Shown here piece after piece: positions 1-64,000 of a DNA stretch of 64,000 bases. The stretch spans positions 485 to 64,484 of the forward strand of contig SUUX01000001.1 of NCBI GenBank assembly GCA_015062305.1, in the 5' to 3' direction. Within the stretch, counting starts at the first letter, position 1. Every line of letters starts with the position of its first letter. The position numbers and the translations under genes are program-made. The DNA comes from Alphaproteobacteria bacterium (GTDB lineage: Bacteria > Pseudomonadota > Alphaproteobacteria > RF32 > CAG-239). Below the pieces are notes generated by a model. The model searched no databases, was not told the DNA's origin, and worked only from the letters and a program-made list of their open reading frames with translations.

Positions 1-335
1 GGCCAAATATTTTTCAATCTCTCTTCCTTGAAAAATTTCTTATTGTTATTGATTCCCCTTAACCATCCGAGTAAAAATGAGAATATAGCCGAGATAACCA
101 TAATTATTTTTATTACTAAATTGGAGCTTTCAAACTCTTGATAAGACGCAATACTTCCCAAGAAAAAGAAAAGCCCACCGAAAATCAATCCACCTAAAAG
201 GGAACTTTTAATACAATCCCAAAGAGATGGTTTAAGTTTATCAAGGTAAGCACTCGCGCCAAAATAGCCCAAAATGCGTCCAGCAATAAAAAACGATACT
301 ATCCCTACAAAAATAAAAAAAATTGGAATTTCCAT
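1..335 (-). CDS. hypothetical membrane protein, partial (C-terminus beyond window start)
   Basis: ATG at 335..333 on minus strand, no stop down to position 1 (about 111 codons). Hand translation MEIPIFFIFVGIVSFFIAGRILGYFGAS...GGLIFGGLFFFLG is hydrophobic and TM-like. Confidence 0.35.
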   Translation of the reverse strand, partial: MEIPIFFIFVGIVSFFIAGRILGYFGASAYLDKLKPSLWDCIKSSLLGGLIFGGLFFFLGSIASYQEFESSNLVIKIIMVISAIFSFLLGWLRGINNNKKFFKEERLKNIW

Positions 336-390
336 AATTAATTTTTTTAGTGTTTATTTAATTTTTTTTACCTTGTCTTTGAGAGACACT

Positions 391-732
391 CTAAAAATAC
401 CTGTCTTTGAACCAATGTTTAAACCATCCTATGCCACACCAGATTAAAGCCCATATAATTATGAAAACCTTTATTTCCGCTGCTGGGTAGCACCAAATTT
501 CAAGGATAAAAGCACAAGCAAGTCCACCAATAAATAATGCAATTCCGATGTGGAAATAATTGCCAAAGTAATCATCATGGAAACCCAATACTGACTCTGG
601 TGGCAAATATTTTGCTAAGCAAAGGTTAATTCCAATCCATTTGCAAAAAATGGTAAACATTAAAAAACAAATAGTCTCTCTTAATCCAAATGAGAGGAAT
701 GCCTCATTTAAAACTTGAATAAACTCTTCCAT
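391..732 (-). CDS. hypothetical small membrane protein
   Basis: 113 aa ORF with hydrophobic segments (FIGGLACAFILEIW, IIIWALIWCGIGWF). No recognised motif. Confidence 0.4.
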   Translation of the reverse strand: MEEFIQVLNEAFLSFGLRETICFLMFTIFCKWIGINLCLAKYLPPESVLGFHDDYFGNYFHIGIALFIGGLACAFILEIWCYPAAEIKVFIIIWALIWCGIGWFKHWFKDRYF

Positions 733-911
733 ATTTATAATATTTTAATGATTCAACATAATTACTTTTATTATTGAGGCAAATGTAACATATTTTATTA
801 TAAAAATCAAATATTTTTGTGTCTAATTTTCGAAAAATGTTGCTTTTTCTAAAAAAAACTATATTATGTCAGCAAAATAATATAATTGTATCACTTTAAT
901 TTTTATGTCTT

Positions 912-1223
912 ATGGAAAAGTATGCTATGCTTTTTTTTGAGGAATTAGGTTCACAAGGTATTGGTGGCTTATTTCTTTTTATCTTGTCTTCTCTTTTGGC
1001 TTTTATAGCTGGTCATCTGATTAGAGACTGTTTTTCACAGTTAAATAATAAGTATTTTGAGTGGTCTGCTATATGGCTTCCTATTGTGGTATTGTTGCTA
1101 TCATTTTTATGTGGTGGAGCTCTATTGATGTCAACAGTATCAGGTGTTCCAATTGTGATGATAATATGGCTTATTATTTCTGTGGTTATTGGCACTTTTA
1201 TATCAATGGATAAGAATGGATAA
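912..1223 (+). CDS. hypothetical small membrane protein
   Basis: 103 aa ORF with 3 predicted TM stretches. Confidence 0.4.
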   Translation: MEKYAMLFFEELGSQGIGGLFLFILSSLLAFIAGHLIRDCFSQLNNKYFEWSAIWLPIVVLLLSFLCGGALLMSTVSGVPIVMIIWLIISVVIGTFISMDKNG

Positions 1224-1241
1224 TCTTAAAATTATCATATT

Positions 1242-1574
1242 ATGGAAAAGAAAAAAGATAGAAGTTGGATACCTATGTTTATCATTGGAATGATATTATT
1301 TGTATGGTTTGGGGGAATGACATTTATTGCTCTTAAGCCTCCCAAAGTTTCTGAATGGAAAAAGGTAATAGTAGTTTCACGAAGTGAAATAATTGTTCCC
1401 TATAAACTTAGTTCTGAAACAGAGGTTTCCTTAGTATTCTCAGATGGGACTACTTGGAAAGGCTCTCCTTCTACAGCAAAAAGCGAGCAACAACATCTTC
1501 TTCATGCTCAAAAAGGTGATGTTGAGTGTTATAGATATAATTCACATTATTTTGGTGGTAAGCAGTGGAGATAA
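1242..1574 (+). CDS. hypothetical membrane-anchored protein
   Basis: 110 aa ORF with N-terminal TM segment (WIPMFIIGMILFVWFGGMTFIAL). Followed by a hairpin plus T-run. Confidence 0.4.
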   Translation: MEKKKDRSWIPMFIIGMILFVWFGGMTFIALKPPKVSEWKKVIVVSRSEIIVPYKLSSETEVSLVFSDGTTWKGSPSTAKSEQQHLLHAQKGDVECYRYNSHYFGGKQWR

Positions 1575-1588
1575 TCTATGATGTAAAA

Positions 1589-1619
1589 AAGGAAGTCCTA
1601 AAAAAACTTCCTTTTTTTG
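1589..1619 (+). terminator. rho-independent terminator
   Basis: ggaagt..acttcc stem followed by ttttttt. Confidence 0.5.
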
Positions 1620-1699
1620 TTGTAAAAATTAGAAAAATGTGGTAGTATTGAGGAACAAATTGATTATTGTGACTAAGTTTAATCTAAAAATATATAATT

Positions 1700-2182
1700 A
1701 TGCAGACGAAAGAAAAAATTAACATTACACAAGTCAAACCGGGGATGTTATGGTATAAAGGTGATATTTTCTCATTTGAGAAAATAGAAGGCAAGGAAGT
1801 AAAAGCTATTGTTGAGTTGGTAGAAGATGGTGTTATCTATGGTGATTTAACAGCTTCGGAGATGTTTGATATTCGAGAAGAGATGTTAAATTGGGGAAAT
1901 GCTAAGAATTTCATTGATAATTTTTATTATCCAAGCCAAAGAGGTGAGGCGGTTGTTTGGTATAGTATCGAGCAGTTAGAAAAGGTTTGTAAAAATTACG
2001 AATTAGTGAAAAAAGCATTTCGTGAAATAAAAAAGCCTTTTAGAAAAGAATTTTATTGGTCCTCTACCGAAAGAAGTTCAACAAGTGCGTGGTATTTATT
2101 TTTTGAAAACAGGTTTGTACATACCAATGTTAAGTACGATAAATTTTTTGTGCGACCGGTTTTGACTTTGACAGTTAAGTAA
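1700..2182 (+). CDS. DUF1566 (Lcl C-terminal-like) domain protein
   Basis: C-terminal YWSSTERSSTSAWYLFF...KFFVRPVLTL resembles the DUF1566 signature (YWSST...vRcVR). Confidence 0.45.
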   Translation: MQTKEKINITQVKPGMLWYKGDIFSFEKIEGKEVKAIVELVEDGVIYGDLTASEMFDIREEMLNWGNAKNFIDNFYYPSQRGEAVVWYSIEQLEKVCKNYELVKKAFREIKKPFRKEFYWSSTERSSTSAWYLFFENRFVHTNVKYDKFFVRPVLTLTVK

Positions 2183-2190
2183 TTACAAAA

Positions 2191-2226
2191 AACAGTTCTG
2201 AGTTTATACTCAGAGCTGTTTTTTGG
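2191..2226 (+). terminator. rho-independent terminator
   Basis: acagttctgag / ctcagagctgt stem followed by a T-run. Confidence 0.55.
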
Positions 2227-2285
2227 TTGAAAATAGGTCAATTGGGTTATATGATGGATATGTTTTGAAGAGAGGAGTTGTTGAT

Positions 2286-2819
2286 ATGTTGGATATTGTT
2301 TTGCCAGAAGAAAAATATTGGGCATCTTTTCAAAATGGTTTGATAGAGATGAAGAGCTTTCCGACCCCATTTGATATAGTAGCTATGAAGAATGGTTTGA
2401 AATTTGAAAGTTTTACTGATTATAAAATTGATTGTGAAAATAAGAGGTTGGGAGTAGGGTTAAAAGAAGGCTATGTTGCATCGACAATATTGTGGTTGAT
2501 TGAAGATGATAAATTTGTTGGTATGTTTGATGTTCGTCATAGTTTGACCGAATATTTGAAAAAAGAAGGTGGCAATGTTGCCTATTATATTATTCCTTCA
2601 GCCAGAAGAAGAGGTTTGGCTCAAGAGGGATTAAAGCTTTGTTGTAAATATGCTAAAGAAGTTTTGGGGCTTGATGAAGTTTTAGTAACATGTAATGCAG
2701 AAAATATTGCTTCTTATAAAACAATGTTAAAAGTTATGAAAGTTTTAGACGGATATGAAGATGATCCGGTTATGTTTACGGAAAAAGAAGAAAGAAGAGT
2801 TTGGATTAAGACCGTATAG
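2286..2819 (+). CDS. GNAT family N-acetyltransferase
   Basis: Acetyl-CoA binding motif region IIPSARRRGLAQEGL. First in-frame ATG lies after the upstream terminator. The track start at 2223 is a TTG inside that terminator. Confidence 0.6.
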   Translation: MLDIVLPEEKYWASFQNGLIEMKSFPTPFDIVAMKNGLKFESFTDYKIDCENKRLGVGLKEGYVASTILWLIEDDKFVGMFDVRHSLTEYLKKEGGNVAYYIIPSARRRGLAQEGLKLCCKYAKEVLGLDEVLVTCNAENIASYKTMLKVMKVLDGYEDDPVMFTEKEERRVWIKTV

Positions 2820-2962
2820 TTTAGAGATAAAATTATATTGCTATAAATTTACTTTTTTTAAAGGGGCGATTTTTTGTGTATGGAAACTTGACAAAAATTA
2901 TATGTTGGAATATAGGCATAGCTAATCTATCTACAATTTATGAATAATTAATATTAAAGTTT

Positions 2963-3400
2963 ATGAAAAAGAAAAGAAATTTAGCAGTTGCCAGTGAAGA
3001 AAAGGCAATTGAACTGATGAAAGCTTTTTTGGCTTCGCAGCTTATTGAAACAGATCTCGAAAGAGATGAGGGTGTGGATCCAGCATCGGCTCCATATTTT
3101 ATTAAACTGGCATGGGTGAACAAAAACTGGGAAGGTGACGAATGGCTCGGTTGTCCATGCTTTGTGGCTGATTTCCACGGCAAGACGCATGATCAGAAAA
3201 AAGTACATGGTGTTGTGTACGTAAAAACGTTACCAACACAGACTACTGAAATTACCAAGATGCAGATTGTGGAAGATGAGCTGAGTTTGGATTTTGATTT
3301 CATTGAGAATGGAGATACATTCTCAATGCGAGACACTAAGTGTCGGTATCAAGATGAGAAATTTATCTTCAAAAACGGCGAGATTTCTCGTTTGGATTAA
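2963..3400 (+). CDS. hypothetical protein
   Basis: 145 aa ORF with a clean terminator hairpin downstream. No family recognised. Confidence 0.4.
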   Translation: MKKKRNLAVASEEKAIELMKAFLASQLIETDLERDEGVDPASAPYFIKLAWVNKNWEGDEWLGCPCFVADFHGKTHDQKKVHGVVYVKTLPTQTTEITKMQIVEDELSLDFDFIENGDTFSMRDTKCRYQDEKFIFKNGEISRLD

Positions 3401-3403
3401 AAA

Positions 3404-3435
3404 AGTTCGCAAACATAATGTTTGCGAACTTTTTC
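3404..3435 (+). terminator. rho-independent terminator
   Basis: gttcgcaaaca / tgtttgcgaac stem followed by ttttt. Confidence 0.55.
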
Positions 3436-3516
3436 ATTTAAATGATACAGATTTATGATTGTAAATAATTAAAGTATTTGTTATAGCTTAAGGTGATTAT
3501 TGAGGAGATAATAAAT

Positions 3517-3783
3517 ATGAAAAGAATTTCTTATAATACGCAAGGTGTTTGTTCGACAAATATCAGTTTTGAACTAAATGAAGGTAAATTATATAATTTG
3601 CAATTTAGTGGTGGTTGCATGGGAAATCTGAAAGCCATTTCTAAGCTGGTGGAAGGGCGTTTGGCGAAAGAAGTTGCAGATATATTGCGAGGAAATGATT
3701 GCAAAGGCAAGGGAACATCTTGTGCAGATCAGCTGTCTAAGGCAATTGATGCAGCTTTGGCTGCAAGTAAAAAAGTTGCTTAG
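3517..3783 (+). CDS. TSCPD-domain small protein
   Basis: GGCMGN...AISKL...L.G..C.GKGTSCADQLSKA matches the TSCPD family signature (GGC.GN ... TSC.DQ). GAGGAG RBS 8 nt upstream of ATG 3517. Confidence 0.6.
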   Translation: MKRISYNTQGVCSTNISFELNEGKLYNLQFSGGCMGNLKAISKLVEGRLAKEVADILRGNDCKGKGTSCADQLSKAIDAALAASKKVA

Positions 3784-3786
3784 TTT

Positions 3787-4338
3787 TTATTTATATCGTT
3801 GGCGTTCTTGATATCTTTGGTGCATTCTTAAAATTTCTTGCGGATCTATTTGCTTGATGATTTTGCGTTGATGAACGAAAAATTTGGTGATTTTAGATAG
3901 TTTTTTTTCGACTGAAGCTACAGTTTCTTCGGGTGATGTTGGAACTTCTATGCGTAATTCGTTGAAATAATGTCGAATGCATTCATCGCTTTTGGGGATG
4001 AATTGTGCTATTTTGTTTGCAATCATTATATCTGCTATTTGTTTGTTTCTTTCATCAAGAGTATCGTATTTGATTTTTATGTAGGCACGGTCGGAACAAT
4101 TTTCTCCATTGCAACCTGATTCTGTGGTTTCGACATTTTTATCGAATAAATATTGGCAGGCTTTTAGGCAAGGTTCTTCAACAATTTCTTTGAGGTCATC
4201 ACGGGTATTGACAGGGATATGTGTTCCTTGACGAATAGGGGGAACATCTTTGATTCGTTTTAGCCCTTTTATTGTAAAAGGAGGTTTCTTCGGACCAAAT
4301 TTAATTTTAGGAGCTTGTTTTTTGGGGCCAATAATCAT
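3787..4338 (-). CDS. hypothetical protein
   Basis: ORF 3787..4398. The ATG at 4338 (MIIGPKK) is preceded by a GGAG RBS. Confidence 0.4.
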   Translation of the reverse strand: MIIGPKKQAPKIKFGPKKPPFTIKGLKRIKDVPPIRQGTHIPVNTRDDLKEIVEEPCLKACQYLFDKNVETTESGCNGENCSDRAYIKIKYDTLDERNKQIADIMIANKIAQFIPKSDECIRHYFNELRIEVPTSPEETVASVEKKLSKITKFFVHQRKIIKQIDPQEILRMHQRYQERQRYK

Positions 4339-4402
4339 GATAATCTCCAAGGTTATTAAACTATCGCCCATTATATCATGATTTTGAGATTTTTTCAACG
4401 AA

Positions 4403-4861
4403 TTATAGTTTTAGATGTTTCAGAAAGGCGTCACATCCTTCGACAATATCCCAATAGGTTTCATCAAAGTTGCCGGTGTACCAAGGATATTTGATGTTGC
4501 GAGGTTTGTTTGCAAAATCGAGTAAGCGGTGGATTTTGTTATCTGTATCAACGCCAACAATAGATTGAATATCCTCTATATTGCTATCGTCCATCGCCAA
4601 AATATAGTCATAATAAGCATAATCGCGCGGACGAATGCGGCGGGAATAATGCTCCTCAAACGGCACATGCATGGATTTTAGTATTTCGCGCGTGCCATGA
4701 TGAATGCCGGCATGACACATTTCATTATAGCTTTCTGTGGCAGCGGAATCAATTTCAAATTGCTCTGCCAAACCACGTTCCTCTATCATATGCTTAAACA
4801 CAAATTGCGCCATCGGCGACCGACAAATATTCCCCAAACATACAAACAGAACTTTAATCAT
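4403..4861 (-). CDS. low-molecular-weight protein-tyrosine phosphatase
   Basis: N-terminal CLGNICRSP P-loop (CX5R) with the catalytic Asp region. Start MIKVLFVC is preceded by an AAGGA RBS. Confidence 0.85.
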   Translation of the reverse strand: MIKVLFVCLGNICRSPMAQFVFKHMIEERGLAEQFEIDSAATESYNEMCHAGIHHGTREILKSMHVPFEEHYSRRIRPRDYAYYDYILAMDDSNIEDIQSIVGVDTDNKIHRLLDFANKPRNIKYPWYTGNFDETYWDIVEGCDAFLKHLKL

Positions 4862-4961
4862 TTTAAATCCTTTGGTTTTGAGGGAGAGTAACAAATTGTT
4901 GTGGTTTTGGCAAGAATGTATTGCGATTTAAAATGCAAAACCTCCCCGAAGGGAGGTGTTG

Positions 4962-5543
4962 CTAGAGTTTGGTGAAGAATTTTGAGAAGTAGGGCTCAAC
5001 ACAGTATTGTAGAACCTTTGCTTCATCTTCATTGATTACCAAATTCTCATTGTTAATAAAAGAATTGATAACCTTGTTTCTGAGAGATTCTGCTGAAATT
5101 TCTGCTGAAATCAACATTTTCTCGGCCAAATGCTCTGAGGCTTTCTCAAAAGGACAGTCTGAAAAAGTCCATGTGTACTTGAATTTTCCAGACAGGCAAT
5201 TATCTGCGACAACTTTCCATAAAATACCTCTTTTGCATGCATCAGTTAAGTTGCAGTCTTTGAGGTTTATGTAATTTGTTTCTTTAATGAGCTTACCATA
5301 CATTTGGACAACCTCTTGATAATAGCCATGGTCGACAGCCACGTAGCCATCATAGAACTCATTTTCTTTTAGCACATTTTTTTGGCCGTAGATGTTAATG
5401 AGATCTTGAAAAGACGTTGTCTCTTTGAAACTCATTGCTTGATCTGGTGATAGTTTGATGACATGTAATGTATTACCTAGTCTCAGATCAGCATCTCTGG
5501 TTTCCAGAGCGTAGCGGTTTGGTTTGAATGTTTTATACTTCAT
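4962..5543 (-). CDS. hypothetical protein
   Basis: 193 aa ORF. No recognised motif. Confidence 0.4.
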   Translation of the reverse strand: MKYKTFKPNRYALETRDADLRLGNTLHVIKLSPDQAMSFKETTSFQDLINIYGQKNVLKENEFYDGYVAVDHGYYQEVVQMYGKLIKETNYINLKDCNLTDACKRGILWKVVADNCLSGKFKYTWTFSDCPFEKASEHLAEKMLISAEISAESLRNKVINSFINNENLVINEDEAKVLQYCVEPYFSKFFTKL

Positions 5544-5720
5544 AATTTTAATAATTGGTTAATGATTTCTTTTCTGCTCTATAATAACACAAATTTTGTC
5601 TAAATGCAATATGAATTTTGCATAAATAAATCTTGCAAGGGTGGAAAAAATGTGATATGATTTACAAAGTAAAATATATTGAGAACTTATTGTGTAACAG
5701 AGAGATTTCTCTCATAAATT

Positions 5721-5906
5721 TTGACAAATATGAAAAAAAAGAGTAGCGTTATCGCATTTGCTGTGACTGTGGTTGCTTGGTTGACAGCTGTTGTGTTGGG
5801 TTGTCTCGACAAAAATGTGGGGTTTTGCGTGTTAGCTTTTGTGGCTGCAGCATCTGCATTTTATCTTTTGATAGGTGAGTACAGGGCAGCAAGAATGTGG
5901 AGGTAA
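5721..5906 (+). CDS. hypothetical small membrane protein
   Basis: 61 aa with two TM-like segments. A weak hairpin plus T-run follows, around 5923-5950. Confidence 0.3.
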   Translation: MTNMKKKSSVIAFAVTVVAWLTAVVLGCLDKNVGFCVLAFVAAASAFYLLIGEYRAARMWR

Positions 5907-6029
5907 TTTTTTCAGGTATGAGAAGAGGGGTGTGAAGCTCCTCTTTTTTTGTGGGAAAATTCCAGAACTATTGACTTTGAGGTGGCTTTGCGGTTTAGTA
6001 TTATACATATATTAATAAGGAGATGACCT

Positions 6030-6911
6030 ATGAAGCAAAACTATTCTGATTTGGCGCAGAGATTAATGTTGGATTTTCAAAAAGATGAGGCTACAAGTGC
6101 TTTGATCTATGCTCATTTTGCCAGAAAGATGAAAAATCAGAAAGAACATGATAAAATTATGCAGATTTCTCATGACGAGGCAGCTCACGCCGCTATTTGG
6201 AAATCTTATACCAAACAAGATGTGAAACCAAATATCTTGAAAATTTGGTGGTATAGATTTTTGATGATGGTATTGGGTTATACTTTTGTGATAAAATCTC
6301 TGGAATTGCATGAATATGAAGGTGTTAACGGCTTGAAATTGCTGGAAAAGGAGATTCCGGAGGTCAAAAAAATTATCGCCGATGAGCTCAAACATGAAAA
6401 GCAATTGATTGAAATGCTTGATGAAGACAGGTTGAATTATGTGGGAGCGATGGTGTTGGGACTTAATGATGCTCTGGTGGAATTGACCGGTACAATTGCA
6501 GGTTTGACATTTGTATTGATGAATACAACCTTAATTGCTATGGCCGGTATTATTACAGGAATTGCAGCTACATTGTCGATGGCTGCTTCTAATTATTTGG
6601 CAGAAAGAGCCGATGGAAATCCAAATGCGTTGAAAGCTAGTTTTTATACCGGAATTGCTTATTTGGTAACGGTGGTGTTTTTGGTGTTGCCTTATTTGTT
6701 GTTTCCTCAAAATATGTTTGTGCCGGCACTGATTTGTATGATTGCAATTGTGGTGTTTTTGGTGTTTATATTCAATTTTTATATTGCAGTGGTTAAATCA
6801 GAGAGCTTTTGGCCGAAGTTTTTGGAGATGGCTACAATTAGTTTGTCGGTGGCTTTGATATCGTTTTTGATTGGCTTGGGCGCAAAAATGTGCTTTGGGA
6901 TAGAAGTATAG
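6030..6911 (+). CDS. mbfA: membrane-bound ferritin-like / VIT1-CCC1 family iron transporter (MbfA-like)
   Basis: N-terminal ferritin/erythrin-like region (EATSALIYAHFA..HDEAAHAAIW..ELKHE) is fused to a C-terminal VIT1/CCC1 membrane domain (GLNDALVELTG, MAASNYLAE). Confidence 0.7.
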   Translation: MKQNYSDLAQRLMLDFQKDEATSALIYAHFARKMKNQKEHDKIMQISHDEAAHAAIWKSYTKQDVKPNILKIWWYRFLMMVLGYTFVIKSLELHEYEGVNGLKLLEKEIPEVKKIIADELKHEKQLIEMLDEDRLNYVGAMVLGLNDALVELTGTIAGLTFVLMNTTLIAMAGIITGIAATLSMAASNYLAERADGNPNALKASFYTGIAYLVTVVFLVLPYLLFPQNMFVPALICMIAIVVFLVFIFNFYIAVVKSESFWPKFLEMATISLSVALISFLIGLGAKMCFGIEV

Positions 6912-6999
6912 GCTCTGGATATCTGAATATTTGAGTTTTAGATTTCGGAAACTTTACGCTATGATGCTAATATTAGTGAAATAAAAGGAGAATTTCTAA

Positions 7000-8112
7000 A
7001 TGAAGTTGATGGTGGTGAAAGATCGTAATGTTAGCAGTCGCTTTGTGTGGGATTTTTGCAATATGTTGGCAAAACGAGGACATGAGGTGAATTTTGTGTT
7101 TGATAGTTTTAAGCAACAATCTGGACCGGCTAATTTGTTGCCTCAGGTGAAAGTGCAAAATTTGAGCGCAAAATGCGGAAATCTGATGAAAGATATTTGG
7201 ACAGGTGCAAAAAGTGTGTTTATGCCGGCTTCTTTTAGATATGCAAAAGCTATTAAGCAGATTAAACCAGATGCGATTGTGTGTTATTTTTTGAAAGATG
7301 TTTATAATATTTGCTTTTTGCATAATCATAATGTTCCAATTGTGCTGATGGTGCATAATCATCCTCCGGTGTTCTTTGCTCCGTTACGCAAAAAGCCTAT
7401 CAGATATAGAGTGTATAAAAAACAATTGGAAAAAATTGCAGCATATGATTTGTTGCTGGAAAGTTTTAGAGGAACAATCGGAGATGATTATCCGAAACAT
7501 GAGGAACGTATTATCGGAAATATTATTGCCCAAATACCTCCGGCAGAAAGAGCTGATTTAAATAATGAAAAAAAGAAAATTGTTTATGTGTGCCGGGTGG
7601 ATGAAACACAAAAACGCCAACATTTGTTGTTTGAGGCTTTTGGGAAAATTGCTAAAGATTTTCCAGATTGGAAAATTGAATTGTATGGTAGTATAAAGCA
7701 TCCAGACTATCATAAACGATTGTTGGAGCAATTAAAGCAGTTGAAGATTGAAAAACAGGTTGAGTTTATGGGCTATGCAGATGATGTGAAAGCTGTATAT
7801 CGTGGTGCTGATTTTATGGCATGGCCAGCAGCCTATGAAGGTTTGAGTATTGCTTTGGCAGATGGGCAAGCTCATGGGTTGCCAGCTATTGGTTTTGCAG
7901 ATGCCCCATCTGTGAATGAGGTGATTGTTGATGGTGTAAATGGATTTTTGGCCAAAGATGTTGATGATTTTGCAGTGAAAATGGCAAAATTGATGAGTGA
8001 TAAAAATTTGCGAATTAAAATGGGGGCAGAGGCTGCTAAAGGAGTTGAGCAATATGCTGAGCAACATATAGCTGATAAATGGGAAAAGCTTTTGCATGAT
8101 TTGCAAAAGTAA
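7000..8112 (+). CDS. glycosyltransferase family 4 (GT4)
   Basis: C-terminal GT4 core: AWPAAYEGLSIALADGQAHGLPAIGFADAPSVNEVIVDGVNGFL (E-x7-E region). Confidence 0.7.
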   Translation: MKLMVVKDRNVSSRFVWDFCNMLAKRGHEVNFVFDSFKQQSGPANLLPQVKVQNLSAKCGNLMKDIWTGAKSVFMPASFRYAKAIKQIKPDAIVCYFLKDVYNICFLHNHNVPIVLMVHNHPPVFFAPLRKKPIRYRVYKKQLEKIAAYDLLLESFRGTIGDDYPKHEERIIGNIIAQIPPAERADLNNEKKKIVYVCRVDETQKRQHLLFEAFGKIAKDFPDWKIELYGSIKHPDYHKRLLEQLKQLKIEKQVEFMGYADDVKAVYRGADFMAWPAAYEGLSIALADGQAHGLPAIGFADAPSVNEVIVDGVNGFLAKDVDDFAVKMAKLMSDKNLRIKMGAEAAKGVEQYAEQHIADKWEKLLHDLQK

Positions 8113-8122
8113 TATTATAAAA

Positions 8123-8156
8123 AGAGCCGCAGTCTGTAACGACGGCGGCTTTTTTG
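8123..8156 (+). terminator. rho-independent terminator
   Basis: agccgc...ggcggct stem followed by tttttt. Confidence 0.55.
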
Positions 8157-8163
8157 AAAACAA

Positions 8164-8382
8164 TTATTGCCATTGCGGAGGAAATTCTCGAAGTAGTTTA
8201 AGTGCTTTATCTTTGTTGCACCAACAAACCTCAGTTATTCTGTCCGATATGACACGAGCAGCTCCGTATAATTTTTTTGCCTCAAAATAGTAAACAAATG
8301 TTTTTGAGGCTTTGCATACTACCCTTGATGAGTTTTGATCAATATGACAAGCAATGTCTGTCAGTTCTAAAACGGCTTTCAT
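8164..8382 (-). CDS. hypothetical small protein (downstream gene of a coupled pair)
   Basis: 72 aa. Its start ATG overlaps the stop of the upstream ORF in an ATGA arrangement. Confidence 0.3.
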   Translation of the reverse strand: MKAVLELTDIACHIDQNSSRVVCKASKTFVYYFEAKKLYGAARVISDRITEVCWCNKDKALKLLREFPPQWQ

Positions 8383-8567
8383 TGCAACATCTTGTGGCAG
8401 TTTTTTTGGCGGGACGGTACTACCCGGAAAGTTCCATCAGCATAACGAACTAGCAAATACTGTTCTGAATTGTCTTTGACAATAGCAAATGATAAAAATT
8501 TCTCCATAACAAATACAAAATTATAAAAGTGAAGAGGTGAATATAGAAAAATTTTTGTAAAAGTCAA
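8379..8567 (-). CDS. hypothetical small protein (upstream gene of a coupled pair)
   Basis: 62 aa, or 42 aa if translated from MEKFL. The ATGA stop/start overlap suggests translational coupling. Confidence 0.3.
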   Translation of the reverse strand: MTFTKIFLYSPLHFYNFVFVMEKFLSFAIVKDNSEQYLLVRYADGTFRVVPSRQKNCHKMLQ

Positions 8568-8578
8568 ACAAATAAAAT

Positions 8579-8610
8579 AAAACTCTGCATATTTTTTTAT
8601 GCAGAGTTTT
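8579..8610. terminator. bidirectional hairpin terminator downstream of recA
   Basis: Perfect palindrome aactctgcata ttttttt atgcagagtt. Confidence 0.6.
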
Positions 8611-8631
8611 ATTGGACGTTAAGATTGTTTT

Positions 8632-9660
8632 TTATTCGTCAGAAGCCGGTGAATTATCTCCGATTAGTTCACTTGCCAGATGTCCGGCATCGGCTTTGAT
8701 TTTATTTTCTATTTCCAGAGCTAAATCTGGATGTTCTCTTAGAAAGATTTTGGCATTTTCTCTGCCTTGTCCTAGTTTATCTCCATTGTAGGCAAACCAA
8801 GCACCAGATTTTTCGATAACATTTGCTTTGACGCCAAGATCGATAATTTCTCCGGTTTTAGATATGCCCTCTCCATACATAATGTCAAAGTCAATAACTT
8901 TGAACGGAGGAGCTACTTTGTTTTTGACAATTTTGACTCTGGTCTGGCTACCAATGATATCTTCTTTGTCTTTGATTTTTCCGATGCTGCGAATATCTAT
9001 ACGCACAGAAGCATAGAATTTGAGAGCATTGCCGCCTGTGGTGGTTTCTGGATTGCCAAACATTACGCCGATTTTCATGCGAATTTGGTTGATGAAGATA
9101 ACCAAAGTGTTAGAACGAGCAATGGTGGAGGTTAGTTTGCGTAGAGCTTGGCTCATTAGGCGAGCTTGCAACCCCATGTGAGAATCTCCCATTTCTCCTT
9201 CTAATTCAGCCTTAGGAACAAGGGCAGCCACAGAATCTACTACCAAAACATCAATTGCTCCGGAGCGAACTAATGTATCGGTAATTTCCAGAGCTTGTTC
9301 TCCGGCATCTGGCTGAGAAATAAGAAGATTTTCTATATCTACGCCAATTTTTTTGGCATAAGATGGGTCAAGAGCATGTTCGGCATCTATAAATGCACAG
9401 GTTCCGCCTTTTTTTTGGGCTTGGGCAATAACACTAAGCGCTAAGGTTGTTTTACCAGAACTTTCGGGGCCATATATTTCTATGATACGACCACGAGGGA
9501 GTCCTCCGATGCCTAAAGCCATATCAAGGCCAAGAGAACCTGTGGGTATTGCCTCAATATCGACATGGGCATTGTCTTGTCCTAATCTCATAATCGAACC
9601 CTTGCCAAAGGCTTTCTCAATTTGGCTGAGGGCGGCGTCTAGCGCTTTATCTTTGTCCAT
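8632..9660 (-). CDS. recA: recombinase RecA
   Basis: Walker [14 protein letters not shown]2 loop and conserved RecA core throughout. Confidence 0.95.
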
Positions 9661-9722
9661 AACTATACTCCATTTGTGTTTATAAAATTAATACTAACGA
9701 ATCGCTATAAATGTATATTGTT

Positions 9723-10676
9723 CTATTTTTGTTCTTTTGGCAAGAACTTTTTTGAATAATGTCTGTTTTTTTTGCGAGGATTGTTGTTTGTATATTCAAA
9801 CACTTTTAATTCTCTAGGTTTTTGTTCTTTGGGTTGTTGAAAATCATCGAGGGCAGCCGTGATGACGGCACCAAAGATAACAGCAGCCCATACTAAATAT
9901 AGCCAAATTAACATTATGGGAATAATGGCAAGTGCGCCATAAAGAATATTGTATGTGTTTGTAGATATGAGGAAGGCGCCAAATGCTTTGCGTAATATAT
10001 AAAATAGTATTACGGCAATGGTGGCGCCAATAAAAGCGTGAAAAATATTTACTTTTTTGTTGGGTACCAAAACATATAGCAAAACTAGAGCCAGCGTGGT
10101 GAGAATGCTTGGAACAATAGCACTAAACATTAGGGCGCTACTAATAATGTTGTCGGGCATGAGGTTTTGAAGAGCGTACACATATCCTCTCAGCGAGAAA
10201 GCTGTTCCAAGCAAAAGTGGTCCGAGAGTGATAACTGTCCAATAAAGAGTGATTTTGGTTTTGATGCTTCTAGCTTTATATACTTTAAATATAAAGTTTA
10301 AGCTGTTTTCGATGGTTGATAGTAATAAGATTGCGGTGACTGCAATACCAATTACTCCGATAGTGGTTAGTTTGGCTGTAGCAGAAACAAAGTCGTTGAA
10401 GTATTGGCTGATATCTTGTTCGGCATCGGGCATCATGTTTTGTAATAATAGCATCTGAATTTGTTCTCTAATATCTGAAAACACCGGAAATGCCGAAAAA
10501 ATGGCCAAGCCAATAGCAATAAGTGGAACTATAGCAATAAGAGAAGTGTAACTGAGAGATGATGCTACACGTAGAATCATATCGCTTTTGACACGTTGTG
10601 TCAGAAAAATCATAAAATTTTTGGCTGTTTTTAGTTTGGTTTTGCAAAAATTACATTTTAAGTTATTCAGAAACAT
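9723..10676 (-). CDS. YihY/BrkB family inner membrane protein
   Basis: SSLSYTSLIAIVPLIAIGLAIFSAFP plus multiple TM helices typical of YihY. Confidence 0.65.
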   Translation of the reverse strand: MFLNNLKCNFCKTKLKTAKNFMIFLTQRVKSDMILRVASSLSYTSLIAIVPLIAIGLAIFSAFPVFSDIREQIQMLLLQNMMPDAEQDISQYFNDFVSATAKLTTIGVIGIAVTAILLLSTIENSLNFIFKVYKARSIKTKITLYWTVITLGPLLLGTAFSLRGYVYALQNLMPDNIISSALMFSAIVPSILTTLALVLLYVLVPNKKVNIFHAFIGATIAVILFYILRKAFGAFLISTNTYNILYGALAIIPIMLIWLYLVWAAVIFGAVITAALDDFQQPKEQKPRELKVFEYTNNNPRKKNRHYSKKFLPKEQK

Positions 10677-10794
10677 TCGTCACCTATAAAAAAATATGTT
10701 TACAAATTTGTTTGAATTTTATAAAAAACTAACTAATAATTCAAGTGATTTAATTGGATTGTTAATTGTGTGAAATTTAATTAAGGATATTGGT

Positions 10795-11625
10795 ATGACT
10801 GAAACAACAGCTCTTATGGCTGGTAAAAAAGGCTTAATTATGGGGCTTGCAAATGATAAGTCTATTGCATGGGGTATTGCTCAGGCTTTGAATGCTCATG
10901 GAGCTCAAATTGCGATTTCTTATCAAAATGAAGCTTTAGAAAAGAGAGTTCAACCCTTGGCTGCTCAATTAGATAAAGAACCTTTGTTGATAAAATGTGA
11001 TGTTTCGGATTCCGCAAGTGTTGAGGCTTGTTTTAAGGAATTGGGTGAAAAATGGGGCAAAATAGACTTTTTGGTTCATGCTATTGGTTTTTCTGATAAA
11101 AATCAGTTGAAAGGTCGTACAATAGACACAACTCGAGATAATTTTACCATGACAATGGAAATATCTTGTTTCTCTTTTATTGAGGCTTGTAAATTTGCAT
11201 CTCCAATTATGAATGAAGGCGGAAGTATTGTTACTCTGACTTATATGGGAAGTGAAAGAGTTTTGCCTAACTATAATATTATGGGTGTGGCAAAGGCTGC
11301 CTTGGAGGCTTCTGTTCGTTATGCGGCAACAGATATGGGTGCTCAGGGCGTGAGAGTGAATGCGGTTTCTGCAGGTCCGATAAAAACATTGGCTGCATCT
11401 GGAATTGGTGATTTTAGAAAAATATTGCATTGGAATGAGTTGAATGCTCCTTTGCAACGCAATATTACTCAAGAAGAGGTTGGTATGGTAACTTTGGGAT
11501 TGTTGTCTGCTTGTGGCAGCGGAATTACCGGAGAGGTTATCCATGTTGACTGCGGATATCATACGGTTGGTATGATGAATATTAATAAGACTAAGGAGCT
11601 TGGCGAATTTTTGGTTAGTGAATAG
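10795..11625 (+). CDS. fabI: enoyl-[acyl-carrier-protein] reductase (NADH) FabI
   Basis: GKKGLIMGLANDKSIAWGIAQAL N-terminus and the Y/K catalytic region. Terminator downstream. Confidence 0.9.
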   Translation: MTETTALMAGKKGLIMGLANDKSIAWGIAQALNAHGAQIAISYQNEALEKRVQPLAAQLDKEPLLIKCDVSDSASVEACFKELGEKWGKIDFLVHAIGFSDKNQLKGRTIDTTRDNFTMTMEISCFSFIEACKFASPIMNEGGSIVTLTYMGSERVLPNYNIMGVAKAALEASVRYAATDMGAQGVRVNAVSAGPIKTLAASGIGDFRKILHWNELNAPLQRNITQEEVGMVTLGLLSACGSGITGEVIHVDCGYHTVGMMNINKTKELGEFLVSE

Positions 11626-11641
11626 CCTTGCTTTAGCATTT

Positions 11642-11675
11642 AACAGCCTCCATTGAAATGGAGGCTGTTTTTGTT
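11642..11675 (+). terminator. rho-independent terminator
   Basis: cagcctccatt gaa atggaggctg stem followed by tttttgttt. Confidence 0.65.
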
Positions 11676-11759
11676 TGGTGAATATATAATTTGTGCTTGA
11701 TATCTGTTATATTTGTGTGCTAAAAACAATACAATATTTTGATATGATAGAGGTAAAAA

Positions 11760-12047
11760 ATGGCAATAGATAAGGAAACTGTTAAAAAAGTTGCTTTTTT
11801 GTCACGTTTAAAAATTGAAGAAGACAAAATTGAGGCAACAGAAAGGGAGTTTAATAAAATTTTGCAATGGATTGAACAATTGAGTGAGGTTAACACCGAT
11901 GGTGTAGAACCTTTGGTGTCGGTTAATGATTGTTCTTTGCAAATGCGACAAGATATTGTAAATGACGGTAATCTGGCAGAGCAGGTGTTGGCAAATGCAC
12001 CGATGAAAGAATATGGTTATTTTGGGGTTCCTAAAGTTGTAGAGTAA
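11760..12047 (+). CDS. gatC: Asp/Glu-tRNA(Asn/Gln) amidotransferase subunit C
   Basis: 95 aa. Sits immediately upstream of gatA-gatB in the conserved order. Confidence 0.85.
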
Positions 12048-12052
12048 AAAAA

Positions 12053-13510
12053 ATGACAGATTTAACAAAGTTAACTATTGCTCAAGCTAAAAAAGGCTTG
12101 AAGAATAAGGATTTTAGTGCAGTAGAATTGGTTGATGCTTATGCGGCTAAAATGAATGAAGGACGCAAATATAATGCTTATGTTTGTGAGACTGTAGAGC
12201 AAGCAAGAGAATTAGCTAAACGTAGCCAAGCCAAAATTGATGCAGGCGAAGGCGGAAATCTTGAAGGGATTCCTTTGGGAATCAAGGATTTGTTTTGTAC
12301 TAAAGGGATTGCAACGACAGCATGCTCGGAATTTTTGAAAGGTTTTGTTCCTCCTTATGAGTCAACAGTTAGTGCTAAGCTGTTGGCTGCTGGTGCAAGT
12401 TTTCTAGGCAAATTGAATTTGGATGAATTTGCAATGGGTGGAAGTAATGAAACCTCAGCTTTTGGTCCTGTGATAAACCCATGGAGTAAAGATGTTCCGT
12501 TGGTGGCAGGGGGATCTTCCGGTGGTTCGGCCGCAGCTGTGGCCGCCGGTATGTGTGCCGCTGCAACAGGTACGGATACCGGAGGTTCTATTCGCCAGCC
12601 TTCGTCATATTGTGGCGTGACAGGAATAAAGCCTACTTATGGACGTTGTTCTCGTTATGGAATTATTGCTTTTGCATCATCTTTGGATCAGGCTGGACCA
12701 ATTGCTAAAGATGTGCGTGATTGTGCTATTATGTTAAATTCTATGGCTGGTTATGATGCTAAAGATTCTACCTCTGTAAAAATAGATGTGCCGGATTTTG
12801 AAAAGTTTTTGGGTGAAGATATCAAGGGAATGAAGATTGGTATACCCAAAGAATATATGGTTGATGGTATGGATTCTGAACTGTCAGCTTATTGGAATAA
12901 GGCTGCGGAGATGCTAAAATCAAGAGGCGCAGAGCTGGTGGAAATATCTTTGCCTCATACAAAATATGCGTTGGCGGCTTATTATATTATTGCACCGGCT
13001 GAGGCTTCGGCAAATTTGGCCAGATATGATGGTTTGCGCTATGGAAATCGTGTGGAAGGTGATACTTTGGATGAAATGTATATCAACTCTCGTACAGCAG
13101 GTTTCGGAAAAGAAGTTAAAAGACGCATTATGGTCGGAACTTATGTGCTTTCGGCTGGTTATTATGATGCTTATTATGTAAAAGCTCAAAAAGTGCGCCG
13201 TCTGATTCGTAATGATTTTATGAATGCTTTTGAAAAATGTGATGTGATTTTGACACCAACTGCGCCGGTGGTGGCTTTTCCGATTGGAGATAAATCGATG
13301 CAAGAGAATCCGATAACGATGTGGTTGAATGATATCTTTACTGTGTCTGTTTCTTTGGCAGGATTGCCGGCAATGAGTTTGCCAATTGGTTTAAATAATG
13401 GTGGTTTGCCTTTGGGAATGCAAATAATTGGAAAAGCTTTTGATGAAGCCAGTGTGTTTAAGACTGCTTTTGCGCTGGAAAAAGATGCAAATTTTAAGGG
13501 GATGAGATAA
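12053..13510 (+). CDS. gatA: Asp/Glu-tRNA(Asn/Gln) amidotransferase subunit A
   Basis: Amidase signature [14 protein letters not shown]. 485 aa. Confidence 0.95.
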
Positions 13511-13511
13511 A

Positions 13512-14969
13512 ATGAGTGGAATGATTTTGAAGGGTGAAACCTGTGATTGGGAGATTGTTTGCGGGTTGGAGATACATTGCCAGATTATTTCTCAATCTAA
13601 AATATTTTCTGGAGCTTCTACTCATTATGGTTCGGATATTAATGAAAATGTGTCGTTTGTTGATGCCGGTATGCCCGGTATGTTGCCGGTTTTGAATGAA
13701 GAGTGTGTGCGTCAGGCTATTAAGACCGGATTGGGATTAAATGCTAAAATTAATAAACATTCGGTTTTTTCTCGTAAAAATTATTTTTATGCTGATTTGC
13801 CACAAGGATATCAGATAACTCAGTTTGAATATCCACTTGTGGGAGAGGGGTGTGTTCAGATTGATTTGGAAGATGGTAGTAAAAAAGGTATTGGTATTGA
13901 ACGTATACATATTGAACAAGATACCGGAAAATCTATTCATGACATTTCTCCGACCAAAACATTTTTAGATTTTAATCGTGCCGGTGTGGGGTTGATGGAA
14001 ATTGTGACCAAACCAGATTTTCGGTCACCGGAAGAGGCTGGCGCTTTTTTGCGCAAGTTGAGAACAATTGTGCGCTATTTGGGAACTTGTGATGGTAATA
14101 TGGATGAGGGTTCTATGCGTTGTGATGCCAGTGTTTCTATCAGACCCGTAGGGAGTGATGAGCTGCGCCCGAGAGCAGAAATTAAAAATGTGAACTCAGT
14201 TAAATTTGTTATGCAAGCTATTGAATTTGAAGCAAAACGCCAAATGAAAATTTATGAATCCGGTGGAGAAGTTGAACAACAAACTCGTTTGTTTGATCAG
14301 TTGAGCGGAGAGACAAGATTTATGCGTAGCAAAGAGTTTGCGCATGATTATCGTTATTTTCCGGAGCCGGATTTGCTACCGTTGGATTTGGAAGATGGTT
14401 TTATTGAGGCTATAAAAGCCGAAATGGTTGAATTGCCCGATGCAAAACAAGAGCGTTTTGTAAAGGATATGGGCTTGACACCTTATGATGCTTCTGTTTT
14501 GACAGAGGATAGAGAAACTGCTGAATGGTTTGAAAAAGCAGCTAAGGGTCACGATGCTAAGAAAGTGGCCAATTGGATGATGGGAGACTTTTTTGCAATG
14601 CTTAATGAGAAAAAAATAGCTTTGCAAGATAGTCCAATCTCCCCGGAAAATTTGGGAAAATTGGTTGAATTAGTTACATCTAATGTTATTAATGGAAAAA
14701 CAGCCAAAGATGTTTTTGCCATTATGGTAGAAACTGGTGATAATCCGGAAAAAATTGTAGAAGAAAAAGGATTAAAACAAGTTACAGATACAGGAGCAAT
14801 TGAAAAAATTATAGATGATGTAATTGCTTCTAATCCGGCAAATGTAGAAGCTTATAAGGCAGGAAAGACTGCTTTAATGGGGTGGTTTGTGGGACAGGTC
14901 ATGAAAGCATCTCAAGGAAAAGCGAATCCTGGCGTTGTGAATAAGATACTACAACAAAAATTGGTCTAA
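13512..14969 (+). CDS. gatB: Asp/Glu-tRNA(Asn/Gln) amidotransferase subunit B
   Basis: GatB conserved N-terminus ([13 protein letters not shown]) and C-terminal YqeY-like tail. Starts 2 nt after the gatA stop. Confidence 0.95.
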
Positions 14970-15002
14970 TAATCTTTTTTGTTGGTATAATATTACAATA
15001 AA

Positions 15003-15041
15003 AATCCCGCTTCTAATGTGAAAGAAGCGGGATTTTTGAGA
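15003..15041. terminator. bidirectional terminator between gatB and the convergent DUF192 gene
   Basis: aatcccgcttct ... agaagcgggatt stem followed by ttttt. Confidence 0.6.
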
Positions 15042-15055
15042 GGTTGTGTTAGTTT

Positions 15056-15760
15056 TTACAAACTAGGGGCAGGAACCGGAAGCTTTGGAGCCACAACAGG
15101 GGCAGCTACCGGAGCTTTGGGAGCCACAACAGGTGCTGAAGCTTTTGGTGTGGCCGGTTTGGGTGCTTCGGTATTGGTTGGCTGAGCTTTGGGTGCTACG
15201 GGTTGCTTGTTTTGCGGTTGAACCTGCAATTGTGGAGAAGGTTGAGTTTTTTCCGGAGCTTTTTCATAGGATATTACTTTGGGTTCCGGCCCAGGAGTTT
15301 TTATATCTAGCATACTATTTAGAAGCATGTGGGTGATTTTGTCTCCAACTTTTATGTTGTTACGTTTGACTTGCCCGGCGTTGATTTCTACTACAGCACG
15401 AACAGGATCTTTGCATATAATTAATTCTTCAGATAGTGGAGCGGCGTTTTCTTTGATCATGATGATGGAACCATCAGGGCCAATAAATAACATATCTAAA
15501 GGAATTTTTGTGTTTTTCATCCACATGGCTATTGGTCTTACGGGATATATGTTGAATATCATTCCACTGGTGAAGCCTAGGTTTGTGCGGTGCATTAGAC
15601 CAGTTTTTAGCTCTTCGGGGGTGTTGGCAACCTCTACCATAAAACGAGTTTCTCCATTTGCGGTTTTGACCATAAGAGGAGTGGTTGGTTTGGGTGGTTG
15701 TTCTTGCGAACAGGCCGAAAAAATTAAAGCAATTAAAAATAATTTGGCAAATTTAAGCAT
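15056..15760 (-). CDS. DUF192 domain protein with Pro/Ala/Lys-rich C-terminal tail
   Basis: Signal peptide plus DUF192-like core (PLDMLFIGPDGSII, VRAVVEINAG). Start MLKFAKL has an AAGGAG RBS. C-terminal repeats of the PVVAPKAP type. Confidence 0.55.
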   Translation of the reverse strand: MLKFAKLFLIALIFSACSQEQPPKPTTPLMVKTANGETRFMVEVANTPEELKTGLMHRTNLGFTSGMIFNIYPVRPIAMWMKNTKIPLDMLFIGPDGSIIMIKENAAPLSEELIICKDPVRAVVEINAGQVKRNNIKVGDKITHMLLNSMLDIKTPGPEPKVISYEKAPEKTQPSPQLQVQPQNKQPVAPKAQPTNTEAPKPATPKASAPVVAPKAPVAAPVVAPKLPVPAPSL

Positions 15761-16316
15761 TTTTATTCTCCTTGGTTGTTTTTTTGCTAAGTTTGCGAGG
15801 GTGCCATTGAGATACAACAACAGGACCATTTTGAGATAGCATAACTTTGCGTTTTTTTGAGGTGTTATGAGGCGCTGATGAAGCAGTTCCCTTGAAAAGA
15901 GGGGTTAACTCTTCTAATGAGGTAGGAGTTAATTGTCCAGATTTGAAGTATTTGTTGTATGCATCTGAGTTTTTGACAAAGTCTTCTAACTGTAATTTGC
16001 TCATGGGTGAGTATTTTTTCCAGATAAGTTCAAGAAAAGTGTGGATTTCTTTGTCAAATTTTGGGGCTTCCATAAGGGGCATACCAAAAGTAAGCATGTG
16101 TGCCAAGTTTGGCTCATGAAAACCTTTGTTGTCGCATACAAATATTCCCGGAAAAAGATATTCTCCGTTGTGTCCTACGGAAAAATGAATTTGCGCCAAA
16201 AAAAGAAGATGGTGCAATTTATCATTTTCCAGATAAATATCTGAAGAATCTGCTTTGCGAAAAAACCAATTGGCCGCAGATAAGATAGAATTTATGTGGG
16301 GAGAAGACATGAACAA
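15753..16316 (-). CDS. Panacea (DUF4065)/SocA-like antitoxin-domain protein
   Basis: KLHHLLFLAQIHFSVGHNGEYLFPG resembles the Panacea motif (KLqKLlYfaqg..L...lf). Its stop overlaps the DUF192 gene start by 8 nt. Confidence 0.45.
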   Translation of the reverse strand: MFMSSPHINSILSAANWFFRKADSSDIYLENDKLHHLLFLAQIHFSVGHNGEYLFPGIFVCDNKGFHEPNLAHMLTFGMPLMEAPKFDKEIHTFLELIWKKYSPMSKLQLEDFVKNSDAYNKYFKSGQLTPTSLEELTPLFKGTASSAPHNTSKKRKVMLSQNGPVVVSQWHPRKLSKKTTKENKNA

Positions 16317-16490
16317 CTCCTTTTTGTTATGAAACTATCTTGTATTATAATCAGTGCAAGATAAAATACAAATGAATATTGAAAGATAATCACGGATAAA
16401 TTAATTTGCTGAAAAAATATTTTTATTCTTGTTTTATGGTGTTTAATAAGTTAGTTTATCTATAGTTGAAAAGTTATAGGGACATGTCTG

Positions 16491-17240
16491 ATGTTTGTTA
16501 TTAATAAGTTTTTGGTCGGATTGACCGCTGTTTTGTTAGTTTCCGGTTGTGCTAGTGCTGTATTTCCGGATTTTGATGATAATATGGAAGATATTCAGGT
16601 ATCTGAAGGTGGAAGAGTGGCAGGACAAATGCCTGAAGAAGGAAATTCTTTGAGTGCAGATGCCGAAAATGTTGCTTATGAGAATGAAGCTCAGGCAAAA
16701 GATGATTTGAAAGCAGAAAAAGAAGAAAAAGGTGATTTGATTGCAACAGCAGAAACAAAGCCTGTTGAAACAGAAGAACTTGATGACATTGATGATGATA
16801 AGTTTTTGGCAATGGATGACGAGCCTGTTGATGAAACTGTAAATGTTGTTGCTGAAGAAAATGTGGAAAAGGCTGCTCCGAGTGTAAGATATTTGGTTGA
16901 AACAATATATTTTGATAACGGAAGTTCTTATGTTGCACCGTCTTATAGAGCTAAGTTGCGTAAGGTGGCCAAACAAGTTAAAGAAAATGATGCAATGGTA
17001 TATGTGTATGGACATTCATCGAGCCGCACAAGAGATACTGATCCGATCAGCCATAAGATAGCTAATTTCAAGGCTTCTATGGATAGAGCTCAAAATGTGT
17101 CTGCAGTTTTGAAAAGAGCAGGCGTGCCGGCAGATAAAATTGTGATAGAAGCAATGTCTGATTCAGCTCCGGCCTATTTGGAGGTTATGCCTGAGGGAGA
17201 ACGCTTGAACAGACGAGCAGAAGTTTATATAGCTTATTAA
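16491..17240 (+). CDS. OmpA-family lipoprotein
   Basis: Lipobox LLVSGC, acidic low-complexity linker and a C-terminal OmpA-like domain (YFDNGSSYV...NRRAEVYI). Confidence 0.65.
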   Translation: MFVINKFLVGLTAVLLVSGCASAVFPDFDDNMEDIQVSEGGRVAGQMPEEGNSLSADAENVAYENEAQAKDDLKAEKEEKGDLIATAETKPVETEELDDIDDDKFLAMDDEPVDETVNVVAEENVEKAAPSVRYLVETIYFDNGSSYVAPSYRAKLRKVAKQVKENDAMVYVYGHSSSRTRDTDPISHKIANFKASMDRAQNVSAVLKRAGVPADKIVIEAMSDSAPAYLEVMPEGERLNRRAEVYIAY

Positions 17241-17261
17241 ATAGTCGGAGGTTAGGGGTTA

Positions 17262-19037
17262 GTGCTTGGTGCAACTTCCGATATGATATCAATAGGGGGC
17301 AATTTGTGGAAAATTGCCCCTGTTGATGATAGACAAGCTCAGTTGTTGCAAGAAAGATGTGGAATTTCTTATATATTGGCAAAGATTTTGTCACAAAGAG
17401 GTGTGTCTTGGGAAGATGCATCTGTTTTTTTGGAGCCTAAAATTCAATCTTTGATGCCTAATCCGTCTATTTTGCTAGATGTAGAAAAAGCTGCAAGGCG
17501 AATTGCAGATGCTGTTGTAAATAAACAACAGGTGGCGATAATTGGAGATTATGATGTTGATGGGGCAACTTCTTCGGCTGTATTGCGACTGTTTTTGGAA
17601 GCAGTAGGTTTGAAACCAGATGTGCATATACCAGAAAGAGAAGAAGGATATGGTCCCAGTAAGATGGCTGTTGATAAATTTAAGGCTATGGGTGCGGAGC
17701 TGTTGATTACAACAGATTGCGGAACAACAGCTTTTGAACCTTTGGAATATGCAGTTGAGAATGGATTTGATGTTATTGTAATAGACCATCATGAAGCAGA
17801 GGCTAAACTGCCAAATGTTTTGGCAGTGGTGAATCCTAAACGTTTGGATGAAACAAATAATTGTCCGTATTTGAAATATATGGCGGCTGTTGGAGTGGTG
17901 TTTATGGTGGTGGTGGCCATTAACAGAGAACTGCGTCAGAGAGGTTTTTATAATGAAAATGTGAAAGAGCCAAATTTGATGCAATGGTTAGATTTGGTAG
18001 CTTTGGGAACTGTTTGCGATGTGGTTCCGCTCAACGGCTTAAATAGAGCTTTTGTACGCCAAGGACTAAAAATCATGTGTAATACACAAAATGTTGGTCT
18101 TGGAGCATTGTTGGAAAAAGGTGGTTTGAGTTCTCCGCCAACAGCATTCCATTTGGGCTTTGTTTTGGGACCCAGAATCAATGCCGGTGGCCGAGTGGGG
18201 GATTCCAGTATTGCTCATAAATTGTTGTGTGAAAAAAATGATTATCAAGCGCAAATATTGGCAGATAAATTAAATGATTTTAATGCGCAAAGAAAAGATA
18301 TTGAGAATTATGTATTATTGCAAGCAATAGAGATGTTGGAAGGAACTCCTCAAGAATATCCGATTGCTTTTGTTGCAGGAGATGATTGGCATCAAGGGGT
18401 GATAGGGATTGTGGCCGGAAAGCTCAAAGAACGTTATAATTTGCCGTCGTTTGTAATGTCTATTGAAGATGATGAGGTTAAAGGTTCTGCAAGATCTATT
18501 CCGCAAGTTGATTTGGGAGCTTTGGTTATGTCGGCAAAAGAAAAAGGCTTGTTGACCAAAGGTGGTGGACATACGATGGCGGCCGGATTTTCGTTGGAAA
18601 AAGAAAAAATTGAAGAGTTTAGGACTTTTGCCGGACAGTATGTGATGGAACGAATTGGCGGTGAAGCTATTATTCCTGTGCTGGAAATTGATGCTGTGTT
18701 AGAGGTATCGGGAGCAACAAAAGATTTGGCTAAAGCTTTGGAAAGTATGGAACCTTTTGGAGCAGGCAATAATGAGCCTAAATTGATGTTGAAGAATGTG
18801 AAAATAATAAAATCAAGCTTGGTTGGAATCGGACATGTGCGTTGTATATTGACCTCGGATAATGGAGGTAGTATAAAAGGAATGGCGTTTAGAGTAGGGG
18901 ATAATGATGTTGGAAAAACGATGCTGAATTCTAAAGGTGAATGTTTTGATGTGGTGGGAGTGCTACGGAGAGATACTTGGAATGGGAGAGATGAAGTACA
19001 ATTTATAATTGAAGATATTAGAAAAATTGTTAGGTGA
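17262..19037 (+). CDS. recJ: single-stranded-DNA-specific exonuclease RecJ
   Basis: DHH motifs (IIGDYDVDGATS, DHHEA) and DHHA1 (GGGHTMAAG). Confidence 0.9.
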   Translation: MLGATSDMISIGGNLWKIAPVDDRQAQLLQERCGISYILAKILSQRGVSWEDASVFLEPKIQSLMPNPSILLDVEKAARRIADAVVNKQQVAIIGDYDVDGATSSAVLRLFLEAVGLKPDVHIPEREEGYGPSKMAVDKFKAMGAELLITTDCGTTAFEPLEYAVENGFDVIVIDHHEAEAKLPNVLAVVNPKRLDETNNCPYLKYMAAVGVVFMVVVAINRELRQRGFYNENVKEPNLMQWLDLVALGTVCDVVPLNGLNRAFVRQGLKIMCNTQNVGLGALLEKGGLSSPPTAFHLGFVLGPRINAGGRVGDSSIAHKLLCEKNDYQAQILADKLNDFNAQRKDIENYVLLQAIEMLEGTPQEYPIAFVAGDDWHQGVIGIVAGKLKERYNLPSFVMSIEDDEVKGSARSIPQVDLGALVMSAKEKGLLTKGGGHTMAAGFSLEKEKIEEFRTFAGQYVMERIGGEAIIPVLEIDAVLEVSGATKDLAKALESMEPFGAGNNEPKLMLKNVKIIKSSLVGIGHVRCILTSDNGGSIKGMAFRVGDNDVGKTMLNSKGECFDVVGVLRRDTWNGRDEVQFIIEDIRKIVR

Positions 19038-19043
19038 TATGGA

Positions 19044-19748
19044 GTGAAGATGAAAAAAGAAAAAAATATAAAAAAAAGAGCTAAAAATATTAAAAAAATT
19101 CGTTTGGAGAGAGAAAAAGCTGTTTTTTTGAAACTTGGAGGAAAACTGAGAGCTTATTTGTTTACCGGAATTCTGGTTACGGCACCGGTGGCGATTACAC
19201 TCTATTTGGCGGTAAAATTTGTATTGTGGATGGATATTTTGGTAAATCGTTTGTTGCCTCCACAGTATAAATTTGATAATATGCCGTATACTATACCCGG
19301 CCTAGGTTTGGTTGTGGGAGTGTTGTTTTTGACTGTTGTTGGTATGTTTGCAGCAGGTTTCTTGGGGCGTTTCTTTATAAAGCTTGGTGAATGGATTGTT
19401 TATAAAGTGCCATTAGTGTCCAGCGTGTATTCTGTGTTAAAACAAGTGTTTGAAACATTTTTTTCAAGTAAAACTCAAGCTTTTAGCAAGGTGGTAATGC
19501 TTGAATATCCGCGCAAAGGAATTTGGATTTTGGGATTTGTGAGTTCTGATTTGCAAGGAGAAATTAAAGCCAAATGTCCTAAAGATATGTTGAGTGTGTT
19601 TATTCCGACTACGCCCAACCCGACATCGGGATTTTTGATTTTTGTACCGAAGAAAGACTGTATTGAAATGGATATGACAGTTGAACAAGGATTGAAGTTT
19701 GTGATATCCGGCGGTTTGGTAGAACCGGAAAGTAAAAATAAGAAATAA
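19044..19748 (+). CDS. DUF502 family membrane protein
   Basis: Lysine-rich N-terminus followed by the TM and DUF502 core (COG2928-like). Confidence 0.6.
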   Translation: MKMKKEKNIKKRAKNIKKIRLEREKAVFLKLGGKLRAYLFTGILVTAPVAITLYLAVKFVLWMDILVNRLLPPQYKFDNMPYTIPGLGLVVGVLFLTVVGMFAAGFLGRFFIKLGEWIVYKVPLVSSVYSVLKQVFETFFSSKTQAFSKVVMLEYPRKGIWILGFVSSDLQGEIKAKCPKDMLSVFIPTTPNPTSGFLIFVPKKDCIEMDMTVEQGLKFVISGGLVEPESKNKK

Positions 19749-19753
19749 AAAAT

Positions 19754-19786
19754 AACCGACAGTATAAAGCTGTCGGTTGTTTTTTA
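19754..19786. terminator. bidirectional terminator
   Basis: aaccgacag tataaag ctgtcggtt stem followed by tttttt. Confidence 0.6.
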
Positions 19787-20356
19787 TCTTCGCATAATGA
19801 TGTTTGCGAAAAGAGATTTGTTCTTTTTGGAAGAGGGCGATGCCATCTGCTTATATTTTTCTATCCAAAACAAACCTTCCGGAAGAGGTGTATCACCGGC
19901 GTTTTGGCGCATTTGTGATACATGTTTCCAATAAGCTAGCAAAACTTGAGCCTCAGACCAACTTAGTAAATGTCCATTGTGTTTCTTTGCGAATTCTGTT
20001 GTATCATCTTCACTCCATCCTCCTAGAGAACCAACCATATCGTGAATAACTAATGTTGGGCTGATACGATAACCTATGATTTGTCCCTGAGATGGGTCAA
20101 AATCTTCACTCTCTGCCAAATTTTCATAAACATAGCGAGGAAGTACGAAATTATCAACTTTTTCAGGCAGTTTTCCGTTCCATTCTACAGGCTTAAGACC
20201 TGAAAGTTTGGAGCCTTGAGGCAATTTGATTTCAGTTACTTCGTCGTGTTGTTTTTCAACTTTCTTCATTATTCGTTTGAATACGATTCCTTTGCTAACA
20301 ACGAGCAACAACACAGCAAGAGCTATGGCAATGCATGCAATTAGAAAAATACTCAT
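19784..20356 (-). CDS. hypothetical membrane-anchored protein
   Basis: 190 aa with a single N-terminal TM segment. No family recognised. Confidence 0.4.
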   Translation of the reverse strand: MSIFLIACIAIALAVLLLVVSKGIVFKRIMKKVEKQHDEVTEIKLPQGSKLSGLKPVEWNGKLPEKVDNFVLPRYVYENLAESEDFDPSQGQIIGYRISPTLVIHDMVGSLGGWSEDDTTEFAKKHNGHLLSWSEAQVLLAYWKHVSQMRQNAGDTPLPEGLFWIEKYKQMASPSSKKNKSLFANIIMRR

Positions 20357-20578
20357 AATTATTTAGGATTATTTTACGAGGGCGCATCTCCTGATATGCT
20401 TCCTATTCCTCGAGTTAAAATTATTTGATAATAGTTATTTTATGGAGTGTTTTTTATCTGATTGTTTATAAAAAGTAAAGTTTTTTCGTTAAATAAAAAA
20501 ACTTTTACTAATTTGTAAAAAAGACTTGATTTATTTTTATTTGTGATTTATTTCTGTTTGCAGCTTTATTGGCGATAT

Positions 20579-20665
20579 GCGGCCATGGCGGAATTGGTAG
20601 ACGCGCAACCTTGAGGTGGTTGTGGGAGAACTCCCGTGAAGGTTCAAGTCCTTTTGGCCGCACCA
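20579..20665 (+). tRNA. tRNA-Leu (anticodon GAG)
   Basis: GCGGCCA...TGGCCGCACCA acceptor, long variable arm, anticodon loop CTTGAGGT, T-loop GGTTCAAGTCC, CCA encoded. Confidence 0.9.
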
Positions 20666-20754
20666 TTTATCTTGCTGAATAAAGCTTTTTTTGTATGTAT
20701 AGCTTTGCTATGAGCTGGTAACAACAAAGATTTATTAGTCTGAAAGGGGGAAAT

Positions 20755-22182
20755 ATGGGCAAGCGTTTTAAAAGCGATATTCTCCCTAAATCGAAACTCC
20801 TGAAAAAAAGAAAAAAATCTGAGGCAAGAAAAAGACAAATGTTAGGCTTGGGGCCGAAGTTTATCGAATCGGTAAGCTGTGCTTTGTGTGAAAATGATGT
20901 TATTCATGTTCGCAAGATGGTTGAAGGCTTGTCTGAATATGGCTTGGCCAATTTGATTGAGGCTTTGAGCCATAATGAGCGAACAAAGCTTGTGCAGATT
21001 TTGGGTGATAAAATTAATCCAGATGTGTTTCCTGAACTCAATGATGTGGTACAAGAGCAAGTTATTGACAGTTTGCAAGAAAAACAAATTGTTAAAATTG
21101 CTAATGAGCTTGATTCTGATGAAGTGGTTGAGATTTTGGAACATTTGGATGAGGAAGAGCAAGAAAGTATTATCCAAAAACTTGATCCGGAGTTGCAATA
21201 TCAGGTGCAATCGTCTTTGGCTTATCCGGAAGACTCTGCCGGGCGTATTATGTCTAGAGAGTTTGTGAGTATGCCTGATTGGTGGACAGTCAAAGAAGCT
21301 AAGGCTTTTTTGCTTAAAAATGAAGAATTACCAGAAGAATTTTATGATATATTTTTGACAGATGAAAAATTTAAGCCAACAGGACAGATATCTTTGGATA
21401 AATTGTTACGAGCAAAACCATCTGAAAGCTTGTTTGATATTATGGATGGAGAAGTAGTGCCAATAGATGTGTTGACCGACCAAGAGGAAGTGGCTCATAT
21501 GTTTAGAGAGTATGGTTGGCATTCTGCTATGGTGGTGGATAACAAAGATCATTTGATAGGTGTTATAACCATTAGTGATGTTGTAGATGTGATTCATGAA
21601 GAAGCTTCTGAAGATATTATGCATCTTTCCGGAGCCGAAGAAGGTGATGTTTATAAATCTGTGTTTTCTATTTTTAAATCTCGAGTTTTGTGGTTGGTGA
21701 CCAATTTAGTGGCTACAATTTTGGCTGCCTCTGTGGTGAAAGGGTTTCAAGATGTAATTGCTCAGATATCTGTTTTAGCAGTGTTGATGCCAATTGTTGC
21801 TTCTATGGGAGGAACAACAGGAAACCAAACATTGGCAGTGGTTGTCAGAGCTTTGGCAACTAGAGAGTTGACGTCTTCGAATACATTGAGAGTTATCGGA
21901 AAAGAATTTTTGGTGGGATTGAGCAATGGTTTGTTGTTTGCCTTGTTAATAGGGGTGATAACTCAGTTGTGGTTTCCTGACTATAAGGTGGTTAGCTTAA
22001 TTATTGCGGTGGCAATGCTGGTGACTCTGTCTATTGCTAGTTTGAGCGGAATTTTGGTGCCTTTAACTTTGAATCGCTTAAAAGTAGATCCGGCAGTATC
22101 TTCGGGGGTGTTTTTGATTGCAATTACTGATTGTGGCGGTTTTTTTGTGTTTTTAGGTCTGGCTAAAATGTTTTTATTGTAG
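20755..22182 (+). CDS. mgtE: magnesium transporter MgtE
   Basis: N-domain, tandem CBS region and C-terminal MgtE TM domain. 475 aa. Confidence 0.9.
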   Translation: MGKRFKSDILPKSKLLKKRKKSEARKRQMLGLGPKFIESVSCALCENDVIHVRKMVEGLSEYGLANLIEALSHNERTKLVQILGDKINPDVFPELNDVVQEQVIDSLQEKQIVKIANELDSDEVVEILEHLDEEEQESIIQKLDPELQYQVQSSLAYPEDSAGRIMSREFVSMPDWWTVKEAKAFLLKNEELPEEFYDIFLTDEKFKPTGQISLDKLLRAKPSESLFDIMDGEVVPIDVLTDQEEVAHMFREYGWHSAMVVDNKDHLIGVITISDVVDVIHEEASEDIMHLSGAEEGDVYKSVFSIFKSRVLWLVTNLVATILAASVVKGFQDVIAQISVLAVLMPIVASMGGTTGNQTLAVVVRALATRELTSSNTLRVIGKEFLVGLSNGLLFALLIGVITQLWFPDYKVVSLIIAVAMLVTLSIASLSGILVPLTLNRLKVDPAVSSGVFLIAITDCGGFFVFLGLAKMFLL

Positions 22183-22269
22183 GATATGTTTATATCTTAC
22201 AGTTATTACTTTAGATTTGCAGAATATTTGCTATATTTTATTTGGTAATTTTAATATTAGAGGTTTGAT

Positions 22270-22743
22270 GTGTTTATAGGTTTAAATGTTGCTCTATTGG
22301 TGGTGTTGCTGGATCAGCTAAGCAAATATTATATATTGCACGAAGTACTTGGTGAAAGAATGGGAATATATGTTGTGTCATTCTTTAATCTGGTGAGAGC
22401 TTGGAATACCGGTGTTAGTTTTTCGATGTTTAATAATTATGGTAATTTTGGTGTTTGGGTGCTTTCCGGTTTGGCTTTGTTTGTGGTTTTGTTTTTGTTG
22501 TGGTGGTTGAAATCTGAACAAACCAAATGGGGTAAAGTTGCTTTGGGTTTTATTATTGGTGGTGCCATCGGTAATGTTATTGACAGAATCAGATTGGGTG
22601 CTGTTTTTGATTTTTTGGACTTTCATATTGGCGATAGTCATTGGCCGGCTTTTAATCTGGCGGATAGTTTTATTTGTGTGGGGGCTGCAATTTTGATTTT
22701 GCAAAGTGTAGGTTCTCATTTTAACAAAAAGAAAGGTGAATAA
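22270..22743 (+). CDS. lspA: lipoprotein signal peptidase II
   Basis: NTGVSFSMF and FNLADSFICVGAAILIL motifs. Confidence 0.85.
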   Translation: MFIGLNVALLVVLLDQLSKYYILHEVLGERMGIYVVSFFNLVRAWNTGVSFSMFNNYGNFGVWVLSGLALFVVLFLLWWLKSEQTKWGKVALGFIIGGAIGNVIDRIRLGAVFDFLDFHIGDSHWPAFNLADSFICVGAAILILQSVGSHFNKKKGE

Positions 22744-22978
22744 AATGAAGAATATTGCTTTGGTTTTGATGATGTTGTTGGTTTTGGGTGCTTGTAGCAA
22801 GCTAAATAGAGATACGTTGGGCATGAATAAAAAAGCACCAAATGAGTTTTTGGTTACAACTCGTCCTCCATTGTCTTTGCCACCTGAATTTGATTTGAAA
22901 CCGGTTAGTGCAAATGTGGTTGAAGATAAGGTTGTTTCGGAAGATGAAGGGTTTTTGGATAAACTGAACGCAGAATAA
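22736..22978 (+). CDS. DUF3035-like small lipoprotein
   Basis: Lipobox LGAC and a PPEFDLKP motif. Sits downstream of lspA, as is common in alphaproteobacteria. Confidence 0.5.
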   Translation: MNKMKNIALVLMMLLVLGACSKLNRDTLGMNKKAPNEFLVTTRPPLSLPPEFDLKPVSANVVEDKVVSEDEGFLDKLNAE

Positions 22979-22981
22979 TAT

Positions 22982-24319
22982 ATGAAATATAGATTTTTGT
23001 ATGTTTTGGCTTTGTGTGTGGTGTTGCTGTCCGGCAATGCCACAGCAGGCTTTTTAAATGCTGAAGAATTTTATTTGAATAATGGAATGCAGGTTATTGT
23101 TGTGCCAAACCATAGAACTCCGATAGTGAAACATATGGTGTGGTACAGAACGGGTGCTGCGGATGAGGTTGCGGGCAAGGGCGGAAGCGCTCATTTGCTA
23201 GAACATTTAATGTTTAGGGGTACTAAAAAAGTGCCTGGTAATGAACTTAATAATCTGTTGGAAGTCAATGGAGCCTCCAGTAATGCATTTACCGGACAAG
23301 ATATGACAACTTATCATCAGTTGTTGGATGTTAGCCGCTTGGAGCTGGCTATGTTTTTGGAAGCTGACCGTATGACTAACCTGCACATTAGTGATGAGGA
23401 TTTTGCGACAGAGCGAGATATTGTGTTTCAGGAAAGAAAAGAAAGAATTGACAATGATCCGATGGGATATTTTAGAGAAGCTGTAAATAGAGCTTTGTGG
23501 CAAACACATCCTTATGCAAAACCAGTAATAGGTATTGATGAAGAAATAAAGTTATTAGAAAAAGATGATGTTTGGGAGTATTATAAGGCTAAATATAATC
23601 CCAGCAATGCAATTTTGGTTATGTCGGGTGATATAGATGTAGATACTGCAAAGAAGTTGGCTCAGAAATATTATGGTAATATTGAAGTTAATGGTATTAA
23701 AAATGAAAAAAAATTTGCAGATTTATCTGAGGGAAGCAAAGTTGTTGTGGATATGAAAAGCTCTCATATCAAAGGCTTTAGAGTATTAAAAAATTGGGCG
23801 GCTCCATCTTTTGCAACAAATAAAGAAGATGTGTATAATTTGTATGTGTTGGCCGAATATATGGGGGGCGGCAAAACAGCAAAATTGTATAAAAAATTAG
23901 TTGAAGAAAAGAAAAAAGCATTGGATGTTGCTGTTAAATATAATCCGATAGCTCGTAGTTATGGCGTTTTTGCCATTTCTGTGGTGCCGGCGGATGATGT
24001 GAGACCGGAGGAAATTTTGCAAGAGTTGGAAAAATCTTGGACGGAGGCCTTGGAAGAACTAAGTATAGATGAATTGGAAAAAACTAAGCAAAAAATGTTA
24101 GCCGGATTGATTTATTGGAGAGATAACCCTGAAGATGCCGCTTATATGGTTGGGGCTATGGCAGTGGCAGGTGTGTCATTGCAAGAGATTGAACAGCAAG
24201 ATGCTAAAATTAAGGCTGTTCGATATAAAGAAGTTAAAAAAGCAGCAGAAAAATTGTGGAATGATGCTCCTCAGGTGATTGGAATTTTGCGTCCTAAAGG
24301 AGATGATGATAATGCGTAG
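22982..24319 (+). CDS. M16 family zinc peptidase (active subunit)
   Basis: Inverted zincin motif HLLEHLMFRG plus signal peptide. Confidence 0.85.
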   Translation: MKYRFLYVLALCVVLLSGNATAGFLNAEEFYLNNGMQVIVVPNHRTPIVKHMVWYRTGAADEVAGKGGSAHLLEHLMFRGTKKVPGNELNNLLEVNGASSNAFTGQDMTTYHQLLDVSRLELAMFLEADRMTNLHISDEDFATERDIVFQERKERIDNDPMGYFREAVNRALWQTHPYAKPVIGIDEEIKLLEKDDVWEYYKAKYNPSNAILVMSGDIDVDTAKKLAQKYYGNIEVNGIKNEKKFADLSEGSKVVVDMKSSHIKGFRVLKNWAAPSFATNKEDVYNLYVLAEYMGGGKTAKLYKKLVEEKKKALDVAVKYNPIARSYGVFAISVVPADDVRPEEILQELEKSWTEALEELSIDELEKTKQKMLAGLIYWRDNPEDAAYMVGAMAVAGVSLQEIEQQDAKIKAVRYKEVKKAAEKLWNDAPQVIGILRPKGDDDNA

Positions 24320-25715
24320 GGGGTCTAAATTTAGGCGTAAAAGCTCAAATATATGGGTATATTTTGTATTGTTGATGATTTTGGGTGTTTGTTTGTGGTG
24401 GAAATGGCCATTGTGGAGGCCGTTTAATCCGCAAGATTTGGTTGAACAGTCTGAGCTAAAATACAAAAAATTTGAAACCGATATAAAAATTGTAAAATCG
24501 CCGTTATATGGTGTGTCTGCATATTGGATGGAAGATAAGACAAATCCTATTGTGGCTATTAATCTGAAATTTAAGAATTCTGGTTATGCATATGATGATG
24601 AAAAGGCTTTAGGTGAGGCGGTTTTGGTTGCGGCTTTGATGACAGAAGGTGCTGGAGAGTTGACTGCTCAGCAATTTAAGGAAGAACTTGAACTTAGAGC
24701 AATAACTATTAGATTTGACGCTGAAAAAGATGATTTTAGTGTATCTGTCTTAACTACTAAAAAAAATCTGCAAAAAGCAAAAGAATTGCTTTCTTTGGCG
24801 CTGAAAAGACCTCGTTTTGATGAAGCTGATATATCTCGTGTCAAAGCGCAGATATTGGAAAGTTTGAAAAGGCAAGATGAGTATCCGGATAGCGTGTTGG
24901 ATAGAGAAATGCAAAAAGAGTTATATGGTTCTCATCCATATGCCAGAAATCCGCTTGGAGAAGCTCAATTTTTGAAAAATTTAACAAAGGATAATTTGAT
25001 GTCTTTTGTTAAGGATAGGTTTACTCGTACAAACTTGTTGGTTAGCGTGGTTGGTGATTTGAGTGAAGCCGAAACCAAAACATTGCTAGATGATGTGTTT
25101 GGTGATTTGCCGACTAACGGAAAAAATAATTTTGTAAGAAATGCGGAAGTTGTTTTTGATGGCAGAGAAAAGAAGATACTGCGTGGCGGTGGGCAAAATT
25201 TGGTATTGAAGGCCTTGCCCTCTGTACAACGTACAGATGAAGATTTTTATCCGTTGTTTGTGGCAAATCATATTTGGGGAGGAGCCGGCCTAACCTCTAA
25301 AATTTCTCAGAAAATCAGGGAACAAGAGGGGTTGACATATGGAGTATATTCTTATTTGACAATAGACGATAAGTTTCAGTTATTGATGGTGGGCTTTGCT
25401 TCTACTCCGGACAAGTTTGAACAAGCAGAAAATTTGCTTATGGAAGAAGTGGCTTCATTTGCAAATAAGGGAATTAGCAAGAAAGAGCTTGATAAGGCTA
25501 AAGATTATTTGTTGGCTTCTTATAATTTGCGTTTTGCATCAATTACCAATATCGCTGAGATATTGACAGCAATGCAAAAATACAATTTAGGGCTGGATTT
25601 TTTGCAAAAAAGAAACGAATATATTGATAAGGTGTCATTAAAGCAGGTTAATGCTGCTGTAAAGAAATATTTTGTTAAAGATAAAATGATAAGTGTTAAG
25701 ATAGGTGAGTTTTAA
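24312..25715 (+). CDS. M16 family peptidase (second, non-HxxEH subunit)
   Basis: M16 fold without the HxxEH motif. ATG 24312 has an AAAGGAG RBS 9 nt upstream and an 8-nt overlap with the upstream gene. Confidence 0.75.
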   Translation: MRRGSKFRRKSSNIWVYFVLLMILGVCLWWKWPLWRPFNPQDLVEQSELKYKKFETDIKIVKSPLYGVSAYWMEDKTNPIVAINLKFKNSGYAYDDEKALGEAVLVAALMTEGAGELTAQQFKEELELRAITIRFDAEKDDFSVSVLTTKKNLQKAKELLSLALKRPRFDEADISRVKAQILESLKRQDEYPDSVLDREMQKELYGSHPYARNPLGEAQFLKNLTKDNLMSFVKDRFTRTNLLVSVVGDLSEAETKTLLDDVFGDLPTNGKNNFVRNAEVVFDGREKKILRGGGQNLVLKALPSVQRTDEDFYPLFVANHIWGGAGLTSKISQKIREQEGLTYGVYSYLTIDDKFQLLMVGFASTPDKFEQAENLLMEEVASFANKGISKKELDKAKDYLLASYNLRFASITNIAEILTAMQKYNLGLDFLQKRNEYIDKVSLKQVNAAVKKYFVKDKMISVKIGEF

Positions 25716-25737
25716 TGTGCTTTGAAGGAGTAATGTT

Positions 25738-27390
25738 ATGTTTGGACTGAAATCTGATTTGAGTAAAAATAAAGCGTGGAAAAAGCTGGCAAAGCATTAT
25801 AAAGATATGCGAGATGTTGAAATGAGAGGACTTTTTAGAAAAGATCCACAGAGAGCAGAGCGTTATTGCATTACTCTAGATTCTATTATGGTGGATTATT
25901 CTAAAAACAGAATAACCAATAAAACAATGGATTATTTATTTGAATTGGCTCAAGAAAAGAAGGTTCCTGAGAAAATTGAACAAATGTTTCGTGGAGATAA
26001 GATTAATCAGACAGAGAATAGAGCTGTTTTGCATGTGGCTTTGCGTAATAGAGAGAATTCTCCGATATATGTTGATGGCAAGAATATTATGGCAGATGTT
26101 AATGCTGTATTGGCAAAAATGCGCAAGTTTTCAGATGATGTTAGATTGGGTAAGTTTGTGGGTTATACCGGTAAAAAACTGGTGAATATTGTTAATATTG
26201 GAATAGGTGGATCTGATTTGGGGCCAAAAATGGCAACAGAGGCTTTGAGAAAATATTGGGCCAAGGATATTAATTGCTATTTTATATCTAATATTGACGG
26301 GACAGCTTGCAATGAAGTGTTGAATAAGATTAATCCAGAAGAGACATTGTTTATTGTATGTTCAAAAACTTTTACCACTATTGAGACTTTGACCAATGCG
26401 CATACATGCAGAAAATGGTTGATTGATGCATTGGGAGAACACGCTGTATCTAAACATTTTGTGGCAGTTTCTACTAATGCTAAAGAGGTGGCTAAGTTTG
26501 GTATTGATACCGAAAATATGTTTGAATTTTGGGATTTTGTCGGTGGTCGTTATTCTATGTGGTCGGCAATCGGGTTATCAATTGCTATAGCTGTCGGTAT
26601 GGATAATTTTGAAAAAATGCTTGATGGTGCACATGAGATGGATATGCATTTTAAGTATACTGAAATGTCAAAAAATATTCCGGTGATATTGGCTTTGTTG
26701 GGCGTTTGGTATAGTGACTTTTTTAATTTTAGAAGTACGGCAGTTGTACCTTATGACCAATATTTGCAATATGTGCCGGCTTATTTGCAGCAATTGGTAA
26801 TGGAAAGCAATGGAAAATTTGTGTCAAACGATGGAGAATATGTGAAATATATGACTTCTCCTGTTGTGTTTGGTGGGGCAGGTACAGATGTTCAGCATTC
26901 GTTTTTTCAGATGATGCATCAAGGTACATCAGTTATTCCGTGTGATATTATCGTGCCGGCTATTTCTCATAATGAAATTGGGGAACATCATGAAATTTTG
27001 GTAGCTAATGCATTGGCTCAGGGGGAGGCCTTGATGAAAGGTAAGACCGTTAAAGAAGCATATGATGAAATGCGACGTGCCGGAAAACCAAAAGAAGAAG
27101 CAAAACGGTTGAAGAAATATAAGAGTTTTGAAGGAAACAGACCTAGCAATACGATTTTGTTTAAGAAAATAGATGCTCATGCCTTGGGAATGTTGATTGC
27201 AATGTATGAGCATAAGACATTTGTAGAAGGAATTATTTGGAATATTGATTCTTTTGATCAGATGGGTGTGGAGCTGGGTAAACAGATGGCATTGAGCATA
27301 TTGCCAGAATTGCAAAGCAACGCTTCTGGAATTAGTCATGACAGCTCTACTAAAAATTTGATAACAATGGTTAAGCGGATGCGAAAATAG
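25738..27390 (+). CDS. pgi: glucose-6-phosphate isomerase
   Basis: PGI signatures (DFVGGRYSMWSAIG, GGAGTDVQHSFFQ). Confidence 0.9.
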   Translation: MFGLKSDLSKNKAWKKLAKHYKDMRDVEMRGLFRKDPQRAERYCITLDSIMVDYSKNRITNKTMDYLFELAQEKKVPEKIEQMFRGDKINQTENRAVLHVALRNRENSPIYVDGKNIMADVNAVLAKMRKFSDDVRLGKFVGYTGKKLVNIVNIGIGGSDLGPKMATEALRKYWAKDINCYFISNIDGTACNEVLNKINPEETLFIVCSKTFTTIETLTNAHTCRKWLIDALGEHAVSKHFVAVSTNAKEVAKFGIDTENMFEFWDFVGGRYSMWSAIGLSIAIAVGMDNFEKMLDGAHEMDMHFKYTEMSKNIPVILALLGVWYSDFFNFRSTAVVPYDQYLQYVPAYLQQLVMESNGKFVSNDGEYVKYMTSPVVFGGAGTDVQHSFFQMMHQGTSVIPCDIIVPAISHNEIGEHHEILVANALAQGEALMKGKTVKEAYDEMRRAGKPKEEAKRLKKYKSFEGNRPSNTILFKKIDAHALGMLIAMYEHKTFVEGIIWNIDSFDQMGVELGKQMALSILPELQSNASGISHDSSTKNLITMVKRMRK

Positions 27391-27400
27391 GAGTTTTTAA

Positions 27401-29224
27401 ATGTCTATCAGAGTGTTGCCATCTAATTTGGTAAACCAGATTGCAGCGGGAGAAGTTGTGGAGCGTCCGGCCTCTGTTGTTAAGGAGTTGGTAGAAAATG
27501 CTATTGATGCCGGGGCAACAAATGTGGAAGTGCGTTTGGTTGATGGTGGTAAAACGCTGATTGCGATATCTGACAATGGAAAGGGAATGTCTGCTTCTGA
27601 TTTGGAGATGGCTGTGGAACGCCATGCAACATCTAAATTGCCAGATGATAATTTGTTTAATATAAATTTTTTGGGGTTTAGAGGTGAGGCTCTTCCATCT
27701 ATTGCTTCTGTGGCTAGACTTTCTATTGTGAGCAGAAGTAAAAATGCTGATGATGCGTGGAAAATAGAGGTTAATGGAGGAGACAAATCGGCAGTTGTAC
27801 CGGCAGCACATGGGGTAGGAACAAGAATAGAAGTACGTGATTTGTTTTATGCAACTCCGGCAAGATTAAAGTTTTTGAAGACAGCTGCCACGGAAACGTC
27901 ACAATGTGTTGAGATATTGCAGAGAATTGCTTTGGCTAACCCTCAGATAGGCTTTTATTTATATGATGGAGATAAAAAGAAGATAGCTTTGCCTCCATGT
28001 AACGGAGATTTGTTTGAGGCAAGGTTAGAGAGAGTGGCTGCAGTGTTGGGACGAGAATTTTCGGAGAATTCGTTTAGGGTAAGCGCAGAACGTGAAGATG
28101 TTCAGATTAGTGGTTATGTATCTTTGCCTACACTCAATAAGGCTAACTCATTGTCTCAGTTTTTGTTTGTAAATAATCGTCCGGTGAGAGATAAGTTGTT
28201 GCTGGGAGCTCTTAGAGGAGCTTATCAAGATGTGTTAGCTTCAGGAAGGTATCCGTTGTGTGCGTTGTTTATTGATGTTGCTCCTAAATATGTAGATGTA
28301 AACGTGCATCCGGCCAAGGCTGAGGTGCGTTTTTTTGACGGGGCTTTGGTTAGAGGGTTGTTGGTAGGTGCGATTAGAAATGGACTTAATTTGCACGCAA
28401 ATAAAACGTCTAATGTTTTGAGCTTGGAGGAGTTAGTCGGCGACAAAATTCCAGATTTTGCTGAGCCTATTGCTGAAAATATGAGTTTGCAAGAAGGTGT
28501 TGTCCCTAATAGAATATATAACCCTCAATCTTTTGCTTATGGAAGTGCCAGAACGTATAAACAAAGTGCGTTGCCGGATTTGGAACGAAAGTTTTCGGTT
28601 AGAGTGGAAAATGTTGAAGATGTTGTTGAACGCTCTGATGTTGGTCCTCTTGGGTTGGCGAAAGCTCAGTTTCATGACACATATATAATATCACAAAATG
28701 AGGATAGCATAATTATAACAGATCAGCATGCCGCTCATGAAAGAATTGTAATGGAGAAATTAAAGGCCGGGTTAAGTGAGGGTCGTGTTGCTTCTCAGAT
28801 TTTATTGATTCCGGAGATTGTTGATTTACCAGATGCGGAAAAAAACAGAATTTTGGCGGCGGCAGTTGAATTGGAAAAGTTGGGTTTGGTATTGGAAGAG
28901 TTTGGAACAACGGCTGTTATTGTGAGAGAAACACCAGCTTTGTTAGGAGAGGTTGATGTTAAAAAGTTGGTTAAAGATGTGGCTGAGCAGATGGCTGAGT
29001 GGGGACGGGGTTTTGAGCTGACAGAAAAATTGCATTTAGTGTGTGCAACAATAGCTTGTCATGGTTCGGTTAGAGCCGGTAGACGTTTGAATATTGAAGA
29101 AATGAATAGGTTGTTGCGAGATATGGAAAAAACGCCTTATTCTGGTCAGTGTAATCATGGTCGTCCAACTTATGTTGAGTTGAAAATAAAAGATATTGCA
29201 AAATTATTTGACAGGAATCAATAG
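27401..29224 (+). CDS. mutL: DNA mismatch repair protein MutL
   Basis: GHKL ATPase N-terminus (IAAGEVVERPASVVKELVENAIDAGAT) and a C-terminal dimerisation domain. Confidence 0.9.
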   Translation: MSIRVLPSNLVNQIAAGEVVERPASVVKELVENAIDAGATNVEVRLVDGGKTLIAISDNGKGMSASDLEMAVERHATSKLPDDNLFNINFLGFRGEALPSIASVARLSIVSRSKNADDAWKIEVNGGDKSAVVPAAHGVGTRIEVRDLFYATPARLKFLKTAATETSQCVEILQRIALANPQIGFYLYDGDKKKIALPPCNGDLFEARLERVAAVLGREFSENSFRVSAEREDVQISGYVSLPTLNKANSLSQFLFVNNRPVRDKLLLGALRGAYQDVLASGRYPLCALFIDVAPKYVDVNVHPAKAEVRFFDGALVRGLLVGAIRNGLNLHANKTSNVLSLEELVGDKIPDFAEPIAENMSLQEGVVPNRIYNPQSFAYGSARTYKQSALPDLERKFSVRVENVEDVVERSDVGPLGLAKAQFHDTYIISQNEDSIIITDQHAAHERIVMEKLKAGLSEGRVASQILLIPEIVDLPDAEKNRILAAAVELEKLGLVLEEFGTTAVIVRETPALLGEVDVKKLVKDVAEQMAEWGRGFELTEKLHLVCATIACHGSVRAGRRLNIEEMNRLLRDMEKTPYSGQCNHGRPTYVELKIKDIAKLFDRNQ

Positions 29225-30001
29225 ATGATGGTTAATCAGGTGTTTTTACATGGATTTTTGGTCGCTCTTGGAGCAGGTTTGGTGACCGGCATAGGTGGTT
29301 TGTGCATATTTTTAAAAAAGCGTTATTTGAAAGCGGAGATTAATATGCTTTTGAATGTGGCTGCCGGTGTAATGTTGGCGGCATCGTTTTTCTCTCTGTT
29401 GGTGCCATCAATGCAAGAAATTGTTGTTAATGCTGATTTAGCACGAACTTCTTTGAACTATGTTTTGTCGGTGTTTGGAGGGGTTTTGTTGGTGTGGATA
29501 TTGAATTTGTTGATTCCACATGAGCATAATGCTATAGGACGTCATGGACCACATTTTGATCTGAAAAAAGCATGGTTGTTTATAATTGCAATTACTTTGC
29601 ACAAATTACCAGAGGGCTTGGCTGTCGGGGTTGCGTATGGTGCGGAGAGCATTGTTAATCCGACTTCTTTAGTTATAGGAATTGCAGTGCATAATATTCC
29701 GGAAGGATTAACAATAGCGATATCTTTAGTGGCAGCTGGAAATTCCAGATTAAAAGCGGCAATGACTGCTTTGGCAATAGGTTTGGTGCAACCTTTGGGA
29801 GCTATTGTGGGGTTGTTTTTGATGGGGCTGAGTTTTAATGTGGTGCCTTATGGTATGGCTTTTGCCGGAGGAACATTGCTGTTTGTTGTGATAAATGAGA
29901 TTTTACCAGAGACATATGGAAATCAGTCCACCAATAAATCTGCAGCGGCAGTATTTGTTGGTTTTATTGTTATGACGTATTTATCAATAATTTTTCATTA
30001 A
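29225..30001 (+). CDS. ZIP family metal transporter (ZupT-like)
   Basis: HNIPEGLAI/HKLPEGLAV motifs. Starts immediately after the mutL stop. Confidence 0.8.
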   Translation: MMVNQVFLHGFLVALGAGLVTGIGGLCIFLKKRYLKAEINMLLNVAAGVMLAASFFSLLVPSMQEIVVNADLARTSLNYVLSVFGGVLLVWILNLLIPHEHNAIGRHGPHFDLKKAWLFIIAITLHKLPEGLAVGVAYGAESIVNPTSLVIGIAVHNIPEGLTIAISLVAAGNSRLKAAMTALAIGLVQPLGAIVGLFLMGLSFNVVPYGMAFAGGTLLFVVINEILPETYGNQSTNKSAAAVFVGFIVMTYLSIIFH

Positions 30002-30015
30002 AATGAAAAAAAACG

Positions 30016-30044
30016 TTGACGATATGATAAACATGGTCTAAATA
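30016..30044 (+). promoter_or_regulatory. sigma70-like promoter for tRNA-Ser
   Basis: TTGACG, 17 bp spacer, TAAATA, about 20 bp upstream of the tRNA 5' end. Confidence 0.45.
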
Positions 30045-30064
30045 TAGACTTCGTTATCGCTTGT

Positions 30065-30151
30065 GGAGAGTTGGCAGAGTGGTAATGCAGCGGATTGCTA
30101 ATCCGTCATCGGGATACCGATGCACAGGTTCGAGTCCTGTACTCTCCGCCA
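30065..30151 (+). tRNA. tRNA-Ser (anticodon GCU)
   Basis: GGAGAGT...ACTCTCCGCCA acceptor, long variable arm, anticodon loop TTGCTAA, T-loop GGTTCGAGTCC. Confidence 0.9.
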
Positions 30152-30154
30152 CTT

Positions 30155-30183
30155 AAACCCTAGAGAAATCTAGGGTTTTGTTG
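30155..30183 (+). terminator. rho-independent terminator after tRNA-Ser
   Basis: aaaccctaga gaaa tctagggttt stem followed by tgttg. Confidence 0.65.
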
Positions 30184-30233
30184 TATCTGAAATCAGGTTA
30201 ACTGTTGGCTTTTTTGATAAATAGGGCTTTAAG

Positions 30234-30263
30234 TTGCACAATGTTACTCAAATTTTGCACAAT
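30234..30263 (+). promoter_or_regulatory. direct repeat TTGCACAAT x2 (operator-like) upstream of the SNF2-like gene
   Basis: Two exact 9-mers 21 bp apart, just upstream of the GAGGAG RBS at 30273. Confidence 0.3.
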
Positions 30264-30286
30264 TTTTGTTGTGAGGAGATAGTGTT

Positions 30287-31528
30287 GTGGTAAACAAAAT
30301 TAAATATCAGATAATAAAAAATAAAAAAGGTGGTATTGTATTGGCAATGCAACACGAAAAGAGAATTGCCGTTGCATCTAAAATAATTATTAAATTTGCG
30401 GAAGCTTGGGATAGAGTTGTGTGGATTGCTCCAAGCGGCTATTTGGATACGGATGAATATGAATTATTAATAAGAAAATATCTCAAGGGTTATTTTAATA
30501 AAGTAGGTCTATATTCTTATGATGATTTATCTCAAAGAAGTGATATATATTTAGAATTGTTAAATGCCGCAAAAACTCAAAGAGTGTTTGGTGTGGTTGA
30601 CGAGAATTTGTTTGTGAAGAATACATATTCTTGGCGAACAAAAAGAGTTAGTTTTTTGAGAGATTTTTTTACATTTAGGTTATTGTTGGCCAGAAACCTT
30701 ACTTCCAGAGGGTTGAGAGATATATATGCTCAGTTGAATTTTGTGTCGCCGGCAATATTGAAGATGACAGAAACACAATTTGTGCATCAATTTATGCCTT
30801 ATTATGAAGATGAATTTCAGATATCGAAAAGGTGGTCTAATCGTTTTTTTGATAGAAAAGTTTTGAATTTGATAAGACCTTTTTTGGTTTTTTGTTCTGC
30901 TTGGGATTTGAGTAATTTTGATTATCGAGAAATATGGTTTGAGCTAACTCCGCAGGAAAAAGAAGCCTATCGAAATGATAAAGAAATGTTTTTGCGTAAA
31001 AAAGATAGAGTTTGTTATTTGCAAGTGGTTCAACAATTTCAGTATTGTTATACAATATGTGTGAAAAAAGTTGATTACTTGCGTTTTTTGTTACAGCAGA
31101 TTAGAGATAAGAATGAGAAAGTTATTTTGTATACAAAATATTTGGGAGAAGTGAAATTTTTGAAAGAATCTGGTGTGTTGAAAGGTTCTAAATATGTAGT
31201 GATGTGTGGAACAACAGATAAGCAAAGAGCTATTGGACTATTTGCAACAGAATGTAATGTTATGATTTGCACATATAAGGTTGATATTCCAAGATTGGTG
31301 TTGAAAAACTGTCAGAACTTGATATACTTCTCTCAAACTTTTGATTACAAGGACAAGCTCTTTGCTATGTATAGGCTGTGCGGAAATCGTAAACATAAGG
31401 TTCGGATTTTTGATTTTTGGGTTAATACAAAGTTGGAGCTGATGATTAAGGATAATTTGCTACGCAAGCGTAAATTATTGCAAGAATTTAGTCAAATTAT
31501 CTCTGAAAATGGAGAATGTTGTTTATGA
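30287..31528 (+). CDS. SNF2-family helicase-like protein with degenerate catalytic motifs (predicted inactive)
   Basis: SNF2 motif order is recognisable. Motif I is GGIVLAMQHEKRI instead of ILADEMGLGKT. Motif Ia is VVWIAPSGYL. Motif II is VVDENLFVKN instead of DEAHrlKN. Motif III is RLLLARNLTSRGLRDIYAQLNFVSP instead of LLLTGTPlqN..ELwsLlnFL.P. The C-lobe has KVILYTKY..MCGTTDKQR..LFA..MICTY and AMYRLCGNRKHKVRIFDFWV instead of RahRiGQ. Confidence 0.5.
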   Translation: MVNKIKYQIIKNKKGGIVLAMQHEKRIAVASKIIIKFAEAWDRVVWIAPSGYLDTDEYELLIRKYLKGYFNKVGLYSYDDLSQRSDIYLELLNAAKTQRVFGVVDENLFVKNTYSWRTKRVSFLRDFFTFRLLLARNLTSRGLRDIYAQLNFVSPAILKMTETQFVHQFMPYYEDEFQISKRWSNRFFDRKVLNLIRPFLVFCSAWDLSNFDYREIWFELTPQEKEAYRNDKEMFLRKKDRVCYLQVVQQFQYCYTICVKKVDYLRFLLQQIRDKNEKVILYTKYLGEVKFLKESGVLKGSKYVVMCGTTDKQRAIGLFATECNVMICTYKVDIPRLVLKNCQNLIYFSQTFDYKDKLFAMYRLCGNRKHKVRIFDFWVNTKLELMIKDNLLRKRKLLQEFSQIISENGECCL

Positions 31529-32826
31529 AAATTTATCAAAAAGAAAATGTTTTTGATGCAACAATGAAAAGAATCAAATTTGCTTTTGATAATTTTGACA
31601 ATATCTATGTTTCTTTTTCTGGAGGAAAAGACAGCGGGTTGCTGCTGAATATGGTTTTGGATTACAAACGCAAGCATAATATCAAGAAAAAGATTGGTGT
31701 TTTTCATCAGGATTTTGAATCTCAATATCAGTTGACCACAGAATATGTAACAAAAATGTTTGATGATAATATTGATGATATTGAGCCGTATTGGGTTTGC
31801 TTGCCGATGGGATCCAGATGTGCGGTTAGCAATTTTCAGATGTATTGGTATCCATGGGATGATAAAAAGAAAGATTTGTGGGTTAGGGAGATGCCTAATC
31901 GTCCATATATAATTAATATGGAGAATAATCCTATTGACACCTATAAATATAAAATGGCTCAAGAAGATTTGTATATGGCATTTGGTAAATGGTTTGCTAA
32001 AACACATGCAGGAACAACTATTTGTATGGTGGGAATTAGAGCCGATGAATCTATAAATCGTTTTAGGGCTTATGCAAATACCAGAAAAACATTGATGAAA
32101 GATTCTCAATGGACTACTAAAATGGGTGAAAATTTTTATAATGCATATCCTCTTTATGACTGGACAACCAAAGATGTTTGGGTTGCTAATGGAAAAATGG
32201 GGTATGAGTATAATCGTATTTATGATTTGTTTTATAGAGCAGGGTTGAGTATCAACCAAATGAGGGTTTCTAGCCCATATCATGAGAATGCGAAAGAAAG
32301 TCTCAATTTATATAGGGTTTTGGAACCATCTACTTGGATTAAAGTGGTATCTCGCGTAAATGGGGCGAATTTTGCTGCAATATATGGCAGTACCAAAATT
32401 ATGGGAGTTGGAAAAATTACTCTGCCCAAAGGTCATACTTGGCGTAGTTATGTGAAGTTTTTGTTGGCCACTCTGCCAGAGGGAATAAGAAGAAACTATA
32501 TAAACAAGTTTAAGACGTCTATTCGTTTTTGGTGGAAAAAAGGCGGAGTGGTGTGTGAAGAAGCAATCAAAGAATTAGAAAAATGTAATTATAAGGTGCG
32601 AAACAACGGAAAGAGCTGCTACCATACTTTGAAAGATAGAATGGTTTTCTTGGGAACGCCGGATAATACAGATGATATAAAGTCTACAATAGATATTCCT
32701 TCGTGGAAACGTATGGCTGTTTGTATATTAAGAAATGACCATTTGTGCAAATACATGGGGTTTTCTCAGACAAAAAAACAGACTATGCGTGAGCGTGAAT
32801 TGATTGAAAAATATAAAAGTTTGTGA
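31525..32826 (+). CDS. IbrA-like PAPS-reductase-family PP-loop protein with C-terminal DUF3440-like region
   Basis: PP-loop SFSGGKDSG near the N-terminus. Long C-terminal extension typical of the PAPS_reduct+DUF3440 architecture. Start ATG overlaps the upstream stop as ATGA. Alternative start at 31516. Confidence 0.65.
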   Translation: MKIYQKENVFDATMKRIKFAFDNFDNIYVSFSGGKDSGLLLNMVLDYKRKHNIKKKIGVFHQDFESQYQLTTEYVTKMFDDNIDDIEPYWVCLPMGSRCAVSNFQMYWYPWDDKKKDLWVREMPNRPYIINMENNPIDTYKYKMAQEDLYMAFGKWFAKTHAGTTICMVGIRADESINRFRAYANTRKTLMKDSQWTTKMGENFYNAYPLYDWTTKDVWVANGKMGYEYNRIYDLFYRAGLSINQMRVSSPYHENAKESLNLYRVLEPSTWIKVVSRVNGANFAAIYGSTKIMGVGKITLPKGHTWRSYVKFLLATLPEGIRRNYINKFKTSIRFWWKKGGVVCEEAIKELEKCNYKVRNNGKSCYHTLKDRMVFLGTPDNTDDIKSTIDIPSWKRMAVCILRNDHLCKYMGFSQTKKQTMRERELIEKYKSL

Positions 32827-32833
32827 GGTGAAT

Positions 32834-33349
32834 ATGAAAAATTTTGTAAGCCCGGTTTATAATGTTTTGGCTGTGCCGGTAGAAAAGGTTAAAGCGAATG
32901 ATTATAATCCTAATAAGGTTGCACCTCCAGAGATGAAGTTGCTAGAACTTTCTATTTGGGAAGATGGTTTTACACAGCCGGTTGTGTGTTATTATGATAA
33001 AGATGCCGATGAATATATTGTGGTTGATGGTTTTCATAGATATACGGTTTTGAAAACAAGTGAAAGAATATTTGCCAGAGAAAAAGGCAAATTGCCAGTG
33101 GTGGTGATTGATAAGGAGTTAGGAGAGCGTATTGCTTCTACAATAAGACACAATAGAGCCAGAGGTAGCCATAATGTGGATTTGATGAGTAATATTGTGG
33201 CCGAGCTGCTGGAACTTGGTAAAAGTGATGCTTGGATTTGCCGTAATATAGGTATGTCGGCAGACGAACTCTTGAGATTGAAACAAGTGACAGGTCTGGC
33301 AGCATTGTTTAAAGATGATGAATTTTCTAAAAGTTGGGTTGTGGAATAG
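32834..33349 (+). CDS. IbrB-like ParB/Srx-type nuclease domain protein
   Basis: ParB N-terminal-domain motifs (FTQPVVCY..YIVVDGFHRYTVL; RHNRARG). GAGGTG RBS. An alternative TTG start at 32804 would overlap ibrA-like. Confidence 0.6.
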   Translation: MKNFVSPVYNVLAVPVEKVKANDYNPNKVAPPEMKLLELSIWEDGFTQPVVCYYDKDADEYIVVDGFHRYTVLKTSERIFAREKGKLPVVVIDKELGERIASTIRHNRARGSHNVDLMSNIVAELLELGKSDAWICRNIGMSADELLRLKQVTGLAALFKDDEFSKSWVVE

Positions 33350-33427
33350 TTTTTAGTTATTAGCTCTTTAAGTTTGGAAACTACTGCTTATATGAAAAAA
33401 ATAAGTGTAAGCAGAAGGAGGTTTGGT

Positions 33428-34351
33428 ATGCAAAATATTTTGTTGAATAATGATGTGGAAATGCCGATTTTGGGGCTGGGGACTTGGTTGTCTGAGCCGG
33501 GTGAGGTTTATCAGGCCGTTCGTTGGGCAATAAAGTTGGGATATAAGCATATTGATTGTGCTTCAATTTATGGAAATCAGAAAGAAATCGGACAGGCTTT
33601 GCATGATGCAATTGCAGAAAAAGACATAAAAAGAGAGGAGTTGTTTGTAACCTCTAAGTTGTGGAATGATTGTCATGCCCCACAAGATGTAGAGCCAGCA
33701 TTGAAACAAACATTGCAAGATTTGCAACTTGATTATTTGGATCTATATTTGATACATTGGCCAGTGGCTCAGGTTAAAGGTGTGTTAATGCCACAAAAAG
33801 ATGAAGATTGGATAGAGCTGGAAAAATTGCCATTGGAGGAAACTTGGGCAGAAATGGAAAAGCTTTATGAAAATGGTTTGGTGAGGGCAATTGGCGTTTC
33901 TAATTTTAGTGATAAACAGCTTGAAGACTTAATGAAAAAATCAAAAATTGTGCCAATGGTGAACCAAATTGAATGTCATCCATTCTTGCAACAGTCAGAG
34001 TTGATTGATTTTGCAAAGAAAAATAATATAGCGATTACAGCATATTCACCTTTGGGAGCCAAACCTAGGGACAAAGGAGAGCATTTGCTGGAAAATGAAG
34101 AGATTGTTGGCTTGGCAAACAAATTGAATGCAACTCCAGCGCAGATTGTGTTGGCATGGCAGATGCAGAGAGGGGTAATTGTTATTCCAAAATCTGTGCA
34201 TGAAAATAGAATACGTGAAAATTTTGCGGCGCAGGTAGTTAAGCTTGATGAGGCAGACGTGAAGGTAATAGAAAGACTGGATAAAGGATATAGATTTATT
34301 ACCGGCAACAGTTTTGTTAATCCCAATAAAGGCTATTCTGCTATATTTTGA
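33428..34351 (+). CDS. aldo/keto reductase
   Basis: AKR signatures (LGLGTW, IDCASIYGNQKEIG, LYLIHWP, IPKS). AGGAGG RBS before ATG 33428. The track ORF starts further upstream at 33374. Confidence 0.85.
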   Translation: MQNILLNNDVEMPILGLGTWLSEPGEVYQAVRWAIKLGYKHIDCASIYGNQKEIGQALHDAIAEKDIKREELFVTSKLWNDCHAPQDVEPALKQTLQDLQLDYLDLYLIHWPVAQVKGVLMPQKDEDWIELEKLPLEETWAEMEKLYENGLVRAIGVSNFSDKQLEDLMKKSKIVPMVNQIECHPFLQQSELIDFAKKNNIAITAYSPLGAKPRDKGEHLLENEEIVGLANKLNATPAQIVLAWQMQRGVIVIPKSVHENRIRENFAAQVVKLDEADVKVIERLDKGYRFITGNSFVNPNKGYSAIF

Positions 34352-34353
34352 GT

Positions 34354-35301
34354 TTAATGAAGAAGAAAATTAGCTAACTCGAGCGGGTTTTCCCATTCGA
34401 TGCAGATTTCTAATACTTTGAATTTGCTTTGTAGGTGGGGTGGAATTTTTACAAAGTCTTTAGATGTTGTATAAACGGGAGATTTGTGTTTTTTTCCTAA
34501 GTCAAGAAGTTGTTGTAGTTCTGCCTCTGTATAAAAATGATGATCGGGAAAATCTTGTGTGGCAACAACATTAAAACCACATTCTTTTAGAGAATCATAA
34601 AACTTAGATGGTCGGCCAATGCCGGCAAAAGCCACAACATCATAGGTGAGGGGAGATGGAGATACAGCCTTTATTTTGCCTTTGAATACCGGAATGTCGG
34701 TGAAGTCTTTGGCCAGATTATATTTGTCTTGACCAATTATTACAACGGCATTTGCCCTTTTTAGGCCAAGGTTTTTGAACTCTCTCATCGGTCCGGCAGG
34801 AATACAGAAGCCATTGCCAAAGCCAACGCTACCATCTATGACCAGGAGTGAGCAATCTTTGTAAAGAGAGGGATTTTGATAGCCATCATCCATAATTATG
34901 TAGTCTGCTCCTTCCATGGCAGCCATAAGAGCGCCTTGGTAACGATTGGGGTTGATTATAACAGGAGCTTGTCTGGCCAGAATAAGAGGTTCGTCACCAA
35001 CATCGACAGCTGAATGTTTCTGTGGAGATACTTGTATTCCTTTTAGACGTCCACCATATCCACGGCTTACAAAAAAAGGTTTTTTGCCGTTTTGTTGCAA
35101 AAGTTTGGCAAGAGATACAGAAACAGGGGTTTTGCCGGTTCCTCCTGCTGTCAAATTGCCAACACATATAACTTTAGCTTCAACTCTAAGGGGTTTTTTG
35201 AATATAAGACGCAATGCTGTTGCAAACCCGTATAATAAGCCAAACGGGTAAAGAATTAAAGAAAGTAAATTTATTGATTTCCAATGAGTTGGTGTCTTCA
35301 C
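34354..35301 (-). CDS. lpxK: tetraacyldisaccharide 4'-kinase
   Basis: Walker A GNLTAGGTGKTP. Confidence 0.85.
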   Translation of the reverse strand: MKTPTHWKSINLLSLILYPFGLLYGFATALRLIFKKPLRVEAKVICVGNLTAGGTGKTPVSVSLAKLLQQNGKKPFFVSRGYGGRLKGIQVSPQKHSAVDVGDEPLILARQAPVIINPNRYQGALMAAMEGADYIIMDDGYQNPSLYKDCSLLVIDGSVGFGNGFCIPAGPMREFKNLGLKRANAVVIIGQDKYNLAKDFTDIPVFKGKIKAVSPSPLTYDVVAFAGIGRPSKFYDSLKECGFNVVATQDFPDHHFYTEAELQQLLDLGKKHKSPVYTTSKDFVKIPPHLQSKFKVLEICIEWENPLELANFLLH

Positions 35302-36561
35302 TTAAACAAATCCTTTAACTTTATCCATGATACCATCAAGCACTTTGGCTTCACTTGTTGCCCAATTATATGCCAATGAACGTTTGGCATCTAATAAATC
35401 TTTGTTTTCTAAAAGTTGAGCAACAATTTCTTCCAGCTCGACAGTATCCGTTACTTGAATGATAGCATCTGCTTTTTTGGCTCTGTTCATGGCATCGGTG
35501 AAGTTGTGCATATGAGGACCGACAATTACGGCATCTCTAACACGAGAAGGCTCTATAAAGTTTTGACCTCCATGAGGGATTAGTGAGCCTCCGATGAATA
35601 CAAGGTTGGAGATATCATACCATATACCCATTTCTCCAATGGTGTCGGCAATATAGATATCTGTGGTAGGGGTTATTTTTTCTTGTGTGGAACGAAGGGA
35701 TACGGAAAGACCGAGATTTTCACTTTCTTTTTTGATGTCTGCACCTCGTTGCGGGTGGCGAGGTGCGATGATAGTTAGCAAATCTGGGAATTTTTCTTTT
35801 AATCTTTTGTGTATTTTAGCAATGCGTATTTCTTCATCATTGTGAGTTGAGCTGGCCAACCAAAATGTGCGATTGCCAATTTGTTTGAGGATTACAGATT
35901 TTTTTTCTTCATCAATAGGAAGAGGAAATCCTGCATATTTGATATTGCCAAGACACATCGTGTTTGGTGCGCCTAGTACTTGTAAACGGTAGGCATCTTC
36001 TTCTGATTGTCCAAGACAGAGATGAAAACAACTCAATAGTTCTTTGCTAATAAAGTCAAATTGTTGCCAACGTTTGAATGATTTGTTAGAAATGCGACCG
36101 TTTATTAGGATAAGGGGGATATTTTTGCGTTTGATGCAAGAGAGGATTGAAGGCCAAAATTCTGACTCAAACCAAAGAGCAACATCAGGGTGCCAGTATT
36201 TGATGAAACGAGTTGTGAATATTGGGTTATCAATTGGAATATACTGGTGAAAAGCTCGTTCTGGCAGTCGTTTGTTCATTACGTCTGCAGAGGTAACGGT
36301 ACCGGTTGTTACCATGACATGAGCATCTGGATAGGTGTCTACTATTTTTTGAATAAGAGGAAGCATGGAAATAGATTCTCCAACAGAAGCTCCGTGTAAC
36401 CATACCAATTTTCCGTCAGGACGTTTGAGAGAGGGACGGCCAACACGCTCATTGAAGCGAGAAGCATCTTCTTTGCCGTTTGCAAGGCGTTTTTTGATGT
36501 ATCTTTTTATTACCAAAGGATATAAAATGGTAATGAGAGTGTTGTATATGTTTATGAACAT
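35302..36561 (-). CDS. waaA: 3-deoxy-D-manno-octulosonic acid transferase
   Basis: KdtA N-terminal motif WLHGASVGE and a GT-B C-terminal domain. Abuts lpxK. Confidence 0.9.
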   Translation of the reverse strand: MFINIYNTLITILYPLVIKRYIKKRLANGKEDASRFNERVGRPSLKRPDGKLVWLHGASVGESISMLPLIQKIVDTYPDAHVMVTTGTVTSADVMNKRLPERAFHQYIPIDNPIFTTRFIKYWHPDVALWFESEFWPSILSCIKRKNIPLILINGRISNKSFKRWQQFDFISKELLSCFHLCLGQSEEDAYRLQVLGAPNTMCLGNIKYAGFPLPIDEEKKSVILKQIGNRTFWLASSTHNDEEIRIAKIHKRLKEKFPDLLTIIAPRHPQRGADIKKESENLGLSVSLRSTQEKITPTTDIYIADTIGEMGIWYDISNLVFIGGSLIPHGGQNFIEPSRVRDAVIVGPHMHNFTDAMNRAKKADAIIQVTDTVELEEIVAQLLENKDLLDAKRSLAYNWATSEAKVLDGIMDKVKGFV

Positions 36562-36564
36562 CTG

Positions 36565-37335
36565 TTATTTCCTTTTTGATGGGCGGTGTTTTGCATTTAT
36601 GGATTTAGAATCCGGCAATATCGGTTGCAATCCCATTTCTGTATCACATTCGTGAGTAATTCGATTTAGTTCATTTTCAAGCAATTTGCGATATTCTTCT
36701 AATTTTGGTTCTGTAGCGTCGGCTGGAATATATATGGGTTTTGTTGTTTTGCAAACACCTTTTGAAAAGGGAAAAGGCAACATGGTCTTATCCCATGCTT
36801 TTTCGATGATTTTGGAATTTTGAATGCTGTATGCAGCTCCGATAATGGGTTTTCCGGTCTTGAGAGCGTAGTATATAGGGGATTTGCCCATGTGCATACG
36901 AGGCCCCCTAGGTCCGTCGGGAATAATACATATAGATGTATCTTTTTTGATTGTTCTCATAAGGTCTAACGCTCCACCAGTAGCGTTTTCATTGCTGGAG
37001 CCGTCTATTATGCCGATACCGAATCTTTTGAGTAGGCCGGCAATCATTTGACCATCTCGGTGAGGCGATACAAGGGCGCTTAGGGGTAGGTCTTTTTGTT
37101 TGAAATAGGGCAACATTACAGCTCTGCCGTGCCATATAACTAATATTACGCCATTGTTTTCTTTGGCGAGCCGGTGAAATTCTTCTACTCCTTCAGTGTG
37201 CCAACGTGTGGTCTGTCCGACAAATTTGGCATATAAATATAGTATGGCGGATATTGTTTGCAACACAAAGCCAGAGTTGCCAATTTTTTGGAGTGGTTTT
37301 TTGATATATTTTTTATAAAATTTAGTTTTCTTCAT
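36565..37335 (-). CDS. DUF374 (lysophospholipid-acyltransferase-like) protein
   Basis: VIWHGR...SPHRDGQ...IIPDGPRGP motifs. Commonly encoded next to waaA. Confidence 0.7.
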   Translation of the reverse strand: MKKTKFYKKYIKKPLQKIGNSGFVLQTISAILYLYAKFVGQTTRWHTEGVEEFHRLAKENNGVILVIWHGRAVMLPYFKQKDLPLSALVSPHRDGQMIAGLLKRFGIGIIDGSSNENATGGALDLMRTIKKDTSICIIPDGPRGPRMHMGKSPIYYALKTGKPIIGAAYSIQNSKIIEKAWDKTMLPFPFSKGVCKTTKPIYIPADATEPKLEEYRKLLENELNRITHECDTEMGLQPILPDSKSINAKHRPSKRK

Positions 37336-37338
37336 CGT

Positions 37339-37590
37339 TTATTTATTAGAAACAGTATCTGTTACGCTAATGCCAATAGTTTCGTTGTCTGTGATAACAA
37401 CTTCTCCATGGCCGATTAAAATATCATTTGCATAGATATCCACGTTGTCATTGATATCTCTATCAAGTTCAACCACAGCACCACGGCCGAGCTTGAGTAA
37501 TTGGTGTACTCGCAAGTCTGCAGATCCCAGAGTGACAGATACGTTAACAGAAATGTCGTTATTGAATAATAAGTCTTTGTTGATTGCCAT
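37339..37590 (-). CDS. FliN/YscQ-like SpoA-domain protein
   Basis: VSVTLGSADLRVHQLLKLGRGAVVELDR...NDILIGHGEVVITDNETIGISVT aligns along its length with the FliN C-terminal SpoA domain. GGAG RBS before ATG 37590. Confidence 0.5.
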   Translation of the reverse strand: MAINKDLLFNNDISVNVSVTLGSADLRVHQLLKLGRGAVVELDRDINDNVDIYANDILIGHGEVVITDNETIGISVTDTVSNK

Positions 37591-37815
37591 TATATACTCC
37601 AAATGTGACAAGTGTAATCTGTAACTATTATATATATTTTTTTTAATCTGCAAATTTTTTATTGCATTTTATCACCGTAAAAATATTTGTGGATTATACA
37701 AATTGCATTTGCGAAGAGATATCAGATGTGGCAAAAAAGTTTAGAGGAGAATCTTGCATAGGTTAGGACTCTTTCCTATATAGATTACATAACTTATTTT
37801 TATAAAAGGTGAAAC

Positions 37816-40143
37816 ATGGTAAAAAAAGAAAAATATCCGGTGTTACCGTTGAGAGATATTGTGGTTTATCCGAAGATGATTGTGCCTCTGTTTGTGGGTA
37901 GAGATAAGTCTATTAGAGCCTTGCAAAAGGTGGTGGATGGAGACCAAAATATTGTTTTGGTAACACAGAAAGATGCTGCTGTAGAAGACCCCAGAGCAGA
38001 TGATATTTTTCAGGTGGGTACATTGGGAACAGTATTGCAATTGCTACGTTTGCCAGATGGTACCGTGAAAGTTTTGATTGAAGGATTGGAAAGAGTCAAG
38101 CTGGATAAAGTGTTTGATGATGATGAGCATATGTCTGCAAATATTACGGTTTTACCGGAAGCAGATAGCGATAGTCCAGAGTTAGAGGCTGTGGTTAGAG
38201 CTGTGATGACGCAGTTTGAAGAATATGTGAAATTGTCAAAGAAAACAGCTCCGGAGGTTTTGGTAGCGGTTAGTCAGATATCTGATTATAGTAAATTGGC
38301 AGATACGATAGCTTCTCACTTATCTTTGAAGATTGCTGATAAGCAGGCTCTTTTGGAGGGTAGCACTCTAAATGAAAGATTTGAAAAAATATTAGGCTTT
38401 ATGGATGCAGAAATTACGATGCTGGAAGTGGAGAATCGTATTCGTAATCGTGTGAAAAAGCAGATGGAAAAGAGCCAAAAAGAGTATTATTTGAATGAAC
38501 AGATGAAGGCTATTCAAAAAGAACTTGGTGATGGTGAAGAAGATTCTGAAATATCTGAGTATATGAAACGTATTAAGAAGACGCATTTGTCTAAGGAAGC
38601 AAAAGATAAGGCTATGGCAGAGATTAGAAAACTCAAAAATATGAGTGTGATGTCTGCAGAGGCAACTGTGGTGCGTAATTATTTGGATTGGTTGTTGGAT
38701 ATTCCATGGAAAAAGCGTTCTAAAGTTAATAAAGATTTACAAAAAGCAATGGATATCTTGGAAGCTGACCATTATGGTTTGGATAAGGTGAAAGAACGAA
38801 TTGTTGAATATTTGGCAGTTCAAGCCAAAGCAGATAAGGTGAAAGGGCCTATTTTGTGTTTGGTTGGACCTCCGGGAGTAGGTAAGACCTCTTTGGGCAA
38901 ATCTATTGCTAAGGCAACGGGAAGAGCTTTTGTTAGAGCTTCTTTGGGAGGAATGCGTGATGAGGCAGAAATTAGAGGACATCGTCGTACCTATATCGGT
39001 TCTATGCCCGGAAAAATTATTAAAGGCATGAAAAAGGCAGGAACATCTAATCCGTTGTTTTTGTTAGATGAAATTGATAAGATGGGGAGCGATCATCGAG
39101 GGGATCCGGCTTCGGCTTTGTTGGAGGTATTGGATCCGGAACAAAACTCATCTTTTAATGATCATTATCTGGAAGTGGACTATGATTTGTCTGATGTGAT
39201 GTTTGTTACGACAGCAAACTCTTTGGATATGCCAAGGCCTTTGTTGGATAGAATGGAGATAATTAGGCTTTCTGGTTATACAGAAGATGAAAAGATAGAG
39301 ATTTCTAGAAGACATTTGATTCCGAAAATTTTTGTTGAAAATGCGGTGACACCAAGTGAATTGGAAATTACAGATGATGCTGTGCGCTCTATTATAAGAT
39401 ATTATACCAGAGAAGCCGGTGTGCGTAATTTGGAAAGGGAGATATCTACGATTGCTCGTAAAGCAATAAAAGAGAATCTATTGGCTAAGAAAAAGAAGAA
39501 GATTGTTGTTGATGCCAAAAATTTGGATAAATATTTAGGAGTAATAAAATATAGATTTGGCGAGGCAGAAGAAGAGGATCATGTAGGTGTTACAACCGGA
39601 TTGGCTTGGACAGAAGTGGGCGGAGATATTTTGTTTATTGAAGCTGTTGATATGCCAGGAAAAGGAGTGGTTAAACAAACCGGAAAGCTTGGTGATGTTA
39701 TGAAAGAATCTATAGAAACAGCTTATTCGGTGGTGAGAGCTCATTCTAAAGAGCTGGGAATAAAGCCGGAAGTATTTGAAAAAACGGATATTCATGTACA
39801 CGTTCCAGAAGGAGCAACTCCTAAGGATGGTCCTTCTGCCGGTATTGCAATGTATACAACTTTGGTTTCTACCCTAACAAAGATACCAGTAAAAAAAGAT
39901 GTGGCGATGACCGGAGAAATTACATTGCAAGGTAGGGTTTTGCCGATTGGCGGGTTGAAAGAAAAATTGCTTTCGGCTTTGCGAGGAGGTATTAAAACGG
40001 TAATAATTCCTAAGGACAATGAAAAAGATCTGGTCGAAATACCAGATAATGTAAAAAAGGGATTGCGGATTATTCCGGTGGCGGATGCCAAAGAAGTGCT
40101 GAAAATTGCATTGAAATGTAAATTGAAGCCCTTGAAAAAATAA
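37816..40143 (+). CDS. lon: ATP-dependent protease Lon
   Basis: LON N-domain, AAA+ Walker A GPPGVGKTS and C-terminal protease domain with catalytic PKDGPSAG. Confidence 0.95.
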   Translation: MVKKEKYPVLPLRDIVVYPKMIVPLFVGRDKSIRALQKVVDGDQNIVLVTQKDAAVEDPRADDIFQVGTLGTVLQLLRLPDGTVKVLIEGLERVKLDKVFDDDEHMSANITVLPEADSDSPELEAVVRAVMTQFEEYVKLSKKTAPEVLVAVSQISDYSKLADTIASHLSLKIADKQALLEGSTLNERFEKILGFMDAEITMLEVENRIRNRVKKQMEKSQKEYYLNEQMKAIQKELGDGEEDSEISEYMKRIKKTHLSKEAKDKAMAEIRKLKNMSVMSAEATVVRNYLDWLLDIPWKKRSKVNKDLQKAMDILEADHYGLDKVKERIVEYLAVQAKADKVKGPILCLVGPPGVGKTSLGKSIAKATGRAFVRASLGGMRDEAEIRGHRRTYIGSMPGKIIKGMKKAGTSNPLFLLDEIDKMGSDHRGDPASALLEVLDPEQNSSFNDHYLEVDYDLSDVMFVTTANSLDMPRPLLDRMEIIRLSGYTEDEKIEISRRHLIPKIFVENAVTPSELEITDDAVRSIIRYYTREAGVRNLEREISTIARKAIKENLLAKKKKKIVVDAKNLDKYLGVIKYRFGEAEEEDHVGVTTGLAWTEVGGDILFIEAVDMPGKGVVKQTGKLGDVMKESIETAYSVVRAHSKELGIKPEVFEKTDIHVHVPEGATPKDGPSAGIAMYTTLVSTLTKIPVKKDVAMTGEITLQGRVLPIGGLKEKLLSALRGGIKTVIIPKDNEKDLVEIPDNVKKGLRIIPVADAKEVLKIALKCKLKPLKK

Positions 40144-40150
40144 CAATTAA

Positions 40151-40183
40151 GCCCAGAATCGATAGATTTTGGGCTTTTTTTTT
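40151..40183 (+). terminator. rho-independent terminator after lon
   Basis: gcccagaatc...gattttgggc stem followed by ttttttttt. Confidence 0.6.
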
Positions 40184-40344
40184 GTATGCTATAAAATAGA
40201 GGAATCGGGCGAATCTGGAAGAGATGGTTGTGGAAAATTTGGGTTTTGTAAGCGGGTTTATATAAAAAAATATGCAAAATGGCGGTTTTTAAGCTTTTTG
40301 TGCACAAAAAACATAAAAAATGTTGAAATATTTGATGTTTTTGT

Positions 40345-40373
40345 TTGACAGAGCTTTTTTTTAATGCTCAAAT
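40345..40373 (+). promoter_or_regulatory. candidate sigma70 promoter for hupB
   Basis: TTGACA, 17 bp spacer, then TCAAAT as a weak -10. Confidence 0.3.
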
Positions 40374-40440
40374 TCCTGTGTAAGCGAGGGAAACCTTGGC
40401 TTATGTGGTTTATAACTTATAATTAGAGGGAGTCCTCACC

Positions 40441-40713
40441 GTGAATAAAAACGAATTGATTTCTAGCATTGCTAACGAAACTGGTTTGACAAAAACTGAT
40501 TCTGCTAAAGCTTTGGATGCTTTGGTATTGTCTATTACAAAAGCTTTGAAGAAAGGTGACGAAGTTCGCTTGGTTGGTTTCGGTACTTTTGCTGTTAGCA
40601 AGCGTGCAGCTACTACAGGTCGCAATCCTCGCACTGGCGCAGCTATCAAAATCCCAGCTCGCAAGCAAGCTAAATTCAAGGCTGGTAAAGCTTTGCAGGA
40701 TTCTGTAAACTAG
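40441..40713 (+). CDS. hupB: DNA-binding protein HU
   Basis: MNKNELISSIA...GFGTFAVSKRAATTGRNPRTG HU/IHF signature. GTG start. Confidence 0.9.
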   Translation: MNKNELISSIANETGLTKTDSAKALDALVLSITKALKKGDEVRLVGFGTFAVSKRAATTGRNPRTGAAIKIPARKQAKFKAGKALQDSVN

Positions 40714-40745
40714 TTATTTGTGACTAGTCTTTAGAGATTAGAAAT

Positions 40746-40781
40746 TAGGAGATTTGCAAATGTAAATCTCCTATTTTTTTT
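40746..40781 (+). terminator. rho-independent terminator after hupB
   Basis: taggagattt ... aaatctccta stem followed by tttttttt. Confidence 0.65.
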
Positions 40782-40840
40782 GATAACTATATATTTTATC
40801 AAGATAAATTAAAAAAAATGATTTTTTTTGAATTTTTTGC

Positions 40841-40869
40841 TTGATTAATTATTTTTGTGAGTGTATAAA
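40841..40869 (+). promoter_or_regulatory. candidate promoter for tRNA-Val
   Basis: TTGATT, 17 bp spacer, then TATAAA, ending 18 bp before the tRNA 5' end. Confidence 0.35.
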
Positions 40870-40887
40870 CACTGACGTAGACAAGAT

Positions 40888-40963
40888 GGGCGCTTAGCTC
40901 AGCTGGAAGAGCATCTCGTTTACACCGAGAGGGTCGGGAGTTCGAACCTCTCAGCGCCCACCA
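40888..40963 (+). tRNA. tRNA-Val (anticodon UAC)
   Basis: GGGCGCT...AGCGCCCACCA acceptor, D-arm AGCTCAGCTGGAAGAGC, anticodon loop TTTACAC, T-loop GGTTCGAACC. Confidence 0.9.
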
Positions 40964-40969
40964 ATTAGA
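40914..40969 (+). repeat. attL core: 3' part of tRNA-Val plus 6 bp, duplicated at attR
   Basis: A 56 bp stretch (tctcgtttacacc...ccaattaga) recurs exactly at 46826..46881. Confidence 0.8.
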
Positions 40970-41010
40970 GCCTTGAAATTAAAAAAGAATTTCGAGGCTT
41001 TTTTCTTTTT
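40968..41010 (+). terminator. hairpin plus T-run just inside the island after tRNA-Val
   Basis: agccttgaaatt...aatttcgaggct stem followed by tttttcttttt. Confidence 0.45.
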
Positions 41011-41029
41011 AAATTTTATGTAAAATAAA

Positions 41030-41051
41030 ATAGCTAACAAATAGCTAACAG
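41030..41051 (+). repeat. tandem 11-bp repeat ATAGCTAACAA/ATAGCTAACAG (island left end)
   Basis: The same tandem pair recurs at 46670..46691 near the int promoter. Confidence 0.6.
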
Positions 41052-41321
41052 AATTTAGAAAAAAGATAGTGTTTTTTATTCTTTACTTTTTTGTTTTTTA
41101 TTTATAGAGTCGTAATTGGATGGGATGATAACCCGTCTGGGGTGTGGTAACCTCTTACTTGACGTCTATGTGTAAAGACGAAACTTTTGCACGCTTTCTA
41201 GTTAATGAGACTGGAAGGCGGCAAAATACGCTATTTCAGTCAATATGCTGCACTATTCAAGTATAGTTACCAACTTCCAGTCGCCTCTCATCATGGCGGC
41301 TTTTTTTATAAGGAGTTGAGA

Positions 41322-41822
41322 ATGAAAAAAAGTTTGTTAGTGCTATTATGTTGTTTTTTATCATCATGTAGCTTAGAAAGCCGGATTAATTGGGCTAAGT
41401 ACTCTATAAATGTTGAGCGAGATACATTTAAGAAAACATTATTGGTTTGCACGGATGAGTATAAAACAGATGATTATATTAATGGAAGAAGTCCGGCAAC
41501 TTATGCTTTTTGCTATTATGAAGATAAAAACAATAAACATATTTATTCTATTACTGGAAAATATGTTTTACATCAACCTTTACCTATTGAATTTAATGAA
41601 GCTATTGATAAAAATGGCAATCAATTAAAAATAAAATCCACAGATGATAGGCGTTTAGGTGCTACAATAAATAATTTTGCAGTTCAGATTGAAGATAAAT
41701 ATATTGAAAATGTGACTGAAAGTATAGATGTTAGAATTTATGGTAAATACTCTTATACGTTACATATTCCTTATATTGATATTTTGGCATTAAAAGAAAA
41801 AATTAAAGAGGAAAATTTATAA
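41322..41822 (+). CDS. hypothetical lipoprotein (island cargo)
   Basis: AGGAG RBS. Signal peptide with lipobox CFLSSC. No family recognised. Confidence 0.45.
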   Translation: MKKSLLVLLCCFLSSCSLESRINWAKYSINVERDTFKKTLLVCTDEYKTDDYINGRSPATYAFCYYEDKNNKHIYSITGKYVLHQPLPIEFNEAIDKNGNQLKIKSTDDRRLGATINNFAVQIEDKYIENVTESIDVRIYGKYSYTLHIPYIDILALKEKIKEENL

Positions 41823-41963
41823 TAATATAAGGTTGAACAAAATTTATCTTTGAGGGGATATTTTGTTCAACCTTATTATGTTTTTTTGTTAAAATTACAT
41901 GTATTTAATTGAACGTGTTTTTATTGTTTATTTTCAATGTGTTATACTATAAAAATAAAACAT

Positions 41964-42788
41964 TTATCTTGAACACTGTTCTACTATGTTCAAGTATTTT
42001 TTTGAACATTTTGAATAAAAAACTTTAACACGTTGAATTAGATTTTGACTTATAAATAATAAAGTTAAAGCTTCATCTTGATTTTTTGTTATATATTCAA
42101 ACCATCCAGTTGGAGATGAAATGTTTTCAAATTTTATAATATTCTTATTCATTGGATGTTGTTTATGTTTTTTATTAAAAGCAATTTCTTTGAATATTTT
42201 TTTTAATGTTTTTATTTTTTGTGCGTTAAAATTTATAATTCCATGTATATGAAATAAATGTAAGTTATCTTTTATTGTGGTAGTTTTATCAAACTCAATA
42301 ACAAATAACCATTGAGGGTTGCAGTTAAATACATATTTATATTTATTTCTAAAACTCTCGCTAATATAATTGGTTAGTGTTTTAGAGGATTTATAGGCGT
42401 TATAAATATATTTGGTGGAAAATCTTAGTGTAAAGGCAATAAATTCATTAGCAGGAGCAAAACGTAATATGCACATTAGTTTATCAGATTTGTTAAGATT
42501 TCTCCATAATGGTAATTTATTATAATTATATATATTACTAACTGAAGAAGGATTATCAAAAACAACCTTATGAATACAGTTAGTGATTTGATAACTATGA
42601 GTTCTTACATCATTTGTCATTATATGAATTTTTGGTTTTTTTGCGAGTGTTTTACAAAAAAAATTACTTGATGTTTCATTTTCGTTATGTATTATGGTTT
42701 TAGATGATTTATGAAAGTTGTCTATTTCTAAGGCTTGCTGTTGGTGCAAAACAAAGCAAGCCTTTTCTTTTATTGTTCTTTTATACAT
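41964..42788 (-). CDS. putative rolling-circle/HUH-type replication initiator (Rep-like)
   Basis: HUH-like motif LHLFHIHGII and a YxxK-type motif (EYITK) about 40 aa downstream. Positioned after alpA, as in satellite/PICI replication modules. Confidence 0.35.
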   Translation of the reverse strand: MYKRTIKEKACFVLHQQQALEIDNFHKSSKTIIHNENETSSNFFCKTLAKKPKIHIMTNDVRTHSYQITNCIHKVVFDNPSSVSNIYNYNKLPLWRNLNKSDKLMCILRFAPANEFIAFTLRFSTKYIYNAYKSSKTLTNYISESFRNKYKYVFNCNPQWLFVIEFDKTTTIKDNLHLFHIHGIINFNAQKIKTLKKIFKEIAFNKKHKQHPMNKNIIKFENISSPTGWFEYITKNQDEALTLLFISQNLIQRVKVFYSKCSKKYLNIVEQCSR

Positions 42789-43008
42789 ATTTTACAACCT
42801 CGCAACTATTAGAAATGGCTGTTGATATGCGAGAAATTGCCCATTCTTGTAATTCTTTTTCATCATATACAACTGTTTTATATCCAAACTTATGATATTT
42901 AGGACCACCGCCAGTGGTAGCGTACTTACCAAGAGTTTTAGGACTTATTGTTAATCCAAATGTTGTCTTTAAGAAAATACAGGCTTCAGGTCTTGTGTAA
43001 TATTTCAT
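42781..43008 (-). CDS. AlpA-family phage regulatory protein / excisionase-like
   Basis: YTRPEACIFLKTTFGLTISPKTLGKYATTGGGPKYHKFG..VVYDEKELQEW fits the AlpA HTH pattern. Confidence 0.55.
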   Translation of the reverse strand: MKYYTRPEACIFLKTTFGLTISPKTLGKYATTGGGPKYHKFGYKTVVYDEKELQEWAISRISTAISNSCEVVKYV

Positions 43009-43101
43009 AATTTATCCTTTCTTTGTTTTTATAAGTTTTACAAAGTAAGGAATAGTCTATTTTGAAGTAAAGCATAAGTTAGGAAAAAAAATATTTTTTT
43101 C

Positions 43102-43860
43102 TTATTTTTCGTACGCTTTTTCTTTTTTATTATGATAATGTCGATAATCTGCAGATAAATGTCTACATCTATCATTACAGTATTTTTTATTACTTCTATA
43201 TAAGAAAAATTTATTACAACTATGACGTTCACATTGTTTTAAAATATGATTGTTTTCTAAATGTTTAAAAAATGTTTCGATAATGTTTAATAGTAAATGT
43301 TTACTTAAAGTGTCTTTTCTTGATGCCAAAATTTTTTGTATTTTAGGAAACAATGTATTTGCTGTTTTATCTTGGGGTTTAGACGAGTTTAAAATGTCAT
43401 TAAATATTTTTCCTAATTTTCCAATAGATATTGCTAATCCTATTGAGTAACTTCCATCAATAGCTTGATATTTAAGTAAATTATAAATTTGCTTATCAAG
43501 AGTATTAATTATTTCTCCCATTATTTGAATATTTTTAAAATTTGTTAGTAATTGACATATAAAAAAATAGGGAAAAATGTTATTTTCGTTTTGTATTCTA
43601 AATTTTAGATAATAGGAACGTTCTCTTTTAGTGTAGTCATCAGGAAAAAAACTTTTTTCTTCATCTGCATTAAAATTTTTAGATAATGAACATTTTATTG
43701 GATGTTTAACATAAGACATTGTCACAAACTCTAGAGTAACATTATATTTTATATTATTTTCATCTAACATTTCTGCAGATACAATATCCTTAAAAAGATA
43801 TATTCGGTTTGTATCTTGTTTTATAAGGTGGTTTTTTTTGTAAGCAACTATGTCATTCAT
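43102..43860 (-). CDS. hypothetical protein with C-terminal CGNR-type zinc-finger-like motif
   Basis: C-terminus CERHSCNKFFLYRSNKKYCNDRCRHLSADYRH resembles zf-CGNR (C..C..F.D.S.....WCS..CGNR). N-terminal 200 aa unassigned. Confidence 0.35.
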   Translation of the reverse strand: MNDIVAYKKNHLIKQDTNRIYLFKDIVSAEMLDENNIKYNVTLEFVTMSYVKHPIKCSLSKNFNADEEKSFFPDDYTKRERSYYLKFRIQNENNIFPYFFICQLLTNFKNIQIMGEIINTLDKQIYNLLKYQAIDGSYSIGLAISIGKLGKIFNDILNSSKPQDKTANTLFPKIQKILASRKDTLSKHLLLNIIETFFKHLENNHILKQCERHSCNKFFLYRSNKKYCNDRCRHLSADYRHYHNKKEKAYEK

Positions 43861-43862
43861 GA

Positions 43863-45371
43863 TTATCTCTTTGAATGCGTTTTTTTACAGTTTGGGGTAA
43901 ATGATAATTTTGCATATTGATAATTAATGGTGTTGCAAATAACATCTTTAATTCCTGTAGCATATCGTAAATCAGCGCCTTTGATGTCGGCATTGGTTAA
44001 AATTGCATTTGAAAAGTTGCTACATCTAAAATCTGCATTTTGTAAGTTTGCATTGGTAAAATTAGAATTGCTAAAATTAATATTAGAAGCTTGTATTTTT
44101 TTCAAATTACCATTTATAAATCGTTTATTAGTGTATTTACTTATTTGTTCTTTTTCGCAAATTCCACTCCATGTATTAAAAGAAATATTCTCAAGTGTTA
44201 TATTGCTTAGATGATAATTAGAAAAGTATATTGTGATAATAACAATATATATTGGTAAAATGGAATTCATTTTTGTTTTTTGGGGTATAAAGTGATATGA
44301 TAAAACACTTGTCACAACAATAAATAAGCTTAACATCCAAGTGGGTTTGTTAAATGATAAGAGTTTTGTTATGTTTGTACCAATATTGTTTATATCAATA
44401 AAAGTAGCTAAGGCTAATATTAACAATATTGAGGTTATAGGATGTATAGTATTTCCTGAGTGATTTATTTTGAATATAAAGAATACACCTAAAATCATTT
44501 GAAGTTCGTTTTCACTTAAATTTAAAAATGCAATATCAAAAAAGTATATGTGTAATATTCTGCTTAAGAATAGATATAAACAAATAAAGTCTAAGAATCG
44601 AAATAAAGCTATAGTGTGATTAGTTATTTCATTATAATCCAATTTTAAATTTTTATCCATATTTTGACTTTTGATATTACTAATTGGAAGTAATCCTTTA
44701 AAGTCTATTTGAAGTTCAGTTATCCATCTTAATAAAAAATACTTACTTAAAACGGTTGAAATTCTTTCACCATCTGGAAATATTACGGGTAAAGTTCTTA
44801 TCATTGCCATTATTTCGAGAGTTAATGGTATTAAAAATTTATCTAAGGCAAATACTATTATAATTCCAAAACATAAAAATGTTGTATAAGATACCATTCC
44901 TGTTAAATCAAAGAATGGATTTGGAATATTTATTTTTGTTCCTAAGAAAAAATCAGAATATGAGGCACTTAGTGCAAATAATATGTAGTAAATACAAATG
45001 ATACAGTAGAGAAGTGAGATTATTTTGTATTTTGAACTATGGTCGTTAATATATTCTATTTTTTGAGAATAAGAAAAAGGTAGTTTTGTTCCGTATAAAT
45101 TTGAAAAGCCAAAAGCATTAATACTAAGGTATTGAGCATTAATAAAATTACATTTTTGGATAATTGAATTTTCAAATTTTGTATTTGTGAGGTCACAGTT
45201 AGAAAAATCACAATTTTCAAATATACTATTATTTAAGTTCATATTAGATAAACAATCTTTTGTAAAAGAGCAATTTACTAATTTTAATTGTTTTCCAGTA
45301 ATGTTATTTGTAAGCCAATCAGAATGATTCTTATATAACTTTTCAAATTCTTTTTTGTTTATTTTTTTCAT
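43863..45371 (-). CDS. pentapeptide-repeat / polytopic membrane / pentapeptide-repeat protein
   Basis: N-terminal pentapeptide repeats (NCSFTKDCLSNMNLNNSIFENCDFSNCDLTNTKFENS), about 8 TM helices, then C-terminal repeats (ASNINFSNSNFTNANLQNADFRCSNFSNAILTNADIKGADL). Very AT-rich. Confidence 0.55.
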   Translation of the reverse strand: MKKINKKEFEKLYKNHSDWLTNNITGKQLKLVNCSFTKDCLSNMNLNNSIFENCDFSNCDLTNTKFENSIIQKCNFINAQYLSINAFGFSNLYGTKLPFSYSQKIEYINDHSSKYKIISLLYCIICIYYILFALSASYSDFFLGTKINIPNPFFDLTGMVSYTTFLCFGIIIVFALDKFLIPLTLEIMAMIRTLPVIFPDGERISTVLSKYFLLRWITELQIDFKGLLPISNIKSQNMDKNLKLDYNEITNHTIALFRFLDFICLYLFLSRILHIYFFDIAFLNLSENELQMILGVFFIFKINHSGNTIHPITSILLILALATFIDINNIGTNITKLLSFNKPTWMLSLFIVVTSVLSYHFIPQKTKMNSILPIYIVIITIYFSNYHLSNITLENISFNTWSGICEKEQISKYTNKRFINGNLKKIQASNINFSNSNFTNANLQNADFRCSNFSNAILTNADIKGADLRYATGIKDVICNTINYQYAKLSFTPNCKKTHSKR

Positions 45372-45375
45372 TTTA

Positions 45376-46635
45376 TTAAACCTCTAAAGCTTCTGCGATT
45401 TTTTTTGATATGGCATCGGCGGCATAAACTAGGCTTGCATCAACACTGTGACTGTAGCGGTTAGTTACGCCACCAAGTTTATGACCTAATAGTCCGGCAA
45501 TGGTTAATTCATTATAATTCATATCAGCGCCGACGCTTGCAAAACTATGTCTTAATGTGTGAAGGCATATATCTTTACTAATAAAGGGTGTTTTTTCTTG
45601 TTCTGGATGTTCATTTTTATAATCGGTAGGCAAACGATATATTTTATTAAAGATTTTTAATAAGCTAATAAGGTGTCCTGAGCCTCTAGTTGCCGGAAAT
45701 ACCCAATCATAATTATTATTTTGTTCTTTTATTTCTTCTAATAGTTTTTTTGCAGAGTATCCAAAAGGTCTTATTTGCGCTCCTGTTTTGGTGTCAGGAA
45801 AACGAAAACACTGATTTTTAAAGTCTACATAATCCCATTTGAGAGTTAATATCTCATTTTTTCTACAACCTGTTAATATTAAAAGTTTTAAGGCATTTAT
45901 AGCGGTGGTGCTACATAAATGCAATTCTTCAGCCGCTGTCAATGCCTTTCCAAATAATTTAATTTCATCAATAGTTAAAAATTCTTCTCTTTTGTTAGTT
46001 TTAGGCTTTTTTATTCCTAAAGCAGGATTCTCATTAATATAACCTCTTAATTTTGCAAAGGATAAAATACTACTGAGCATTTCAAGCGTACGCTTAGCAA
46101 TAGATTTTCCACCTTTTACATTTATAACACCTCTTTTTTTTGAGCTTTTAGCTATATATGCTGTGTCACCTTTAATAATAGATAATACCATTTTATCTAT
46201 ATGTTCTTTTTGTAGTTCTTTAACCGCCATGTTTCCTATTAATGGCTTAATATGGCGTTCTATTCTGCTTCTATCGTTTATTATAGTTGAATTTTTTTTA
46301 TTGTAAGTTGCTTCATCCATATAAATTTCGCATAGTTCAGTTATAGTAATAGCTTTTTTATTACCTGTTTTTTCTAATGCAGGGTCACCATGATTTAAGG
46401 TTATATCTGCTAATGTTTTTTGAGCTTTTTCTCTTGCCTGTTCAGGAGTTATTTTTCCAACTTTTCCTAATGTAAACATTTTTTGTTTACCAAATTGGTT
46501 TCTATACATAATTACCCAAGATTTACTTTTGGGTTGAATTCGTATACCAAAACCTTTTAAACTATCATCCCAAAATGTCTTTCCTATGTCTTTTTCTGTT
46601 ATTTTATCTATAAAACTTTTGTTTATTTTTACCAT
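45376..46635 (-). CDS. tyrosine-type site-specific integrase (P4-like, N-terminal arm-binding DUF4102-like)
   Basis: N-terminus ...KGFGIRIQPKSKSWVIMYR.. and C-terminal catalytic HTLRHSFAS...LLGHKLGGVTNRYSH (R..H..R..Y). Confidence 0.9.
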   Translation of the reverse strand: MVKINKSFIDKITEKDIGKTFWDDSLKGFGIRIQPKSKSWVIMYRNQFGKQKMFTLGKVGKITPEQAREKAQKTLADITLNHGDPALEKTGNKKAITITELCEIYMDEATYNKKNSTIINDRSRIERHIKPLIGNMAVKELQKEHIDKMVLSIIKGDTAYIAKSSKKRGVINVKGGKSIAKRTLEMLSSILSFAKLRGYINENPALGIKKPKTNKREEFLTIDEIKLFGKALTAAEELHLCSTTAINALKLLILTGCRKNEILTLKWDYVDFKNQCFRFPDTKTGAQIRPFGYSAKKLLEEIKEQNNNYDWVFPATRGSGHLISLLKIFNKIYRLPTDYKNEHPEQEKTPFISKDICLHTLRHSFASVGADMNYNELTIAGLLGHKLGGVTNRYSHSVDASLVYAADAISKKIAEALEV

Positions 46636-46669
46636 AATACTAGTGTTTCCAATGCTTGTAGATTAAAAA

Positions 46670-46691
46670 ATAGCTAACAAATAGCTAACAA
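46670..46691 (+). repeat. tandem 11-bp repeat ATAGCTAACAA x2 (island right end, 35 bp upstream of int start)
   Basis: Matches the tandem pair at 41030..41051. Confidence 0.6.
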
Positions 46692-46825
46692 ACTAGGGTA
46701 ATTTATGGTAAAAGTTATAATTGATTTTATTTTTAAAGTAAAGTATATTATTTTGTAAAAACAAATATATGAGTACAAAATAATCATTTATAAATCACCA
46801 TAAAAATATAGTAAAAAATATGGTT

Positions 46826-46881
46826 TCTCGTTTACACCGAGAGGGTCGGGAGTTCGAACCTCTCAGCGCCCACCAATTAGA
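46826..46881 (+). repeat. attR: 56 bp direct repeat of the tRNA-Val 3' end
   Basis: Exact copy of 40914..40969. Confidence 0.8.
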
Positions 46882-46882
46882 T

Positions 46883-46917
46883 AGAGTTTCGAATGATATT
46901 CGGAACTCTTTTTTTTT
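46883..46917 (+). terminator. displaced native tRNA-Val terminator
   Basis: agagtttcg aatgatatt cggaactct stem followed by ttttttttt. Confidence 0.55.
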
Positions 46918-47022
46918 ATGATTTTTTTGTTCGAACTCCCGGGAAGGGAGTTTGGGCTGAACTTTTAGGCAGACGGGAGTATGCCGGTGGCAAAGCCAAA
47001 AAGTGAAGCAGGCGAAGCCAGC

Positions 47023-47042
47023 CTCTCAGCGCCCACCAATTA
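47023..47042 (+). repeat. second partial att copy (20 bp of tRNA-Val 3' end)
   Basis: ctctcagcgcccaccaatta. Confidence 0.6.
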
Positions 47043-47045
47043 AAA

Positions 47046-47082
47046 GAACACCCTTAGAGAAATTCTAAGGGTGTTCTTTTTG
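47046..47082 (+). terminator. rho-independent terminator
   Basis: gaacacccttaga gaaatt tctaagggtgttc stem followed by tttttg. Confidence 0.6.
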
Positions 47083-47106
47083 TTGATATGGGACTTGAGT
47101 AGCCTG

Positions 47107-47160
47107 TTCAGCGCTCACCAATTAAATAGAATTTCAGATGATATTCGGAACTCTTTTTTT
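47107..47160 (+). repeat. third, degenerate copy of att 3' end plus terminator
   Basis: ttcagcgctcaccaattaaatagaatttcagatgatattcggaactcttttttt is a diverged duplicate of 46863..46917. Confidence 0.55.
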
Positions 47161-47293
47161 TGCATAATATATACATTTTATCAGATTTTTGAGTTCTTGA
47201 AAAAGATATGAATGTTTATTACTTATTTTTTATATACTTTTGTAACTTGAACTAATCTTTGTACTATGTGTGAAAACAAGGATTGGAGTTGCT

Positions 47294-47725
47294 ATGATGA
47301 AGGTGTATTGTGATTCTAGTTTTGATGATAGGAGAGGCATTGCCGGAATTGGGGTAACAATTGTGGATGGAGAAAAAAGACGAACTTATTCTTCTTGGAT
47401 TAGAGCCAGAAGTAATAATGAGGGAGAATTGTTTGCAATCCACTTGGCAAGTATTTTGAGTGAAGGACGAGGGATTATATATACAGATTCTCAATGCGCA
47501 TTGACTTATATTAGTGGTTTGGTGCAAGACAAGCCCAGAACAAGAGAACAGTATTTGAACCACAAACATTGTGAATATTGGGCGAAGCAAATTAGGCGCA
47601 GAGGTGTGTCGGCAGAAAAAATAAAAGCACATCAAAAAACTTTTCAGGTTCATTCTATAGGGAACAGAATGGCTGATTTGTTGGCAAATGAAGGCAGAGC
47701 AAAGTTTTATGAACGCTTGCATTAA
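47294..47725 (+). CDS. rnhA: ribonuclease HI-type RNase H domain protein
   Basis: D/E/D/H/D motifs in order (VYCDSS, NNEGELFA, IYTDSQ, KAHQ, GNRMADLLA). Confidence 0.65.
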   Translation: MMKVYCDSSFDDRRGIAGIGVTIVDGEKRRTYSSWIRARSNNEGELFAIHLASILSEGRGIIYTDSQCALTYISGLVQDKPRTREQYLNHKHCEYWAKQIRRRGVSAEKIKAHQKTFQVHSIGNRMADLLANEGRAKFYERLH

Positions 47726-47727
47726 AA

Positions 47728-47757
47728 AATCCAAAGTCATGAGACTTTGGATTTTTT
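47728..47757. terminator. bidirectional terminator
   Basis: aatccaaagtc atga gactttggatt stem followed by tttttt. Confidence 0.6.
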
Positions 47758-47772
47758 TGACCGGTAATTGTT

Positions 47773-48249
47773 TTATTCGTAAGAAACGGTGATGGTTTTG
47801 TCTTCATTGATGATGAACTCTTGGCATGTTTTGTAATAAGATGGATTATTTTTTACGAGATGCTTGAATTCATCTATTGAAATAGCTGTCAGAGGCTTGC
47901 CATCTGTAGAAAATTTCTGCCAAAAAGAAGCTTCTTCTTTGTACAGACATAAGACGAAAATCTCTTTATCCATATTAAAGTAGATGTTCTCAATGTGCAA
48001 AGAATACTCCATATCGGGACACTCCAACAAAGGCAATACTTTGTTTATTAGCAAATTGTGCATTGGGTTGAGAGTGTAACATGGAGGCAATGTCATAGAT
48101 TCCAGTTCTACAGGAGGTTTTTGAATTTCTTTTGTAGCGGTTTCGGTGACGGCAGAAGTTTTGTGTTTTTGCTTGTTTCTATTAAATATTCCAAATCCGG
48201 CTAATAGCACCATCATAATGATGCAAATTACAATAATCAAACTTTCCAT
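47773..48249 (-). CDS. hypothetical membrane-anchored protein
   Basis: 158 aa with an N-terminal TM segment. No family recognised. Confidence 0.4.
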   Translation of the reverse strand: MESLIIVICIIMMVLLAGFGIFNRNKQKHKTSAVTETATKEIQKPPVELESMTLPPCYTLNPMHNLLINKVLPLLECPDMEYSLHIENIYFNMDKEIFVLCLYKEEASFWQKFSTDGKPLTAISIDEFKHLVKNNPSYYKTCQEFIINEDKTITVSYE

Positions 48250-48395
48250 AGTAATTGTGTTTTTTTGTTAATAATAAAATTTTGTCACATATTATGTCTA
48301 ATAAAATAAAATGTCAAGATATAAGTCGTTTGTAGTTGATAATGAAAAAAATGTATGTTATCTTGAATTAGATTTGTTTTTTGGGGAGAAAAAAT

Positions 48396-48644
48396 ATGGA
48401 AACTAAAGTTGCTGTCATCGCTATTATCGTAGAAAATAGAGATTCTGCTGAAAGTTTGAATGCAATTTTGAGTGAATATGGTGAATATATCATAGGGCGC
48501 ATGGGGATTCCATATAAGGCTAAAAAAATTAATATTATCAGTGTGGTTGTGGATGCACCGCATGATGTGATTAGTGCTATGGCCGGAAAAATCGGAAATT
48601 TGCAAGATGTTACTGTTAAAACGGCTTATTCCGGTTGCAATTAA
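48396..48644 (+). CDS. TM1266-family small protein (putative [FeFe]-hydrogenase system regulator)
   Basis: VAVIAIIVENRDSAESLNAILSEYGEYIIGRMGIPY...VISAMAGKIGNLQDVTVKT fits the TM1266 pattern. GGGGAG RBS. Confidence 0.6.
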   Translation: METKVAVIAIIVENRDSAESLNAILSEYGEYIIGRMGIPYKAKKINIISVVVDAPHDVISAMAGKIGNLQDVTVKTAYSGCN

Positions 48645-48693
48645 TTAAATATATTTAACTGACGGGAAAGAGTAATCTGACCCAAAAGATGAG

Positions 48694-50121
48694 GTGGAAA
48701 TGGTTTATGATGTTAAATCGGCCAAGGCCGAAGAATTTATTTGTCATGAAGAAATTTTGGACAGTTTGGCTTATGCAGAGGCTAATAAAGGAAATCTGCA
48801 ATTAATTGATGAAATATTAGAAAAAGCAAGGCAGCGCAAAGGATTGTTGCATCGAGAGGCATTGCTTTTGCTTGATTGTGAAGATGAAGAAAGAAATCAG
48901 CAAATTTTTGCTTTGGCAGAACAGATAAAAAAAGATTTTTATGGCAATAGAATTGTGTTGTTTGCACCGTTGTATTTGTCTAATTATTGCGTGAATGGTT
49001 GCGTTTATTGCCCGTATCATGCTAAGAATAAGAGAATCTTTCGAAAAAAAATGACTCAGGGCGAGATTCGACAAGAAGTGATTGCTCTGCAAGATATGGG
49101 TCATAAGAGATTGGCTCTGGAGGCCGGTGAGGATCCGGTTAATAATCCGATAGAGTATATTTTGGAATCTATCAAAACTATTTATTCCATTCAGCACAAA
49201 AATGGTGCAATTAGGCGAGTTAATGTAAATATTGCAGCAACAACAGTTGATAATTATCGCAAATTGAAAGATGCCGGAATTGGAACTTATATTTTGTTTC
49301 AAGAGACATATAATAAAGAATCTTATGAAAAATTGCATCCGACTGGTCCTAAGCATAATTATGCGTGGCATACAGAGGCTATGGATAGGGCTATGGAAGG
49401 TGGAATTGATGATGTGGGCTTGGGTGTGCTTTATGGTTTGGAATCTTATAGATATGAATTTGTGGGACAATTGATGCATGCCGAACATTTGGAAGCTGTG
49501 CATGGGGTGGGGCCACATACAATCAGTGTGCCAAGAATAAAGAGGGCAGATGATATTGATCCGGATAGTTTTGATAATGGAATAGATGATGATACTTTTG
49601 CAAAGATTATTGCTTGCATTAGAATTGCTGTGCCTTATACCGGAATGATTATTTCTACAAGAGAATCTCCAAAAGTTAGAGAAAGAGCCTTGCATTTAGG
49701 AGTGTCGCAAATTAGTGGAGCTTCTAAGACAAGTGTGGGCGGATATGCACATCCGGAATCGGAAGACGAAAATTCGGCCCAGTTTGATGTGAGCGATAAC
49801 AGAACTTTGGATGAAATCATCTATTGGTTGATGAAAATGGGGTATGTACCCAGTTTTTGTACGGCTTGTTATCGAGAGGGGCGTACAGGTGATAGGTTTA
49901 TGGAGCTTTGCAAAGCAAAGCAAATTCAAAACTGTTGTCATCCCAATGCATTGATGACACTGAAGGAATATTTGACAGACTATGCTTCTGAGGCAACCAA
50001 AGAGCTGGGACAGGCATTAATACAGTCAGAATTGGGTAATGTTCCGCAAGAAAAAGTGCGCGAGATTGTACAAAAGCATTTGATAGAAATAGAAAAAGGC
50101 AAAAGGGATTTCTATTTTTAA
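48694..50121 (+). CDS. hydG: [FeFe]-hydrogenase H-cluster radical SAM maturase HydG (tyrosine lyase)
   Basis: Radical SAM CVNGCVYC (CX3CX2C) and ThiH-like core. HydG-specific C-terminal CTACYREGRTGDRFMELCKAKQIQNCC (CX2CX~22C auxiliary cluster motif), which ThiH lacks. Confidence 0.75.
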   Translation: MEMVYDVKSAKAEEFICHEEILDSLAYAEANKGNLQLIDEILEKARQRKGLLHREALLLLDCEDEERNQQIFALAEQIKKDFYGNRIVLFAPLYLSNYCVNGCVYCPYHAKNKRIFRKKMTQGEIRQEVIALQDMGHKRLALEAGEDPVNNPIEYILESIKTIYSIQHKNGAIRRVNVNIAATTVDNYRKLKDAGIGTYILFQETYNKESYEKLHPTGPKHNYAWHTEAMDRAMEGGIDDVGLGVLYGLESYRYEFVGQLMHAEHLEAVHGVGPHTISVPRIKRADDIDPDSFDNGIDDDTFAKIIACIRIAVPYTGMIISTRESPKVRERALHLGVSQISGASKTSVGGYAHPESEDENSAQFDVSDNRTLDEIIYWLMKMGYVPSFCTACYREGRTGDRFMELCKAKQIQNCCHPNALMTLKEYLTDYASEATKELGQALIQSELGNVPQEKVREIVQKHLIEIEKGKRDFYF

Positions 50122-50171
50122 TAAAATTTTATCAAAATTTGTTTGACTATAAGGCGATATCATGATATGTT

Positions 50172-53100
50172 GTGGCAAGTTTTGTACAAAAAGGATTTGC
50201 CACTTTGATTATTACAAATTTTAGAGAGTATATTGAGTGTTTGCGCAATTTGTTTGCCGGCGAGCAAGCAGGTGCATTGTCTGATTATGCTCAAGATGTG
50301 GCACAAAGCGGCAGAAAACAAAAAGAAGTTAAAGAAAAACTACAAAAAGAGATTGTGGCTATAACTGCTAAAATCAACTTTTGGCGGCAAAGGATTAAAG
50401 AGGAAGAAGATAAAGTAGCTCTTAGTCAAGAAATAACAAAATTCAAAGAAGTTAAACAAGATTTGTTGCGCAAACTTAAGCAAAAATCTCAGACCAGTCG
50501 TTTTGCAATGCTTTCTGATGAAAGTAAAGCTACTCTTTGTTGTCTAACGGTGTTGCGTAAATATTTGACCAAAGAATTGATGAACAATAAATTTGTCGGA
50601 ATGGCGACAGATGATGATGGCAATTTAATATTTAGCCAAGAAGTATTTGAAAATTCTTTTTTATACAATGATGCCAGACATATTTATGACTATATGTTGG
50701 CTTATATAATTGAACATCCGGAACAGGTATTGAGCGAAACGCATTTTAATAAATTTTTTGACAAAGAAAGCGGTTGGCGAGGAATTGTCCATTTTGCTGA
50801 TAAGTATTTTGAAGAGAAGAATAAACGCAAAAAAAAGAGCAGGGCCGAGATTATTGCAGAAAGTCGAAGCGATTTGGAGCTAATTAAGGAATATCCGCAG
50901 CAAAAAGTGGTGTTGGTAAGGCTGATAACTCCAGAGGCTTTGGATTATGAAGGGGCCGCTGCGCATAATTGTGTGGGAGCCGGAAGTTATGATAAGCTCT
51001 TAAATCAAGTTAATAGTGGTATTTTTTCGTTACGCAGAGAAACCAAAGACGGTGAACTTAAGCCGGTTGCAACCGTAGAATTAAAAAATGGCTTAATTAC
51101 TCAATTTAGGGGAATTTGTAACGGTATTGTGGCTTATGATTATAATTTGGCCGCCAGAGATGTAAGCTTGCGGATGATGAGGGCTGAAAGTATTGCAGAA
51201 TTGGTGAATAATGAAAAATTGAGTGATAGTGTGCTTAATTCTTTGGGAATTTATCGTGACAAAAAGGGCGGATTTTTAGATATTCATAACTTGAGTGGCG
51301 ATGAGGGATTTGTTTTGCCTAAACTGGTTGTTGATGGTGACAGTTTAGGAAAATATGAATTTGAAAAATTGAAAATAGAACAACTACAAATAGAAGGTTT
51401 GCGACCTAAAGATGCTAAGTATTTGAGTAAGTTTAAAAGAGTTAAAAACTTAACAATCAACCAGATAGAAGATGGAGTTGTTTTGGATTTGAGTGGTTTT
51501 GATTATTTGACCGACTTGACTACAGAGTTGAAAAACGGATTGGGCAAGATAGTGAATTTGCCTAAATCTGTAACTCGTATTACTTATAGAGGTAAAAATG
51601 TTTTACATGCATCGGGCGAGGTGGAGCGTATTTATATACAATGTAGCGGTAATAACAAAGTAAGCTTAGAGGATATTCCGTCGGCCAAAGATATTGTTGT
51701 AAATTCAATGGGTAATATAGATTTGTCTGGAGATACAATATATCCACGCTTGGAGAGTTTGTCTTCTGATGGAGATTTGTTGAACGAGGTATGCGCTGAA
51801 AAATTTCCCAATTTGACGATGTTATCGTGTTCAAATATTAAATCTTTGGGGCATATTCCAAGTCTTAAGATGATAGATCTTACAGGAACATCTGATACGT
51901 TGATTGATTTGTCGAATAACCCTCAGTTGTTGGTTGCTAAGATTAAAGGCAAAGGAGTAAAACTTCGTTTGGCAGATTGTTATCCTAATTTAAAAGATTT
52001 CTATACGGAAAATGTTGGTTTGGATTTATTTGATGTGAAAAGTTTTCCGCAATTGGAAAATTTGAAATTGGGTGTTTCTGACAGTTGTATCATACGTTTT
52101 CGTCCTGATAGTAAATTAAAATCGGTTTCGATGGTATCTTCAAATAATAATGCAATATTTACACTCGAAGGACAGACTAATGGAAGAGAAACATTATATA
52201 TAGATAATGTTAATGCTCCGGTGTTTTTGAATGATAATATCGGTTTTGGTAAAGTTGAATTTCGTAATTCTTATTTGAACGATCCGCTTCCGGATTGTTT
52301 TAATGATATGGAAACTTTTTTTGATAACACGCGCTTGAGTGCTGAGCTATGTAGAAGGATTGCCGTGATTAATGTAGATTCCAGAAATAGGGATAATGGT
52401 GCGGCACCGGTGATAGATTTTTCTGATTGCCAGAGTGTTGATTTTTCTTCGTTTGCGGTGTTGCCGGCAGAAAGGTTGATCCTTCCTGAGAGAATGGAAA
52501 AATTGGTTTTGCATGGAACTTTATTTCCGGCAGCAGAAATTGTCGGAGGACGACAAATCAGAAATTTGGATTTAGCTCAAGTTTATAAACATCCTTTTAT
52601 TGATAAGCTGGATTATGGTTATATTGAGGAATTAACATTGCATAATGTAACGCAAAATGATTTTATTGCTAAATGTCCGAATTTGAAAAAATTGAATTGT
52701 ACAATGTTGCCGCTTGAAAGGGTTCCCGAAGGAATTACGGATTTGACATATCATTCGGCTATGGGAATTGCGATGGAAGGGGACGAGCCTCAAAGATTGT
52801 TTGATGAAATAGTGGATTTTTCAAGCTTGGGTAATGTTAAAAAACTTGATTTGCGTATGAATCTTTCTCATTTTAAGTCACTGAAGCTACCTCAAAATAT
52901 AGAAAGTCTTGCTTTTATGAATCAGATGTGTAGTATGCAAGTGTTGGACTTGAGCCCGTATCCTAACTTGAAAAAGATATCTTTGAGAAATTCTTTCAGT
53001 GATAAGTTTGAAAAAGTAATACTTCCGGAATCGGTAGAAGAATTAGACGCCGGAAGAGGAGATATGGATGCAATCGGGTATTGCAAATTTGCGCAGTCTG

Positions 53101-53288
53101 ATGGACCGGAAAAGCCGGCAAAAGTGTTTTTTGAAATTCCACAAACCGCTAAACCGGAAGTCATTGCATATTTGCAAAAAGAATGGGGTAAGGATAATGT
53201 GATAATTGTGCCGCCTAAAAATAAAAAAGAACAAAATTTGCTGTCGGTAGTGATGATGAAACAAAAATTATCTCGAGGAAATAGTTAA
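50172..53288 (+). CDS. large leucine-rich-repeat protein with conserved N-terminal domain of unknown function (effector-like)
   Basis: 1038 aa. C-terminal two-thirds has many L..L.L..N/C-type repeats (NLTINQI, LSGFDYLTDLTTELKN, LKKISLRNSF). The N-terminal region contains a conserved-looking motif EALDYEGAAAHNCVGAGSY...GIFSLR. Confidence 0.55.
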   Translation: MASFVQKGFATLIITNFREYIECLRNLFAGEQAGALSDYAQDVAQSGRKQKEVKEKLQKEIVAITAKINFWRQRIKEEEDKVALSQEITKFKEVKQDLLRKLKQKSQTSRFAMLSDESKATLCCLTVLRKYLTKELMNNKFVGMATDDDGNLIFSQEVFENSFLYNDARHIYDYMLAYIIEHPEQVLSETHFNKFFDKESGWRGIVHFADKYFEEKNKRKKKSRAEIIAESRSDLELIKEYPQQKVVLVRLITPEALDYEGAAAHNCVGAGSYDKLLNQVNSGIFSLRRETKDGELKPVATVELKNGLITQFRGICNGIVAYDYNLAARDVSLRMMRAESIAELVNNEKLSDSVLNSLGIYRDKKGGFLDIHNLSGDEGFVLPKLVVDGDSLGKYEFEKLKIEQLQIEGLRPKDAKYLSKFKRVKNLTINQIEDGVVLDLSGFDYLTDLTTELKNGLGKIVNLPKSVTRITYRGKNVLHASGEVERIYIQCSGNNKVSLEDIPSAKDIVVNSMGNIDLSGDTIYPRLESLSSDGDLLNEVCAEKFPNLTMLSCSNIKSLGHIPSLKMIDLTGTSDTLIDLSNNPQLLVAKIKGKGVKLRLADCYPNLKDFYTENVGLDLFDVKSFPQLENLKLGVSDSCIIRFRPDSKLKSVSMVSSNNNAIFTLEGQTNGRETLYIDNVNAPVFLNDNIGFGKVEFRNSYLNDPLPDCFNDMETFFDNTRLSAELCRRIAVINVDSRNRDNGAAPVIDFSDCQSVDFSSFAVLPAERLILPERMEKLVLHGTLFPAAEIVGGRQIRNLDLAQVYKHPFIDKLDYGYIEELTLHNVTQNDFIAKCPNLKKLNCTMLPLERVPEGITDLTYHSAMGIAMEGDEPQRLFDEIVDFSSLGNVKKLDLRMNLSHFKSLKLPQNIESLAFMNQMCSMQVLDLSPYPNLKKISLRNSFSDKFEKVILPESVEELDAGRGDMDAIGYCKFAQSDGPEKPAKVFFEIPQTAKPEVIAYLQKEWGKDNVIIVPPKNKKEQNLLSVVMMKQKLSRGNS

Positions 53289-53306
53289 GATAGGGGTGGT
53301 GGATAT
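53289..53306 (+). repeat. direct repeat GATAGGGGTGGTGGATAT (left copy)
   Basis: Recurs at 53771..53788 and flanks the DUF559 gene. Confidence 0.6.
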
Positions 53307-53655
53307 GTCTGGAAATGCGGTTAATGGTAGATTTTTAGAAATTTCAAGGAAATTGAGGAAGAATCAGACAGATTGTGAGAACAGGCTTTGGTTGCGAATT
53401 AACCGAAAGCAGCTTGGAGTTAAGTTTAGAAGACAATATGTTGTTGCAAATAGGTATATCGTCGATTTTATTTGCTTAGAAAGCAAATTAATAATAGAGC
53501 TGGATGGTGGGCAACACTGTGATAATAAAGATGATGTAGTGAGAAACAGTTGTTTGCAAAATATGGGATTTGAAGTGTTGAGATTTTGGAATAGTGATGT
53601 TATTGATAATATAGAAGGATGTTTAAAAGTTATATGTAAAAAAATTAAGAAGTAA
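53305..53655 (+). CDS. DUF559 (Vsr-like endonuclease domain) protein
   Basis: E..LW..L.....G.KFRRQY....YIVDFIC...KLIIELDGGQH....DDVVRNSCLQNMGFEVLRFWNSDV matches the DUF559 signature. Confidence 0.65.
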   Translation: MSGNAVNGRFLEISRKLRKNQTDCENRLWLRINRKQLGVKFRRQYVVANRYIVDFICLESKLIIELDGGQHCDNKDDVVRNSCLQNMGFEVLRFWNSDVIDNIEGCLKVICKKIKK

Positions 53656-53679
53656 TTGTTGATACACCCCCACCTTAAT

Positions 53680-53765
53680 CCTCCCCCATCAAGGGGGAGG
53701 AAAAAAGAGAAGATTAATCTTCCATCAAGAGGGAGGAAAAGTTCCTTTCCCCTTGATGGGGAAAG
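53680..53765. repeat. GC-rich paired hairpins/inverted repeats (REP/MITE-like)
   Basis: Hairpin cctccccc atcaa gggggagg (53680-53700). Repeat catcaagagggagga. Opposite-sense hairpin tcctttcccc ttgat ggggaaagg (53742-53765). Unusual G5/C5 runs for this AT-rich sequence. Confidence 0.5.
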
Positions 53766-53770
53766 GTTAG

Positions 53771-53788
53771 GATAGGGGTGGTGGATAT
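53771..53788 (+). repeat. direct repeat GATAGGGGTGGTGGATAT (right copy)
   Basis: Exact 18-mer copy of 53289..53306. Match extends to about 22 bp with one mismatch. Confidence 0.6.
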
Positions 53789-53807
53789 CAACGGCAATTG
53801 AAAAGTT

Positions 53808-54392
53808 TTGAAAAAATATTATTGTATAACCTTTAAAAATTGTAAAATTATGAATGTGAGTATGAAACTTAATGCGGTTAAAGCTCTGATGCAATCATTA
53901 AAGTTTGACCTAAGTGACAAACAAGCTTTGGTTAATTTGCTTAATGCAGAACTGAAGCCTGAAGTACAGACACAAAACCTAGCAGAGCCGGAGACCTTCG
54001 GAGAAAAACAAAAGTTTGAGATGTTGTTTGAGGACGGAACAACCGGGTTCTATCAGCGCAAAAACGAAAAACCTGTTGGTATAATTGTAAATCGTAGCGG
54101 ATTGCGGTTTGCAATTTATTGCAGGACGCACGGCTGTCCTGATAACACTTGTAGGAGTAGTGCCAGACGATGTGCTTCTAATTTGAATACAGTATCCGGA
54201 AAAGGGTGGTGTGTGATTCGAGAGGAGCATTGTCGAGCTATTAACAACAGAGAGGTTTTTACCGACTTGTGTGCTCAACTTCGAATACTTGGGTGTCGCC
54301 CGATTGTTGCTAGCAAGTTCAAAGAGGTTTTGACAGATGATGGTTCTTTGACTGCAAATGAGTGGGAAGTGTGGTTCGTGATGGATCTGTAA
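53808..54392 (+). CDS. hypothetical Cys-rich protein
   Basis: 194 aa. C-terminal half is rich in Cys (CRTHGCPDNTCRSSARRCAS...WCVIREEHC). A hairpin plus T-run follows. Confidence 0.35.
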   Translation: MKKYYCITFKNCKIMNVSMKLNAVKALMQSLKFDLSDKQALVNLLNAELKPEVQTQNLAEPETFGEKQKFEMLFEDGTTGFYQRKNEKPVGIIVNRSGLRFAIYCRTHGCPDNTCRSSARRCASNLNTVSGKGWCVIREEHCRAINNREVFTDLCAQLRILGCRPIVASKFKEVLTDDGSLTANEWEVWFVMDL

Positions 54393-54397
54393 CATCA

Positions 54398-54428
54398 AAG
54401 CGGGGGAGGTAACTTCTCCGCTTTTTTG
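54398..54428 (+). terminator. rho-independent terminator
   Basis: agcggggga...ctccgct stem followed by tttttt. Confidence 0.45.
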
Positions 54429-54486
54429 TTGACTTTTTGAGGTGGGCGCAATAATAAATTAGCTTAGGTGATAAAGGATAAAGAGT

Positions 54487-56745
54487 ATGAGAACAGAACT
54501 TTTGGCGCCGGCTGGCGATATTGAAGCAGGATATGCAGCTCTGTATTATGGAGCCGATGCTGTTTATTTGGGGTTGCAACAGTTTTCAGCCAGAGCTACG
54601 GCTACCAATTTTGCAGAAGATGAACTTAATGAATTTGTCGGTTATGCTCATTATTTGGGTCGCAAAGTATATGCCGCGGTTAATACGGTAGTGCAAGAAG
54701 ATGAGTTGCCACAACTCTTGCAAACCTTGGATATTTGTTCTCATTGCAAAATAGATGCGGTGATTATTCAAGATTTGGGAGTTGCTCGAGTAGTGCGAGA
54801 GAGCTATCCGGAGCTTGAAATGCACGCCAGTACACAAATGGCGGTGCATAATAAAGAGGGGGCTTTGGCTCTGCAGAAACTCGGATTTTCGCGTGTGGTG
54901 GTGGCCAGAGAGTTGACTTTGCCGGAGATTAAAGAAATTGCTGATATTCCTAATCTGGAAACCGAAGCTTTTATTCATGGGGCTTTATGCTATTCGTATA
55001 GTGGGCTTTGTTTGTTTTCGTCCTTTGAAAGCGGGCGTAGTGCAAACCGGGGAAAGTGTTTGTATCCTTGCCGTTCGGAATTTTTGGGTGAATTCGGAAA
55101 AACTCACTATTTTTCGATGAAAGATATGGCATTGCAAGAAGATGTGTTAAAAATGCCGGTTACATCTTTGAAAATAGAGGGACGTAAAAAAACAGCTCTT
55201 TATGTGGCGGCAGTCACTGATTATTATCGGCGTTTGCTTGATGGAAAACCGGTTGAAAATAGAGATGAGCATATAAAGCAGATTTTTTCTCGTCCATGGT
55301 GCAAGTTTCATTTTATGGGTAGAGATAAAAATGTAATTGAGCGCAATTTTGTAGGGCATAGAGGGCTTAAAATTGGAAAAATTGAGCGCTTGGGAAAGCA
55401 TAGTATAGTTTTTAAAACGGGTCATGATATTGGTAGATATGATGGCTTGCAGATAGAAATACCAGGTATGGAAAAGCCGTTTGGTTTTTCGATACAACAA
55501 ATGCGAGTAGAAGGCAAAAATGTATTCGTTGCCAAAGCCGGAACAGAAGTGGAAATCGTGGTACCATCGCAAGCTAAAAACTTGTGTAAAGGACAAGAAA
55601 TTTATTTGGCATCGTCAACTGAGGTTAAAGGGGCTTATGATTATGTTAAACCTAGGCCCAATGAATATAGGCAAAAACAACAAATAGACGTGTCAGTGGA
55701 ACTTTTTGAAGATAAGATTGTTGCTAAAGCGGCAGATAAACAGGCCATAATTTGTGGCAAATTTGAAGCAGCTCAACAGCCGGAAAAAGTAATAGAGGCA
55801 ATTAAAAAATCTTTTGGCAAAAGCGGTGAGGCTGATGTTGCACTTGATAAATTGGAAATAAAAAATGATAAAGTTTTGTTTGTACCAGCTTCTGTGCTAA
55901 ATGAATTGCGGCGTGATTTATATAAGCAAATTGAACCAAAGCAAAAATTAGGAATTTTGCCAGAGGTTTCTAAGCATAATTTGACAAAACCACAATGGAT
56001 TTTACGAACTGATAATGTTGGTAATTTGGCTCTGGTCGATTTGAGCGACGTGGCAGAAATAATTGTATTGTTGAATGAAAACTTTAAGGTCTCTGATTTG
56101 AGCAGTATGCCTAAGAACAAGGTTAGATTGGCCTTGCCGGCGGTTTGTCGAAAAGTGTCAGCTTGGAAGCCGATAATTGAAAAAATGTTGACTGCAGGAT
56201 ATCGCAAATGGGAAATTGCCAATTATTGGGGATGTTCGGTGTTGCCGGAAAAAGGTATTGATTTGAGTTTTGATGCGCCGATTTATATGTTTAATTCGCA
56301 AGCAACAGAAATGGCAAAAGAACTGAGAGCAGGGCGTATTACCTTGCCGGCAGAAGATTTGTTGATTAACTTGCAAAAAGTAGCTAAAAACTCAGCTTTG
56401 CCGGTGGTGTGGGAAGTATATGGTGATATGCCGTTATTTACCAGCGCCGCTTGTATCAGAGATAATGATTGTAAAGATTGTAAACGTGGCGAAAAATGGA
56501 TAAAACTTGAAAAAGACGGTCACAAATACGATGTTTGTTCAAAAGATTGTCAGACAATGCTGTTTGATGCAAAACCATATTGTGTGGCAGAAGAGGCCAG
56601 AGATGTGGCTGTTGATTTTTATAGAGTTAGCTTTGTTTATAAGAAATATAAAGTGGAGCAGGTGGTAGATATTTTTGAAAAATTGCAAAAATTTGAAGAT
56701 GTGTCAGTTTATCATAAAGGCAATTTGGTTGGTAAAATTTTGTAA
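54487..56745 (+). CDS. U32 family peptidase (long form with C-terminal extension)
   Basis: U32 N-terminal signature LLAPAGD..GADAVYLG...and E.F.HGALCYSYSGLC..S.....RSANRGKCLYPCR. Confidence 0.8.
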   Translation: MRTELLAPAGDIEAGYAALYYGADAVYLGLQQFSARATATNFAEDELNEFVGYAHYLGRKVYAAVNTVVQEDELPQLLQTLDICSHCKIDAVIIQDLGVARVVRESYPELEMHASTQMAVHNKEGALALQKLGFSRVVVARELTLPEIKEIADIPNLETEAFIHGALCYSYSGLCLFSSFESGRSANRGKCLYPCRSEFLGEFGKTHYFSMKDMALQEDVLKMPVTSLKIEGRKKTALYVAAVTDYYRRLLDGKPVENRDEHIKQIFSRPWCKFHFMGRDKNVIERNFVGHRGLKIGKIERLGKHSIVFKTGHDIGRYDGLQIEIPGMEKPFGFSIQQMRVEGKNVFVAKAGTEVEIVVPSQAKNLCKGQEIYLASSTEVKGAYDYVKPRPNEYRQKQQIDVSVELFEDKIVAKAADKQAIICGKFEAAQQPEKVIEAIKKSFGKSGEADVALDKLEIKNDKVLFVPASVLNELRRDLYKQIEPKQKLGILPEVSKHNLTKPQWILRTDNVGNLALVDLSDVAEIIVLLNENFKVSDLSSMPKNKVRLALPAVCRKVSAWKPIIEKMLTAGYRKWEIANYWGCSVLPEKGIDLSFDAPIYMFNSQATEMAKELRAGRITLPAEDLLINLQKVAKNSALPVVWEVYGDMPLFTSAACIRDNDCKDCKRGEKWIKLEKDGHKYDVCSKDCQTMLFDAKPYCVAEEARDVAVDFYRVSFVYKKYKVEQVVDIFEKLQKFEDVSVYHKGNLVGKIL

Positions 56746-56859
56746 AATTTGGAAAATAATCGTCGTTTGGTTGCAATATGTGGATATAAAACAATTATTT
56801 GTTGAGTGCTGAAGTTATATATGTTTTTCTAATCTTAAATAAAAGATTGGAGATTGGTT

Positions 56860-57702
56860 ATGCATCCTTTGTTGACGAGGTTTTTTAGTTTTTTTATAGC
56901 AAATAAAAATAAAAGACAGCAATATCGGAGAGAACAGGCGCTTAAATATGAGAAACAGAAACTGAAAAAATATCGTTTTGGAGTTTCTTATTCTCTTTTT
57001 GATGGAATAGAATTATTGGAACCATCTATAAAAAGTATCAGATCTGAAGTTGATTATGTGAATGTGGTTTATCAAATGCACTCTTGGTATGGTGAGCCAG
57101 TGGGTGAAGATTTGCCGCATAGTTTGAGTGAACTAAAAAGAAAAGGTTTGATTGATGAGGTGATAGAATATATGCCGGAGATATCAAAACCAGCAGGATT
57201 ACAAGAATTAAATAAACGAAATTTGGGATTGAAGTATGCAAAAAAGGCCAAGGTTGATTATTTTATGACCATGGATGTAGATGAATTTTATTGCGCAAAA
57301 AATGTGGCTGAGGCTAAAAAAGTAATTGTAGAGAAAAATATTACTCGAAGTTTTGTAACACAAGTTCTTTATGGTAGAAAGCCGACAAAGTTAAATTTGA
57401 ATTTTGGAGAGGCTTGTTATGTGCCATTTTTTTGCAAAATTAATATGTTTTCAAAATTAGGGAGAAATTCTAAAGTTCCATGTAGGGTGGATAAGACCAG
57501 AAGATTTGCTTATAGTATGTTTGATAAATGTTTTGTATTAGATGGAGTGGTTATGCACCATTTATCTGAGGTTAGAAAAGATTATGCCAAGAAAAAACGA
57601 AACTCTTCTACTCAGCAGACCAGAAAAAAACGAAGATGTTTTATACTTCATAAAGGAAAAGCGGAGGTTAGAGATGTGTTTGGTGTAATGGAGTATTTAT
57701 AA
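56860..57702 (+). CDS. putative glycosyltransferase (DxD-containing)
   Basis: YFMTMDVDEFY DxD-like motif. GGAG RBS before ATG 56860. Family not confidently assigned. Confidence 0.3.
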   Translation: MHPLLTRFFSFFIANKNKRQQYRREQALKYEKQKLKKYRFGVSYSLFDGIELLEPSIKSIRSEVDYVNVVYQMHSWYGEPVGEDLPHSLSELKRKGLIDEVIEYMPEISKPAGLQELNKRNLGLKYAKKAKVDYFMTMDVDEFYCAKNVAEAKKVIVEKNITRSFVTQVLYGRKPTKLNLNFGEACYVPFFCKINMFSKLGRNSKVPCRVDKTRRFAYSMFDKCFVLDGVVMHHLSEVRKDYAKKKRNSSTQQTRKKRRCFILHKGKAEVRDVFGVMEYL

Positions 57703-57717
57703 AATAATACCGGTTAT

Positions 57718-57746
57718 AAGGAGGAGCCTAGGCTTCTCCTTTTTTG
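57718..57746. terminator. bidirectional terminator
   Basis: aaggaggagcc tag gcttctcctt stem followed by ttttt. Overlaps the last codons of the MATE gene. Confidence 0.5.
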
Positions 57747-59101
57747 TTGTTTAGCAGATATTTGCGAAGACCTTTATCGCTAAAATGGCGAATAGTGAGG
57801 AAGTAGCCTATGGTTACCACAATTCCGGCACCGAGCCAAGCGATTGGTCCGGCATAGAAGACACCGATATATCCTATTTGAGCAGATAGCCAGATGGCTG
57901 CAAAAGCTCGCATAATCAGTTCTGTGGTGCTGGCAAACATGGGAATAAGAGCCTTGCCCATGCCTTGAAGGGCGTTTCTGAAAACAAAAATCATTCCTAA
58001 AAAGAAGTAAAATAATGTGCTGATATTCAAATATTCACATGCAATATCTACAACATTGGAATTTTGTTGTTCCATAAATATGGATATCATATGTTTTCCG
58101 ACTAATCTGACCAAAATGGCCAAAGCAATACTGAAAACAAAAGACATGAGAGCGGCACTGCGAACACCTTGGCGAATGCGATGTAATTTGGCAGCTCCCC
58201 AATTTTGGGCAGTGTAGGTGGCAATTGCAAGGCCAATAGCCAAAAGGGGTTGCGTGCAGAGTTGTTCGATACGTATGCCAGCCGAGAAAGCTGCGATGAC
58301 TTCTGTGCCAAAAGAGTTGCATACGCTTTGAATAATCAGCATACTTAAAGCTAATATGGCAAATTGTACAGTCATGGGAATAGCAATATTTAGGTGTTCT
58401 TTCATGAAATTCCAACGTAGTTTCCAGTCTTGTTTGTGGAGTTGCAAAATGGAATATCTTTTTTTGATGTATATTAGGCAGCAGATAACTGAAGAACAAA
58501 TAGCAATGATAGTGCCGGTGGCAGACCCTGCAACCCCCATGTTAAATACACCAATTAGCAGCAAATTTAGCAACACATTGATAATTGTTGCAAAAATAAG
58601 AAAATATAGAGGAGTTCGGCTGTCGCCAACAGCACGAATAAATCCCGATAATAGATTGAAAAATACGGTTAAAACCATGCCTGAAGAAAGAATAAAAAGA
58701 AAAATATATGCCTCATCCATAATCTCAGATGGAACATTCATTATTTTTAGCAGAGGAGTTGTGAAAGTGAGGAGGCAGATTGAGACAATAGAACTAAGGA
58801 CTAGAGATGCAACAATACAATGAGCCATGGAAGAGTGCATACCTTGATAATCTTTGGCTCCAAATCGTTGGGCCGTGATTACGGTTAGTCCATTGGTAAA
58901 TCCAAAGGTTATGAATAAAAATAAAAAATAGATAGGAACAGTGGCTCCTACGGCTGCAATAGCGTTGATACCTATCAAACGACCGACTATAATTAAATCT
59001 GCCAAATTGTATAATTGTTGAAAAATATTACCCAGTAAGAGAGGTAAGGCGAATAGTATTATTAATTTTAGGGGAGACCCCTTGGTCATATCTTGTATCA
59101 T
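57728..59101 (-). CDS. MATE family efflux transporter
   Basis: 12-TM MATE architecture with an N-terminal LPLLLGNIFQQLYNLADLIIVGRL-type motif. Confidence 0.85.
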   Translation of the reverse strand: MIQDMTKGSPLKLIILFALPLLLGNIFQQLYNLADLIIVGRLIGINAIAAVGATVPIYFLFLFITFGFTNGLTVITAQRFGAKDYQGMHSSMAHCIVASLVLSSIVSICLLTFTTPLLKIMNVPSEIMDEAYIFLFILSSGMVLTVFFNLLSGFIRAVGDSRTPLYFLIFATIINVLLNLLLIGVFNMGVAGSATGTIIAICSSVICCLIYIKKRYSILQLHKQDWKLRWNFMKEHLNIAIPMTVQFAILALSMLIIQSVCNSFGTEVIAAFSAGIRIEQLCTQPLLAIGLAIATYTAQNWGAAKLHRIRQGVRSAALMSFVFSIALAILVRLVGKHMISIFMEQQNSNVVDIACEYLNISTLFYFFLGMIFVFRNALQGMGKALIPMFASTTELIMRAFAAIWLSAQIGYIGVFYAGPIAWLGAGIVVTIGYFLTIRHFSDKGLRKYLLNNKKGEA

Positions 59102-59248
59102 TTTGTGTCCTCATATTTGCGTCTGCACTTTAGCTGTGACTTATAACTTTGTAAAGAGGGAGTTTTGAATAAGTGCAAAAATATTGTCGCTTTTTTGGGA
59201 TATGAAGATATAATGTTTTTATTAGATGTTGCAAAGAAAGGTTTTTGT

Positions 59249-59779
59249 ATGAAAAAAATATATTCGTTATTATTGATAATGTTGCTTCTGGGTGGATGTG
59301 TGGCTCCGAATTATCATAGTTATAGTCAAAAATTGCCTCTTGGTGATATGATTAATACTCAAGGAATGACGTTGGAACAGGTTAGAGGCACAGAGATTAT
59401 GATAGACCAAAAACCTATTGATAAAAGATGTATAGAGTTTGAAGATGGTGAATATGTATTGAAGGTTAGTCGTGGTTCTGAGGATAAGATTGTGGCTGTG
59501 GTTGATGAATATGGTACAGAACATAAGGTGTTGCTCAGAAGTCAGATTACTAATGATAAATGGGCGCAAAAAACAGGCTTTAACGGAGAAGATATTTCTG
59601 CCGGATATTTAATGGTGCCAACAAATACAGTAATCAATTTTAAGGAAAATGATTTTTGGAAGTTTATAATATGTTTGCCTTTTTCTTTGGTGGCCGATGT
59701 ATTGAACATGGTAGTATTGGGGCCCTCTACGGCATTGATAAACCCATGGTATGAATATGTGGCTGAAGTTCAGCAATAA
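59249..59779 (+). CDS. hypothetical lipoprotein
   Basis: Signal peptide with lipobox LLGGC. No family recognised. Confidence 0.4.
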   Translation: MKKIYSLLLIMLLLGGCVAPNYHSYSQKLPLGDMINTQGMTLEQVRGTEIMIDQKPIDKRCIEFEDGEYVLKVSRGSEDKIVAVVDEYGTEHKVLLRSQITNDKWAQKTGFNGEDISAGYLMVPTNTVINFKENDFWKFIICLPFSLVADVLNMVVLGPSTALINPWYEYVAEVQQ

Positions 59780-59790
59780 AGGAGTTAGCA

Positions 59791-60765
59791 ATGGCAAAAG
59801 TGTTGATTGTCGGAGGTGCCGGGTATATTGGTTCTCATACTGTGAAGCATTTTTTGCAACATGGTTATGAATGTGTGGTGGTGGATAATTTGGTTTGCGG
59901 CCATAGAGAAGCTGTGCCACAAGAAGCAATTTTTGAATTGGCTGATTTGCAAAATGTGGAATCTTTAAGAAAGGTTTTTGCCAAACATCAATTTGATGCC
60001 GTAGTACACTTTGCAGCATATTCGTTGGTGGGCGAAAGTGTGGGAAAACCTCAGAAATATTACTATAATAATGTGGTTGGAACATTGAATTTGTTGGACG
60101 TGATGATGGAAAATAGAGTTAATAAAATTGTTTTTTCCAGTACTTGTGCCACTTATGGAAATCCTCAATATGTGCCGTTGGATGAAAAACATCAGCAATG
60201 TCCGATTAATCCGTATGGTCAGACAAAGTTGGTGATTGAAAATATTTTTAAGGATTATGCCAATGCCTATGGGCTAAAATATATTGCATTGCGCTATTTT
60301 AATGCTGCCGGAGCATCGTTTGAAGGTGAAATCGGCGAAAGCCATAATCCGGAGAGCCATTTGATTCCTTTAGTGTTAAAGGCAATTAAAGGTGAGCGTG
60401 AAAATATAAAAGTATTTGGCTCGGATTATGATACTCCGGATGGAACATGTTTGCGTGATTATATACATGTGGACGACTTGGCTGCTGCTCATCGCTTGGC
60501 TGTAGAAAAAGTGGGTGAATATAGCGGTTTTGTTAATTTAGGTACAGGTATTCCTACATCTGTTTTGGATATTATCAAGGCTGCAGAAAAAGTAAGTGGC
60601 AAAAAATGTCCGGTGGTTTATGCCGAAAGAAGAGCCGGAGATCCCAGTGTGTTGTATGCGGATAATAAAAAAGCAAAGGATGTTTTGGGTTGGGAACCAA
60701 AATATAAAAATATTGAACAGATTGTGAGTTCTGCATGGAATTGGGAAGTTAATAGGCTTTTTTAG
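59791..60765 (+). CDS. galE: UDP-glucose 4-epimerase
   Basis: VLIVGGAGYIGSHTV Rossmann motif, YxxxK catalytic region, about 324 aa. Confidence 0.9.
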   Translation: MAKVLIVGGAGYIGSHTVKHFLQHGYECVVVDNLVCGHREAVPQEAIFELADLQNVESLRKVFAKHQFDAVVHFAAYSLVGESVGKPQKYYYNNVVGTLNLLDVMMENRVNKIVFSSTCATYGNPQYVPLDEKHQQCPINPYGQTKLVIENIFKDYANAYGLKYIALRYFNAAGASFEGEIGESHNPESHLIPLVLKAIKGERENIKVFGSDYDTPDGTCLRDYIHVDDLAAAHRLAVEKVGEYSGFVNLGTGIPTSVLDIIKAAEKVSGKKCPVVYAERRAGDPSVLYADNKKAKDVLGWEPKYKNIEQIVSSAWNWEVNRLF

Positions 60766-60777
60766 GAGTGAAACGAG

Positions 60778-61035
60778 ATGAAATGGTTTGTTTTAGTGAT
60801 GTTGCTTTTGCCATTGGAAGTTGTAGCATCTGAGTTTTATGTTGATGACTATGGTGTAGAGTGGGAATGTGAAGGTGAATATTGTTATTCTGATGATGAG
60901 AGGATTGAAGACAATAAACTTTTGTATCGCAAAAAGACAAAAAATAAAATTAAATATGGTGGAGATGTTTTGGCTATGCCAAAAACAAAAGAGACTAAGG
61001 CGGCCAAAAGAAAAAGAGATCCTTTGGCTTTTTAG
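60778..61035 (+). CDS. hypothetical small secreted protein
   Basis: Signal peptide followed by an acidic Cys-containing segment and a K-rich tail. Confidence 0.3.
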   Translation: MKWFVLVMLLLPLEVVASEFYVDDYGVEWECEGEYCYSDDERIEDNKLLYRKKTKNKIKYGGDVLAMPKTKETKAAKRKRDPLAF

Positions 61036-61739
61036 GATGATTTGAGCAGTTCTTCTATAAAGGCGGGGAGGGTGGTGCCGGCTGGCCCCATGATGTGTTT
61101 GTCAAAATAAAAGTTGTTAGAGGTTGGTTCTAAATTGAACTCAAATGTTTTTGCTCCGTTATATTTGGCAATTTGTACAAATGAGGCTGCCGGAAAAACA
61201 ACGCCAGAGGTGCCGACAGATAAGAACAAATCACAAGATGATAATAGTTGTTCAACTGTGTCCATACAGAGCAAATTCTCGCCAAAAAATACAATATTAG
61301 GTTTCATCATACCTGTAACATGACAGTTGTGGCATTGAGTTTGAGTATCAACATCGCCAAAAGTTTCTAATATGTGTCCACAATTGAGGCATACGGACTG
61401 ATTAATTTGTCCGTGAATGTGATATATATTTTGATTGCCGGCTTTTTCGTGCAGAGTGTCGACATTTTGGGTGATAACACTAATTTTTGCCGGGTAGTTT
61501 TGCTGCAATTTGGTTATGGCCAAATGTGCCGGATTGGGTTGAGCTTTAATTAATTCTAATTTTAGCTCGTTGTAGAAGTCATGAACATAATCAGGGTTGC
61601 GCTCAAAAGCCTCTATTGTTGCGACATCTTCCACCTTGTGATTGTTCCACAAACCATTTGAGGCACGAAAAGTGGCCAGACCAGATTCTGCAGATATGCC
61701 GGCACCGGTTAAGATTATGATGTTTTTATAAGAATTCAT
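61032..61739 (-). CDS. cobB: NAD-dependent protein deacylase (Sir2 family)
   Basis: GAGISAESGLATFR Rossmann motif, Zn-binding CxxC...CxxC, HG.. catalytic His. Confidence 0.85.
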   Translation of the reverse strand: MNSYKNIIILTGAGISAESGLATFRASNGLWNNHKVEDVATIEAFERNPDYVHDFYNELKLELIKAQPNPAHLAITKLQQNYPAKISVITQNVDTLHEKAGNQNIYHIHGQINQSVCLNCGHILETFGDVDTQTQCHNCHVTGMMKPNIVFFGENLLCMDTVEQLLSSCDLFLSVGTSGVVFPAASFVQIAKYNGAKTFEFNLEPTSNNFYFDKHIMGPAGTTLPAFIEELLKSS

Positions 61740-61824
61740 TTTAACTCCTCTGGGTGTTTATATTAAAATATAGTTTGCTAATTTTTAGTGAAGATTTATA
61801 ATGTATTGAGAAAGGATAAATAAA

Positions 61825-62349
61825 ATGAAATTTTTGTTATTATCTTGCTGTGCTCCTTGTTCTTGTGCTGTGATTAAACGACTAGCAGAAGAAAAGAACA
61901 ATTTTACAGTTGTATTTTATAATCCCAATATTCGTCCCAGAGATGAATATGAGCGCAGATTGGAAGAAAATAAACGTTTGTGTGATATATATGCGGTGCC
62001 GTTTGTCGAGTTAGAATATGATAATGAACGTTGGTGTGAATTGATTGCCGGTTTAGAAACAGAGCCTGAAAGAGGAAAACGTTGTGATGTATGCTTCTAT
62101 ATGCGAATAAAACGCGTGATGGAATATGCAAAAAAGCATGATTTTGATGCTGTGGCATCTGTATTGGGAGTGTCCAGGTATAAGGATTTGGCTCAAGTAA
62201 ATAGAGCAGCAGAAAAAGCAGCTGCAGAAACAGGTATAAAGTATTTACAGATAGAAGGACGAAAAGGGGGGATGCAAGAACTTAGGATCCAATTGATTAA
62301 GGATTTGGCTCTTTATAATCAAGATTATTGCGGTTGCAAGCCCCGTTAA
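61825..62349 (+). CDS. queH: epoxyqueuosine reductase QueH (DUF208)
   Basis: LLLSCCAPCS motif and conserved Cys pattern (CDVC, CGC). Confidence 0.75.
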   Translation: MKFLLLSCCAPCSCAVIKRLAEEKNNFTVVFYNPNIRPRDEYERRLEENKRLCDIYAVPFVELEYDNERWCELIAGLETEPERGKRCDVCFYMRIKRVMEYAKKHDFDAVASVLGVSRYKDLAQVNRAAEKAAAETGIKYLQIEGRKGGMQELRIQLIKDLALYNQDYCGCKPR

Positions 62350-63038
62350 TTAGTTTTTTTGGGGAATAGATTTATAAATTTCAGGCAGAGATTTTGAAGG
62401 CGAAGCGAAAGGCTTCCGGCGGCTCTGAATCTGATTGCAATACGTTCGATGCCGTTTTCTACACATATACCTATGCGGTGATGCCCATCATCAACACAGT
62501 CTTTGATACCACAACGGCGACAAAGCATAATTGCTATCGGGTATTTGTCATCAAAGCCGTTTTGTTTAATGGAGTTGCTAAGTTTTTGATATCTATTGAC
62601 TCGTTCTTCAGGAGAAATTTTCCAACGTTTTGATATTGCATAGGCATTTTGGGCGTTGCGAAATCCTCTTTCTATGTGCATAGAACGCAAAGAATTAAGG
62701 CTTATGTGATATATATTTGGGCTTTGGAATTTGTAATGTTGACGCAATCCTTTGAAAAATATGGCAGGCAAATTCCAGCGTGAGATATTGGATATAAATG
62801 CAAAGCGAACGCCAATATGTGTTTGTTTGTTTTGGATGGCATTTTGGACTTTTTCTCTGCCACTTATGAGTGTATCGGCAATTCCTTGTTTGTCGTTACC
62901 AAGAAGCACCACAACTTCTGATGTTAGGTGTGGAGGCAAAGCAATTGGAGTGATGTTGTCTTCAAGACCCATGACGTCTTGAGCTTCAATAAAATAAAGT
63001 TCTGAAGAGTAACCGATGGTTGTTGACATTAAATACAC
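62346..63038 (-). CDS. hypothetical protein with C-terminal ParB/Srx-like motif
   Basis: PIAIML....VDDGHHRIGICVENGIERIAIRF resembles the ParB N-domain/sulfiredoxin fold motif. N-terminus unassigned. Confidence 0.3.
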   Translation of the reverse strand: MYLMSTTIGYSSELYFIEAQDVMGLEDNITPIALPPHLTSEVVVLLGNDKQGIADTLISGREKVQNAIQNKQTHIGVRFAFISNISRWNLPAIFFKGLRQHYKFQSPNIYHISLNSLRSMHIERGFRNAQNAYAISKRWKISPEERVNRYQKLSNSIKQNGFDDKYPIAIMLCRRCGIKDCVDDGHHRIGICVENGIERIAIRFRAAGSLSLRLQNLCLKFINLFPKKTN

Positions 63039-63112
63039 CTATTCGTAGAATTGTGATTGCAGAGACAATATATTTAAAACAAAACAAAATTGCAAATGAT
63101 TTTGAGGTGTGA

Positions 63113-64000
63113 ATGCTAAATTTTTTGAAAAAATGGATGGAACCAAAGCCTTTTAATAGTGGTTTTTTACCTGTTAAGGATGGACATAGTGTTTACTTTG
63201 CTGAATATGGAAATCCGTTAGGTGAGCCGATTTTAGTTTTTCACGGCGGACCCGGAGGGGGAAGTCGTCCGGGACACGCAACATTTGCTAATTTAAGAAA
63301 ATATAGAGTTATAATGTTTGACCAAAGAGGATGTTGCAGATCTGAGCCTTTGGGAAAATTGGAATTTAATGATACTGAATGTTTGTTGGACGATGCTGAG
63401 CGATTGTTAAAATTTTTGAATGTAAACAAAAGGGTAATATTGAGAGGGGCTTCTTGGGGAGCGACATTGGCTTTGGAGTTTGCACAAAGGAATCCGAAAA
63501 AAGTCAAAAAAATGTTGCTTTCTCAAGTATTTTTAGCTGATGAAAAGGATGAATATTGGGAGTTTGAAGGTAAAAAATGGCATTATCCTGAATTTGTGGA
63601 GGAGTTATTTGAAAAATCTGGGGGTGAAGTAGTTGATTTTTTTGCAAAAGAGATAAGCTCTAACTCTGCTAGAGAGCAACTGGATGCTGCCAATTATTAT
63701 GGTTGGTATGAACGTGTGGGATGTAGTTTGACTCCTATGTGGAATAATAGTCAAATGCTTGATGACAAAACATTGGCTGAATTGCGAATATTTATGCATT
63801 ATAGAAAAAATAAATTTTTTATAGAAAAAAGCAAGCGTATTATGTCTAATATAGACAAAATAAAGAATATAGAAACGGTTATTGTGCATAATAGATTGGA
63901 TTTTGTTTGTCCGCTAATAGGTGCTTATGAATTGAATAAAGCGCTAAACAAATCAAGGCTAGTGATAGTTCCGGAGTTTGGACATGTTGGAAAATTGTTG
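63113..64000 (+). CDS. pip: proline iminopeptidase (S33), partial: 3' end beyond window
   Basis: ATG 63113 with an open frame to the window end. Motifs HGGPGGG and GASWGATLA (GxSxG nucleophile elbow). Not in the ORF track because there is no stop in the window. Confidence 0.8.
   Translation, partial: MLNFLKKWMEPKPFNSGFLPVKDGHSVYFAEYGNPLGEPILVFHGGPGGGSRPGHATFANLRKYRVIMFDQRGCCRSEPLGKLEFNDTECLLDDAERLLKFLNVNKRVILRGASWGATLALEFAQRNPKKVKKMLLSQVFLADEKDEYWEFEGKKWHYPEFVEELFEKSGGEVVDFFAKEISSNSAREQLDAANYYGWYERVGCSLTPMWNNSQMLDDKTLAELRIFMHYRKNKFFIEKSKRIMSNIDKIKNIETVIVHNRLDFVCPLIGAYELNKALNKSRLVIVPEFGHVGKLL

Follow-up and report, generated by a model that had tools for sequence, protein, structure and literature searches.

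Within the 64-kb window (the entire stretch of alphaproteobacterial DNA that was analysed), the segment from 48396 to 50121 runs from the ATG of a small TM1266-family gene through the stop codon of hydG (Table 1). The two genes lie on the same strand, the first ending 55 nt upstream of the second, and all related loci are arranged likewise. The source had been described beforehand as a probably host-associated alphaproteobacterium, and that identification is right.

Table 1 Features at and around the TM1266-hydG locus (coordinates within the window)
Feature	Position	Strand	Remarks
Integrative element in tRNA-Val	40914-46881	.	5.9 kb, perfect 56-nt direct repeats
Direct repeats of the tRNA-Val element	40914-40969 and 46826-46881		perfect, 56 nt
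Integrase of the tRNA-Val element	45376-46635	-	
RNase H gene	47270-47725		
Candidate sigma-70-like promoter	48336-48364	+	TTGATA-17-TATCTT, with TG; consensus match alone; upstream of the TM1266 gene
TM1266-family small protein gene	48396-48644	+	82 aa; TIGR03959 and PF21699 matches
hydG	48700-50121	+	473 aa; TIGR03955
Hairpin and T-run, possible terminator	50172-50213	+	12-pair stem 50172-50203, then TTTGATTATT
Gene for a 1038-aa protein	50172-53288		matches Pfam PcfJ-like family; LRR matches weak, sub-threshold
U32-family gene (Peptidase_U32 + DUF3656)	54487-56745	+	752 aa

The hydG gene and its product

The mechanical open reading frame for hydG opens at a GTG at 48694 and would encode 475 aa, a version for which an exact look-up returned 0 public contigs. 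An ATG at 48700 is preceded by GAGG (48691-48694), and the 473-aa protein beginning there has exact copies on 17 public contigs. On these sequence grounds the ATG at 48700 is almost certainly the true start. The identical 473-aa protein is deposited at NCBI (MBE6447725.1), where it is already annotated as HydG.

HydG is a radical-SAM tyrosine lyase and one of the three maturases that assemble the metal centre of [FeFe] hydrogenase. Tyrosine is cleaved at the N-terminal [4Fe-4S]/SAM site, while the C-terminal auxiliary cluster carries a fifth, ‘dangler’ iron, and the dehydroglycine fragment is converted to CO and CN-. The resulting Fe(CO)2(CN)(Cys) synthon is processed by HydE and HydF and delivered to the hydrogenase, HydA.

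The window protein matches the TIGR03955 equivalog model with 922.8 bits (cut-off 312.15). Its N-terminal radical-SAM motif CX3CX2C reads CVNGCVYC (PF04055, 64 bits) and its C-terminal CX2CX22C motif reads CTACYREGRTGDRFMELCKAKQIQNCC; both motifs are intact. Both are retained in 85 of 85 HydGs compared, every alphaproteobacterial one included. The solved HydG of Thermoanaerobacter italicus (PDB 4WCX) aligns with residues 11-473, up to the very end of the protein, at 56% identity and 564 bits; that of Carboxydothermus hydrogenoformans (4RTB) scores 363 bits, and both matches are full-length. The CX3CX2C motif, a BATS domain and the C-terminal CX2CX22C domain are shared with both, lengths are close (473 versus 477-480 aa), and no notable difference is apparent at the sequence level. 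The His of LMHAEHLE aligns with the His of LYHANHLE at chain position 266 of 4WCX, which may correspond to the dangler-iron ligand numbered His265 in the literature. Two ‘long HydGs’, P0001 (662 aa) and P0002 (589 aa), contain internal duplications; they were ruled out as HydG fusions and are assembly artefacts.

The TM1266-family gene

With 114.8 bits against TIGR03959 (cut-off 60.8) and 112 bits against PF21699 (cut-off 27), the upstream partner belongs to the TM1266 family, as had been proposed. Structure 2NZC, that of TM1266 itself, aligns through its residues 3-80 with residues 1-77 of the partner (E 5.6e-10), and the exact protein is found at NCBI under the name ‘iron-only hydrogenase system regulator’ (MBE6447724.1). 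The 82-aa protein is a single domain whose size leaves none spare for a DNA-binding domain, and comparison with 2NZC revealed no recognisable DNA-binding part in it. A regulatory role is putative, a word that the family name itself uses. The protein may act as a one-domain accessory factor of the kind found alongside hyd maturase genes.

The TM1266-like gene has its own ribosome binding site (GGGGAG, 48383-48388). Because the two genes share a strand, are separated by a 55-nt gap and each have a separate ribosome binding site, they are probably co-transcribed. The region scanned for promoters gave 16 matches of the candidate type versus 11.1 +/- 3.7 in shuffled sequence, which is not above chance. 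The possible terminator sits 50 nt past the hydG stop codon and shares sequence with the start, as called, of the open reading frame that follows; 2 terminator-like sites were found against an expectation of 1.5 +/- 1.2, a weak result that is likewise not above chance.

Neighbouring genes

The RNase H gene and the integrative element named in the preliminary description are both present, but the label ‘LRR effector-like’ is not established for the third neighbour, which matches the PcfJ-like family and whose LRR matches are weak and sub-threshold. Downstream of hydG there is a DUF559 gene in addition to the PcfJ-like gene. The U32-family gene, which is no known hyd component, remains linked to hydG throughout the alphaproteobacterial clade; Firmicutes do not show this linkage. 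In the species of the window itself, inserted genes spanning 4.4 kb have come between hydG and the U32-family gene, so the two do not form an obligate operon.

Conservation of the TM1266-hydG pair

Synteny of the pair extends to more than 10 related alphaproteobacterial genomes, with HydG identities of 79-94%, and the related alphaproteobacterial genomes examined all share the same fixed layout, TM1266 and hydG on their own. The 1,787,813-nt contig VZQY01000132.1 of GCA_018263635.1 is among those with such a pair. The pair is part of the core genome. Compared with its orthologues, hydG has a dN/dS of approximately 0.03-0.05 with dS saturated, and its nonsynonymous rate is 2.4-3.8 times below that of the neighbouring U32-family gene. 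The gene is under long-term purifying selection. In a neighbour-joining tree without support values, the window HydG and 13 of the 14 alphaproteobacteria-labelled HydGs form one clade, in keeping with vertical descent, with the remaining one (L028) placed outside it. In a GTDB scan the protein showed 77-82% identity whether compared with HydGs from Firmicutes, Negativicutes, Gastranaerophilales or other groups.

Searches for hydA, hydE and hydF

Pfam and NCBIfam scans of the real-looking large open reading frames of the window (at least 120 aa) identified 0 hydA, hydE or hydF genes. Profile HMMs for HydE, HydF and HydA were built for this analysis and run against all six reading frames of the 64-kb window from end to end; no HydE, HydF or HydA was found, and the sole HydE match was hydG itself (89 bits). 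The canonical hydE-hydG-hydF operon is accordingly not what lies at this locus, as neither HydE nor HydF gave an HMM match of its own. The three genes are also absent from approximately 8 kb past the right end, where flagellin and ABC transporter genes are located. The contig is 266 kb long and the genome likely 1.6-1.8 Mb in size; over the roughly 72 kb that they covered, these searches agree with the earlier statement that no hydA, hydE or hydF is within view of hydG.

Regular-expression, tblastn and HMM searches of all the alphaproteobacterial hydG loci revealed no hydE, hydF or hydA, and none of the three is found within 10 kb of hydG in more than 15 such loci. The HydF of Gastranaerophilales was used as a protein query for an alphaproteobacterial HydF because the HydG of that group was nearest in the tree; it returned two large clusters, both assigned to Gastranaerophilales by neighbouring genes and cluster names. 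Alphaproteobacterial hydG loci show a strong GC skew. A singleton match to HydF (P0228) comes from a 9-kb contig that is uninformative and does not show this skew. A scan of JGI metagenomes with a HydF alignment gave, among the matches listed, mainly environmental contigs and none resembling the alphaproteobacterial loci. No match named CAG:239 or CAG:260 was obtained in a search with the TM1266 protein. Tetranucleotide composition was tried as a contig classifier and found unusable, being swamped by GC content.

Arrangement of hydG loci across lineages

The layout of hydG was surveyed at 80 species-representative loci, comprising 10 alphaproteobacterial, 6 Phascolarctobacterium-like, 6 Gastranaerophilales-like and 58 other loci, the last mostly from Firmicutes. 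No hydE or hydF is adjacent to hydG at any of the alphaproteobacterial (10/10) or Phascolarctobacterium-like (6/6) loci, nor at five of the six Gastranaerophilales-like ones. Among the 58 others, hydE is located beside hydG in 42 and hydF in 45. A hydA gene within 10 kb of hydG occurs in just 3 of the 80 loci, and is rare at this distance in Firmicutes too. In Gastranaerophilales, hydF is a solitary gene amid ribosomal-protein genes. The hydE-hydG-hydF order is a Firmicutes habit; in gut Alphaproteobacteria, Phascolarctobacterium and Gastranaerophilales the genes are dispersed. Compared with the TM1266-hydE-hydG-hydF operon of Firmicutes, the window locus encodes a HydG that is 77-82% identical and a TM1266 protein that is 49-68% identical, and it lacks hydE and hydF.

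HydE, HydF, HydG and [FeFe] hydrogenases have been reported in gut alphaproteobacterial MAGs (Degli Esposti et al. 2016, Table 1; PMC4967309). In Azospirillum sp. CAG:239 and Acetobacter sp. CAG:977 the hyd accession numbers are non-consecutive and far apart, which indicates that the hyd genes are dispersed. In Azospirillum sp. CAG:260 the HydF and HydG accessions are consecutive with HydE apart (PMC4967309), an arrangement unlike the lone-hydG loci examined here. The organisms are, like the source of the window, uncultured gut Alphaproteobacteria with a HydG; their presumed tie to the window genome is made through the HydG clade and through the names given by NCBI and MGnify (‘Alphaproteobacteria bacterium’, ‘uncultured Azospirillum sp.’). 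The HydG clade of the window includes two loci labelled ‘uncultured Azospirillum sp.’ (L020 and L021), each with a lone TM1266-hydG pair of the same kind.

Interpretation of the locus

The TM1266-hydG pair is very probably a conventional unit of a dispersed [FeFe]-hydrogenase maturation system. By analogy with the gut alphaproteobacterial MAGs for which these genes are reported, we consider it highly probable that hydE, hydF and hydA lie elsewhere in the genome of the window. HydG would then supply its synthon to HydE, HydF and HydA encoded at distant sites. The locus had been presented as an unexpected orphan, a view that is not supported given that related genomes normally have a lone pair and that other lineages are arranged likewise.

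If instead hydE, hydF and hydA had disappeared from the lineage or had never been present in it, then HydG and TM1266 would serve another job, for example the provision of an Fe-CO/CN species, or of p-cresol or dehydroglycine, for a different acceptor. HydG would in that case be a stand-alone source of the Fe-CO/CN unit or of tyrosine-derived fragments for a non-hydrogenase acceptor. The lack of all three genes from about 72 kb here and from up to 10 kb around hydG in more than 15 alphaproteobacterial loci is in keeping with this, as are the reduced genomes of related gut alphaproteobacteria of the order RF32 (approximately 1.6 Mb; PMC8199421), and the strong conservation of hydG means that it is in use for something. 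However, non-adjacency is common in other lineages, being the rule at Phascolarctobacterium-like and Gastranaerophilales-like loci, and hydA is so seldom near hydG that separation is uninformative as to orphan status. TM1266 is itself a marker of the hyd system, and a full hyd set is reported for gut alphaproteobacterial MAGs (PMC4967309). The protein is also not divergent from operon-encoded HydGs, having all motifs and 78-82% identity to HydGs from TM1266-hydE-hydG-hydF operons of Firmicutes, and offers no hint of new chemistry; the earlier suggestion that it might make another organometallic cofactor is not supported. We therefore regard a true orphan as quite unlikely. A version in which the whole clade lacks the three genes and TM1266-HydG has been repurposed, possibly in connection with the U32-family Fe-S protein, can draw on the U32-hydG linkage that is kept in the clade and missing in Firmicutes, but the inserted genes that split the two in the species of the window speak against it, and it is very unlikely.

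A recent arrival of hydG from gut Firmicutes without its partners, as cargo of the adjacent island or of another mobile element, is highly improbable. The integrase island lies close to the TM1266 gene, PcfJ-like and DUF559 genes follow hydG, and the protein is 81-82% identical to HydGs of Lachnospiraceae. Yet the island is bounded by its perfect repeats and stops 1.5 kb short of the TM1266 gene, leaving hydG outside; relatives without it retain RNase H-TM1266-hydG at the same site; and the GC content of TM1266-hydG (36-38%) is that of the host backbone, unlike the 24-30% of the island. The 81-84% identity to the HydGs of Marvinbryantia and Robinsoniella was first read as recent horizontal transfer from Lachnospiraceae, a reading dropped in view of the similar identity to many other groups and the separate clade of the alphaproteobacterial HydGs. 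Identity of about 80% across many phyla reflects extreme conservation of HydG, and with a clade of their own and saturated synonymous divergence any transfer must be ancient. That the gene encodes ThiH or another tyrosine or tryptophan lyase (NosL, CofH) is virtually out of the question. The families are homologous and the ThiH, NosL-type and CofH models do match secondarily, but the next-best model, ThiH, reaches only 280.8 bits, under its cut-off of 380. ThiH (2-iminoacetate synthase, TIGR02351) shares the radical-SAM tyrosine lyase core and aligns, as PDB 7PD1, with residues 49-386 alone (185 bits); it lacks the C-terminal auxiliary-cluster domain, whereas the window protein has one of approximately 90 residues that aligns end to end with 4WCX. 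Model scores, both Cys motifs and the structure alignments thus uphold the original call of HydG and refute the other identities.

For the dispersed maturation system that we favour, little at the locus is new: the gene is already named HydG by NCBI, and gut Alphaproteobacteria with [FeFe]-hydrogenase machinery are already published. Alphaproteobacterial [FeFe] hydrogenase is of relevance to the debate on the origin of eukaryotic H2 metabolism (PMC4967309, PMC7449678), to which the window locus adds nothing new. Because gene order differs by lineage, partners missing within 15 kb should not be equated with an orphan in scans of this type. The retention of hydG under very strong purifying selection, in genomes that are probably small and reduced, suggests that H2 metabolism is important to these uncultured gut and rumen bacteria.

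Identity of the two genes

On the HydG equivalog model TIGR03955 the 473-aa product of hydG reaches 922.8 bits (cut-off 312), and on the ThiH model 280.8 bits, under the cut-off of 380. The T. italicus HydG structure 4WCX matches it from residue 11 to the C-terminus (564 bits, 56% identity), while the match to the ThiH structure 7PD1 is limited to residues 49-386. The protein has both the radical-SAM CX3CX2C and the HydG-specific CX2CX22C motifs. The preliminary description had named it HydG and not ThiH, which these matches uphold. A TM1266-type partner had also been proposed upstream and is confirmed by 114.8 bits on NCBIfam TIGR03959 (cut-off 60.8), 112 bits on Pfam PF21699 and alignment of residues 1-77 to the TM1266 structure 2NZC. 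This protein consists of one small domain and lacks a DNA-binding part, so 'regulator' is a label only.

The mechanical ORF start of hydG is GTG 48694 (475-aa product), but 17 public contigs carry the form beginning at the ATG and none the 475-aa form; a GAGG box lies 5 nt 5' of this ATG. From their 55-nt spacing we infer that the two genes are co-transcribed; promoter and terminator matches around them were not above chance. Exact copies of HydG (MBE6447725.1), the TM1266 protein (MBE6447724.1) and RecA (MBE6447686.1) are in NCBI, as are the Lon, PGI and U32 proteins of the window, all from a 266,076-nt contig of one MAG labelled 'Alphaproteobacteria bacterium'. hydG is thus an ordinary, already annotated gene with its usual small partner.

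Features around the TM1266-hydG pair (window positions)
Feature	Position	Strand	Details
IbrA/IbrB-like pair	31516-33349		PAPS-reductase + DUF3440 (436 aa) overlapping ParB_N-like gene (181 aa)
Integrative element in tRNA-Val	40914-46881		24-30% GC; perfect 56-nt direct repeat at 40914-40969 and 46826-46881
Membrane protein (element cargo)	43863-45371	-	502 aa; pentapeptide repeats at both ends
Tyrosine integrase (element)	45376-46635	-	
Partial tRNA-Val 3'-end copies	47022-47042, 47104-47124		
158-aa ORF between RNase H and TM1266 genes	47773-48249	-	N-terminal hydrophobic stretch
TM1266-family gene	48396-48644	+	82 aa
hydG	48700-50121	+	473 aa from ATG 48700
PcfJ-like gene, then DUF559 gene	50172-53655		1038-aa PcfJ-like protein; PF14284, 41 bits
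U32 (with DUF3656) and MATE genes	54487-59101		U32 752 aa

Gene arrangement in the window and in other lineages

Profile HMMs for HydE, HydF and HydA were built from 37, 41 and 3 sequences of related loci. Run on all six reading frames of the full 64 kb, they gave no hydE, hydF or hydA, the one hit being a weak, expected HydE cross-match on HydG. By Pfam/NCBIfam, the gene-like large ORFs (at least 120 aa) are housekeeping genes (RecA, GatA/B, RecJ, MgtE, M16 peptidases, PGI, MutL, ZIP, LpxK, KdtA, Lon, U32, MATE, GalE and Sir2), and the roughly 8 kb that follow the right end contain flagellin and ABC transporter genes. The earlier claim that no hydA, hydE or hydF is in view of hydG therefore holds for all 64 kb. 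Indirect protein and metagenome searches recovered no alphaproteobacterial HydF among the matches listed.

A lone hydG had been called unexpected, which did not survive a GTDB scan of 80 species-representative hydG loci (up to 10 kb of flank on each side, scored with the HMMs), since the alphaproteobacterial (10/10) and Phascolarctobacterium-like (6/6) loci are likewise without hydE, hydF or hydA nearby. Only 3 of the 80 loci have hydA at a distance of 10 kb or less from hydG.

Neighbours of hydG by group of loci
Group	n	hydE adjacent	hydF adjacent	hydA within 10 kb	None
Alphaproteobacteria-labelled	10	0	0	0	10
Phascolarctobacterium-like	6	0	0	0	6
Gastranaerophilales/cyanobacteria-like	6	0	1	0	5
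Other (mostly Firmicutes)	58	42	45	3	4

The usual order in Firmicutes is TM1266-hydE-hydG-hydF, whereas the window has TM1266-hydG without hydE or hydF. In gut Gastranaerophilales (L094-L099) hydF is itself solitary amid housekeeping genes, either flanked by rpsO and an LPS heptosyltransferase gene (rpsO-hydF-heptosyltransferase-dapF-rpsF-ssb-rpsR) or beside folE2 (LPG synthase-hydF-folE2). Such lone hydG and hydF layouts make scattered hyd genes the norm outside Firmicutes, and the lone TM1266-hydG pair is the typical arrangement of this lineage. The same lone pair, with Lon-HU upstream, is present in a near-complete single-contig genome (GCA_018263635.1, VZQY01000132.1; 1,787,813 nt, ~1.79 Mb) from a related gut alphaproteobacterium that is very common (679 blocks of the contig collection are indexed for its TM1266 protein). 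Related genomes were also recovered from roe-deer caecum (RGIG3920), the human gut (HGM16795, MGYG-HGUT-03859) and further gut or rumen assemblies.

Two 'long HydG' database entries, P0001 and P0002 (662 and 589 aa), contain exact internal duplications of ~190 or ~115 residues; they were rejected as fusion proteins, the duplications being assembly artefacts.

Neighbourhood of the pair

An integrative island near hydG had been noted previously, and a 5.9-kb tRNA-Val element does end 1.5 kb upstream of the TM1266 gene. Its cargo also includes four ORFans, and the two additional tRNA 3'-end fragments suggest repeated integrations. The TM1266-hydG pair is native, not mobile; RNase H-TM1266-hydG is found at the same place in relatives lacking the element, with the same U32, MATE, GalE, Sir2 and QueH genes downstream as in the window.

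Of the 'LRR effector-like' neighbour of the preliminary description, the large protein is present, but its LRR/FNIP matches are sub-threshold only, and it has a PcfJ-like domain. It is fast-evolving (38-64% identity where HydG has 92-94%), and its gene and the DUF559 gene are insertions between hydG and U32 restricted to the window's sub-clade. The 158-aa ORF has no family match; it is an annotated gene in public contigs of the species and is missing from the closest relatives (L001, L002, L011). A 413-aa ORF without family matches precedes the IbrA/IbrB-like pair, and in the relative L008 the same trio stands immediately 5' of TM1266-hydG.

Conservation and probable partners

HydG uses a 5'-deoxyadenosyl radical to split tyrosine, and at its C-terminal auxiliary cluster the dehydroglycine fragment is turned into CO and CN-; the product is an Fe(CO)2(CN)(cysteine) unit that HydE and HydF convert to the 2Fe subcluster of HydA. 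Judged by its sequence, the window's HydG appears to have all features required for this tyrosine to CO/CN- chemistry. It is 77-82% identical to HydGs within canonical operons, and nothing in the sequence suggests a changed function. In a neighbour-joining tree (85 sequences, no support values) 13 of 14 alphaproteobacteria-labelled HydGs form one clade with the window's own. Against orthologues dN is 0.05-0.10, dS saturated (>1.5) and dN/dS 0.03-0.05, the nonsynonymous rate being 2.4-3.8 times below that of the adjacent U32 gene. The low dN/dS and the conserved place and clade indicate that hydG has long been kept in working order.

[FeFe] hydrogenase is missing from most Alphaproteobacteria (Stairs et al. 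2020, PMC7449678). Degli Esposti et al. (2016, PMC4967309, Table 1) listed HydE, HydF and HydG, alongside a 'type A' hydrogenase and an M3 hydrogenase that has NuoE/F-like partners, in two human-gut alphaproteobacterial MAGs, Azospirillum sp. CAG:239 and Acetobacter sp. CAG:977, where the accession numbers of these proteins are far apart; in Azospirillum sp. CAG:260 those of HydF and HydG follow each other directly and that of HydE stands apart. The enzyme is patchy in the class and, for gut lineages, already known. Two 'uncultured Azospirillum sp.' loci (L020, L021) have the same lone pair and a HydG of the same clade as the window's.

Taken with the strong purifying selection, the hyd-specific TM1266 partner and the layout in other lineages, these published MAGs make it very likely that hydA, hydE and hydF would be encoded elsewhere in the genome, with TM1266-hydG part of a dispersed system. 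That HydG is a true orphan serving a different acceptor, which might be the conserved neighbour U32, we consider highly improbable. The U32 and MATE genes are hydG-linked in most alphaproteobacterial relatives whose flanks are long enough (L008-L013, L028, L053, L089), U32 following hydG in the same orientation or preceding it divergently, and in none of the Firmicutes loci. ProPhylo (PMC3226654, Table 3) ranks U32 and MATE 9th and 10th among the phylogenetic-profile partners of HydF and treats them as background. The linkage probably reflects ancestral synteny of genes typical of anaerobes.

LpxK, KdtA and OmpA-family genes in the window are consistent with a Gram-negative cell. GC skew is strongly positive throughout positions 1-64000 (mean ~+0.26, maximum +0.38, sign never changing), and the + strand carries most of the genes. 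Low-GC relatives have likewise strong skew (0.15-0.22 absolute); in Gastranaerophilales loci of similar GC it is mostly weaker, up to ~0.13 absolute.
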